Positions 1 to 64,000 are shown, counted from the first letter of the stretch. The stretch: DNA of 64,000 nt from Malacoraja senta (GCA_038087875.1 CM075995.1:4094001-4158000); one strand, 5' to 3'. Notes: generated by a model from the sequence alone, not told the origin. Numbers and translations: made by a program.

Positions 1-3000
1 GTTTGCCCCGCCACTCGAAAATGTCGGCGGCAAGCGCCATCCAGGGCAGTTCGGGCGCGGGCTGCTGCAGAAGCGGCTGACGCTGCTGGTGGGGGGCGAG
101 GCTGTTGCAGGTGGAACACGAGGAGACCCTCTCCCGGATGTATTTGGCCATATCCGGCCAATAGAACTGGCTCCTGGCGAGAGACACGGTGGCTTCGGCC
201 CCAGGATGACCGCGGTGAGCGACTTGAAAATAGTGGTCGTGCAGCGCCGCGGGCACGACCACCTTGTGACCCTTCACCACCACGCCGTCATGCAGTACGA
301 GCTCGTCACGGACCAGGAAGTAGGGCACGGCACCAACCGGCAGTGCCGAACGACGGTCAGGCCAGCCCTGCCGGATGACGGCAGACAGCTGTTGCAGGGC
401 AGGGTCATTGGTAGTGTGTTCAACCAGGGACTTCATCTGCTGTGAGGGGACGATGTTCAATTGTAGCACCAATAGCTCAGACATTTCATATTGGTGGCGA
501 GCGGTGGACGTTAGCGGGGCGCGAGACAACGTGTCGGCCACGAACATGTCCTTGCCCTTACGATAAACCACCGTGAACGTGAAGCGCTGGAGCTGCAGCA
601 TCATGCGCTGCAGGCGTGATGAGGCCACATGGATCGACTTGTTGAGGATGGTGACAAGTGGCTGATGGTCAGTCTCAACGGTGAAAGTGTTGCCCACGAT
701 GTAGTCCCGGAATTTGGAGCAGGCAAACACCACGGCCAGTAGCTCCTTCTCGATCTGCGCGTAGTGCTGTTCGGTGGCGGTCATGGTGCGGGACGCGAAG
801 GAGACAGGCAGCTGCAGGCCGTCATGGACCTGGAGACAGGCGGCACCGAGTCCGAACTGAGAGGCGTCGCAGGTGAGGACAATGGGACGCTGCAGGTCAA
901 AGAACTTGAGCGTGGGGGTGCTGATCAGCTTAGACTTAAGAATGTCGAATGCCTTCTGATGGTTGGGTAACCAAAGCCAGGACGTGTCCTTTTTTTTACC
1001 AGATCCCTCAGGGAAGCGCTGAGCTCGCTGAGGTCGGGGATGAACTTCCCCAGGTAGTTTACCAAGCCTAGGAAGCGTTGCAGGCCTGCCACATTGGTAG
1101 GAGGGGGCATCCCTGAAATGGCAGCCGTTTTCTGCGGGTCTGGCTTTAACCCCTCAGCGGTGAATACATGTCCAACATAGGTGACCTCCGGGACGCGGAA
1201 TCGGCACTTCTTGGGGTTCAGTTTCAAGTTGATTTGCCGGGCCCGGTCCAGGACCTGGCGGAGGTTGACATCGTGTTCGGCAACGTCCTTACCGTAAACG
1301 AGGATGTCGTCAACAATTATGGCGCAAGGTAGACCTAAAAACAACTGCTCCATTGTCCACTGAAATACCTCGCTGGCAGAGTTGATTCCGAATGGCATTC
1401 GGAGGAACCGAAACCTTCCATAGGGGGTGGCGAAAGTTGTCAAAATGGACGACCGCTCGTCCAGTGGTATCTGCCAGAAGGAGCTTTTGGCATCGAGGAC
1501 AGAAAAAACCGTTGCTGGACCAACCTGTGCAGCGACTTCTTCCACCGTTCTCATAGGGTAGTGACGGCGTCTAATGGCCAGGTTGAGGTCTTTGGGGTTG
1601 ATGCAGATGCGTATCTCGCTCATGTCCTTTTTAGCAGCAACAACCATGGAAGAGACCCAGCTGGTGGGCTCGACGACCGCCTTTAGGATGCCCATTTGTA
1701 CCATACTGTGTAGTGTCGCCTCCACTCTGTCCCTCATGGCGAAGGAGACACGGTGAGGAGCATGGACCACAGGAACGATCTTACGGTCCACTACAATCTT
1801 GTAGCTGCAGGGTAGTTTGCCTAGCTTATCATCAAAGCGGTCGGGATAATCGGCCAGCGGGTCCATAAGAGTCTGCACCTGGTGGATGTCACGGTGGAAG
1901 TACACCAGTCCCATTTCCTGGCATGCCCGGATCCCCAGCAGGGGAATGCATTTTTGATCGAGGAGATAGAAGGTGAGGGGCCGAGAGGTCTCTAGTATCT
2001 TACAGCGTAGCGTGGCCTTGCCCACAGGAGTAAAAATCTCCCCACCGTAGGCATGCAAGGTTGAGCTCTGGGAAAATATCTGCTCATTAGTTCTTATCTG
2101 GTTGAAAAGAGATGTTGACATTACGTTGGCCACAGCCCCCGTGTCAATCTTAGCAGTGAAGGTCGAGTTGTTCACAGTGACTTGCACAGAAGGGTCCGTT
2201 ATCATAGCAGGTGCGTCCAACACGGTAAACAAGTTGGTCTCCCCCTGAGAGGAGTCAGATGCAGAAACAGACTGTTCATCTAAATAACACTGGGAGCTGA
2301 GCGCACTGTCAGCTTGTAGAAGGTTGTTTAAATTTCCCCTTCGAGCAGCGACAGGCTTCCCACGGGAACGACAAGCCGCAGCAAAATGGTTCAATTTTTT
2401 GCAGACATTACACGTTTTACCCAAGGCAGGGCACACATTGTATTGATGAGTCGTGAAGTTGCAATTAGGGCACCTTTGCCGGGTACCTCCCCCTGTAGCA
2501 GCACCGAACCCCGGGGCGCGTCCCCCTCGAGCAGCGAGCGACCCCGGGGGTCGCGACTGGGGTGTGTTTATGAGATGACTGGGAGTGCTGGCAAAGTTGA
2601 TTGCCTGTTCAGCCGGCGACGCCGCCGAGGAAACAGCTTCAGCTAAGCGAGTAGCGTGCATAGCATCGGTTAAAGTCAGATCCGGCTTGCGCAGAAGTTC
2701 GGCCCTGAGCTTCTCATCACGGAGACCGTAAACCAGAAGGTCCCTGAGAATCTCATCGGGGTTCCACGCGTGGAGGCGGCAGCGCCTGCCGAGGTGCCGC
2801 AGCGCAATGACATAGTTCTCAGCAGATTCCCCAGGGAGCTGACGCCGCGCGAACAGTTTAAAACGTTCTAAGATGCAATTTGTCGGAATATCACAAATAG
2901 CATCAAACTTAGCCACCAGACATACCGGGTCCCGAGCTGATTCGCCATCAGCATAGACGAAGAAGTCAGAGCGAGTCAGGGCCTCGGGACCAGCCAAGTT

Positions 3001-3147
3001 GAGAAGCAGAGAGGCTTTGAGATCGGCGGTGGCGGCAGGATGAGCGATCGTGAAATAGTGTTCAAAGTCACGTTTGAATACGTCCCATCGAAGAGCGATG
3101 TCTAAATCGAAAACGAGCACATCGGGCTTACGGGCAGAAGAGGCCAT
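1..3147 (-). CDS. gag-pol polyprotein with one frameshift at T-run 990-997
   Basis: ATG at 3147 (MASSARKP). ORF 925..3177 leaves frame after LVKK. The shifted frame continues KDTSWLW..CDASQFGLGA..YAQIEKELLA..ETDHQPL..ADTLSR..HRGHPG..CSTC with no stop to position 1 (manual translation). Confidence 0.9.
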
Positions 3148-3230
3148 AACAAAGAAATAGGAGGGCGGGGGAAACAAAAAACTGGGACAAAATTAAATGA
3201 TAAACCGATAAACAGGAGGCGCAAGGTAAG

Positions 3231-3243
3231 TTATTCGACACCA
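3231..3243 (-). promoter_or_regulatory. Primer-binding site
   Basis: TGGTGTCGAATAA directly after the LTR terminal CA. Confidence 0.7.
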
Positions 3244-3447
3244 TGTAAAGGATCTATAACGAGGCATCGTTACTTTACTATCTTTATTCATACTGGAGCA
3301 TTACACATTGCACTAGCTGTACGTGGTCTGTCACAGGAACTAGAGAGCGATCTGTGGGTGGGGAGGTTGTAGATATACTTGTGATATGGGGAGTGGTTAG
3401 TAGGTATGAGGTCACTATGTTAAAGGCACATGCATATCTCATCTACA
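3244..3447 (-). repeat. 5' LTR (204 bp) of the gypsy element
   Basis: Minus strand reads TGTAGATG...CTTTACA (TG..CA), contains AATAAA, and is immediately followed by a TGG primer-binding site. Confidence 0.8.
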
Positions 3448-3645
3448 ATTATGCTGCTGGCCTTGCCCAGGCAGCGTGAGGTATAAATAGAGTTAATAGA
3501 AGGCAGGTTAGTTTGTGTGATGGTCTGGGTTACGTCCACAATTTGCTGCAATTTATTGCGGTCTTGGATGGAGCTGTTCCCAAACCAAGCTGTGATGCAT
3601 CCCGATAAAATGCTTTCTATGGCGCACCTGTAGAAGTTGGTGAGA
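3448..3645 (-). mobile_element. Rex1/Babar-type LINE fragment (target of the gypsy insertion)
   Basis: FYRCAIESILSGCITAWFGN...KASSII, cut at the LTR boundary. Confidence 0.8.
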
Positions 3646-3669
3646 TTTGATTGATATTTGGAGAAAATC

Positions 3670-3852
3670 AATTGATATTCTTAAGGTGGAGATTGACAGA
3701 TTCGTGATTAGTAAGGGTGTCAGTGGTTATGGGGTGTAGGCAAAAGAATGGGGTTGAGTGGGAAAGATAGATCAGCCATGATTGAATGGCAGAGTAGACT
3801 TGATGGGCTGAATGGCCCAATTCTCCCCCTAGAACTTATGAACATGAACTTA
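3670..3852 (+). mobile_element. CR1 LINE 3' end remnant
   Basis: gatcagccatgattgaatggc...gaatggcccaattct...ttatgaac tail shared with other CR1 copies in the window. Confidence 0.7.
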
Positions 3853-4427
3853 TAACTGCACACAAAATTCCAATAATTGCCTAATCATTGATTTATGAGC
3901 AGCCATTTCAGCACATATATTTAAGGGTTGAGTAACATCTGGGCTACTGTGCCCTACCAAGCTAATTCTAAATTATTTTCAATTGATTTCATAAAGACTG
4001 AACATTAAGGTGCAATTCATTTTAGAGCCATTAAGTGGCAGGCATATTTTCCATTACATTGTGAGCATTACATAATTATAGATAAAATAGGCGTTTTCCC
4101 AATACATTTATCATCAGAGATTCAGTATCAGTGTCACCATTAGCTTTAATATAATAATGAAAGAAATATCTGCCTGTGGTGTCGACACAATGCCTTGTTT
4201 GAAACCATAGCGTACAAATAGTATTGGCCCTGAGATTCATCCCTGTTGTATGCTGAGTCATTTATTTTGAACCAGTGAAGCTTTATCTTGCACTGAACAT
4301 TATTCCCATTATCCTGTATCTGTACACTGTGGACGGATCGATTGTAATCATGTATAGTCTTTCCGCTGACCGGATAACATGCAACAGAAAGCCTTAACTG
4401 TACCTTGGTACATGTGAGAAAAAAATA

Positions 4428-4695
4428 AAGGTGAGGTAGGAAAGATTTGATAGGGGCAACGTTTTTTTACACAAAGGGCGGTCGGTATATGGAATGAGCT
4501 GCCCGAGGAGGTAGTTGAGGCGGGTACTATCACAATGTTTAAAAAACATTTGGACAGGTACATGGAAAGGATAAGTGTTGAGGGATATGGGCCAAATACA
4601 AGCAGATGGGACTAGTGTAGAAGGTACATATTGGTCAATGTGGGCAAGTTGGGCCGAATGGCCTGGTTCCATGCTGTACAACTCAATGACTCTAA
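4428..4695 (+). mobile_element. CR1 LINE 3' remnant (second subfamily)
   Basis: Encodes FFTQRAVGIWNELPEEVVEAG..FKKHLDRYM followed by the 3' UTR. Confidence 0.75.
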
Positions 4696-5004
4696 TTGTG
4701 CATAGTCTTCCCAGCCCAAAGAGGTTAAACATTCCTGTTCTCAATCTTAATCCTGGATATTGGTTGATGACTGGATTGGCACATATTGGATCATCACAGC
4801 TCACCATCCAATTGTGGGGAACTTAAAAAGCTCTTCTTGAGTTGCAAGCTTACAAAGCAGTTAAAAATAAGTATTTGGAAGTAAGTCTCAGGATGAGTTT
4901 GAAGAAAGGTCCTAGCCCAAAACGTCACCTGGCCATGTTCTCCATAGATGATGCCCGACCAGCTGAGTTATTCCAGCATTTTGTGCAGTTCCTTGTAATC
5001 CTAG

Positions 5005-5748
5005 ATGCAGCAGAGATGGAATAATTGAGGGTAATGGATAGTGTATTTGCAAGAGGCATAGTGGGAGGAAGTGTAGTCCAGATAACCATAGGAGTCAGTA
5101 GGTTTGTGGTATACGTCAGTCAATAGTCTGTCACCTGTGATGGTGATAGTGATATCAAGAAAGGTGAGAGGCATGTCAGTGACAGTTCAGGTGAATATGA
5201 GGGCAGGATAGATGTGAAATTAATGAAATCAAGTAGGCAGTAGATAGCATCATCATTGTAGCAGAGAAAGAGTTGGGGATAATGTCAGTGTATGCCTGGA
5301 ACAAGGGCAGTTCAACATTATTGACAAAAAGGCAAGGATAGCTGGGGCCCATGCAAGTGCCCATGGCTACACGTTTAACTTGGAGAAAATGAGAGGTCAA
5401 AAGAAAAGTTATCGAGGGTGAGGGAAAGTTCCGCAAGGCGGAGGAGAGTGTTAGTAGAGGGAAATTGGTTGGATCTCTTTTGGAGAAAGAATGGGTGGAC
5501 CTTGGTGCGGGATGGAAATGTACAGGGACTGGATGTCCAAGGTAAAGATGAGGCAATGTGAGCCTAGAAATTGAAAGTTATTGAAGAGTTGAAGGGCATG
5601 TGAGGTGGCTTGGATGAAGGTGGGGACTGGATAAGGGGGCGGGGGGGAGGGGAAAGAATAGGATGGAATCAAGGTATGTTGAGATGCTGCATGTCCTGCT
5701 GAATTGAGATTAGCTTAGTGGGGCAGAAGCAGGCAGAAACAATGGGTC
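5005..5748 (-). mobile_element. Degenerate Penelope-like element RT fragment
   Basis: FTLDIQSLYISIPH and QVKRVAMGTCMGPSYPCLFV motifs split over several frames. Confidence 0.75.
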
Positions 5749-5757
5749 TGCCATGGT

Positions 5758-5896
5758 CTTCTTCTTATTGCGTATGGCGTGCACAGCCTAAAGTCGTAGG
5801 TCAACTTGTTCTATTTGATCTTGTTTGTGCACGTCGGGTTGTTTGCATTAGCCGAAACAGAGTGGACCACGTGAAGGTTGCAATCTCCCAACCTAA
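5758..5896 (-). mobile_element. Short retroposon (truncated LINE 3' end or SINE) with 9-bp TSD
   Basis: tgccatggt at 5749-5757 and 5897-5905; minus-strand (AAG)n tail. Confidence 0.65.
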
Positions 5897-6244
5897 TGCC
5901 ATGGTGCAAGAATGGGAAATTGGCCTAACTGTGCCGCATGCTTCCTAGTTGATTATCTGAAGATTAGCAAGTCCACATAACGTCCCCTTCAAGCTGGATG
6001 TATTGGAGGAGAAATATCACTGACCAAACAGACCAACTGGAGGGAAACAACCACAAGAGTATTCTAAAGAGGATTGCAAGTGTCCCGTAGCCATGGCGAA
6101 GTGAAGAAGACAGACTAGTTCTCCAGCAGGGAGTAAACTGCTGACTGTTTTTTTACTGGTAAAATGCTCTGTGAGGACATCAATCTGTACACCATCCCTC
6201 ACAACCTCACCTTCCACTGCAGTTCTGAGGGAGATCCAACATTA

Positions 6245-6993
6245 TACCACTAGGGGGCGCAGCACAATGGCAGCCTGTCTGTATTTTCATCTTTTCTTGT
6301 TATTTTTAGTGTGTTTTAAAAGTTTGTGTTAATGTTCTCCGGTTTGTTTTAGGTGGGGGGTGGGGTAGGGGGTAGGGGGTCGGGGGAAACGTTTTTTCAA
6401 TCTCTTACCTTGCCGGAGATGCGATTGTTTTCCGGATTGTATCTCCGGTCGCTCTGCGGCCTAACATCATGGAGCTGGAGGCCTTGCATGGGACTGACTT
6501 TGAGCCCCACCGCGGGGACGTGGACTTACCATCGGAGCCGATCCCTTGCCTGGGATCGACGCTCTAAATGCGGCCTGCGGATTTCACCATCGACGAGCTC
6601 GCAATCTCGGGTAGAGACCGATGTCAGGAAGCTCCAAACGACGCAGAAAGTTCGACCAGCCCCGACCCGGGGTCGATCGCCTGGCGCGGGAAGCTGACAT
6701 CCCCCCGATACAGGAGCTTGATCACACTGACGCAGAGGGCCCGACCGCCGGCTACGGGAAGCAAGATGGTCCCGGCATCGGAAGGCTCTAGGCCCCCGAC
6801 CGCGGGAGAACAAAGAAGGGAAGAGATTTAACTTTTTATCGCCTTCCATCACAGTGAGGAATGTGGAGGAGTCAATGTGGTGGAAGTTAATGTTAAAATG
6901 TATTTTGTATGTTTTGTTGCTTTTTAATGGCATGACTGTATGCCAAATCAAATTCCTCCAAAACATGGCAAATAAAGTATGATTATGATTATG
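6245..6993 (+). mobile_element. Non-autonomous retroposon (SINE-like); second copy at 28908-30420
   Basis: atta TSD, AATAAA + (ATGATT)n tail, 3' hairpin at 6846-6883; aligns along its length to 28908-29520 + 30267-30420. Confidence 0.75.
6247..6260 (+). promoter_or_regulatory. CTCF consensus motif at the repeat 5' end
   Basis: CCACTAGGGGGCGC matches CCASYAGRKGGCRS; binding not shown. Confidence 0.5.
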
Positions 6994-7656
6994 ATTAGCA
7001 GAAATTCATCCAGCTGCTCCGAAGCAAGCCCTCCCTTCAGCATCAGTGAAGATTGTACTTTAATGCAAGACAAAACCAGAGCTTGGCCAATGTGGTTCTA
7101 TACCGGGGACTCGCCCGCCCCGGATGGAGGACCCGCGCCATGAACTAGAACCAGCCCGGAAGGCCCTGCTCACCCACTGCGAATCACGGGCCCATGAGAA
7201 CCCACCTGGAGGGCCGGTAAGCTGACCTGCTGCGGAGGCAGTGCAGTGCCTCGACCGGGGAGTGGGCCGCTGGAGGCCGTGCAGCAGCCAGGGACTTGGC
7301 TGGACCGGGCACCACTCCAAGATGCTGAGCACATGGACTGCACGTGGCCTACAGTGCAACAACTGGGACTTTAAAATGGTGCCAAACTGGCAACTCTGTA
7401 TACGGTCTCAATGTTCTAGTCCTATACACTTGTACTGTATCGGAGATGCTTATCTAATACTAGACTAAGTGGAACCCATTGGATCCCATGTTCACACGGG
7501 AGGGCTGTCCCCCAACGCAATATTCCACCTCTCCACCAATTCCAATATTGGTGACCAATGGGTGGGGGGGTTCTGGAGCACTAGTGTGGGTGTTGTGGGC
7601 CGAAGGGACTGTTTTCCAGAGGGCTCGTATGGACATTGTGCACCGAATGGATTCTT

Positions 7657-7826
7657 GGGCTGGCAGCTCAATCACTCAGGCCTGGTGGGCTGGCAGCTTA
7701 GTCACTCAGGCCTGGTAGGCTGGCAGCTCAGTCACTCAGGGCTGGTGGGCTGGCAGCTCAGTCACTCAGGGCTGGTGGGCTGGCAGATCAGTCACTCAGG
7801 GCTGATGGGCTGGCAGTTCACTCACA
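7657..7826. repeat. 30-bp minisatellite (~5.5 copies) inside the Helitron
   Basis: gggctggcagctcagtcactcagggctggt units. Confidence 0.9.
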
Positions 7827-8172
7827 GCTATTCCTTGAAATTCCATTTCAAGCAGAGGACAGGCCACGAAATTCCATTTCATAGCATTTCAAGCAGAGTG
7901 CAGGCCACCACATTCAATTTCATAGCATTTCATGCAGAGTGCAGGCCACCACATTCAATTTTACTTCGGAGTCACGTGAGTGCTGCCAGCCCGCATGCGC
8001 GTCATATCGTTTATCGCATTGCGCAACGACTGGCTGGCAGGCGCGCTGCTCCGCCAGCGGTAAGTTTCAAACCTGAAGGTAAGTTTTCAACTTATTTCCA
8101 GGTTCTGTTTTTTCCTTGCAGGAAAGCTCTTCACAGCGTTTCCTGCTGGATATAATATACGCCGCAGGGAAT

Positions 8173-9007
8173 ACAATACAATACAATACGGTTTTATTCG
8201 TCACATTGCACATAAACTGCAAGTGAAATGAATTTGCCAGCAGCGGTACAATGATAAAGAACACACAAAAACACAATAAAAATTTAACACAAACATCCAC
8301 CACAGCATTCATCACTGGTGGAATGTTCAAAATTTGGCCATTCCTCCTCCATTTTCCCCCGTGGTCGGGACCTCAACTCTCCGCAGCCGCAGTTGCGGGC
8401 GTCCAGATGAGTGAAAGTCAAGGTAAGTCCTGAATCGGTGCCTTCCCCACCGGAGACCACGGCTTCAGGTTGGTGTTGGCCGCAGGCCGGCAGTCGGTGA
8501 TTTAAAGTCCCCGCCGCGCCGCAGCCAGAAGCACCACAGACTGCAGGGCCGGCGGTCGAAGCTCCCCTCCAGGGACCCCGCTCCCAATGGTAAGTCCCCA
8601 CCGCGCCCGCAGTAGAAGTAGGCCGCGGGCCGGCAGTCGGAGTGGAAGCTTCTTCTTCCCCCGTGTCCCCAGCGAGGGATCCCAGGCTGAGGACGCTGCG
8701 CCAGCAGGAGCTCTGCAGACTGCGGCTTCAGGCTGCCGGCTGCCGCGGGCCAGCGAACGGAGCGCTCCCCTCCGGCGACGGCTCGCCCGCTCCACGCCGA
8801 GAGTCTGCGCTGCGCCCACGCTGCGCCCACCGCTGAAGCCCCGGGCACGTCTCCGGGAAAGGCCGCACTGTTCCTTGCTGTTAGGCCACGGGGGAAGCGA
8901 CATGAAAAAAAGTTGCCTCTCCGTGGAGGAGGCGACCGAAGCGGTTTCCCCCTTAATCCCCCCCCCCCCCACATCACCCCCCACACAAGACACACAGAGG
9001 AACTCTT
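8173..9007 (-). mobile_element. SINE-like retroposon inserted in the DIRS 5' region
   Basis: gaat TSD (8169-8172, 9008-9011); minus-strand AATAAA + (TATTG)n tail. Confidence 0.65.
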
Positions 9008-9009
9008 GA

Positions 9010-9500
9010 ATCCCGGCCGCACTGTGGGGAACCGGTTATGACCGCAGGGAATCCTGGTCACGGACCGCAGGGAGAACCGGCTATGGATCGCAGGGAATCC
9101 CGGTCATGGACCGCAGGGAGAACCAACTACGGACCGCGGGGAAGCCCAGTCACGGACCGCGGGGAAGCCCGGTCACGGACCGCGGGGAAAGACCGGCTAC
9201 GGAGACCGCGGAAGTGCGAGTAGACTGCGGCCGTCAGGTTCGCTACCCGAGTCACTGACAGTGCGGTCAGCAACTTCCGGGTGCCTCTTGAATCCGCGGT
9301 GGTTCCCCAGAAAGGGAGTAAAACCAAAAGTAAGACGGATAGGAACCGCAGTTGTTCCCCAGAAAGGGAGAAAAGCCAAGAGTAAGACGGATAGGAACCG
9401 CAGTTGTTCCCCAGAAAGGGAGTAAAGCCAAGGGTAAGATGGATAGGAACCGCGGTGGTTCCCCAGAAAGGGGGTAAAGCCAAGAGTAAGACGGATAGGC
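9010..9500. repeat. Tandem repeats in DIRS ORF1: ~23-29-bp ggaccgcgggga units (9010-9200) and ~52-bp units (9290-9500)
   Basis: ggaaccgcagttgttccccagaaagggagaaaagccaagagtaagacggata x4. Confidence 0.85.
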
Positions 9501-10603
9501 GCAGGTCTCCTCGTGGCCTGCTGCAGCACCTGTTTCAAGGCAGCTTACAGATCTCCTGCTCTGTGGAGGGGAGTGTGAGGGGTCAGTGCGTAACTGACTC
9601 CAAACTGGGAAGGATGTCCGTGGAACATAATATTGTTCCTGAAAATACCGGCAGTGAACAGCGCTATCTGGGATGACATTGGAGGGGGCATGAAAATCCA
9701 GGAGATAAAACTCCAACAAATGTTTTTAATTACTGGCCTGGTGTTGATGTACAATGCACACTTCATAATGAACTGGAACGCCATCAGACCTGCCTTACAA
9801 CCAAATTTGCAGGCTCATGTAAGGCCAGCAATGTCCAGCCGCCGAATCTTCTCTTCGAGGAAGACCTATCCAACAGGTAAGACCTGGATGAGGAAGCAAA
9901 GCTGTCGGACTAATCAAGGTACCAACAACGAGCAAAGCTTCATTTTTTCGGTGACATCACACCCCACGTCTCCATCGGCAGTAAGCGGTTCACTGAAGCT
10001 GGGCAAAGGTCTTCCAGGCCAAGGCCTCAGTAAATATATGGAATCCACGCACCCCAGCAGTCCTTCTCTCCAAACTAAGGACAGAAATAGAACCCGCATC
10101 AGTGGCCTTTGGGCTTACCATAGGACCACCGGTAACCATGGGTCTGGTTCTTTCCAAAACATGGGGTAGGTGGACCATTTCCAAGTTGGTAATATTTACA
10201 CTTGTTTTTGTAAAAAATAACAATAATAACATGAAATTAGGTTATACTGCACAGTATACAAGGTTTCCAAGCAGGCTTCCGGGCCAGGATTGCCTTTTGA
10301 GACGGATAGGAACCTCGGAAATATGGCCAGAATTGTCTTCCGAGACAGGCTCGGAATAACAGGCGTGGCCTGATCATTGTGAAAGTTGGTGGAGGTCGGT
10401 TCATCCTTGATTTACCTCGCATGCGCAGTATAGACATTTCAGCATAGGAAACTTCGTTACTGTCTAACAACTGATTTCCATAGGATCTTTATGGCATTCA
10501 GTTCCCATTCACAGGGATAACCGGAGATATTTGAAATTTAACTGGATGGGCCAATAATAACAGTTAAAGCGTTGCAAAATGGGCTACCTTCAGCTCCCAG
10601 GAC

Positions 10604-10920
10604 TTGCTAGCGCTACCGGGGGCACCAACATCAAGACCCGGAGCGTGGCCTTGCATCGCCCTGCGCGGCCTTAATGGCAGCGGGACATATTTACCATCGC
10701 CCGCCGGGAGCTTTGACTTTGACATCGGGAGGAGAATGGGGAGTGCAGGGGAGAGACAAGACTTTGCCTTCCATCACAGTGAGGAGGAGATTCACTGTGA
10801 TGGATGTTTGTGTAAATTGTGTTGTGTCTTGGTTCTTTTTACTTGTTTGTATGACTGCAGAAACCAAATTTCGTTTGAACTTAGGTTCAAATGACAACAA
10901 ATAAATTGTATCATTGTATC
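10604..10920 (+). mobile_element. SINE-like insertion interrupting the DIRS RT
   Basis: Lies between GLPSAPR and FTKLLK; perfect 12-bp hairpin at 10771-10803; AATAAA + ttgtatca tail. Confidence 0.7.
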
Positions 10921-12040
10921 ATTTACCAAATTACTAAAAACCAGGGCTTGGGCTGCTCAGAGCCCAAAATCACTTGTTATGGCCTATCTGGAAGATATTC
11001 TAAATGCTGTATTTTGCTAAAATTAACTGTTTCAGTCGCAAGCTATATTTGAGATTCTCATCCATCCGGTTAAATTTAAGTTGATACCAACTAGAGTTAT
11101 TGATTATTGGGATTTACCTTTAACTCTATTAATTTGTCTGTGACTCCGCCCTGGGGCAAGAGATTAGAATTAGTAGAAGCGCATCAAGTGACCAGTGTAA
11201 TTGGCAATATAGTGGCTGTGCTTTTCAGCAACGCAATTTGGGCCTTGCATTATCAGAACTTACAAACGTGCAAAGGACCAAGCTCTTTAGTACCATTGAG
11301 GTCTTTGTTAACAGACCTATGCTAGTACCAGCTGAAGCTATCAAAGTCACAATGGTGGCCGAACAGTATTCAGCATTGCTAATAACTTTTGGTCAGTAAA
11401 TCTTCAGTTATATTACAACCTGATGTTAATGCTCAAAGATGGAAAATTACTAATACCATCTCTAGTTATGGAGGCAGATGCGATTTGCATGAGTTACCAA
11501 TTCTTCAGTTATATGGTATCAACTACCTGTAGACACTTGGTGCATTCTATGGGTTAAAGCTTATTGTGCGAATATGCATAATCTGCATGCTCAACTCCAA
11601 GTTGATACACTTTGGTGGTGGCATATATTAATCACATGGGTGCAATCAACTCAGTATCCTGTGATAGTTACATAACCTCATTTGGCGCTGGTGTATCATC
11701 ACGTAAAATTGCATGATTCATTCACTTGCAGACTCTGAGAAGACCGTTCCTGCGGCTCGGGTTGTCAGACCGAACCATGGACGTGCTCACTGCAGATTGC
11801 AGGGATAGCATCAAAAAAGCAGTACATTTCCTCATAAGTAGATGGGAAGTATTTTGTTTAAATGCTAATATTACATATAATTCGGCACGGATGACTGACG
11901 TCTTGAAGTTCAGTTTTATATGGGTCTTTGACAATCATTAAGTTAAAGTGCCATTAACTGTGCCAAACGTGCCTTCGCATCATATTGGCTGCGGGGAGCA
12001 GAATCCACTCTGTCGGGTCTCACCCTCTGATATCTAGATT

Positions 12041-12640
12041 ATGAAGGGTATCTTCAACTCAAAACCTCCCAGGCCCAGGTACGCAGAGATATGGGATGTT
12101 AACATTGTGCTAACGCCGCTTCGCCGGTGGGCTCCAGCTACATCCCTGTCCTTGGTCAAACTCACTTACAAAGTGGTTATGCCCATGGCGCTGAGTTCAG
12201 CGCAACGGGTCCAGTCATTGCATAAGCTGTGACTGGACAGGATGATTACATCTGCAGGCAAAATAACATTTTATGTTTATGACTTAGTCAAGCAGAGTAG
12301 TCCAGGGGCATCAGGTCTCAAACTAGATTTGTTGACATATCCCATGGTCCTTCGGTTGTGTGTGGTCACACATCTACACCAGTATGTTAAGGTCACTAAG
12401 AGCCTTAGAGACTCTGAACTAGCAATGTTTGTTAGTTACATAAAGCCTCATGAGAAGGTATCAGTACAGACCATCTCCATGTGGTTAAAACGGGTTCTGG
12501 CTTATACAGAACACTGACATTTTCAAATCTCACGCCACCAGGGCTGCAACAACATCAGCAGCAGGGTTATGGACATTTCGCTGGACCACATCCTAGTGGC
12601 TGCAGGATGGTCAAACGGACGATCTTTCCAAACATTTTAG
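12041..12640 (+). pseudogene. DIRS tyrosine recombinase remnant
   Basis: WDVNIVL, ALSSAQRVQSL, FKSHATRAA, DHILVAAGWS, with stops and frameshifts. Confidence 0.8.
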
Positions 12641-12874
12641 AACTAACCCATTGCCAGACCGGGGGTATTTGCCAACTCTATTTTAGGTTCTGTTTTATAG
12701 TTTCCTCCCGGTTGAGGGGGGTTACTATTATCATTATTTGTTCATTAAAAAGCATCAACATGTCTATATCTATGTCATGTCTGAATGCATTATTAATGTT
12801 CACATCCTTGGTCAACTGATGCAGTGTGACGCATGGACTAGTTTCCACGGCATGAAATCACAGAGCTTTGAAAT

Positions 12875-12986
12875 CTTCACGTAGTCACTCACGTGACTCC
12901 GAAGTAAAATAGTAAGATTAAACGAGAACTTACCAGTTTGAAGTTTGATCTTTATTTTATGAGGAGTTACGATGAGGGATTACGTG
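12875..12986 (+). repeat. DIRS internal complementary region (ICR)
   Basis: Reverse complement of the left end joined to reverse complement of the right end (13130-13206, 1 mismatch in 77 nt). Confidence 0.9.
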
Positions 12987-13894
12987 CCCTCCACTCCCAC
13001 CCCTCTTTCATAAAGGTCAGCTGGTAGTTCTAGTTTCTCGGATCTTACTATATTCAGTTCAGCAACTGTTATCTGTGATTTCACATCGCTGCTTTGAAGA
13101 TTGACGCGCATGCGGGCTGGCGGGCTCTTCACGTAATCCCTCATCGTAACTCCTCATAAAATAAAGATCAAACTTCAAACTGGTAAGTTCTCATTTAATC
13201 TTACTATTTCATAGCATTTCAAGCAGAGTGCAGGCCACCACATTCAATTTCATAGCATTTCAAACAGAGTGCAGGCCACCAAATTGCCAAACAACTCATT
13301 GCATTGTCATTAAGGGCTAACAAATCATTTATTGCAAGTACATTGCAGACTCACAGTTCAGTTGATTCACAACCTAGAATAACAGTTGTGGACTCTCCCT
13401 CGCGATCTTCCAGAGTGACTGACTCACGTCCAGGCATCCGGGGTTCCATAGTCCTGCCCCCCTCCCCCCGGAAGAGGCGTTACCTTCATCGTGGTGATTG
13501 ATAGGCGTACGGACCAATCAGCTGATCTCAAGATTTTTTAAACACACATAACTTTTGTATTTTTCATCGATCGGAAAAGTCCTCGGGGCTGCCTCAGCGG
13601 AGGAGAACTGTGCGTAAGATGGCCAAAAATCATACCGATATAGGGTAGCGTTTTTTCTAAAATCAATATAGTGCGCAGACAGGAAGTGGTCAAGATGAGA
13701 CTTTTAGTTATATAGATGTATCTAAGTGCTTACGTATAATGATACATATACTGAACAGTATAAAAAAATGAATTTCCCTGTACCTCTATACCTGTGAGAA
13801 ATAAAGTACCATACAGCACCATAGAGCCAGAATTTGCATCTTCAGCTGAAAACAAAGATGATATCTTCTGAACAGAAGAATGGACCACACCTAC

Positions 13895-14590
13895 CACCAA
13901 ATTGATAAGAGTGAAAGAACCACAGACTTAACTGGCAAAGTGAGCAGCCCATAGATGTACACAAGCCACGGTGGAATGAAGAAGACAGACTTGTTTAAAG
14001 TCAGCAACAAGCAGAGAGCAAGACTTACCTGGTGACACACTGTGAGGGCAGCAATCTGTGTGCCATCATTGCCAAGCTGAACTGACCAAAGAAACAACGG
14101 TGCACTATCCATGGACTGCAAGAAGAAACCGCAAAGGATTTCCATTGAATTAAAGTTCCCACTAATTGTCAAGTTCCAAGTAATCTGCACTTCACACTGG
14201 ATGAATTGGAGGGAAAATATCCCTGACCAAGCACGCGTGAAAAGTTGACCAGAGGGAAGAAACCACAAGAGATGACTAAAGAGGACTGAAGTGCCCTCCT
14301 AGCCATGGTGTAGTAAAGAAAGTGGACATGTTCAAAGTTAGCAACCTGCACAGAGCAAGACTTACCTCATGACACACTGAGGTCAGTAATCTGTGTGCCA
14401 TTGCTGTCCAGCTGACTGCCACTACAGCTCTGAGGGAGACCCAGCATAACCAGAAATTCATCCAGACCCCCTCCACACTCTCCTTCCAGTGCCTTGTGTA
14501 GGATCTCACACTGCGCTGAAGGACCAACCTGCCCTCTCAAGAGTTCGGCAATCATGGATGTACAGGTAGCTGAACTTTGCCTCTCCAGGT
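13895..14590 (+). pseudogene. H3: Histone H3-derived units B (13895-14082) and C (14217-14590)
   Basis: N-tail DNA; then gagcaagacttacctggtg...aatctgtgtgccatcattgccaag (EAYLV..NLCAI.AK); then gctctgagggag..ctctccttccagtgccttgtg..accaacctg (ALRE..LPFQRLV..TDL). Confidence 0.75.
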
Positions 14591-14689
14591 GAAAAAGAAG
14601 ATAGGTGAGTTCCACGTGAACAGGAGAAAGGCCGCACCTGTGTCACAGAACTACCCAGTGGATTACCAGAGGTAGTTCTGAATTGCAAG

Positions 14690-15083
14690 TAGGCAGACAG
14701 AAGAAATGGGGGGGATGTTTCACACCTACTTCTTATGCCAGGGAACCAGGCAGGGGGGTGGAGGAGCTGGCGATGATGGCAGACACTGGGCAAAGGGCCA
14801 TTTTCAAGATGGCGGTGGACGGAGGAGAGGATCAGTCCCACCAGGACAATTGGGCCTTTAAGGCCTAGATAAGACTGCACTCTTAAGAACTTTGTGTGCG
14901 CCAGAAACGTGACAACTCTTTTTATATTGTTTCGGTGAAGTCTACTATTACACTACAATCGTTGCACTTTTGTATTTGTCCAACAATTGTGCTTATCAAT
15001 AATATGATTTTACTGGATTGTATGCAAAACAAAGAATTTCACTGCCCCTAGGTACATTGGTACATGTGACAATAAAGTATCAT
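14690..15083 (+). mobile_element. SINE-like retroposon
   Basis: 3' tail gaatttcactg...catgtgacaataaagtatc similar to other tails in the window. Confidence 0.5.
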
Positions 15084-15125
15084 TTTGGGCACTACATCTG
15101 AGGAAGCATGTGCGGCTCTGGAGAG

Positions 15126-15975
15126 GGACAATAGACAATAGACAATAGGTGCAGGAGTAGGCCATTTGGCCCCTTCGAGTGTGATCATGGCTGATCATCC
15201 CCAATCAGTACCCCGTTCCTGCCTTCTCCCCATATCCCCTGGACTCCGCTAATTTTAAGAGCCCTATCTAGCTCTCTCTTGAAAGCATCTAGAGAACCTG
15301 CCTCCACCACCCTCTGAGGCAGAGAATTCCACAGACTCACCACTCTCTGTGAGAAAAAGTGTTTCCTCGTCTCCATTCTAAATGGCTTACTCCTTATTCT
15401 TAAACTGTGGCCCCTGGTTCTGGACTCCCCCCAACCATCGGGAACATGTTTCCTGCCTCTAGTGTGTCCAAGCTGAGGAGGTCCAGAGGAGGTTTTCAAG
15501 AATGATGCCAGGAATGAGTAGGTTAACCTATGATGAGCGTTTGTCGGCACTGGGCCTGAACTCACTGCAGTTTGGAAGAATGAGGGGGGACCTCATTGAA
15601 ACATACAAAATAGTGAAAGGCTTGGATAGAGTGGATGTGGAGATGATGTTTCCACTAGTGGGAGAGTCCAGGACTAGAGGTCATAGCCTCATAATTAAAG
15701 CACGGTCTTTTAGGAAGGAGATAAGGAGAAATTTCTTTAGTCTGAGGGTAGTGAATCTGTGGAATTATTTGCCACAGAAGGCTGTGGAGGCCGTCAATAG
15801 ATATTTTGAAGGCAAAGATAAATAGATTTTGATTAGTACAGGTGTCAGAGGATATGGGGAGAAGGCAGGAGAATGGGGTTAGGAGAATGGGGGTCATGAT
15901 TAAATGACGGAGTAGAATTGATGGGCCGAATGGCCTAATTCTGCTCCTATCACTTATGAGCTTATGACCTTATGA
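15126..15975. mobile_element. Two CR1 3' fragments in opposite orientation (15126-15472 minus; 15473-15975 plus)
   Basis: GESRTRGHSL..FFSQRVV.LWN.LPQ motifs; (ATTGTCT)n tail. Confidence 0.85.
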
Positions 15976-16082
15976 TCATCATAATCTTTATGCCTGCTAG
16001 TCGACTGAAGCACAGGCTCTGAGTGATGTTGACGTGAGCAAAATCTTTCTAAAAGCAAATAGTGACCAAATCAAAGGATGTG

Positions 16083-16814
16083 TTTAAAAAGGAACTGCAG
16101 ATGCTGGAAAATCCCAGGTACACAAAAAAATGCTGGAGAAACTCAGCGGGTGCAGCAGCATCTAAGGAGCGAAGGAAATAGGCAACGTTTCGTGCCGAAA
16201 CCCTTCTTCAGACTGATGGGGGGTGGGAGGGGGCGGGGAGAAGAAAGGAAAAAGCAGGAGGAGGAGCCCGAGGGCTGAGGGAGAGCTGGGAAGGGGAGAA
16301 GACAGCAAGGGCTAACAGAATTGTAAGAATTCAATGTTCATGCCACCAGGATGCAGACTCCCCAAGCAGAATATGAGGTGCTGTTCCTCCAATTTCCGGT
16401 GGTGCTCACTCTGGCCATGGAGGAGGCCCTGGACAGAGAGGTCGGATACGGAATGGGAGGGGGAGTTGAAGTGCTGAGCCACCGGGAGGTCAGGTTGGTT
16501 AATGCGGACCGAGCGGAGGTGTTCGGCAAAACGATCGCCAAGCCTACGCTTGGTCTCACCGATGTAGATCAGCTGACATCTAGAGCAGCGGATGCAATAG
16601 ATGAGGTTGGAGGAGATGCAGGTGAACCTCTGTCGCACCTGGAACGACTGCTTGGGTCCTTGAATGGAGACAAGGGGGGAGGTAAAGCGGCAAGTGTAGC
16701 ATCTCTTGCGGTTGCAAGGGAAAGTGCCCGGGGAGGGGGTGGTGCGGGAGGGAAGGGAAGAATTGACAAGGGAGTTACGGAGGGAGCGGTCTTTGCGGAA
16801 GGCAGACAGGAGGG
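16083..16814 (-). mobile_element. Penelope-like element 3' part: GIY-YIG endonuclease + pLTR, 15-bp TSD
   Basis: NLIYCIRCSRCQLIYIGETKRRLGDRFAEH..GMNIEF; aaatcaaaggatgtg at 16068-16082 and 16815-16829. Confidence 0.9.
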
Positions 16815-16871
16815 AAATCAAAGGATGTGCTCATCATAGACTGCAAGAACACTGGATGAATCAGAAGGAAA

Positions 16872-17510
16872 ATGTCCCTGAACAGATTGTGCACAGACTG
16901 TGGGAACAAGACTTACTTGGTGATGTACTTTGTTTTCCCCCTTTCCCCCGTCTCCCTCCACAGCGGTCCACTATGTCGGGTCCTTCATTGTCTATTGTTC
17001 TTCCCCTCCCCCCCCCCCCCCCCCCCTCACTGCGGTCCCCACACGCCGGGTCCTCCTTTGTTCCTTCCATCGGCAGCGGCGTCCTCATCCCACGTGATCC
17101 GTCCTTTGTCCCGTCAGTCGGTTGTCCCCATCGGCCGCCGCGCCGACCTCTCCACTATCGCCGCCGGGTCCTCTCAGGATGCCTGCGTGGAGCCGACCCT
17201 GCCAAACTGACCTGCCGCTGCTGCTCTGAGGGAGATCCAACATTAGCAGAAATTCATCCAGACACTTCTCTATTGAGAGTTCTCACTTCCATCACCTAGA
17301 TCAGGAGTTCATGCTGCACTGTAAGCCAGACCTGTGCTCCCACAACTCTTCCCACCTGCAGTCCAACGAACCTACATGGTAGCGCTGTTTGAAGACACTG
17401 ACCACGAAGCGAACCAGATCCCCATTCCCGACACATCACTGCAAGGATACGCATAAAACTTTCCTGATTTTCAGCCCAGCAAAGACTCTTTTAAAGCAAC
17501 AAAGAGCTAT
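16872..17510 (+). pseudogene. H3: Histone H3-derived unit D (interrupted 16935-17185) with degenerate stem-loop/HDE
   Basis: ATG at 16872; gctctgagggagatccaacattagcagaaattc; tacatggtagcgctgtttgaagacact (YMVALFEDT); caaagactcttttaaagcaac then AAAGAGCT at 17501. Confidence 0.75.
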
Positions 17511-18098
17511 GACCAGCATTCTTTAACCCGTGTTTTCTCTTTATTTGTCTGTTTATTTATTGATTTTCAATGCCTAATTGCATTCGAGACATTACTAGTT
17601 GAGTACATCATAACTAGCTCGGCGTCATTTTACTGCACTATCGCCATATACCTTGATTCCATGAAAATCCCTGTAAATATTGGTTGATTTATTAAAGTAA
17701 TGGTACTGCCTTGGAGGCAGTGCAAAATAAGTCTCACTAGCTGGTTTTGAGACTGGTGCTGCTTGTTGTCATCTCAGACAACAGTGCATAGTGGCGTTGC
17801 CTCACATTGTCCCTAGTGTGTGTAGGTTAATGTACAGGGCGATCACTGGTCGGTGTGGACTCTGTGGGCCAAAGGGCCTGTTTCTGAACTGTATCTCCAT
17901 AAAGTATAGACTAAAGCAAAGAATGCATTTGGTCTGCATCTTCCCCATGGAGATGTTTCAGAATACTTCTCATGTTCTTTCACATTGCCTGACCAGGAGT
18001 TGCTCTGACAATTTTGTCCCCATTCTCTGGAGACCTGAACACCACAAGCAGACAGACAAAATCTGTTTTGGTGAAGGAATGGGGAATGTTTCAACAGG

Positions 18099-18745
18099 AA
18101 GAATGTCCTTCCTCAAATTTGAAAACCAAAACTGCACACAATACTCCAGGTGTGGTCTCACGAGGGCCCTGTACAACTGCAGAAGGACTTCTTTGCTCCT
18201 AAACTTAACTCCTCTTGTTTTGAAGGGCAACATGCCATTCGCTTTCTTCACTGCCTCCTGTACCTGCATGCTTACTTTTAGTGAGTGATGAACAAGGACC
18301 CCCAGATCACTTTGTACTTCCCCATTTTCCAAATTTGACACCATTCAGATCTGCCTTCCTGTTTTTGCCACCCAAGTGGATAACCTCACATTTATCCACA
18401 TTAAATTGCATCTGCCATGCATCTGCCCACTCACCAAACCTATCCAAGTCACCCTGCATCCTCATAGCATCCTCCTCACAGTTCACACTGCCACACAGCT
18501 TTGTGTCATCTGCAAATTTGCTGATGTTACTTTGAATCCCTTCATCTAAATCATTGATGTATATTGTAAATAGCTGTGGTCCCAGCGCTGAGCCTTGCGG
18601 TACCCCACTAGTCACCGCCTGCCATTCTGAAAGAGACCCGTTAATCCCTACTCTTTGTTTCCTGTCTGCCAACCAATTTTCTATCCATGTCAGTACCCTA
18701 CCCCCAATACCATGTGCTCTAATTTTGCCCATTAATCTCCTATCC
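18099..18745 (-). mobile_element. CR1 RT fragment
   Basis: [30 protein letters not shown]. Confidence 0.9.
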
Positions 18746-19542
18746 TGCCCATACTGCATGAAGAAACCTCACGGAAGACGCCTCCCTGAAGGCCGCGGTG
18801 GCAGACGCCTCCTAGAAGATCATGGAGAAGCCAAGGCCGGAGCCTCATGGGTCGGAGTCGGAGCCCCATGAGTTAGCAGAGCCCGGAGACATCCCGAGAG
18901 GACCCGGCGACGATAGTGGAGAGGTTGGCAATGATAGCACCGTCAGACGGACGAGGACGGATACGTGGGAGTGAAGGGCCTGTCACACTTACGTGACCTT
19001 TATAGGCGACTGCCGGCACCCGGCGACCAGAAAGACGCTACGACTCTTTGGAGACCTCTCACGACCTTAGGAGACCTCTCACGACCATGCAGGCGGTATG
19101 GTCGTGAGAGGTCTCCTATGGTCGTGAGAGGTCTCCAAACAGTCTTTCTGGTCGCCGCTGAATTTTCAACATGTTGAAAATGTCGGCGACCTATGACGGG
19201 TGCCGGCTGTCGCCTGTAAAGGTCGCGTAAGTGGGACAGGCCCTTGAGGGCGCCACTGCCGGGTGAGAGGAACATAGGACACGGCGTGGGGGAACTGCCC
19301 CTTGAGGGAAGGGGAAGAACAATGAACATTGGAGGGCCTGGCATGGGGGGACTGCTGTGAGGAGGGGGAGTGACTTCCCTTTCTGTACTTCCTCCCTCCC
19401 CAACCTTTGCACATCCCCAATCCTGGACTTTCCACTCGTCACTTTAATTTCATGTTCCATGTATCTTGTTGTGTTTTATGACTGTTGGCAGACCAGTTTC
19501 CCTCCTGGGATAAATAAAGTTCTATCCCTATCGTATTGTATT
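18746..19542 (+). mobile_element. SINE-like retroposon containing a MITE; inverted fragment of the same family at 16935-17185
   Basis: gagaggacccggcgacgatagtggagagg shared with the reverse complement of ~17150-17180; AATAAA tail. Confidence 0.6.
18975..19244. mobile_element. PIF/Harbinger-type MITE
   Basis: TIR agggcctgtcacactta / taagtgggacaggccct; TGA TSD. Confidence 0.85.
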
Positions 19543-19965
19543 ACAAGGTTAGGACCCTGTTACTGCATTATCACCACATTAAAATCATTGTAACTACTGC
19601 TTTACATGTTAAAGTTATAGTGCAGGGACTTAAACATTGACTATTTGTCGGAAATTTGCCTCAAAATGGGACTGTAAAATAGTCTCAGCCACTGTGTTGA
19701 AACCGTAGGGCTGTTTCTAGAATACTTGCCTGTTGAGACAAGTTAGTATATTAACAATGACAAATCAGGGTTATTTTGGAATCATCTTCCTCCGATTCTC
19801 TGGCTGCTTCACAACAGGTGCATTTATTGGATAAAATCTTCCTCATTTTCTGTTCAAAGATGATATTTTAAGAGCTACTGAAAATAGCAAAGACCTGCTT
19901 TCTTCTGCCAGGTGATTTACATTTTTTGACTTCACTTTATAATTTTTCAAAGCATATTGAGGTGA

Positions 19966-20230
19966 GGAAAATCTCCCTGCAAGCAAATGGTGACCAAAGG
20001 GAAGCTCAAGGATACGTTAGTCATGGATGGTAAGAAGAAACCTCACAGTTACTGGACTGACACCATTGATCTCAGGAAGATCTTGTACGATGAAAAATCT
20101 ACTGAGGTACTCCTCCACAAATTGCCCATTTAGTACCCGTGCAAGGGATTGCTCCAGACATCAATGTAGATGCACATTCCCAGAGCTTAGCCAATATGGA
20201 TCTACAGGGAGCCAGTCTTACATCTCCAGA
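19966..20230 (+). pseudogene. H3: Histone H3-derived unit E (canonical order)
   Basis: GKSPCKQMVTKGKLKDTLVMDGKKKPHSYWTDTIDLRKILYDEKSTEVLLHKLPI aligns without gaps to H3 G13-F67 (26/55 identical by hand count). Confidence 0.9.
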
Positions 20231-20371
20231 TAAGCAGAGGATAATGGATCAGTGTCGCACGAACTGAGGAATGGGCCCCACCTGTGCCACGTTTCTTCCC
20301 AGCGGATTATAGGAAAATTGACAAGCTCCAAGTAATCCACACTTCACACTGGATGAATCTGTGTGTTGAAA

Positions 20372-20663
20372 ATGTCCATGAACAAGCAGATCATCCACAA
20401 ATGGACTGGAGAGTAGCAACCATGTGAGTAACTGGTGACATAAGCAGACTACAACTGTGCATTAGCCATGGTGGGGTCCAGACAGTCATGTTCTCCATCT
20501 GGGATCCGTTAGAAAGCTAGACTTACCTAGTGATGCTCTGTGAGACATCAACCAGTGAATTATGCGTGCCATTCTCATTGATGACCAGTAGACTCATCAC
20601 ATGTGCAAGTATACACATACGCTCTTCCTCACATTCAGCCAAACAAAGGCTCTCTTAAGAGCC
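20372..20663 (+). pseudogene. H3: Histone H3-derived unit F, internally deleted, with histone 3' stem-loop
   Basis: MSMNKQIIHKWTGE vs MARTKQTARKSTGG; jumps to the YLV..ED segment; ends in the stem-loop. Confidence 0.8.
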
Positions 20664-20676
20664 ACTGAAAAGAACT
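20648..20676 (+). terminator. Replication-dependent histone mRNA stem-loop + HDE-like element
   Basis: caaa GGCTCT-CTTA-AGAGCC actg aaaagaactg. Confidence 0.75.
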
Positions 20677-21157
20677 GCGACCAGCTTTCTTCTTCCCATG
20701 TTTTGTCTTTTTTCTTTTCTTTATACGTCTTGATTTTTAATGCATGATTGTGCTCTATTAAGCATAATGTATGTGCATCGCATCTAACTCAGCGCCACTT
20801 TACCGCAAAACAGAGCATCGGCCAGTGTTGCGACTGTTGTGTTGATTCCTCAGAAAATAATACATTTGCTCTACATCTTGCCTCATGAGACATATAAGAA
20901 TACTTATCATGTTTATTCATATTGCCAGACTGGGGTAGTTAGAACATTTTTTTCCCAGATTCTAGAGACCTGAACATTATGAGCAGATGGACAGAGTACA
21001 TTTTGGATCTTCAGCTGAAATGGGCTATGATTTGGGCAACTGCCATGGAGAAAGAAAGGGGAACGGTCCTCCCCTGGGTTGCATGTTTCCAGCAGATTAA
21101 AGGAAGATGATTAAGTTCCGAGCAATCCACACTTTACGCTGGATAAATTGGAGATAA

Positions 21158-21920
21158 TATTCTCTAACCAAATAGATTGTGCTCAGGTTGAGCAGAAGAA
21201 GGGAACTTCACAAGCAACTGGTGACTAAAGTGGCCTGCATGTGTACCACAGACAAGGCAGGGTGAAGAGGACAGACATGTCCACCATCTGGATCCTTCAG
21301 GGAGCAAGTCTTAATGATCTATGAGGGCAACAATCTGTGCACCATTCCTGCCAAGTTGACCTACCACTGTAACTCTGAGGGAGAGCTAACATGCCCAGAA
21401 ACTCATCCACACACTCCGCTACAAACTCTCAGGTATCAGGGGTTATGGGGATGAGGAGAATGGGGTTGAGAGGTACAGATAGATGAACCATGATTGAATG
21501 GTGGACTAGACTTGATGGGCCGAATGGCCTAATTCTGTTGAAAAAAACACACCCGTCTCAGCTTAAGACCTACAGGAAGCAGGACTTACCTGGCCATGTT
21601 CTACGAGGGCATCCATCTATGCGTCATCCCTACCAAGGTGACCTGCCACTGCAGCTCTGAGGGAGGTACGTTACCAGAAATTAATCCATCCATTCCTTCG
21701 TAAACTCTCGTTCCAGCACCTGGAGCTGGAGATCGTGCTGTACCGCAAGAAGATCTACGCTCCCAAAACTCGCCCGACATGGACCCCACAGGCCAGTGGA
21801 ATGTTCCTCCACTAACTACCCTTCCAAAACCTGGTGCAGAAGATTGCATCAGACATCAATAGATGTGCACTTCCAGAGCTCATCTAACATTGGTCTACAG
21901 GGAGTAAGACTTGCGTCTCC
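21158..21920 (+). pseudogene. H3: Histone H3-derived units G/H (CR1 tail inserted at 21431-21540)
   Basis: KQLVTKVA; YEGNNLCTIPAK; RKLSFQHLELEI; a second LPFQNLVQKIASD..FQSS..LQG. Confidence 0.8.
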
Positions 21921-22079
21921 AGATAAATAGAAGAGGATAGGTAACTGCCACAGGGACAGGAGCATGGATCACACCTGTGTCCCAGGACTTCCCGGTGGAT
22001 TAAAGGAAGATCATAAAGTTATTAGTAATCTACTCTTGACGATGGATGAATTCAAAGACCTGGAGATCTGAAAATCAAT

Positions 22080-22770
22080 GATCAACACTGATCAAGAAGG
22101 CTCACCTGCGTTCAACACTGATCAAGAAGGCTCACCAGCGTCTCTTCTTCCTGAGGAGACTAAAGAAGGTCCATCTGTCTCCTCAGATTCTGGTGACCTT
22201 CTACCGCTGCGCCATCGAGAGCATCCTTACTAACTGTATCACAGTATGGTATAGCAACTGCTCTGTCTCCGACCGGAAAGCACTGCAGAGGGTGGTGAAA
22301 ACTGCCCAACGCATCACCGGTTCCTCACTCCCCTCCATTGAGTCTGTCCAAAGCAAGCGATGTCTGCGAAGGGCACGCAGCATCGTCAAGGACTGCTCTC
22401 ACCCCAACCACAGACTGTTTACCCTCCTACCATCTGGGAGGCGCTACAGGTCTCTCCGTTGCCAGACCAGCAGGTTCAGGAACAGCTTCTTCCCTGTGGT
22501 TGTTACCCTACTTAACTCTGCACCGTGGTGATTGCCAGTCACCCCCCCCCCCCCCCGACACTCCTTCCCCCAGTGACTGATCTCCCTCCCCCCCCCCCCC
22601 CGACAATTGCACTATTGTTACTGTATATACATATATATATATATTTTACTGTTCCATTATTCTGTGTTCGCACTTCTGGGTGAGATGCTAACTGCATTTC
22701 ATTGTCTCTGTATTTGTACACTGCACAATGACAATAAATTTGAATCTGAATCTGAATCTGAATCTGAATC
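22080..22770 (+). mobile_element. Rex1/Babar LINE 3' fragment
   Basis: LIKKAHQRLFFLRRLKK..FYRCAIESIL..LPSGRRYRS..SFFP; (TCTGAA)n tail; short tandem duplication at the 5' end. Confidence 0.85.
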
Positions 22771-22913
22771 ACGAGATGTTGGACAAAATTGGTTTGGGAT
22801 CTTGGAAAAGTAAAATAAATTGGGTGACTGCCACAATGAAGGTGTGGGTTATGGGTCACACCAGTGGAAGTTCTCCGTAATCTTCATGTTGTGGTGGATG
22901 AATCACAGTGTAG

Positions 22914-24749
22914 ACGTTCCTGACCAAGCAGGAGGCATCCACATCCACAGTAGGAAATGATTTGGATGAAGGGATTCAAAGTAACATTAGCAAATTTGCA
23001 GATGACACAAAGCTGGGTGGCAGTGGGAACTGTGAAGAGGATGCTATGAGAATGCAGGGCGACTTGGACAGGTTGGGGGAGTGGGCAGATGCATGGCAGA
23101 TGAAGTTCAATGCGGATAAATGTGAGGTTATCCATTTTGGTAGCAAAAACAGGAAGGCAGATTACTATCTAAATGGCATCAAGTTGGGAAAAGGGGAAGT
23201 ACAATGGGATCTGGGGGTCCTTGTACATCAGTCTATGAAAGTAAGCATGCAGGTACAGCAGGCAGTGAAGAAAGCGAAAGGCATGTTGGCCTTTATAACA
23301 AGAGGAATCAAATATCGGAGCAAAGAGGTCCTTCTGCAGTTGTACAGAGCCCTAGTGGGACCACACCTGGAGTATTATGTGCAGTTTTGGTCCCCTAATT
23401 TGAGGAAGGACATTCTTGCTATTGAGGGAGTGCAGCATAGGTTTACAGGTTAATTCCTGGGATGGCGGGACTGTCATATGCCGAGAGAATGGAGCAGCTG
23501 GGCTTGTACACTCTGGCGTTTAGAAGGATGAGAGGGAATCTCATTGAAACATATAAGATTGTTAAGGGCTTGGACACACTAGAGGCAGGAAACATGTTCC
23601 CGATGTTGGGGGAGTCCAGAACCAGGGGCCACAGTTTAAGAAAAAGGAGTAAGCCATTTAGAACAGAGACGAGGAAACATTTTTTCTCACAGAGAGTGGT
23701 GAGTCTGTGGAATTCTCTGCCTCAGGGGGCGGTGGAGGTAGGTTCTCTGGATGCTTTCAAGAGAGAGCTAGATAGGGCTCTTAAAAATAGCGGAGTCAGG
23801 AGATATGGGGAGAAGACAGGAACTGATTGTGGATGATCAGCCATGATCACATTGAATGGCGGTGCTGGCTCGAAGGGCCAAATGGCCTGCTCCTGCACCT
23901 ATTGTCTATTGTCTATTGTCTATTGAAAAGGTCTGTACAAGGAATTGTTGATTAAAGCCACCTACTAAAGTTTACCCCAGCCATGGCGAAATGAAGAAGA
24001 CTAATCTCCACCAGCTAGACACCGTGGCTCTTGCAGAAAAGTGGCACAACCAGAAATCCACCCAGCCACTTCCTCAGTTTGAGGAACGGTCTCGACCCCA
24101 AACATCACCCATTCCTTCTCACCAGATATGCTGCCTGACCCGCTGAGTTACTCCAGCATTTTGTGTTTACCTTCGATTTAAACCAGCATCTGCAGTTCTT
24201 TCCTGCACACTCCTCAACACTGTTTCCACGCTATATCTCCAAAGTTTGAAGATAGGTACTACCCGAACGTTTAAGAAACATTTAGACAGGTACATGAATG
24301 GGATAGGTTTAGAGGGATATGGGCCAAATGGGTGTCAAGGGTTATGGGGAGAAGGCAGGAAAATTGAATTGGCAGGCCATGATTGAATGAAGAAGTAAAC
24401 TCGATGGGCCGAATGGCCGAATTCTACTCCTATAACGTGAATTTGTGAAATCTAGGCAGGTAGGACTAGTGTAGATGGGACATGTTGGCCGCTGTGGGCA
24501 AGTTGGGCCGAAGAGCCTGTTTCCACGCTGTAAGATTCTGTGACTATGACACAGCTCTCCTTCTAGTGCCTGGTGTAGGACATCGCTCAGGACTTCAAGG
24601 CAGACCTGCTACCCACACATCGCCCATCATATCTTGCAGACCTGGTGATGCTTTGTCAGGACATTACCCCGTACACCAACCATGCCAAGCGGGTCACTGT
24701 GTACAAAGGCATCCAGGTTGTCTGACATATCCATGAGGAATACACCTAA
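22914..24749 (+). pseudogene. H3: Histone H3 pseudogene I, near full length, canonical order, in three pieces (22914-22957, 23925-24075, 24552-24749)
   Basis: TFLTKQEASTSTVGK / DTVAL..NQKSTQ / LSF*CLV*DIAQDFKADL..HAKRVTVYKGIQVV*HIHEEYT* vs H3 C-terminus; stop codon at the H3 position. Confidence 0.9.
22958..23924 (+). mobile_element. 5'-truncated CR1 LINE inserted in the H3 pseudogene
   Basis: KFADDTKL..HLEY.VQFWSP..FKRELD; (ATTGTCT)n tail; gaaa flanks. Confidence 0.9.
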
Positions 24750-24783
24750 ACCTCGCTCACACTCAGCCCAACAGAGGGTCTGA

Positions 24784-25061
24784 AGGGCCTGTCCTACTCG
24801 CCGATTTTTTTCGGCGACTGCCGGCATCATTAACTGACATATCAGGTCACCGAAAACATTGCGGCGTGATGTGGCGTGACATGGCGGTGATGCTGCGTGA
24901 CGCGGCGTGATGACGTATTGACGCGCGGTGTTTCCTCAAGTGTCGCAACATTATTTTTGTCGTCGCTGGATTTTGAAATGTTCAAAATATTTCGGCGACC
25001 CTGATACGTCAGTCAATGACGTCGACAGTCGGCGAAAAAATCGGCAAGTGGGACAGGCCCT
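24784..25061. mobile_element. PIF/Harbinger-type MITE inserted in a degenerate histone stem-loop
   Basis: TIR agggcctgtcctact / agtgggacaggccct; TGA TSD; rejoined flanks agagggtc-tga-gccactgaaaa. Confidence 0.8.
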
Positions 25062-25214
25062 TGAGCCACTGAAAAAAATAGTGTTCAGCTTTATTCCACC
25101 TGTTCTGCTTTCATTAATTTTCCCTATAAATGCGATAGATATTATATAATAAATAAATTTGTGTTAATTAACTGTGTCATTTTTGCCTTTTATGAATATG
25201 CAACCACACTAAGG

Positions 25215-25773
25215 AACAATTATGATGCAGCTGTGTAGGACTCTGGTTAGGTCACATCTGGAGCATTGCATGCAGTTATAGCCACCGCATTACAAGAAAG
25301 ATGTGGAGGCTTTGGAGAGGGTGCAGAAGAGGTTTATCATAATATTGTCAAAAGGATTACAGTTACAGGGAGAGGTCAGATACAATTGGATTGTGTCCTC
25401 TGGAATGTCAGAGGTTGAGGGGAGACGTTTTAGAAGTATATAAAATTATGAGAGGCATAGATAGGATCGATGGAACCTTTCCCCAAGGGTATAAATATCA
25501 ACACAAGAGGGCATAGCTGTAAGGTGAGAGGGGGAAAGTTTAATGGAGTTTTTTACCCAGAGCGGTGGGGACCTAGATGCATTAACAGGGGTGATGGTAG
25601 AAACACATACCATAGTGGCATTTAAGAGGGTTCTAGATAGGCACATGGAAGTGCAGGGAATAGAGGGATTTGGATCATATACAATGAGATTAGTTTAACT
25701 GGGCATTGTGTTCGTCAGAAGCATTGTGGGCCAAAGGACCCATTTCTGTGCTGTACTGTTCTATGTTCTATGC
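25215..25773 (+). mobile_element. Old CR1 3' fragment
   Basis: MQLCRTLVRSHLEHCMQ..YKKDVEALERVQKRF. Confidence 0.75.
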
Positions 25774-26082
25774 TAATTTCATTCCCACACTGACTTCCTT
25801 GTCTTTGAATTCTTACATTGTCCAACCATACCTATTGAAGGCTTGAGGATCATCACCTTCCCTTCAATCAAGGAACCTTGCAGCCCTCAGGCCTGGGCTA
25901 CCGAAAATCTAGGAAATAGGAAGGTGATGGGTTGGAAGACTTGAAGCATGACCTCCTGGTCTACCTCGCCCTCGTTGGGGTTCGCTCTGCCATTGAAGTG
26001 TGCCTTGCGTTGTTTTTATCCCAAGACCATTTTTATACCCGCTGCCTCCTGGCCAGCCCATACATTTTCCAGCAAAGCCTTA

Positions 26083-26309
26083 AGGGCCTGTCCCATTTTC
26101 ACGACCTAATTCACAACCTTTTTTACTCGTGGACATTTTCATCAGTCTAGAAAAACGCCCGGACCTCCTTGATGCCACAAGTACCTACGAATAGCATCAC
26201 GACCTACCTACGACCTCCTACGACCTCGTGACGACCATGCTGCGAGTATGACTCAAGGGCAAACTCGGCAGAGGTCGTGAATTAGGTCGTGAAAGTGGGA
26301 CAGGCAACT
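26083..26309. mobile_element. PIF/Harbinger-type MITE
   Basis: TIR agggcctgtccca..ttcacgacctaattcac / gtgaattaggtcgtgaaagtgggacagg; TTA TSD. Confidence 0.8.
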
Positions 26310-26814
26310 TTATGCAGTTGCTCAGTGGTTGAGGGCCATGATCTCGGGCTTCAACAGATCAATATCTTATTGAATAACAATATTTACAGTTCTGGATCAA
26401 TATCTTTCCTGGGACGCCCAGTCATGAGGACGTGTGGGGTAAAACATGTGGGATCTTGAAGCCATGTTTAGTACCAGCATCAACACAGAGCTACAGCACT
26501 ACAGACCAGGTTCTATAGTTTTAATGGAACATCTTCCACAGATACCCTTTCTGGTTATGAAACATCCGTTCCACTATCTTGCTGGATGAAGCATGATTAG
26601 CAACGTGGAATGTTTGCAGCATGCTAAAACAATTTAGACATGGATAGGATAGGCTTAGAGGGATATGGGCCAAATACAGGCAGGTGGGACCAGTGCAGCT
26701 GGGGCATGTTGGTCGATGTGGGCAAGTTGGTCCACTGGGTATCTTTCCACGCTGTGTGACTTGAAACTGTTTGGGGAGGTATGCTATACATCTTGCAGCT
26801 TTTGTTTGCAGCTT

Positions 26815-27112
26815 TTAGACAATAGACAATAGACACTAGGTGCAGGAGTAGGCCATTTGCCCCTTCGAGCCAGCACTGCCATTCAATGTGATCATGGCTG
26901 ATCATCCCCAATCAGTACCCCGTTCCTGCCTTCTCCCCATATCCCCTGACTCCACTATTTTTAAGAGCCCTATCTAGCTCTCTCTTGAAAGCATCCAGAG
27001 AACCTGCCTCCACCGCCCTCTGAGGCAGAGAATTCCACAGACTCACCACTCTCTGTGAGAAAAAGTGTTTCCTCGTCTCTGTTCTAAATGGCTTACTCCT
27101 TATTCTTAAACT
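26815..27112 (-). mobile_element. CR1 3' end
   Basis: FFSQRVVSLWNSLPQRAVEAGSLDAFKRELD + tail. Confidence 0.85.
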
Positions 27113-27294
27113 CTTTTGAGAGGGAGAATTCTTATTCTTTTGAGAGGGAGAAATTCTGTTGAGGGAGACAAGAAGAAATTGGCTGGGCAGGTGCTTACAG
27201 GTCTTACCTGCAATTGGATAATTCAATGTTCACACCATTGGGATAAATTGGTAAAAGCAATGTTCACACCATTGGGTTAAATTGGTAAAAGCCG

Positions 27295-27978
27295 TGGTAA
27301 AAGCTAGCTTCTTTCAGCTTCGGACGATAGCTAAAATAAAACAATTCCTCCACTTTGATGACCTCAAAAAGATCATCCACACATTTATCTCCTCCCGCAT
27401 TTAATCCTCCTAGATTACTGCAACTCCCTTTACACTGGTATCAGCCAATCTTCCCTGTCCCGCCTGCAACTGGTCCAAAACGCCGCAGCGAGACTCCTGA
27501 CGGGCTCCCGAAAAAGGGACCACATCACCCCGATCCTGGCCTCTCTCCACTGGCTCCCTGTGCGGTTCCATATACATTTCAAGATCCTCCTCTATGTCTA
27601 CAAAGCCCTCAATGGGCTTGCCCCTACCTACATCAAAAGTCTTCCCACCCACCACTCCACCTCCAGGCCCCTCAGATCGGCTGACTTGGGGTTGCTGAAT
27701 ATCCCGCGGTCTAGGCATAAGCTCAGGGGCGACCGCGCCTTTGCGGTTGCAGCTCCTAGACTGTGGAACTGCATCCCCCTTCCCATCAGAACTGCCCCCT
27801 CCATCGACTCCTTTAAGTCATCGACTAAAAACTTATCTATACTCCCAAGCCTTTCTTGACTTCCTCTGAGTGAGGGCTATATGTATATATGTATGTAGTT
27901 TGTTTGTTTATACTATCCTTATAACAAATGTAAAGCACTTTGGCCAACGAGAGTTGTTTTTTAAATGTGCTATATAAA
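27295..27978 (+). mobile_element. L2 LINE 3' fragment
   Basis: HITPILASLHWLP, FKILLYVYKALNGLAP, GDRAFAVAAPRLWN; tgtaaagcactttg tail. Confidence 0.85.
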
Positions 27979-28907
27979 TAAATGTGACTTGACGACTTAA
28001 ATTGGGCCAGGATTTGGCTTTTGTCACGTGTATTTCACTTGAATTTGTAGAGGGAACAGTTCAAGAAGGGAGCAAAGCAGAAGAGTGGAAACTATAGGCC
28101 GGTTAAGTGGTCGGTCAGGGTGTCCGTTTTGACAAGAAAGCAGGAAAATGGGGTTGAGAGGGAAACATAGATCAGCCATGATTGAATGGTGGAGTAGTCT
28201 TGATGGGTCGAATGGCCTAATTCTGCTCCTTTAACTTATGAACATCTACCTATCAACCCACACATATTTTCAGTTTGATTAGGACTGATTTCACTGCTTG
28301 CTATGACTATCTGAATCTTCCAATTGCTGGCATTTTAATTTCCCTTCCCATTTCCACACTGACCTTCATGGCCTCAGCCTGCTTGTTAACTCTGGGTAAT
28401 GAACTCATTGGCAACCAATTTTCTGTTGAAACATTAAGGCTTGTAACATTGACCAATAAAGTATGGACAGAGCCTGCTGTTTAAGGTAGAGGCCAGTTAT
28501 ATAAAATGCATTTGAAGTGGTTGAGTTGCAGCCAAGATTCTTTGTGGCATCTTTGTTGGATTTAGCTGATGAAATATATCAAATTAATTCCACTGTGTGT
28601 ATTGATTGACTGACAACAGAATTTGATTCACCTCAAAAGCTGAAACAATAGCTACAAGAAGGATAGCATGCCACCTCCAACATTTTCAAGTTGAGGCAAT
28701 CAACTAATTAATTCTGTTAATTAATATTTGCAGAAGAGTCCAATTTGTAGAGACGAGTGTTCACATTAACACAGCAAAATGCTCCAAACCCACCTGCATA
28801 TTAAAGTGGCAATACAGTTCCCTGTAAGATGCTTAACTTTTCCACTTGTCTCTTCTGGTTACCATGGACACAATACAGCGCAGAAAGATGCATTCCCTGC
28901 ACATTCC

Positions 28908-30420
28908 CTCCACCAGGGGGCACCGTACGATTGGCAGCCTCGCCAACGGTCTGTCTGTTCTTTCGGATGTTTTTGTTATTTTTAGTGTCTTTTGAAAGTT
29001 TGTTTTAATGTTCTCTGGTTTGTTTTATGTGGGGGGAGGGGGGTCGGGGAAAACTTTTCTTTCAGACTCTTACCCTGCCCGAGATGCGATTACTTTCTGG
29101 GTCATGTCTCCGGTCACTCTGCGGACTAACATCTTGGAGCTGGAGGCCTCGCTCGGGACTGACTTTGGGCCCCATCACAGGGCGTTGACTTACCATCGGG
29201 GCCGATCCCTTGCCTGGGATCGATGCTCCAACCGCAGCCTGTGGACTTTACCATTGAGAGCTCGCACTCTCGGGAGAGACTGTGGGATTAGGGACCTCCA
29301 ACAACGAAGAAGGTTCGACCAGTCCTGACCCGGGGTCCAATCACTCGGCGGGGGGGAGCTGAGATCCCCCCCGATGCAGGAGCTTGATCGCCCGAACGCG
29401 GAGGGCTCGAACGCTGCCGGCTACGGGAGTTAAGATCATCCCGTCAATGGAAGGCTCGAGGCCCCCGCCCATGAGAGGACAAAGCCGGGAAGAGATTGAA
29501 CTTTTTCTTTGCCTTCCATCTGCTGATCGTGGACTTTAGGAGGGCACAACATCCGAGGACGTACACTACACTGAAGATAACTGGGGATACCATGGATAGG
29601 GTGAGCTGCTTTAAATACCTGGGAGTCCATATCTCAGAGGATCTGACATGGACATCACACGCTGCCGCACTGGTGAGTAAGGCAAGGCAGCACCTTTACC
29701 ACCTCAGGCAGCTGAGGAAATTCAGAGTCGCTCTGAGGATCCTCCAGTGCTTCTACTCAGCGGCTGTAGAAAGCATCTTGTCCGGAAACATCACAATCTG
29801 GTTTGGGAACTGCTCTGCCCAGGTCAGGAAGGCTCTGCAGAGAGTAGTGCGTTCGGCCAAACGCACTATGGGAACTACACTCGCTCCGCTGCAGGAACTA
29901 TACATCAGAAGGTGCAGATCCAGAGCCAGCAACATTATGGGGGACCCCTTCCACCCCAGCAACGGACTGTTCCAACTGCTACGGTCAGGAAACGCCTCCG
30001 CTGTCATGCTGTGAAAACAGAGAGGATGAGAAGGAGTTTCTTCCCAGAGGCCATTAGGACTGTAAACTTATCTCACCAGGGACTAACTTACTGTACCAAT
30101 TTACTGTTGTGTTGTGTCTTTTTACAATTGCAGTAATTACTGATTCTGTTCGATTCTGTTTTGTAGTTTGTTTTATTTGGGTGGTTTTTTTGCACAATCC
30201 GCAAGCATTGCCACTTTTCATTTCACTGCACATCTCGTATGCGTATGTGACAAATAAACTTGACTTAGTGAGGAATGTGGAGGAGTCACTGTGGTGGATG
30301 TTTACGTTAAAATGTATTTTGTGTGTTCTGTTGCTTTTGATTTGTATGACTGACTTGGCAAATGAAATTCCTCGTACGTTGCAAAACATACTTGGCTAAT
30401 AAAGTATTATTGTATTGTAT
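28908..30420 (+). mobile_element. SINE-like retroposon (family of 6245-6993) split by Rex1
   Basis: 5' CCACCAGGGGGCAC; gccttccatc|...|agtgaggaatgtggagg rejoin. Confidence 0.75.
29521..30266 (+). mobile_element. Rex1/Babar LINE 3' fragment
   Basis: LIVDFRR..FKYLGVHISEDLTW..KARQHLYHLRQLRK..VESILSG. Confidence 0.9.
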
Positions 30421-30534
30421 TCACGTGCCTGTTAAATACCACTATCATATTTGTCTCCACCACCAACCCTGGCAGTGTGCTTGAAGCACCTACCACCTCC
30501 TGTGTAGAAAACATGCCCTGCATATCTCCTTTAA

Positions 30535-30606
30535 CCTGTTCAGTGCCATCCCCAAATATACTCGGGTCATGGCCAATAGTTTAAAAAAAAAATGGCAGTG
30601 AACAGG
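30535..30606. mobile_element. 72-bp piggyBac-like mini-MITE
   Basis: TTAA|CCTGTTCAGTGCCAT...ATGGCAGTGAACAGG|TTAA (TIR 14/15 match). Confidence 0.7.
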
Positions 30607-31752
30607 TTAAACTGTGCTCATCTTGTCTTACAGCTATGCCCTCTCGTGTTGGACATTTCCACCATGGGAAAAAATATTCTGACTATCTACCCTATCTGTG
30701 CGTCTCATGATTTTATATACTTCTCACCTCAACCTCCACCGTTCTAAAGAAACCAATCCAAGAAAGGCAAATATTTCTTGTCATTCAGTTCAAAGAAAAT
30801 TAAATATAATTTGAGGCAATGAATGTTGTGTGACATTCTCTGAATACCTGATCGGACTTTGCTGGCTAAACCTTGCACTAAAAGTTATTACCTTACCATG
30901 TATCTATACACTGTAATGGCTCGATTGTAATCATGTATTGTCTTTCTGCTGACTGGTTAGCAGGCAACAAAAAAGGTTTTTCACTGACAATACACGTGAC
31001 AATAAACTAAACTAAACTAAACTCTTCCAATGATGATGTGAATCGCGTAGAATGGATAATTCAAAGGGGTGGTTGAGATCACGTATCCACTTCCAAAAAA
31101 TTATTTCCAGTGTAGCTTGATGAATTTTCCATTTGAATATTTGCCAATTGAAATGTTCAGGCAAGCGGATAATTCAAAAAAGCACTTGGTAACCAAGTGA
31201 GGTGATCCAGTTCATTCATTTTCAGCTTAATGCTTTACTGGTAGTTTCTCCGTTTTAAAATTAAAACAGTGTAGCACCTTCAATAACCTCATGATATTTC
31301 AAAACATTTTGTCTGATCAATTTAGGAATTTTGAAGTACAGTCATTTTTGCTTCTGAACAATCCTTCCATAAGCTGTGGTATTTTCTGATTCTACTCTAC
31401 CTAATTGCAGACATTGAACCTGGTCTCTGGAACTATTGTGTCATAACGCTGAGAACTGTATTCTGCACTCTGTATCTTGCCCTTTGTATAGCATTATCTG
31501 ATCTGATTGAATAGCATGCAAAACAAAGTGTTTCACTGTATCTAGGATATGGGTGATAATAGTAATAAACCTAAACCTAAAATGAGGCAACCAAATGGTG
31601 CTCCTGAATGTCGCACAAACAGCAATATAAATAATGACCAGATCATTTTTGAATAGCAACATGAAATCCTTAATATCCACAAGAGTGTAGGAGAAGCTTT
31701 GAGCCAGTGCCTGTTTATTCTTCTGCAGAAGAGCATCTCCTTAGTTTGCTTA

Positions 31753-32082
31753 AAGCCCTGTCCCATGGTACGAGTTCATTCCAAGAGCTTTCCCGAGTTT
31801 GCCCTGATTCGAACTCGGAGATTTACGGTAATGGCCACTCGTCGGTACTCGGGGCTCTCGTGGACATTTTTTCAACGTGTTGAAAAATCTTCACGAGTCT
31901 TCCCGTGCTTACCTGCCATTAGCGAGTCTTCCTGAGTACCTGCCGTTAGCGTTACGAGCCGCTAAGAGACGTCCCCGAGCTCCGACGTACCCGCTACGTA
32001 CATTCTACGTGCTTACCACGAGTTTGATTTTTTTTAAACTCGGGAGAGCACTTGAATGAATTTGTACCGTGGGACAGGGCTA
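31753..32082. mobile_element. PIF/Harbinger-type MITE
   Basis: TIR agccctgtcccatggtac / gtaccgtgggacagggct; TTA flanks. Confidence 0.8.
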
Positions 32083-32834
32083 TTAGTCTGTATGCGGTTG
32101 GGAAATTGTAGAAACAAGGAACAGCAGATGCAACAGACACAAAGTGCTGGGGTACATGGATGAGTGACTTTTTGGGTGGTTCTTCGTATGGATCTGATAA
32201 ATGGTTCTTCCGAACGGTCACAGTGGCGCAGCGGTAGAGTTGCTGCCTTACAGCGAATGCAGCGCCAGAGACCAGGGTTCGATCCCGACTATGGGTGCTA
32301 TGGGTGAATAGAGAACCAGTCTACTCAACCTCTCCCTTTAGCTCACACCCTCTAGTCCTGGCAACATCATCGTAAATATTTTCGGAACCCTTTCAAGCTT
32401 GACAATATCTTTCCTATACATGGTGCCCAGAACTGAACACAGTACTCTAAATGCAGTCTCACCAATGTCTTATACAACTGCAACATGACCTCCCAACTTC
32501 TATACTCAATACTCTGACTTTGTGTCCTGCCCTGAGTTTTCTGTTGCAAGCCATTTTAATTCTCAATCCATCTCCTATTCCAAATTGCCTATATGTGACT
32601 GCGGCCTCCTCCTCCTCCACTGCCAATGTGAGGTACACTTACACAATACGGACAACATCTTCTCTTCTCTCTGAGCACTGCAACTTTCTAGAATAAACTG
32701 TGAAACACCCGGGCCATTCCCTCTTCTCCCCTCTCCCATCAGCCAAAAGGTGAAGTGTGAAAATGTCAGTAGTGTGAAAATGCACACCACCAGATTCAGG
32801 GACAGTTTCTTCCCAGCTGTTATCAGGCAACTGA

Positions 32835-33513
32835 AGGCCCTGTCCCACTTACGTGTCCTTGGCACGCAAATTACACAAACTCGTCGTCGCGTTGAGGTGC
32901 ACGGGCATCATGTGGCCGCGAGGGGCCGGTCCCACTGAGAAGCACGGAGGGGAATGGAGTTGTGCACGGTATCGCGCGGCGCTCCGAAATTTTGTAGCGA
33001 ACGAAATCTTCGCGCGCCCACGACCTGTCACATAACTGACGGCCAAACTGGGACAGGCCCAAGACCCTGGCGCGGCGCAACGTCTCACCTCCCACAGCAG
33101 CAGAAGCAGGCAAACGATCGCCGAGCTCGGCCTGGGACTCATGGCCGTTGCGGTCTGGATCCGCCCCCACTTCTACTCCCAGAGTGGGGCCAAGAAAATT
33201 GAAGATGGACACAAAATGCTGGAGTAACTCAGCGGGACCGGCAGCAATGGGTGACGTTTCGGGTCAAGACCCTTATTTCAGACTGAAGAAGAGTCTCGAC
33301 ACGATGCGTCACCCATTCCTTCTCTCCAGAGATGCTGCCTGTCCTGCTGAGTTACTCCTGCATTTTGTGTCCATCTTCAAATGACGTCACGCGCTCCAGA
33401 CGGCTGTGCGGGCGCATGAGGTCGCGCGTGACCTTCGCAGGACCGTCGCGCCTCAACGCGACCACGAGGTCGCGTAATTAGCGTGCCAAGGACACATAAG
33501 TGGGACAGGGGCT
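32835..33513. mobile_element. PIF/Harbinger-type MITE with internal Penelope pLTR palindrome; inserted in a Rex1 tail
   Basis: ~40-bp TIRs; TGA TSD; inverted pLTR pair at 33199-33380. Confidence 0.8.
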
Positions 33514-33941
33514 TGAATCATCCCACCACAACCAGAGAGAATGTTCAAACTCTGTACAGGCAAGCATCTGAAGTCAGGTTTTAAACCCTCCAAATTTTCC
33601 CCCCAGTTCTGAGAAAGGGTCCCCGATCCAAAATTGGCTTGGTAAAATTGTAAATTGTCCCTAGTGCTGGTAGGATAGTACTAGTGTGCAGGAATCACTG
33701 GTCGACGCGGACTCGGAGGTTTCTCTTTCACAGATGCTGTTTGACCGGCTGTTCTTGCAGCATAGCCTGTTTCTTATTTCAGATTTCAGCATCTACAAGT
33801 TTCTTTATTTTCCATTTGGCCTTTTTGATTTGATTGAAAAATAATAACTACTTCGCCCATGGGGCATGTGTGCTGAAATGTATTAATTGCAGAAGCATTA
33901 GTGCAAAGTACTGCAAGTAAGTTCCACTGGCGAAAGACTCT

Positions 33942-34255
33942 GGCCGGCACAGTGGCACAGCAGTGTAGTTGATACCTTATAGTGCTTGCAGCGCCAGAGA
34001 CCCGGGTCTGATCACAACCATGGGTGCTGTCTGAATGGAGTTTGTACGTTCTCCCCCTGACCGCGTGGGTTTTCTCTGAGATCTTTGGTTTCCTCCCACA
34101 CTCTAAAGACGTACATGTTAGCAGGTTAATTGGCTTGATATAAGTATAAATTGTCCCTAGTGTGTGTAGGATAGTGTTAATGTGCGGGGATCACTGGTCG
34201 GTGCGGACTCGGTGGGCCGAAGAGCCTGTTACCGCACATTATCTCTTAAACTAAA
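33942..34255 (+). mobile_element. tRNA-derived SINE (HE1/V-SINE-like), near full length
   Basis: A/B-box-like head, gagtttgtacgttctcccc..gtgggtttt core, CR1-like tail, (AAACT)n. Other copies: 39014-39322(-), 40730-41118(+), 53746-54017(-), 55960-56845(+), 56972-57292(-), 63161-63422(-). Confidence 0.8.
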
Positions 34256-34691
34256 AAATCTCTGCACCTTCACACAATAATGTCATTATTTGATTTGCAA
34301 CACTTTGGTTGGATGAAGCTGAATAATAAAAGTCTCAAATGCAGGAGAAAGAAGATGGAAAAGCAGTGCAAATTTAACCATATCGTTCAGATAATGCTGA
34401 ATGCTTGGATCAGATGTGAGCAAATGTGAGTAAACCTTCAATAAATACCATGGGGGAGGGGAGAAAATGGTGGAGACTGTGAGAGATACAATACATTTAA
34501 TCCATTTAATCTATTCACATTTCCTTGTGAATTATTCCATGCGACTCTAGATGGAAGTACAGTAACTTCCACTCAGAAAGAACGTGCATTGCTAAGACTC
34601 CTTCAATAGCTTTCACATCCCCAAGCACATCAGACCATAATAGTGTTTCGTTGTCATATCCAGCAGGAATGGGACAATGAAATTCCTACTT

Positions 34692-37600
34692 AGAATCATA
34701 GTGATACAGTGTGGAAACAGGCCCTTCGGCTCAACTTGCCCACACCGGCCAACAATGTCCCAGCTACACTAGACTCACTTGACCATACTTGGTCCATATC
34801 CCTCAAAACCTGTCCTATCCATGTACCTGTCTAACTGTTTCTTAAACGATGGGATAGTCCCAGCCTCAACTACCTCCTCTGGCAGCTTGTTCCATACATC
34901 CACCACCCTTTGTGTGAAAAAGGTAGCCCTCGGATTCCTATTAAATCTTTTCTCCTTCACCTTGAACCTATGTCCTCTGGTCCTCGATTCCCCTACTCTG
35001 GGCAAGATAATCTGTGCATCTACCCGATCTATTCCTCACATAATATTGTACACCTCTATAAGATCACCCCTCATCCTCCTGAACTCTGTGGAATAGAAAC
35101 CCAGCTTACTCAACCTCTCCCTATAGCTCACACCCTCCAGTCCTAGCAACATTTTTGTAAATCATTTCTGAACCCTTTCAAGCTTGACAATATCTTTCCT
35201 ATAACATGGTGCCCAGAACTGAACACAATATTTTAAATGCGGTCTCACCAACATGTCTTATAGGGCTGCAACAATGACTTCTAACTGTAACATGACATCA
35301 CAACTTCTATACTCAATACTCTGACTGATGATGGCCAAAGTGCCAAAAGCCTTTTTGACCACCTTATCCACCTGCGACTCGACCTTCAAGGAACCATGCA
35401 CCTGTACTCCTGGATCCCTCTGCTCTACAACACTACCCAGAGACCTACCATTTACTGTGTAGGTCCTGCCCTTGTTCGATGTCCCAAAATGCAACACCTC
35501 ATACTTCTCTGTATTAAATTCCATCAATCATTCCTCCGCCCACCAGGCCAATCGATCCAGACCCTGCTGCAATCTTTCACAACCATCATCACTGTCTGCA
35601 AAACCACTCACTTTTGTATCATCAGCAAACTTGCTAATCTTGCCCTGTATGTTCTCATCCAAATCACTGATGTAGATGACAAACAGTATCGGGCCCAGCA
35701 CCGAACCCTGAGGCACACCACTAGTCACAGGCCTGCAGTCCGAGAAGCAACCTTCTACCATCACCCTCTGCTTCCTTCCGTGGAGCCAATTTGCGATCCA
35801 TTCAGCTATCTCTCCTTGTACCCCATGCGATCTAACCTTTCCGAGCAGCCTACCATGGGGAACCTTGTCGAATGTCTTAAGGGGCTGTCCCACTGCGGTG
35901 ACCTAATCTGTGAGTTTAGAAGAGTTTGCCCTCGATTCAAACTCGCAGATGGTCGACACGTGGTCCTAGGAGGTTCTATGAGGTCACTGGAACTCTCCTT
36001 CATGCTTGAGGGAAGTTCCCGCCTACTCTCGGCCTCAGCTAGGTCCCGGAAAAAATTTCAGCATGTTGACAAATTTTCCGCCAATAAAAATTGGTCGGCA
36101 TGGTTCTTTTGAACTCGTAGTGCAGTGGAGTGGGGTCGCTATGTAGTTACAGGCAGTCGAGGGCAGCCGTAGGCATTCTCCTTCGCTGACCGGGCATTTT
36201 AATTGGCTCATTGGAGTTTTCAGGACCACGGAAAACCGACCGGTAGGTAAAATGCCCGCTAAACTTTATTATAAGATGTCTGGTTTCTTAAGAGTGTCTC
36301 CACTCCTTCTCCCCCCTTCTCCCCATCTTCTCTCCCCTTCTCTCCCCTTCTCTCCCCCTCTCTCCCCTTCTCTCCACCCCCCCCCTTCCCACCCCCCCTC
36401 CACGCTCTCTAAAGAACATACCGTACACTGTGCAGCCGTCTTTTACCTTTCTGTTCATCGTGGGTGTGAATTTCAGACAGCGCTCCCCCACTTTCCCTGC
36501 CTCGCCTTTGCGATGTGTTTGTGTGTGCGTGTGTGTGTGTGTGCGGTCGGTCGATCCAGCTCGCAGTTTCATTGCTGACAGTCGATCCAGCTCGAGGTTT
36601 TCCAGGCGAGTGCCCTCGAGCTTGAAGGTCGAAGACAGTCGCTAAAAGGTCGCGTCAGTGGGACAGGCCCTATACTGAAATCCATGAACACAACATCTTC
36701 AGCTGCCCTCATCGACTTTTTTGGTCACATCTTCAAAAAAATCAAACAGATTTGTAAGACACGACCTCCCACGTACAAAACTATGCTGACTATCCCTAAT
36801 CAGCCCTTGCACATCTAAATACCTGTATAACCTATCCCTCAGAATACTCTCTAGTAAGTTTCCAACTAGAGATGTTAAGCTCACTGGCCAATAATTCCAA
36901 GCATTTTCCTTGCAGACCTTCTTGAAAAAAGGCACAACATTTGCGACCCTCCAGTCTTCCGGCACCTCTCCTGTATTTAAGGACGACTCATAAATTTCAA
37001 CCAGGGCTCTGATCAGGCCCTGAAGATTTGTCTACCTTCATACATGATAGTACCTTCAGTACTTCTTCGACGGTAACACTGACTGCTCTTAAGACACTTC
37101 CATTGACTGCCCTAAGTTCCTCCGTCCTACTGTCTTCTCGTTAAATACAGAGGAGAAATACTCATTGAGGACCTTGCCCATCTCTTGTGGCTCACAGACG
37201 TGACCGCTTTGATTCCTGAGAAGTCCCACTCTCTCTCTAGTTACCCTTTTCCCCCTTCTGTATTTATAAAATATTTTGGGATTGTCCTTAATGCTATCCG
37301 CCAGAGGTATCTCCTGGCCCCTTTTTGCCCTTCAGATCTCCTTTTTTAGTTTACTCCTTTGTGCCCGAAACTCCTCCAGGGATGCACTTGATCTCAGCTT
37401 CCTATATCTGTCCCATGCATCCTTCTTGTTTTTGACCAATGCCTCAATTTCCCTCGACAGCCAAGCTTCCTTATATTTGCCATGCTTTGCCCTTCACTCT
37501 AACGGGGACGTACATATCCTGAGCTTTTGTCAGCATACTTTTAAAAACATCCCACTTGGCTGATGTTCCTTTCCCCTCAAATAACCTGCTCCAGTCAACT

Positions 37601-38133
37601 TGAGTAAGACTTTCTCTCAGACCCTCAAAGTTGGCCTTACCCCAGTTGAGCATTTTAACACATGGACCCTCTCCATCCCTATCCATAACTATCTTAAACC
37701 TAATCAAACTATGGTCACTGGTCCCAAAAGGCGCCTCCACAAACACTTCATTAACTTGCCCTTCCCTATTTCCCAATACTAGATCCAACATTGCCCTCAT
37801 ACGTGTGGGGGCCTCTACATACTGCTTAAGAAAACTCTCCTGAACACTTTTGAGGAATTGCACCCCATTTAAACCCTTCTACGATGATTTTCCCAGTCTA
37901 TATTGGGAAAGTTAAAATTCCCTTCTACAACAACCTTATTTGACCTGCAGCTGTCTGCAATCTCCTGGCACATTTATTCTTCTAATTCCCGATGACTATT
38001 CGGGGGTCTGTAGTACACCCCCAACAAGGTGACAATCCCTTTCTTGTTCCTCAGCTCCACCCAAAGAGCCTCACTAGACGAACCGTCCGTCATGTCACCT
38101 CTGATCACTGCCGTGACATCCTCCTTAACCAAC
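34692..38133 (-). mobile_element. Long decayed CR1 (endonuclease to 3' UTR) with a MITE in the RT
   Basis: GVYYRPPNS, LDLVL..GTSDH, RGRSCLTNL, FDKVPH, VPQGSVLGP, KFADDTK. Confidence 0.9.
35880..36671. mobile_element. PIF/Harbinger-type MITE
   Basis: aggggctgtcccactg / cagtgggacaggccct; tta/ata flanks; splits the CR1 DFS|K.FDKVPH motif. Confidence 0.8.
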
Positions 38134-38654
38134 AATCGTAGAGTCTGTTCTCACCTTCTCCATCATGGTCTGGTTTGGCTCAGCCACCAAGCTTGACATC
38201 CGGAGTCTGCAGCGAATCGTCCGATCAGCAGAGAAGGTTATTGGCTGCAACCTTCCCTCCATTGATGAACTGTACACTGCAAGGGCCAGGAAGCGAGCGG
38301 GCAAGATCATCTCTGACCCCTCTCACCCTGGCCACAAACTCTTTGAATCACTTCCCTCTGGAAGGCGACTCCGGACTGTCAAAGCTGCTACAGCCAGACA
38401 TAAAAACAGTTTTTATCCACGAGTAGTTGCTCTACTCAACAGCCAAAAATCTGTAGCCTCCGTTTGGTCTGGTATTTTGTTGGTTCACATGCTTGATCAA
38501 TGGTGTTTTATCATTAATGTTTTATTATTATTAATGTTTAGTGTTTTCTGAGTCGTTTGTAACTGTCACTGTATGTCATGTTGGTACTTGTGGGAGGAGC
38601 ACCAAGGCAAATTCCTTGTATGTGAATACTTGGCCAATAACCTTACTTACTTAC
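38134..38654 (+). mobile_element. Rex1/Babar LINE 3' fragment
   Basis: IVESVLTFSIMVWFGS..LQRIVRSAEK..LPSGRRLR; (TTAC)n tail. Confidence 0.85.
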
Positions 38655-41600
38655 AATGCAACCCCCCCCCCCCCCCCACCGCCTCTTTTTCCGTCACCCC
38701 TGTCTCTCCTGCAGCTTCTACGGGTACAGTAATGCCACAAAAGAACAAATAAATATACAATTGGCAATAGTACAATAAATGATCAGTTATGTGTAGGAAG
38801 GAACTGCAGATGCTGATTTACACCAAAGATAGACACAAAATGCTGGAGTAACCCAGCGGGCCAGGCAACATCTCTGGATAGAAGGAATGGGTGATGTTTC
38901 AGGTTGTGACCCTTTTTCTGACTGAGAGATAACCAGATACTAGATAACCAGAGCATAATAGTTCAAAAGATAGACACAAAATGCTGGAGTAACTTAACGG
39001 GTCAGGCAGCATCTTAGTTTAGTTTAGTTTAGAGATACAGTGCGTAAATAGTCCCTTTGGCTCCCCGAATCCGCACCGACCAGCAATCCCCGCACACTAG
39101 CACCATCCTACACACACTAGGAACAATTTACAATTTTACCAAGCCAATTAGCTTACAAACCTTCTTTAGGAATGTTGGAGGAAACCGGAGCACCAGGTGA
39201 AAACCCACGCAGGTCATGGGGAAATCGTACAAACTCCATATAAACAACACCCCTAGTCAGGATTGAACCTGGGTCTATGGCACTGTAAGGTAGCATCTCT
39301 ACCATTGTGCCACCATGCCACACTCTAAGGTGGCATCGTTCTTTGGAAAAAAGTGATAGGTGGCATTTCTGGTTGGGACCCTTCTTCAGTCTGAAAGATG
39401 ACCCAAGATGTCACCTATCCATTTTCTCCAGAGATGGTGCCTGATGCGCTGAGTTACTCCAGCATTTTTGTGCCTATCTTCTACCTTTTGTTGCACTGGC
39501 CCTCTTAGAGCGGAATCAGAAACATTTTCACACCTTACCTTCCCATATCTCTATTTCTCCCTTCCCCCCTGACTTTGAGTTTGAAGAAGGGTCTCGACCC
39601 GAAACATCACCCTTTTCCTCTCTCCAGAGATGCCGCCTGTCCCACTGACTTACTCCAGCATTTTGTGTCTATCTTCAGAAGCAATTATCTCTGTTGCACT
39701 GAGCCAGTCTCATGTGGAGCTGGACAGGCAGTGAGCCAATCTCCACTGTTCCCATAGTAACAGTCACCAATGCAGTTACCAAGCAAAAATATGTCAATAT
39801 TGAGCGGAGGAAATTAATTTCACTTGACGTTAGTTTCGGCACAGATATCGTAGGCCAAAGGATCTGAACGTCTGCTGTACTGTTCGATATTCTATATGTT
39901 ATTATTTAAGGAAGGATATAGCAGCAATGGAAACAGTCCAGTAAAGATTCACCAGGTTAAATAAGTTGAATCTGTAATTTTGGAGTTTAGAGAATGGGAT
40001 GATCTTCTTCAAACAATTTAGGAGGTGTGATAAGGTAGGTGCTTAGATAGAGTCATCGAATCACAGAATCATACAGCATGGAACAGGCCCTTCGGCCCAA
40101 CTTGTCCACACTGACCAACTTTTCCCATCTACACTAGTTCCACCTGCCTGCGTTTAACCCATATCCCTCTAAACCTGTCCTATCCATGTACCTGTCTAAC
40201 TGTTTCTTAAATGTTTCAATAGTCCCTGCCTCAACTACCTCCTCTGGCAGCTCGTTCCATACACCCACCACCCTTTGTGTGAAAACATTACCCCCTCAGA
40301 TTCCTATTAAATCTTTCCCCCTTCACAAACCTATGTCCTCTGGTTCTCCATTCACCTACAATGGGCAAGAAACTCTATGTGTCAAATCACCCCTCATCCT
40401 CCTGCGCTCCAAGGAATAGAGTCATGGCCTGCTCAGCATCTCCCTACAGCTCAGACCCTCGTGTCCTGGCAACATCCTCGTAAATCTTTGTACCCTTTCC
40501 AACTTCCAGCTCGTTGTTTCCACGAGTGGGCAGGCCCTATTGCAGAAGCGTCCACGTCGCGGGGCTGGAAACTGGAAGTATCCTGAGCTAACTCTGCTAC
40601 CACCATCATCTATTGCAACAAATGATGGCTCCCACTGATTGTTGCTGGAAGCCAACGTCCCTTTCAGGACGGACGATGACAGCGATGTTAACATTTGAAA
40701 CATGGAAGATGGACACGACAGAAGAGTAGTGGGCAGCGCAGTAGCGCAGTTCGGAGGCACATTGGTGCAGCTGATACAGCTGCTGCCTCACTGCGCCAGA
40801 GACCTGGATTTAATCCTGACCTCAGGTGCTGTCTGCGTGGAGTTTGCACATTCCACCCATGGGTTTCATCTGGGTGCTCCGGTTTCATAGAAACATTGAA
40901 ACATAGAAACATAAAAAATAGGTGCAGGAGGAGGCCATTCGGCCCTTCGAGCCAGCACCGCCATTCAATTTCCTTTCACATCCCAAAGACGTGCATGTTT
41001 GCAGATTAATTGGCCCCTGTAAATTGCCCTCTAGTGTGTAAGGAGTGGATGGGAAAGTGGGATAGCATGGAACTAGTGTGGATGGATGATCAGTGATTGG
41101 TATGGTCTCTGTGGGCCACAGGGCCTGTTTCCATGCTGGGTCACCAAACTCTAAGAAAGAGTGGACATTGATACAAGGTAGGATGTTGGTCATTTAAAAC
41201 TGAGATATGGAGGAATTCCTTCTTGCCTAGAATGGTGAATCTCTCAAACTCTCTTTACCAGAAGGTTGAGGGGTTAGGGCGGGTTATGGGGGGTGGGGTT
41301 AGATTACGAGGCATTTCAAGAGGATGCAGATACATTTTTGGAAAGCGTGGGGAATTGAAGGCCACAGGGAACTGGTACAGAAGAATACATATAATACTGT
41401 GTAGGAAAGAACTGCAGATGCTGGTTTAAATCAAAGAAAGACACAAATTGCTGGAGTAACGCTGAGGGACAGGCAGCATCTCTGGAGAGAAGGAATGGGT
41501 GATGTTTCGGGTCGTGACCCTTCTTGAGACTGATGTCAGGGGAGTGGGTGGGAGAGAGATAGATTGTAGTTGGAGACAGTATGAGTGGTGGATACATATA

Positions 41601-41751
41601 ATACTAATCAGCTGTGCTAGGTGGCCTACTGCTAATATGTTCTTGTGCTCTTCTGAGGAAAATGTGAGATTTTATAATTAAAAAGGAATCCATTGGGTAG
41701 ATGTGCAGAGGTTCCTTTGTGTTGAAGCAGAGGATGACTAAGTATGAATCA

Positions 41752-42801
41752 TCTCTATCATACTAAAACTCTTCGTCTTGTTTGTGGCTGTGTGTGTCTG
41801 TAAATCTGGTTAATTTTCCTACTTTCTTCCAAACGCTAGGCCACAGCCTTCCCATTTTCACACATACTACTCACATAAACATCTTCCCATTGCGTTACCA
41901 CCTATATTTCCGAACATTTTAATCGTTTAAAGTTTTAAAAACAGCCCAAAAACGCACCCATATCATAACAAAAATACCCGAGTGACGTCCCAATGCACTC
42001 GCAAGGCCGGATGGGACACTTTGGGAGGGAGGGGCACACCAGCGGTCGCGTGGCGGCGGCTGCAGGTGCCCAGCGCCCGACGCCCGATGCCCGACGCCCG
42101 GTGGGGAGGGTGGTGCTGGAGCTGGAGTGAAGGCCAAGCCTGGAGCTTGGGATGGGGCCGTGACCGGGGCCAAGAAAGAAGCTACCGCTGGAACCAAGGA
42201 CTAGCCTGGGTCCGGGGTCAGGGATGAGCCCGCAGATGAACCCTCACTCCCACCCTCTCTACTGCCCTTCCTCTCTACCCCCTCCCTCTCTACCCCCTTC
42301 CCTCTCCCTCCCTCTCCCTCTCCCTCGCTACCCTCCCTCCCCCCACTCTACCCCCCTCTCCCTCTACCCCCTCCCTCTCTCTACCCCCCTCCCTCTCTGC
42401 ATCACTCCCTCTCTGCCCCCCTCCCTCTCCCTCTACTCTCCCTCTCTACTCCCCTTCCTCTCCATCTCTACCCCCTCCCTCTCCCTCTCTACACCCATCC
42501 TCCTCCCCTTCCCATTCTACCTCTCCTTCCTCTCTGCCCCCTCCCTCTCTACCACCCCCTCCTTCTCCACCCCCGCCCCCCTCCCTCTCTACCACCCCTT
42601 CCTCTCTACCACCCTCCCTCTCTAGGGATTGAAGAGGGAGGGTGAAGAGGAGGAGGAGGGAGTGCTGGGGGATGAGGAGAAATGAGCCACGCCTGCGCAG
42701 TTTGGGGCTATGCATGAGTGGTGCAATATTGCGTTGGGGGAACGGCTTGCGTTGGGGGAACAGGTGAGTGGTGGAATCTTGGGTTGGGGGAGCAAGTCTA
42801 G
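41752..42801 (+). mobile_element. Non-autonomous Helitron
   Basis: A|TCTCTATCATACTAAAA ... AGTCTAG|T; 3' region aatattgcgttggggga shared with Helitron 7460-13716; internal CT-rich tract. Confidence 0.7.
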
Positions 42802-45427
42802 TTATAAATTAAAAACATGTCACGTAGAGAGTAGGATAAAATAGAACTATTATGAACAGGTGATCAATGATTGGTGTGGACTCAGTGGACTGCAGGGCCT
42901 GATTCCATGCTGCAAAAAAGCTCTCCGGAAATTCTGTCTCACCCATTGAGTTATTCCAGCATTTTGACGGCTTAATTGTAATTGTATAGTATTTGTATAG
43001 TATGGTGATAGCATGCAAACAAAAACTTTTTTACTGAACCTCGGTACAGAAGACAACACTAAACTACACCAAACAACAGGAAGCACTCCCTCAAGAAGGC
43101 AGCTAATATTACCTAAGGAGACATAATGAACTACAGATGCTGGTATACCATAAATGACACAGAGAGCTGGAGCAAGCATATCAGGCAGCATCTCTGGAGT
43201 TCATGGATAGTGATGTTTCAGTTTGGGATCCTTCTTCAGACCATCGAAGACCACACCATCCTGGCCATGCTCTCTCCTCGCTGATCCTCGCTGCTCCCAT
43301 CGAGGAGAAGATGTCGGAGCCTGAGAATCTTTACCTCCAGATACAAGAACAGCTTATTCTCGTTGGGCTCTTGAATCACACTGCTCAACCCTAGGCACAA
43401 CTCTACCTCAGAACTATGTATTTTGGTTTGCACTAATATTGTCTGATTAGTATTCCCGATAATTTATGGTATTATTATGTGTTCATTTGTTGCATTGTTG
43501 CATTGATGTGCATGTAAAGTTGCAGCAAATAAGCATTTTATTGTTCCGTTCCGGGTTCATATCTCAATCAAATGGATGTTTCCATGAGTGAGAGAGTCTA
43601 GAACTAGCCTCAGAATTAAAGGACGTTCTTTTAGGGAGGAGATGAGGAGGAATTTCTTTAGTCAGAGAGTGGGGATTCTGTGGAATTCTTTGCCACAGAA
43701 GGCCAAGTCAGTGGATATTTTTAAGGCAGAGAGATAGATTCTTGATCAGTACGGGTGTCAGAGGTTATGGGAAGAAGGCAGGAGAATGGAGTTAGGATGG
43801 AGAGATAGATCAGGCATGATTGAATGGCGGAGTAGACTTGATGGGGCCCAATGGCTTAATTCTACTATTCCTTATGAACTTATAACCTTAGTCGAACACA
43901 CATGATTCTTGATTCTTACAGCTTGGCTGCAGAACTGTCAACACTATGGAACTGCAGGCTGTTGCCTTGCTGTTGGCTCTACGGCGATGCTATTGAATTA
44001 TGTGCTAATAGACACTGCAATGTCCCACGCATCTAAGAGAGAACATTAATAATTTGTTAAAAAGAAGCAGTATGAATGAGAGCTGCCTCATCTGCTTCAT
44101 GTTCAGTGCAGGCAGGTGAAGGCACATGGCAATCCTTGTATGGGCTTTTTCTTAACATTGCTGGGTGGCATTGTGGTACAGTTATAGTGTCGTAGAATCA
44201 CAGAGTGATACAGTGTGGAAACAGGCCCTTCGGCCCAATTTGCCCACACCGGCCAACATGTCCCAGCTACACTAGTCCCACCTGCCTGTGTTTGGTCCAC
44301 ATCCCTCCAAATTTATCCTATCCATGTATCTGTCTAACTGTTTCTTAAATGTTGGGATAGTCCCAGCCTCAACCACCTCGATCCATACACACACCACCGT
44401 TTATGTGAAAAGGTTTGTACGTTCTCCCCATGACCTATGTGGGTTTTCTCCGGGATCTGAGGTTTCCTCCCACACTCCAAAGACCTCCAGGCTTGTACGC
44501 TAATTGGCTGATATAAATTGTTAGGCTAATTGGCTGGTATAAATTAGGGCCTAGTGGAATCAAGGGGTATGGGAAGAAGGCAGGCAAGGGTTACTGATTG
44601 TGGATGATCAGCCATGATCACAATGATGGTCTCCTCCTGCATCTATTTGTGTGTTCGACTAAGGTTATAGGTTCATAAGGAATAGTAGAATTAAGCCATT
44701 GGGCCCATCAAGTCTACTCCGCCATTCAATCATGCCTGATCTATCTCTCCATCCTAATGGCCTCCTCCTGCATCTATTTTCTGTGTTTCTATGTTTCTAT
44801 GTCCCTAGTGTGTGTAGGATAGTGTTAGTGTGCGGGGATCGTTGGTCAGCATGGACTCGGTGGGCCAAAGGGCCTGTGTCCGTGCTGTATTTCTAAACTA
44901 AACTAAACTAAACTAATGCTGATATACTGCCAGTTTTTAGCTCTACTTTGCCTCAGCAACCTAAGAGAATATAAATACCTCAGGTTTTGCTTGTGTAATA
45001 TCTGAATCCAGTCTTTCAAGCAGAGAGTGGCGTGAAGATATCACAGGTATAATCAATCTTTCTGCTAGATTTGTCACTGCCCTCTGTTACAGTTAACGTG
45101 GAAGCAAGTGCAAATGATGACGGCAATGTCTTCTGAATGACTTTCCGATCATGGCTCTGGTTGATGACTCCATCTGCCCAAGAGATCATCCCTCCTTCTT
45201 CCCTCAGGTCACCAATTAATGTCTTTCATCATTTGTTTACCAGCTCTCACCTGGATCAGGTACTGGGAAAGAAACTTTTCCAGGTAGGTCAGGCTCCTGC
45301 TAATCACTTTTTGTTTAGTTCAGATTATTTTAACGATACAGCACTGAAACAGGCCCGTCAGCCCATCGAGTCTACGCCGACCAGTAATACGATACGATAG
45401 AACTTTATTTATCCCAGGAGGGAAATT

Positions 45428-46027
45428 AATAGACAATAGACAATAGACAATAGGTGCAGAAGTAGGCCATTCGGCCCTTCAAGCCAGCACCGCCATTCAA
45501 TATGATCATGGCTGATCATCCCCAATCAGTACCACGTTCCTGCCTTTTCCCCATATCCCCTAACTCCGCTATCTTTAAGAGCCCTATCCCGCTCTCTTGA
45601 AAGCATCCAGAGAACCTGCCTCCACCACCCTCTGAGACAGAAAATTCCACAGACTCACAACTCTCTGTGAGAAAAAGTGTTTCCTTGTCTCCGTTCTAAA
45701 TGGCTTACCTCTTCTTCTTAAACAGTGCCCCTGGTTCTGGACTCCCCCAACATCGGGGACATGTTTCCTGCCTCCAGCGTGTCCAAACCCTTAACAATCT
45801 TATATGTTTCAATAAGATATCCTCTCATCCTTCTAAACTCCAGAGTGTAAAGCCCAGCTGCTTCATTCTCTCAGCATATGCCAGTCTCGCCATCCCGGGA
45901 ATTAACCTTGTAAACCTACGCTGCACTCCCTCAATAGCAAGAATGTCCTTCCTCAAATTAGGGGACCAAAACTGCACACAATACTCCAGGTGTGGTCTCA
46001 CTAGGGATCTGTACAACTGTAGAAGGA
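45428..46027 (-). mobile_element. CR1 3' fragment
   Basis: [20 protein letters not shown]..; (ATTGTCT)n tail. Confidence 0.9.
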
Positions 46028-48373
46028 TAGAAACTTCATACAGGCAGTACCCGTAGTCAGGATCGAACCCAGGACCCGAGGCTTTGGCACTGTAAGGCAG
46101 CAACTCTACCGTTGCACCACTGTGCCGCCCTGCCAAGTCATAAAACACAAGATACATGAAACATGAAATTAAAGTGATGATCTCCGCCCACTTACACTAT
46201 TCTACACACACTGGTGAAAATTTACAATTATACCAAGTCAATTAGCCTACAAACCGGTGGAAACCCGAGATCCAGGAGAAAACCCACGCAGGTCACATGG
46301 AGAACGTACAAACTCCGTACAGACAAGCACCCATAGTCAGAATGGAACCCGGGTCTCTGGCGCTGTAATGCAGCAACTCTACTGCTGCGCCTCCGTGCTC
46401 TGAGATATTGGTATTCCTTTTAAAAAAACAACATTGATTTATTCTTTTATGTAAATGTACACACTATAATTAAATACGTTGTCTATGGAACTGATGCACT
46501 ACAATGCGCAAAGATATTGAGAAGCCGTGGAGAGTAAAACCGTATCAATGTTTCAGGTCAATGACCCTTCATCAGGAGTTGCTGTGCATATTGTGACCCA
46601 ATACTACTTTCTACTATGTGGATGACAGGTTGTTTTAACACAAGGCAATAGGGTAATACAGCGCAGAACCAGGCCCTTTGGCCCAACTCATCCATGCCAA
46701 CCAAAGAGCCCCATCCTAGCTAGTCCCATTTGCACATGGCTGGGCCATAACCTTTTGAACCTTTCCTACCTATGTACAGTTACTCCAGCTTTTTGCGTGT
46801 ATCTTCGGTATAAACCAGCATCTGCAGTTCCTTCTTACAAATTACTGTACAAAAGGGGCTCAAAGGGCAGAATGGCCTGTTCCCTTTCACAACCTTCCTC
46901 CAAGAGAACATTTCCATTAATTTTATAATATCTATTTGTCTGCGTGCATAATTGATTAATTTGGGGGTCTTTGGCCCTCCGGTAATTAACCCCATGCCCT
47001 TTACGTTCATTTACATTTTAATAAGGTAGGTGAATGGAGTTCAGTATTAATTAATTCACTTTTATAAGTGGCATCAGTTCTAATACATGCACAAGAACTA
47101 GGACTGCAAGCACCCGAACCGTCGCCTATGTTCTCAGGAGATGCTACCTGATCCACTGAGTTATTCCAGCTCTTTGCATCGTTTTTTGTAAAAGTAGCAT
47201 CTGCAGTTCCTTGTATCTACAAGAACTAGATTACAATATTATTTTAAAAATTGAGGCTCAACCTCTATCCTTAGACTTAGCTTCAGATTGTTTCAATTAA
47301 AATCTTTAAATTATGTTAATATATGATAAACAGCTGCAAAGCTCTCTTCAGGTCAAATGATTAAATCTTTAATTGAGTGTAAAATGGTAACTTGCTGTGT
47401 TACTCCTCGCAGAAATTCGCCTCCGGATGGTGTGTCACTGAGGTCACTGTCGATTCTATAGTATCTATTGTATTTTTGCAATATGCTACAGAATTAGAGA
47501 ACTATGTCTAGGTTACGGCATTACAATTGTCTAACCATGATATGCATTGCAATGATTTTCAATGAGCACGTTGAAAATGAATTTCCTATTGAGGGGATAA
47601 TTTTACGTAAAAAATCTCCAGGAAAAAAAACATCACAATTGCCACAGAAGGCTGTGGAGGCGAAGTTAATGGATATTTTTTTAAGGCATAGATAGATTCT
47701 TGATTAATATGGGTGTCAGGGGTTATAGGGAGAAGGCAGGAGAATGGGGTTAGGAGGGAGCCGTGATTGAATGGTGTAGAATTGATGGGCCGAATGGCCT
47801 AATTCATCTACTGTTCCTTATGACCTTATGACCTTATGAGATCAGCCGTGATTGAATAGCGGAGTAGACTTGATGGGCCGAACGTCCTAATTCTGTTCCT
47901 ATCACTTATGAATTGAATGATTAAACTTCCCAGCCCCTGCTCTGGAGCAAGTAACTGCAATCATCTCTCTCTAGTCACCCACCACCCTCTCATCATGTGA
48001 TCCTATATATTTGCTGGGAATAATTTCAATGTTCAAAGGTTCTATGGTGCTTCATTGTCACATGTGCAAAGTGATTTTTTTTTTACCATTAGTCCAGTAG
48101 AGCATTGCCAAACCTGAGCACATCCCCGATTATCAAAGTGTACAAAAATAGTCCACCGAGCCCGCATGCAAGAGGCGCTATGTTTTAGCATCATTTTCGA
48201 AGTCCAGTCCATGCTCTAGTTATTATTGCCTGATGCAAGCAAGCTCAAAGGCTTTCTTGGTTGGTACAGGGGTCAGAGGTTATGGGGAGGAGGCAGGAAA
48301 GTGGGGTTAGGAGGGAGAGATAGATCAGCCATGATTGAATGGTGGAGTAGACTTAATGGGTCGAATAGCCTAA

Positions 48374-51300
48374 TTTTACTTCGGAGTCACGTGAGTGACT
48401 ACGTGAAGAACCCCGCCAGTGCGCCTGCGCGTCATTACGTCAGACGCATTGGCGGAAACGGATGCGAGGAGCAGAGCTCCTCTAGTGGAATTGTAGTTTT
48501 CAACTACAAGTTAAGTAGAAACTTTTTTCAAGTATTTCCGGGTCCGTTTACTGTGGGTCTGTGCGGATTTTTTCCACAGACACCTTGGAAAAAACGGGCA
48601 AGGGGAAGAGGCGAGCGACTCAGCCGACAGAAAGTCGGGAGATTGCGGTTAGCAACCAACCGCCTCTAACCCCGGTACAGTCGCCAACGGAGAGCGTAGC
48701 GACTGTGGACCTGGGGCTGGTGAGAACACAGTCAGTGCCTGTCGGGCGCAAGGCCAAGTTCAAATCGAGACGGCCCACGGAGGAGGAGTCCCAGGCAATG
48801 GAAGTAGCTCCAGGGCTAGATACCGCTTTTGAGCGGATTGCCCAAATGGAAAGCCTTGTACATAGGCTGTTGGAGCGAAGCACACTCAGGGAGGAGTGTA
48901 GCAAAACCCAAGCTGCTGAAAGCAGCTCAACAGCTCCTGGTTCAGGGCTGATGGAATGCACCCTCAGGGATGAGGCGCGTGCCACGGGTTATGAGAGTTC
49001 AGACCCCGACTCTGACGGTGAGGCTGTTCAAGGTGAAGAACGGCAGCTGCCAGATATTCCACCTCTGGCAGTACGATTCGCTGCCCCGTCAGGGTCAGGA
49101 GAGCCATTAGGAGAAGAAGTGGCCTCCCTAATAAATTACTTGGTTTCTCATCAGCTGGAACAGCAGGAGATGGATGATACTTCAAAAAAGCATGAGACTC
49201 CAAGTAACAGGTTGCTCCAACAAAACATACTCAAGGAGGAGTGATGTCAGAACCAGGCTCCAGAAGCCAGGTCAGCAGCACCTAGTGAAGGGCTGCTTGA
49301 TAGCACCCTCATTGATGAGGCGCGTGCACAGGGTCAGCAGAGTTTCCAAAACAAGCGAAGACGGCAGCTGCCATATGGGCTATTCCTGGCAGTACGATTT
49401 GCTGCTCTGTGAGAGTTCTGACCCTGAGTCTGACAGTGAGGCCGATACAAGCGAAGACGGCAGCTGCCAGATGTTTTACTCCTGGTAGCACGATTCGCTG
49501 CCCCGTCAGATTCAGGAGAGCCATTGGAACGGACGTGGTCTCTGTGATCAACTATTGTGTCTGCCATCAGCTCTAGTAGCTTACGATGGAGGATAATGCC
49601 AAAAAAAGCACAAGATCCCAAGGAACTGCGTATTGCTGAAAGTACTAGCAGTGAACCAAGATAAGGGGTCAGATGGGCGAAGGCATGTAAGCCTAAGGAA
49701 AGTAAAAGCTGCTGGGTTGATGAACAACTGCAATTTGCAAAACAATGCATGGAGGCCATGGATGGAGATGCATCAAGTGGCACTAAGGTTGCTATGTAGC
49801 ACCCACTTCAAGATGAATTGTTTCAGGAAGTATGCCATTCGGTCCACCATCAACCCAAAGTTGCAGCAACTCTGTAAAGCCCAGCAATGTGCAGTCATTC
49901 AACTTATTCTTCAGAGAAAAGAGTTGGATAATGAGGCAAAAACAGCAAAGTTGATCACAATATCAATGGTCGTCAAGTCTGCAAAGAGGATGTATCCTTT
50001 CAGACATCATGGACCAAAATCCTGGACCGACATCAGGATCAAATTGACCATTGAAGCAGGTACGCAGTTGATGTCCTGCAGCAGGAAAACGAAAAAGCAT
50101 GGGTTTTGCCTGCCAGGAGCCAGGGACCACTGATCACTCAGATGACAAAGGAGGTAGGTGGACCTGGTTCCTATGGGAACATATTAAGGCAAAAACAGCC
50201 AAATATTGGAAGCAAATTACTTCAGTTATTATTCTGAGTATTATAGAAAGGTTTCGAATTGATTCGATTCAAATACTGATTTTCCATCCAGCATGTTCCA
50301 AGCAGAACACTCCAATTTCACATAAAAATAATTGATGGAGGTTCAAGCTGAATTGAAAACTTGTTTATAAACAAGTAATTGAAAGGTCGGTTCATCAAAA
50401 CCACCAAATTGTGTTTAAAATTTCTCAACCTAAAAAGGTGAGGAGTATTTTAGATCTGACAAGTCTTTAAAATTTTGTGAAGTATAGACACTTCAAAATG
50501 GAGACTTTGAGACTGCCATACAATTTATTTCAAAAAAGATGTTTTATGGCACATAGATCTGAAAGATGTATATTACTTAGTGTTTGTTCATTTATAAGAT
50601 AAAATTATCTGAAGGAACTAATGGCAATTCAAAGTTCTGTCTAACGGGTTAACTTCAGTCCCTAGAAATTCACTAAATTGGTAAAACCAATTTTGGGGCT
50701 AATTAGAGTCCAAGGACAGATGTGGATGGCTTAACTGGATGATGTCCTAATTAGGACGAACAAGAGAATTCGTGAGTTATCTCTCTCAAATTATTCAAAC
50801 CACTTTTGAAAGTTGGGTTTAATTCATCCACAGAAATTAAGTTAACGATACTTACAACAATTAATTATTTGATTCAATTGAAAAGGTAGTAATTTACCCA
50901 GGGTAAATGGTAAAGCTAATTGATGGTTGTATTAAGTAAGACTTTGCCTCCATCACAATGAGGGTGTGCTTGGTGAACTCACTGTGGTGGATGTTTAATT
51001 TGTGTTTATTGTATGTTTTGTTATTATTGGTTCTGTGTATGACTGCAGGCATCACAATTTCGTTCAGACCGAAAGGTCTGAATGACAATAAAGGAAACTT
51101 GACTTGACTTGAGTTGGAAAAGCAACAATCTTCAATTAAGACAGGTGGCCAGTTTGTTAGGAGAATTAGTGTTATTTCCAGCAATACAATATGGGCCATT
51201 GTACTACCAGCAGCTGCAGACTGCAAAAAGAAAAAAACACTAAGATGCATGATGGCCATTTTTTGATAGGCCATGCAATTAAACAACAAATGCTGCTTCT

Positions 51301-53648
51301 GATTGCAGTAGTGGATTTAACATGTCTTCAGTAGTTCAAGCAAGATACGGATTGAACAGCCTTCCATAGTCTTAACAGACTGATATCAGTGTATTAGGAT
51401 TGGTGCCACTGAAAAGGTATCCATCTGTGGACAGATGGAATATGGAAGAAGTATTATTTTACAGACATGGAGAATTGACGTTTTAAAGCCTATTGGAAGG
51501 CTTATAGAAACATAGAAACATATAAAGTAGGTGCGAGAGTAGACCACCAGGCCCATCGAGCCCGCACCGCCATTCGCTCATGGCTGAACACTAAACAGAC
51601 ACCCTTACCCACAAACAGTAGACACAAGACACAGAACACAAGACACTACCCTCCTCTTTATATCGCTATCACCCCTCTCCACCCCAGATTTAGTATTTAG
51701 TTGTTAAATACAACTAAACTGCATGTTCGGTTTCAAATTAACAACACTACAGCAATGGCATGTATTAATTGTATGGGTGGAATTTCTATGATAACAAAGA
51801 ATGGATGTTTAACCTTAAGATTTTTTAATGATATAATAGTCAGATTTGGGAAGCCAGATATGACTTGTTTCCATCCAGACTCAATCACCAGTTACAGAGA
51901 TATGTGTTATGGGACTACATCGGGAGACAGTAGCGATGGATGTTTCTCGCTATATTAGGATGGTATGTTGTTATATGCATTTTACTTCATCCTGTCTCAT
52001 AAATCGGTGTCTGCTTAAAATGAAGCAGTATGCTGCCTCTGGGGTATTTGTGGTACCAGACGGGTCAACGCAGCCATAGTTCCCTTTGATATTGGAATTT
52101 ATGACACAGTGTCTGATGAATGTTCCCAAAAGAAGGAAGTTACGGGTTTATTCGATAATTGGAGAGTAACATCCATCATATGCCTGTATGGATGCAGGTT
52201 AAAAAAAAGAGGATTGTCTGGGCATGCTGTGGACATGCTTACAGCAGTCTGGCAGAAGAGTACTCAAAAGCAGTACATTTGTGACTCTGTAAATGCTGCT
52301 TTCCCATTATGTAAAGAATGAGGGGAAAAACATTTCTGTGTATAAAGATATGGTATGTTGTATGGCACATGACGCAAATGTCTTCGATTTATCTCTATTT
52401 AAGGGGTTGAGTTAGTGCGATTTATTCAGACAGAATTCCTTGTTTTTATTGATGAGGTTGGAAAGACATCCTGTTGAGTTCCGTTCTTTTAATTCCAGAT
52501 TAATGAAAGGAATTTTAATTCCAGACCTTGTAAACCTAGGAGGGAATCTGGAATATAGAGTTGTTTTAAGCTACTTCATCAATGGAGTCTTGGTACGATT
52601 CTGATTTGGCCAAGTTCAGCATGAAGGTAGTCATGCTTATGGCACTTGTAACATTACAAAAGTTACAGATACACAGGATGGAAGTACCTCAGGATTATGT
52701 TATGTTTTACATATGATGACCTACTCAAATTAAGTAGGATCAGGTGTGATAAGATTCAAGAGTGTTTATTAGCATATTTGATGGGTCCATGTCTATATGT
52801 TAAGACATATTTGTTGCAATACATTGAGGCTGCAAAGGTCTTATGAAATATGAAAACAAGATTGTTTATCATTCACGAAAAACCATACAAGATAGTGTCA
52901 GTTCAGACTATTTTAAGATGGTTAAAAACAAGTTTTGGTTGCTGCAGGTGTGAACATTGATGGTTTTACATTCCATTCAGTTTGGCAGCAACATTGATGA
53001 CCAGGGCGAAGGACGTCCCGTCGACCATATTGTCACAGCCGCCGGGTGATCCAATAAGTTGGTGTTTCAACACTTTTACCATCGGCCTATTGCCAATACG
53101 GGGCTGTTTGCAGATACTATATTAAGTTCTGCTTAAATTTCCCTGGGTTAAAGGGGATACTGTTAATTCTTTTATTCAAATAAATGAATTACTGCATTTG
53201 TCAGGCAAATGTTATTATTAATGCATTATTGATTATTTCTCGTTCCGAGTCAATCAATGCAGTGAGAAGCCGGGATTTGTCTGCGGCATGAAATCACAAA
53301 GCTTTAAAATCTTCACGTAGTCACTCACGTGACTCCGAAGTAAAATAGTAAGATTAAACGAGAACTTACCTAAGTTTGAAGTTTGATCTTTATTTTATGA
53401 GGAGTTACGTTGGTGATTACGTGCCCACCACGGCCCAACCCTCTATCATAAAGGTCAGCTGGAAGTTCTTGAATTACTCGTTTTATTATGTTACTATATT
53501 ACTTCGCTTGTTGTTATTTGTGATTTCACACCGCTGCTTTGAAGATGGACGCACAGGCGCACTGGCGGGGTTCTTCACGTAATCACCAACGTAACTCGTC
53601 ATAAAATAAACTTCAAACTCAGGTAAGTTCTCGTTTAATCTTACTATT
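48374..53648 (+). mobile_element. Second DIRS1-type element, inserted in a CR1 3' UTR
   Basis: Same termini as 7959-13209; ICR 53310-53423; right inverted repeat ~53545-53581; gag-like ORF 48561-49244; RT remnants FVKYRHFKMET, IDLKDVYY; recombinase remnant DHIVTAAG. Confidence 0.9.
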
Positions 53649-54285
53649 CTACTCCGATCCCTCATGACCTTATGGCTGCTGTGGGCTTCCAGTCATTGCC
53701 TTCCTTGGACACGATGTCCCTCTCCTCGCCCATCCACCTGTGCTCCGGGCCCTTCGGCCCACCGAGTCCAAGCCGACCAGTGATCACCCCCGAATACGAG
53801 CACTATCCTACACCCTAGGGACAATTTACCAAAACCAATTAACCTGCAAACTGTACTTCTTTAGAGTGTGGGAGGAAACCGGAGCACCCAGAGGAAACCC
53901 ACGCAGTGGGAGCGAGAACGTACATACTTCATACAGACATCACCCGTAGCCAGGATCGAACCCGGGTTTCTGGCGCTGTAAGGCAGCAACTCTACCGCTG
54001 TGCCACTGAGCCGCCCTGAGGATTGTAATTGCCATCTAATGGCCCAACATCAAAGTCAAAGTCAAGTTTATTCGTCACATACACATACGAGATGTGCAGT
54101 GAAATAAAAAGTGGCAATGCTTGCGGATTGTGCAAAAAAACTATAAAACAGAATGGAACAGAAACACATATTCACATATTGCATATTTGTGGGAGGAAAA
54201 AAAGAAAAAAAACAGCAATTTTAAAAAGACACAACAGTAAAAACGTCCAGTAAAGTTAGTCCTTGGAGAGTTAGGAGTTTACAGT

Positions 54286-55258
54286 CATAGAAACATAGAA
54301 AATAGGTGCAGGAGGAGGCCATTCGGCCCTTCGAGCCAGCACCATTCATTGTGATCATGGCTGATCGTCCCCTATCAATAACCCTTGCCTGCCTTCTCCC
54401 CATATCCCTTGACTCCACTAGCCCCTAGTGCTCTATCTAACTCTCTCTTAAATCCATCCAGTGATTTGGCCTCCACTGCCCTCTGTGGCAGGGAATTCCA
54501 TAAATTCACAACTCTCGGTGAAAAAGTTTTTTCTCACCTCAGTCTTAAATGACCTCCCCTTTATTCTAAGACTGTGGCCCCTGGTTCTGGACTCGCCCAA
54601 CATTAGGGAAAAATGTCCTGCATCTAGCTTGTCCAGTCCTTTTATAATTGTATATGTTTCTGTAAGATCCCCCTCATCCTTCTAAACTCCAGTGAATACA
54701 AGCCTAGTCTGTTCAATCTTTCCTCATAAGACAGTCCTGCCATCCCAGGGATCAATCTCGTGAACCTACGCTGCACTGCCCCAATCACAAGGATGTCTTT
54801 CCTCAAATTAGGAGACCAAAACTGTACACAATACTCCAGATGTGGTCTCACCAGAGCCTATACAACTGCAGAAGAACCTCTTTACTCCTATACTGAAATC
54901 CTCTTGTTATGAAGGCCAACATTCCATTAACTTTCTTCACTGCCTGCTGTACCTGCACGCCAACTTTCAGTGACCGGTGTACAAGGACACCCAGGTCTCG
55001 CTGTACCTCCCCCTTACCTAACCTAACCCCGCTGAGATAATAATCTTCCCCCTTGTTTCTGCCGCCAAATTGGATAACCTCACATTTATCTATATTATAC
55101 TGCATCTGCCACGCATCTTCCCACTCACTCAACCTGTGCAAGTCACCCTGCAACCTCCTATCATCCTCTTCACAGTTCACACTGCCACCCAGCTTTGTGT
55201 CATCCGCAAACTTGCTAGTGTTGCTCCTAATTCCCTCTTCCAAATCATTAATATATAT
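54286..55258 (-). mobile_element. CR1 fragment inserted in a Rex1 fragment (54051-54285 + 55259-55378, minus)
   Basis: YINDLEEG..KFADDTKL..; (TATGTTTC)n tail; Rex1 flanks rejoin as in the copy at ~30050. Confidence 0.85.
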
Positions 55259-56173
55259 GGTCCTAATGACCTCTGGGAAGAAACTCCTTCTCATCCTCCC
55301 CGTTTTCACAGCATGGCAACGGAGGCATTTGCCTGACCGTAGCACTGGAACAGTCCGTTGCTGGGGTGGAAGGGGTCTCAATCTCTTGAATATATATTCA
55401 ATCATATCGTTCTGTAATATTCACCAATTGAAATACTGGAAAATTGCAGCACAAACACATAATTGAATGGAAAACAGTGTATGAGAAGATTAGAGATTGA
55501 GGCACCACAAACAAAGTCAAGCCTTGCCCTGCTACATATAAACTGCAGCAGTTGTGTCCTTCTGTTGTCTACTTGCATTTTAATAGGGTTGTGTAAGGTT
55601 ATGTAAGCACTGCCCTTTTGTTAATTTGTTCCACCATCTCTCATCCCAGCATTAAGAGCCAAGACCAAATATTCTGCATCTCCTTCCCAAATCAATTTAT
55701 CCTGCCAGGTAGCCAGAGTGCAAAACAAAGCAAAGAGACACAAAGTGCTGGTGTAACTCAGCCGGTCAGACAACATCTCTGGAGAACATGGATAGGTGAT
55801 GTCTCGAGTCGGGACCTTTCTTCAGACTCCTGACCCAAATCATCACCTATCCATGTTCACCAGAGATGCTGCCGGACCTGCTGAGTTACTCCAGCACTTT
55901 GCATAGGAGGAGGAGGAGGAGGAGGAGGAGGGGGAGGAGGAGGTGTTGTTGTTGTTGTTCCTCAGGCACCTGGGTTTGATCCTGACTACGGGTGCTGTCT
56001 GTATGGTATTTGTACATTCTCCCTGTGACCATGTGGGTTTCCTCCGGGTGTTCTGGATTCCTCCCACATTTGAAAGATGTACAGGTTTGTAGGTTAATTG
56101 GCTTCTGTAAATTGTCCCCAGTGTGTGCAGGATAGAACTAGTGCACGGGGGATCGTTGGTTGGAGCAGACTTA

Positions 56174-56793
56174 AGGGGCTGTCCCACTGCGGCGACCTAA
56201 TTTGCGAGTTTAGGAGAGTTTAGGAGAGTTTGAAAATATGTCATGTTGAAGACCTCCTTCGACTATGTAGAAGACCTCCTTCGACCTCCTTCAACTATGT
56301 TGAAGACTAGCTTCGACTAGCTATGACTAGCTTCGACTAGCTATGACTAGCTTCGGGAAAAGTGGAGAATGAAGACGACCTCCTTCAATCTCCTTCGACC
56401 TCCCTTCGACCTCCCTTCGACCTCCCTTCGACCTCCTTTCGACTATGTTGAAGACTATCTATGACTACCTTCGACTACCTTTGATTACCTTCGACTACCC
56501 TCGATTACCTACGAATAACATGCCGACCTACTACGACCTACTTAGACTAAACCCACGAGTAAAAAAAATTTAGATTTTTTTCCATGGCGACCTTTTTTTA
56601 CTCGCTGGCATTTTTCTACATGTTGAAAAATACGCCGCAGCCTAGCTGAGGCCTCGAGTACACGGGGTCTACGCTCGAGCATGAAGGAGAGTTACAAAGA
56701 CCTCCTAGAACCTCTTATCGACCATGCTGCGAGTATGTCGAGGCCAAACTCGCCAGAACTCACGGATTAGGTCGCCGCAGTGGGACAGCCCCT
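56174..56793. mobile_element. PIF/Harbinger-type MITE in a SINE tail
   Basis: Perfect TIR aggggctgtcccactgcggcgacctaat; TTA TSD; internal cttcgac repeats. Confidence 0.9.
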
Positions 56794-57358
56794 TTAGTGG
56801 GCCAAAGGGCCTGTTTCGTTGCTGTGTCACTAAACTAAACTAAACTCTTTCATTCCAGTACCACCTATATCCTTCTCCGCCAGACTATAGGACATCCCAA
56901 CCCAATACACCTATCCTTTTTCTCTGAAGTTGCTGCCTAACCCATTACGTTACTCCACCACTTTAGTTCCATTTAGTTTAGTTTAGTTTAGAGATACAAC
57001 ATGGAAACCGGCCCTGCGGCCCACTGAGTCCGCGCCGACCAGCGATCCCCGCACATTAACACTATCCTACACACAGTAGGGACAATTTTTCATTTATACC
57101 AAGCCAATTAACATACAAACCTATACTGAACGTCTTTGGAGTGCGGGAGGAAACCGAAAATCTCGGAGAAAACCCACACGGTCACAGGGAGAACGTACAA
57201 ACTCTGTACAGACAGCACCCGTGGTCGGGATCAAACCCAGGTCTCTGGCGCTGTAAGCGCTGTAAGGCAGCAACTCTACCGCTGTGCTACTGTGATTTTG
57301 ATAGACTTTGTGTCTATCTTTGGTATAAACCAACAGTCTGCAGTTCTTTATTTCTACC

Positions 57359-58835
57359 ATATGACATCGTAGTTTAATGTAACCCCACTTTTTAAAAAGG
57401 GAGGGAGAGAGAAAACAGGGAATTACAGACCAGTTAGTCTAACATCGGTGGTGGTGAAAATTCTGGAGTCAGTTATTAAAGATGGGATAGCAGCACATTT
57501 GGAAAGTGGTGAGTTCATTGGACAAAGTCAGCATGGATTTACGAAAGGTAAATCATGTCTGATGAATCTTATAGAATTTTTCGAGCATGTAACTAGTAGA
57601 GTGGATAAGGGAGAACCAGTGGATGTGTTATATCTGGACTTTCAGAAGGCTTTCGACAAGGTCCCACATAAGAGATTAGCATACAAACTTAAAGCACATG
57701 GTATTGGGGGTTCAGTATTGATGTGGATAGAGAACTGGCTGGCAGACAGGAAGCAAAGAGTAGGAGTAAACGGGTCCTTTTCAGAATGGCAGGCAGTGAC
57801 TAGTGGGGTACCGCAAGGCTCAGTGCTTGGACCCCAGCTATTTAAAATATATATTAATGATCTGGATGAGGGAATTGAATGCAACATCTCCAAGTTTGCG
57901 GATGACACGAAGCTGGGGGGCAGTGTTAGCTGTGAGGAGGATGCTAGGAGGCTGCAAGGTGACTTGGATAGGTTGGGTGAGTGGGCAAAGGCATGGCAGA
58001 TGCAGTATAATGTGGATAATTGTGAGGTTATCCACTTTGGTGGCAAAAACAGGAAAGCAGACTATTATCTGAATGGTGGCCGATTAGGAAAAGGGGAGAT
58101 GCAACGAGACCTGGGTGTCATGGTACACCAGTCATTGAAAGTAGGAATGCAGGGGCAGCAGGCAGTGAAGAAAGCAAATGGTATGTTAGCATTCATAGCA
58201 AAAGGATTTGAGTATAAGAGCAGGGAGGTTCTACTGCAGTTGTACAGGGTCTTGGTGAGACCACACCTGGAGTATTGCGTACAGTTTTGGTCTCCTAATC
58301 TGAGGAAAGACATTCTTGCCATAGAGGGAGTACAGAGAAGGTTCACCAGACTGATTCCTGGGATGGCAGGACTTTCATATGAGGAAAGACTGGATAGACT
58401 CGGCTTGTACACGTTGGAATTCAGAAGACTGAGGGGGGATCTTATAGAAACTTACAAAATTCTTAAGGGGTTGGACAGGCTAGATGCAGGAAGATTATTC
58501 CCGATGTTGGGGAAGTCCAGAACTAGGGGTCACAGTTTAAGGATAAGAGGGAAGACTTTTAGGACCGAGATGAGGAAATCGTTTTTTACACAGAGAGTGG
58601 TGAATCTGTGGAATTCTCTGCCACAGAAGGTAGTTGAGGCCAGTTCATTGGCTATATTTAAGAGGGAGTTAGATGTGGCCCTTGTGGCTAAAGGGATCAT
58701 GGGGTATGGAGAGAAGGCAGGGATGGGATACTGAGTTGGATGATCAGCCATGATCATATCGAATGGCGGTGCAGGCTCGAAGGGCCGAATGGCCTACTCC
58801 TGCACCTATTTTCTATGTTTCTATGTTTCTATGTT
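57359..58835 (+). mobile_element. Young 5'-truncated CR1 with open RT (428-aa ORF 57448-58734)
   Basis: Uninterrupted QHGF..SCL.NL..YLDFQKAFDKVPH..VPQGSVLGP..FADD to stop; (TTTCTATG)n tail. Confidence 0.95.
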
Positions 58836-59647
58836 TACCTCAGTATCTGTGACAATAATAAGAAACTAAATGAAACTAAACACTTCCGCTGACCTGATTG
58901 CCCCGAGTAGGGGAATCAAGGTGCATAGGACAGAGATTTAAGGTGAGGGAGGAAAGATGTAATAGGAACCTGAGGAGTCATTTTTGCACACAAAAGGTGG
59001 TGGGTGTATGGAACGAGCTGCCGGAGGAGGTAGATGAGGTGGGTAATATCGCAATGTTTAAGAAACATGTAGGAGCCATTAAGCTTAAGTCAATATATTA
59101 TAGCCATGTCTAACATTTTTAATATTTTAGTATTTATTTGTCTGTATTTTGCAGGTGGGATTTGATACGTAGGATGTGTCTATTTCTAGAGGAGACTAGC
59201 GCTGACTCATAGATTAGCAGTTGGGTCTCGGAAGGATGGTGAGAATACAGTTTTTTACCATTCATTTACACACACATACAAGTTAATGAGACAACATACT
59301 TTTATAATAAGAAACTTTTGTACGATTTATATGACATGAATGGAACAGCGATTAAGAACGGAAAGTGACGGATTATTTCTTTGCTATGTACTACTTCAAT
59401 AAAAGACCAATTAATCAAGAAACAACGTTTGGAAGATTCGTTTTAGCTATCTTAAGCGTGTCGTGAATGCATAAAATATACCTCCTAGCCATCCCTGAGT
59501 AATGGCTATTGAAGTTGGACTTTGAGAACGTCGTAAAGACTGCCATTATAAAACATTTGGGCAGGTACATGGATAGGACAGGTTTAGGGTGATATGGGTC
59601 AAACACAGTCAAGAGTCAAGAGTGGTTTATTGTCATATGTCCCAGAT

Positions 59648-61607
59648 CGTGTGCGGATGTGGCGCCGACGGACGAGAGGCCGAAGCAAAGAAGTCGAAGC
59701 CAAAGAACCGAATGGAAACGAGGCCGAAACGCCAATAAACCGAAAGAGTCCGAAGACGAAACGCCTACTAAAGGATGCGACGCCTAAATGTAAACTAACC
59801 GAAAGGCGGGACGCCTAAAAGCCAACGAACCGAAAAGCTGCGTAGCCTAAAAGCAAACATACCGAATGGCGCTCTGTCGAAACGCCATCTACCCAAAAGG
59901 TGGCATCGCCTACAGGCCAACGAACCAACTGCCGCTCAACAGAAACGTCCAATAACGGACATGACGTTGCCGGGGGGCGGGACTTGTCAGCGATTGGTCC
60001 AGATAACCGCGTCCATCACATCACTGTGAAGGCATGAACATTGTCCCAAACCTCCGCTCCACCCGACCCACAACCTGTAGTGGGTGGCCGTGGGAGAGTG
60101 GGGGCTGTCCCGAGCGATGCGCACCTTCGGCCGCTTTCAACTTGGTGCTTGGGTTCAGATTGCCCAGTCACCTATGGCTTGTGTGGGAAAATAAACCCTA
60201 CGCTCCCGTCTCCCCCATTATCTCCCCTCTTCTCTCTCTCCCCCTCTCTCTCTCCCTTCTCTCTCTCCCTTCTCTCTCCTCCTCTCTCTCCCCTCTTCTC
60301 TTTCTCCTCCTCTCTCTCCACTCTTCTCTCTCCTCCTCTCCCCCCCTCTCTCCCTTCTCTCTCCTCCTTCTCTCTCTCCCCCTTCTCTCTCCCCCCCCTC
60401 TCCCTTCTCTCTCTCCCCTCTCCCCCTTCTCTCTCTCTTCCGTCTCCACCCGCGAGAGCGTCTCTCAGACACTGACCATGATGCACCGCCATCGGACCCC
60501 AACCTCCACACCAGGGTGATTCCCCCCTCCGACCCCCGGACCCCGACACCCACACCAGGTGATTCACCCCGGCCGCGGGGACAGACATTTTATTTATTAC
60601 CGTCTTGGTGCTTGCGGAACGCACCCAAGCTCCCACGCACAAAACAGGCAGCATCTCTGGAGAGAAGGAATGGGTGACGTTTCGTGCCGAGACCATTCTT
60701 CAGAGTGCGTCTGAAAGGTCTCGACCCGAAACGCCGCCCTTTCCTTTTCTCCAGAGATGCTGCCCGGTGAGACTGCTGTCACACAGTGACCCAGCCGGAG
60801 AGGCTGCTGTCACACAGTGACCCAGCCGGAGAGGCTGCTGTCACACAGTAACCCAGCCGGAGCGGCTGCTGTCACATAGTGACCCAGCCGGAGAGGCTGC
60901 TGTCACACAGTGACCCAGCCGGTGAGAGTGCTGTCACACAGTGACCCAGCCGGAGCGGCTGCTGTCACATAGTGACCCAGCCGGAGAGGCTGCTGTCACA
61001 CAGTAACCCAGCCGGAGAGGCTGCTGTCACACAGTGACCCAGTCGGTCAGGCTGCTGTCACACAGTGACCCAGCCGGTGAGACTGCCTCCACACAGTGGC
61101 AGAGCCGGTGAGACCGCTGTCACACAGTGACCCAGCCGGTGAGGCTGCTGTCACACAGTGACCCAGCCGATGAGACTGCTATCACTTAGCGACCCAGCCG
61201 GTGAGCCTGCTGTCACACAGTGGCCCGGCCATTGTTGCTGCTGTCACACAGTGACCGAGCCGGTGGGACAATATTCATGCCTTCACAGTGATGTGATGGA
61301 CACGGGGGTGTGGACCAATCGCTGACAAGTCCCGCCCCCCGGTAACGTCATGTCCGTTATTGGACATTTATGTTAAGCGGCAGTCGGTCCTTTGGCCTGT
61401 AGGCGACGCAGCTTTTCAGTTCGTTGGCTTTTAGGCGTCCCGTCCTTTCGGCTAGTTTGCATTTAGGCGTCCCATCCTTTCGGTTAGTAGGCGTTTCGTC
61501 TTCGGACTCTTTTGGTTTATTGGCGTTTCGGCCTCGTTTCCATTCGGTTCTTTGGCTTTGACTTCTTTGCATCACCTTCTTGTCTGTCGGCGCCACGTCC
61601 GGGTACC
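59648..61607. mobile_element. Non-autonomous foldback-type DNA transposon (MULE-like) with long TIRs
   Basis: TIRs 59648-60048 and 61264-61607 built of cgaa/cgcc subrepeats; TSD gtcccagat at 59639-59647 and 61608-61616. Confidence 0.8.
60765..61263. repeat. 31-bp minisatellite (~16 copies)
   Basis: gctgctgtcacacagtgacccagccggagag units. Confidence 0.9.
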
Positions 61608-64000
61608 GTCCCAGATAGGACAATGAAATTCTTATTCTGCTGCAGCACAACAGAATATGTAAACATAGTACATAACGGGAGAAAAAAGAAAAATGTTCAG
61701 TGTGTATATATACACATGCACACATACTCAATAAATAAACAAATATAGTGCAATAATAATAATAGTCTGTTGTAGTTCAGAGCTTATTTGTTTATAGCCT
61801 AATGGCTGTAGGGAAGAAGCTGTTCCTGAACCTGGACGTTGCAGTTTTCAAGCTCCTGTACCTTCTTCCCGATGGCAATTGTGAAATGAGTGTGTGGCCA
61901 GGATGGTGTGGGTCTTTGATGATAGTGTAGACGGGACATGTGGGTCGATGTGGGCAAGTTGGGCCAAAGAAGGGCCTGTTTCCATGCTGTATCACCCTAT
62001 GACTCAATGACTCTCTGACCTGAAGTGGAGAAGGGCATGGCTGGTGGATCTCAACCTCAAACCCCTTCCTCATCATAGACCCCCTAAAACAAGTGGATGC
62101 ACATAAATGGGTTCTGGACTGTAATCCAACATTGTCAGTAGATGGGAATATTGTGATGGCTCAGATGATGTCTCATCACTTTGACATCTACCCATTGTGT
62201 AAGCTGGAGGGGAGGCTGACAGAACTGAACTGTCACCGGTGCCAAGTTGGAATGGCATAGCTGAGTCCAATGTTTGTTTTAATAATAATAATCAAAGTCC
62301 TCTCGGAGATTTGTCTTTCTCCACTCCTGTAATCTTCGTTTGGCTCAATGTGAACTTTATTTCATTGCACCAGTGCGAAACACCTTGGGATGCTTCCTAC
62401 ATACTAGAGACACTTCACACAATGTCAATTGTCAGGTACCTATTGTTGCACGCACAAGTCCAGTGAGGTGTTGATACAGAAAGGTGCCTTCAAGATACAG
62501 CTGCCAGGATGGATTCATGGGCTAAGCTGTAGTGCATGTGATTAGAGCTGAATAGAACAAACTGTGCTTTGTGTTGTTTAATCAAAGGTCACATCACTCT
62601 TGGTTGTGTATCCTGTAGTTCTCATATCATCCAGTGAGAATTTAAACCAGGCTTGTCAAGGGATCTTCTACTGTGCTTTGACAACTTTTACAACTGAGTG
62701 ACTTTGTTAAATGATGCATTCGTGCTTTGATCTCCCTCTCACTATCCGGAAAATTTATTCCTTCACAAAGCTAAGCAAACAGCAACAATTAAACTGAGGG
62801 AGACATAAAGTCTTTTGCCTTTATGCCTGGCCCACTGGTGTAACTCAGCACATCAAGCAACATCTCTGGAGAACATAGCTAGGTGACGTTTCGGGTTGGG
62901 ATATCCAGCTAAAGATGGGGTCCTGCAAACCGAAACGTTACCTATGCATGTTCTTCAGAGGTGTTGCCTGACCTGTTGAGTTACTCCAGCATTTGTGTCC
63001 TTTCTTGTAAACAGCACCTGCAGTTCCTTGTTTCTACATTCTTTCACTCTGCAATCAAGTTTCTGAATGGTCCTTCCATCTGCTCCAGTGCTGTCCGATT
63101 CACTTCTTTCCCATTTGTGCCCTTGGACTTTGTCTATCGAACTGGTGCGCTACAATACTTTTTAGTTTAGTTTAGTTTAGAGATACAGCATGGAAACAGG
63201 CCCTTTGGCCCACCGAGTCCGCACCGACCAGCGATCCCCGCACATTAACACTATCCTACATACACTGGGGACAGTTTACACATAGACCAATTAACCTACA
63301 TACCTGTACGTCCTTGGAGTATGGGAGGAAACCGAAGATCTCTGAGAAAACCCACACGGTCACGGGGAGAACGTACAAACTCTGTACAGACAGCACCCGT
63401 TGTCGGGATTGAACCTGGGTCTTTTTAGTCAGTGTGTGGTGAATCTGTGAAATTCTTCACCACAGAAGAAGTCAATGGATATTTTTAAGGCACAGATAGA
63501 TAGATCCTTGATTGGTACAGATGTCAGGGGTTATGGGGCAGCAGGAGAATAGGGTTAGGAGAGAGAGATAGATCAGCTGCGATTTAATGGCTGAATGACC
63601 TAATTTTGCTCCTATCACTTATGACCTTGTGTCAATGTGAAAGGGAAAATCAGCTGTTCAGTAGGAACCAGCTTCCCTGCAGGTTTCAAAAGAAAGGTTG
63701 AGAATGTGAAAGAAAAATCTCTTCCATTGAAGGGGCCAGATCCATTATGCAGGACCTTGGAACTTAATATCCTCGCTTTACAGGTATTTGTTTTCCAGCA
63801 TTATTTTTTAAATTGCTAAGGAAATCCCAGTAAAACAGCTTTGGAACATGCAATTCTTTAAAAAAAACTAGTTCATTTGTGACGATCAAATATTTTTCAA
63901 ATTAAAGATAAATATTCATTGGCTCAAACTGCTTGTATTATACTTAATGCAATTAGTGGATAGGCTTTGCTTTCAGCAGATGGATGTGAGGCATAATTCA

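Follow-up and report, generated by a model that had tools for sequence, protein, structure and literature searches.

A decayed, partly scrambled array of canonical histone H3 copies in the genome of Malacoraja senta

Results

An H3-only array among repeats

The window analysed here is a stretch of 64,000 nucleotides (C19:4094001-4158000) within a 1.94-Gb genome. Intact H3, H4, H2A, H2B and H1 genes of the same genome served as references, and we searched the window with an H3 DNA profile (nhmmer) built from 22 own-genome H3 rows, taking the reversed window and 20 local shuffles as controls. The profile gave 19 matches at E<0.1, of which 18 are on the plus strand and lie within 6029-24756, and 12 matches reach E<1e-3. 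There were none in the reversed window, and the shuffles gave a single match at E<0.1 (best 5.3 bits) and none at E<1e-3. The fossil H3 array that an earlier note had proposed is thus real, if previously unannotated-looking. Both of its translated pieces were recovered: 19966-20127 aligns without gaps to H3 residues 14-67 (48% identity, E 3e-11; tBLASTn with composition statistics off), the next codon being Ile instead of F67 and then a stop, and 24552-24740 reads DIAQDFKADL and HAKRVT (tBLASTn with own-genome H3, E 4e-4). Profile envelopes start near 6014, 13880, 14217, 20372, 21161, 21550 and 22914, in agreement with the unit starts claimed; the 5' pieces among them (6014, 13880 and 22914) score poorly when taken singly (E 0.1-3), and the start at 16872 is supported by the common spacer (86% to 14194-14229), the H3 body there being 17207-17403. 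Three short open H3 pieces, submitted singly, were not recognised by Pfam.

After repeat removal ~5.5 kb is left, in which about nine units lie together with eight copies of a non-coding sequence of ~170 nt, spacer S, which precedes H3 starts (Table 1). Collinearity with H3 is found only in units 5 and 9. The rest are scrambled, and by eye their junctions recur: ~115 joins ~240, with further small losses, in five units, ~350 leads back to ~125 in five units, and ~300 runs into the spacer in three. Unit pairs are 48-78% alike and make-up differs between units, which does not fit a satellite. Histone 3' ends are present in four units, three of the four stem-loops being decayed or split; that of unit 6 scores 28.8 bits against Rfam Histone3 (cut-off 34; E 1.4e-4), and that of unit 9 is interrupted by an inverted-repeat element (~24765-25062) whose site is empty in a copy on C1. 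The lack of collinearity, the common spacer and the histone 3' ends had all escaped the earlier note. Rfam microRNA matches at 19056 and 24811 sit in inverted-repeat elements and are far under cut-off. As a test of whether spacer S is a decayed H3 promoter, a profile of it, trained on the same eight window copies, found no match in live upstream regions, and the reverse search gave weak matches only, at the 3' end of the spacer (E 0.005-0.9). Used as a genome DNA query, 21040-22070 returned 1861 candidates dominated by a short high-copy repeat.

Table 1. Features of the H3 array and adjoining DNA, in window positions
Feature	Position	Strand	Description
Spacer S before unit 1	5901..6013	+	Non-coding; final ~35 nt possibly H3 5' UTR (weak link to live 5' UTR, E 0.005-0.9)
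Unit 1	6014..7105	+	H3 nt ~1-116, then ~240-350, then back to ~125-280; repeat ~6250-6995 splits unit
Unit 2	13860..14080	+	H3 nt ~8-116 fused to ~280-350; 78.6% to unit 3
Unit 3	14088..14694	+	Spacer S, H3 1-113, ~276-349, ~123-287, then another spacer S
Unit 4	16816..17700	+	Spacer, H3-start stub, insert ~16930-17185, H3 ~125-377, decayed stem-loop/HDE 17470-17514, 3' flank
Residual 3' end	19809..19945	+	Decayed stem-loop/HDE 19864-19897 and flank; weak (13 bits, E 0.017)
Unit 5	19952..20218	+	Collinear H3 nt 26-297, E 7e-31; without common frameshift; sister to C1 copy
Unit 6	20224..20690	+	Spacer S, H3 1-112 fused to ~289-411, stem-loop 20643-20688 (best-kept), HDE-like core 6 nt behind
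3' flank	20691..21030	+	Recurs at 17520-18071 and on C1, 69-72%
Unit 7	21032..21428	+	Spacer S, H3 10-116, ~266-348, 135-197; cut by short high-copy repeat 21430-21540
Unit 8	21560..22058	+	H3 ~274-348, 128-292, again 182-283, spacer S; E 8e-19, 2e-10
Unit 9	22803..25211	+	Spacer; near full-length collinear H3 (22914-22945, 23927-24072, 24553-24749), split by repeats; HDE-like core and flank
Non-H3 low-copy DNA common to C1 block	25774..26515	+	68% over 310 nt, 76% over 122 nt

The earlier note had recognised no H2A, H2B, H4 or H1 remnants, and the search with all histone types that it called for upholds this. Across 264 kb (the window and 100 kb per side; four intact genes as the H1 query) H3 was significant, H1, H2A and H2B gave no match, and H4 gave no coding match, its sole match being the common stem-loop at 20626-20666; an H4-derived tail was ruled out, as the stem-loop alone matches H4. 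Outside the array, the same 264 kb holds no further H3 pieces. The intact histone genes lie mainly on C4152, C1545, C21 near 6.4 Mb, C3197 and C1080, and C19 had no intact-histone match among the matches listed in the family searches (150 of 187 candidates scored in one of them). We entertained the possibility of an ordinary mixed cluster in which H3 alone is still recognisable, its coding DNA being well conserved and readily detected. H4, however, is equally conserved yet lacks a coding match, nothing of H1, H2A or H2B appears in the 264 kb, and the DNA between units is accounted for by spacer S, flank and repeats, so that such a cluster seems extremely improbable.

Source gene and decay of the copies

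At sites that distinguish canonical H3 from three own-genome H3.3-type genes, canonical bases prevail by 199:34, 277:57 and 126:24; codon 90 is ATG in three of six pieces and Gly in none, and unit 5 is unbroken by an intron across nt 26-297. By these signs the founder is a canonical H3 and not H3.3. The units have retained stem-loop, downstream element and flank beyond the cleavage site, and no A-run or other processed-pseudogene end was found in those of the window. Because the copies are intronless and retain DNA past the cleavage site, they are DNA-level copies of a replication-dependent H3 gene, and with their H3 homology, canonical intronless sequence, 3' stem-loop, disabling lesions and neutral decay they have the marks of replication-dependent H3 pseudogenes. 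The suggestion that a single H3 gene or variant lies behind the array stands as to one source gene type, tandem copying and death; a variant is not supported, given the canonical bases and the lack of coding constraint.

Among the live H3 rows an HDE-like core could be placed in 20 of 22, behind the stem by 17 nt in 18 of them and by 16 and 13 nt in one each (one gene being counted twice). The distance is 5-6 nt in two C1 ends and in unit 6 (6 nt in the latter). A pattern for this short tail found 20 matches in the genome and none for its control, and none of the 20 is contained in the live histone clusters.

The 19 window pieces average 71% identity to live H3. Scoring bases present in any live H3 as matches, which lowers third-position counts slightly, we counted changes by codon position of 209/805, 258/797 and 237/800 (p 0.059), with third positions not in excess, and non-CpG changes of 149/656, 185/683 and 177/678 (p 0.25), counts that are pseudo-replicated because the pieces share history. 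Synonymous changes are 154 of the 511 non-CpG changes, against an expected fraction of 0.31, and frameshifts make up 41 of the 52 indels. Half of CpG sites have changed versus a quarter of others, G+C has gone from 65% to 49%, the window has a CpG o/e of 0.19-0.33, and the corrected non-CpG distance is 0.31. As judged from this pattern of substitution, the decay of the units is neutral.

A one-base loss near H3 nt 100 is found in six of the seven window pieces that cover the site, collinear unit 9 included and unit 5 excepted, and also in one C1 piece. This common frameshift, together with scrambled junctions common to three to five units, indicates that most copying came after coding had been lost, which reverses the order of amplification and then death given in the earlier note. 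A tree of nt 130-290, restricted to pieces with at least 85 aligned bases, puts units 1, 3, 4 and 8 in one group (98) and joins unit 5 with the C1 copy and piece 8b2 (100), its deep branches being short. Between lineages, several unit pairs show an identity of just 50-57%, the level expected had each decayed from H3 on its own. Intact genes may therefore have been what was first duplicated, the deepest split perhaps lying between near-intact copies, and a single dead founder is not proven.

Such star-like deep splits, and the two collinear copies, are also what a cluster of a once-working H3 variant might leave if it had expanded as live genes and then died, and 12 of 32 shared non-CpG changes (those in at least three pieces) are synonymous, slightly over 0.31. 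That excess is small, however (about 10 expected), and with the common frameshift it amounts to no coding constraint on the shared branches; scrambled junctions are likewise held in common, the bases are canonical rather than H3.3, and the short tail is missing from the live histone clusters. We consider this variant cluster unlikely, and prefer copying that mostly followed coding loss.

A related block on C1 and a wider family

On C1, at 355.225-355.237 Mb, spacer S recurs together with one junction type, the 3' flanks and a further 1.4 kb of low-copy DNA, at 68-76%. The C1 pieces pair with specific C19 units (73-75% for units 5 and 9), so the divergence of the units came before the copying of the block. 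Genome queries with 13830-14700 and 25760-26100 recovered C19 alone and missed the known 68% C1 match, so further old arrays may be hidden from DNA queries. With a paralogous block on C1 and related H3-only debris genome-wide, the amplification cannot be called purely local, as it had been. The only Pfam-level ORF among the 117 scanned on C19 (of 547 candidates) is a neurensin/TMEM74 exon ~108 kb downstream, and an array on C16 is flanked by a 6-phosphogluconolactonase-like exon and adhesion-GPCR exons (33 ORFs scanned of 444); among these scanned C19 and C16 ORFs no common gene context was seen.

The short-tail matches lie on C19, C1, C16, C17 and C14, with a set on C3, C4, C7, C10, C11, C21, C23 and unplaced contigs. 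The 3' end at 20648 scores 42.5 bits with a profile built on 11 such ends located off C19 and C1, compared with 19.0 for a live-H3 profile. Spacer S has no match in the C16, C17 and young-block loci, so that the argument for common descent is carried by the tail, ~55 nt, and the coding-part tree does not firmly join C16, C17 and the young block to the window. The array of the window is an H3 pseudogene array of the orphon type and, going by this 3' end, the one link to C16, C17 and the young block, it would be one old branch of an H3-derived repeat family spread over the genome.

With a 501-nt probe from the young set, 40 of 138 candidate places were scored, on 10 large and six unplaced contigs and at best 85-95% alike; in a descriptive tally many of the scored places lie <0.6 Mb from a contig end, with some others, as on C10, C13 (11.3 Mb) and C21 (2.9 Mb), farther in. 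In 400 kb from 17 young loci there are 127 H3 coding-part matches, in both orientations, and no match to other histones. A gene overprinted in another H3 frame was tried for the young family and rejected (raw 36/23/19% by position; p 0.16 counting clades once, p 0.78 within clades).

The nested inverted H3 pieces of the young family and its many candidate places, along with the scrambled gene pieces standing in tandem on one strand in the window, could point to a non-autonomous mobile element, rolling-circle or foldback in type, whose insertions at C19, C1 and other places carried captured parts of H3. The likeness between C19 and C1, however, has no defined end and continues into low-copy flank, and among young blocks the match extends for 15 kb to tens of kb, ordinary repeats included, the one sharp edge seen being at an assembly gap. 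No transposase or helicase occurs among the 49 young-block ORFs scanned (of 123 candidates plus one). A mobile element is in our estimate quite unlikely, and for C19 and C1 a DNA-level block copy remains the preferred reading.

The relatives on C16 and C17 are CpG-rich (CpG o/e 0.85 and 0.81), and by eye they have CCAAT-, GC- and TATA-like boxes. These promoter-like features, the shared strand of all pieces and the good stem-loop of unit 6 would suit units kept as non-coding RNA or cis-elements, whether as stem-loop RNAs binding SLBP or U7 or as a source of small RNA against histone mRNA. Against this, CpG is depleted in the window, most of its stem-loops are decayed or split and decay is neutral; we regard a retained non-coding function as very unlikely, and the window array most likely does nothing, as far as its sequence indicates.

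Discussion

We interpret the locus, with good though not full confidence, as about nine decayed, partly rearranged copies of canonical replication-dependent H3 with no other histone; these likely go back to a stray H3 whose 3' end was damaged, and unequal recombination likely multiplied them, for the most part once coding was lost. A canonical, intronless H3 was copied at the DNA level, stem-loop, downstream element and flank included. At a spacing of 6 nt, U7 would be expected to cut within the stem, by analogy with published tests that used pre-mRNA insertions in mouse, as against the 11-nt deletion here, and the founder would then have been incapable of normal mRNA. Internal deletions and duplications would have produced the scrambled unit, followed by several more head-to-tail copies, and segmental duplication could have carried the array block with 1.4 kb of flank to C1. 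Repeats later inserted at differing sites in the C19 and C1 blocks, and CpG decay lowered the G+C. The same founder lineage may, to go by the 3' end, have seeded the C16 and C17 arrays and the young much-copied block.

In a bolder version, which we offer as doubtful speculation, a single H3, shortened by 11 nt between its stem-loop and its U7 site, gave rise to repeats genome-wide, comprising the old C19, C1, C16 and C17 arrays and a young block whose spread near chromosome ends continues; the C16 and C17 members would keep CpG-rich promoters of histone type and make putative non-coding stem-loop RNAs that bind SLBP or U7 snRNP, are not properly cut and could tune histone mRNA processing.

An orphon is a gene copy apart from the live clusters that was copied with its flanks as DNA. 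The array lies apart from the live histone clusters and was copied as DNA with the downstream element and flank. Like histone orphons and pseudogenes in general, it consists of dead replication-dependent copies away from the main clusters and in neutral decay; unlike them, it is of one histone type, scrambled, seemingly recopied after death both in tandem and between chromosomes, and short from stem-loop to HDE. A processed H3 pseudogene on C2 (115.49 Mb) is likewise dead, dispersed and equipped with a stem-loop, but ends in an A-run after it and has a flanking direct repeat, whereas in the window units downstream element and flank are retained and an A-run is absent. The primate H3.Y/H3.X genes are expanded H3-variant families, H3-only and multi-copy with many dead members; the array differs from them in having no open copy or sign of selection.

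That histone genes evolve by birth and death and leave pseudogenes is standard knowledge (PMC13525598), and sharks, skates and orphons go unmentioned in the available part of that source. Dispersed H3-only FISH signals on many chromosomes are described, in the accessible parts of the reports, for snappers and, as cited there, cobia (PMC4546756), and such dispersed H3-only signals also for Podocnemis turtles (PMC5973585); PMC5599702, in its accessible part, is also among the reports on H3-only probe signals on many chromosomes in fishes and turtles. For this spread the authors suggest ectopic recombination or else hitch-hiking along with repeats (PMC4546756, PMC5973585, as far as their accessible text goes). 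These systems resemble ours in that H3 is spread over many chromosomes apart from other histones; they consist of probe signals, whereas here the H3 is sequence-resolved and broken, and a shared nature of the signals is conjecture. In a literature search mostly without subscription papers, nothing turned up that describes a family of scrambled H3-only repeats at the sequence level.

The array shows dead H3 turning into repeat DNA, scrambled, tandem-copied and moved between chromosomes. This provides a testable explanation for the H3-only FISH signals on many chromosomes of some fishes and turtles (PMC4546756, PMC5973585), and cautions against taking either those signals or read-depth counts of H3 as proof of additional genes. 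The shortened tail would be a usable marker with which to trace the family across species.

Short-tail H3 units elsewhere in the genome

The short-tail units on contigs C16 and C17, whose stem-loop and HDE-like core lie 6 nt apart, both have a wrecked H3 body. The DNA upstream of them is CpG-rich (observed/expected 0.85 at locus L090 and 0.81 at L111) and, as read by eye, contains CCAAT-, GC- and TATA-like boxes; both units are candidates for transcription. A 30-nt near-palindrome occurs within CpG-rich DNA in identical copies at loci L114 and L115 and at C16 5.6667 Mb.

A young block of 15 kb or more, in which H3 pieces with the short tail are nested in direct and inverted orientation, is present elsewhere in the assembly (G000). 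There were 138 candidate places for this block, 40 of which were scored, and among those scored, contig ends often lie close to the copies.

Positions of the features described
Feature	Locus	Position
Short-tail unit	L090:6360-6790	C16 5.666 Mb
Short-tail unit	L111	C17 5.557 Mb
Young block	L132-L175	C9, C10, C12, C13, C15, C16, C17, C20, C21, C23 and unplaced contigs
H3 gene	L020	C3197:6634-7011
H3 retrocopy	L024	C2 115.49 Mb
H1-like frame	L032/L009	C1545 1.098 Mb
Open frame		window 925-3192 (-)
Broken frames	L047	C19 4.084-4.094 Mb
Tandem repeat		window 60764-61269
Neurensin/TMEM74 exon	L063:9317-9754	C19 4.227 Mb

Other histone copies and repeats

The H3 gene at L020 has an open frame with three differences from canonical H3, Lys9 to Arg among them; two further H3 matches on the same contig score similarly, and the sequence reading covers L020 alone. 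The retrocopy at L024 combines an open frame with a stem-loop, an A-run and a flanking direct repeat. The H1-like frame, which yields only a 109-residue C-terminal piece, is perhaps a broken H1.

The window itself holds a 755-codon open frame, by eye of LTR-retrotransposon type, and a tandem repeat whose period is roughly 31 nt. Immediately upstream, L047 carries broken gag/pol/integrase-like frames, which we judge by eye to be an endogenous retrovirus or LTR element.

Nearest recognised gene

The closest recognised gene to the array is represented by a neurensin/TMEM74 exon, which serves as a synteny anchor.
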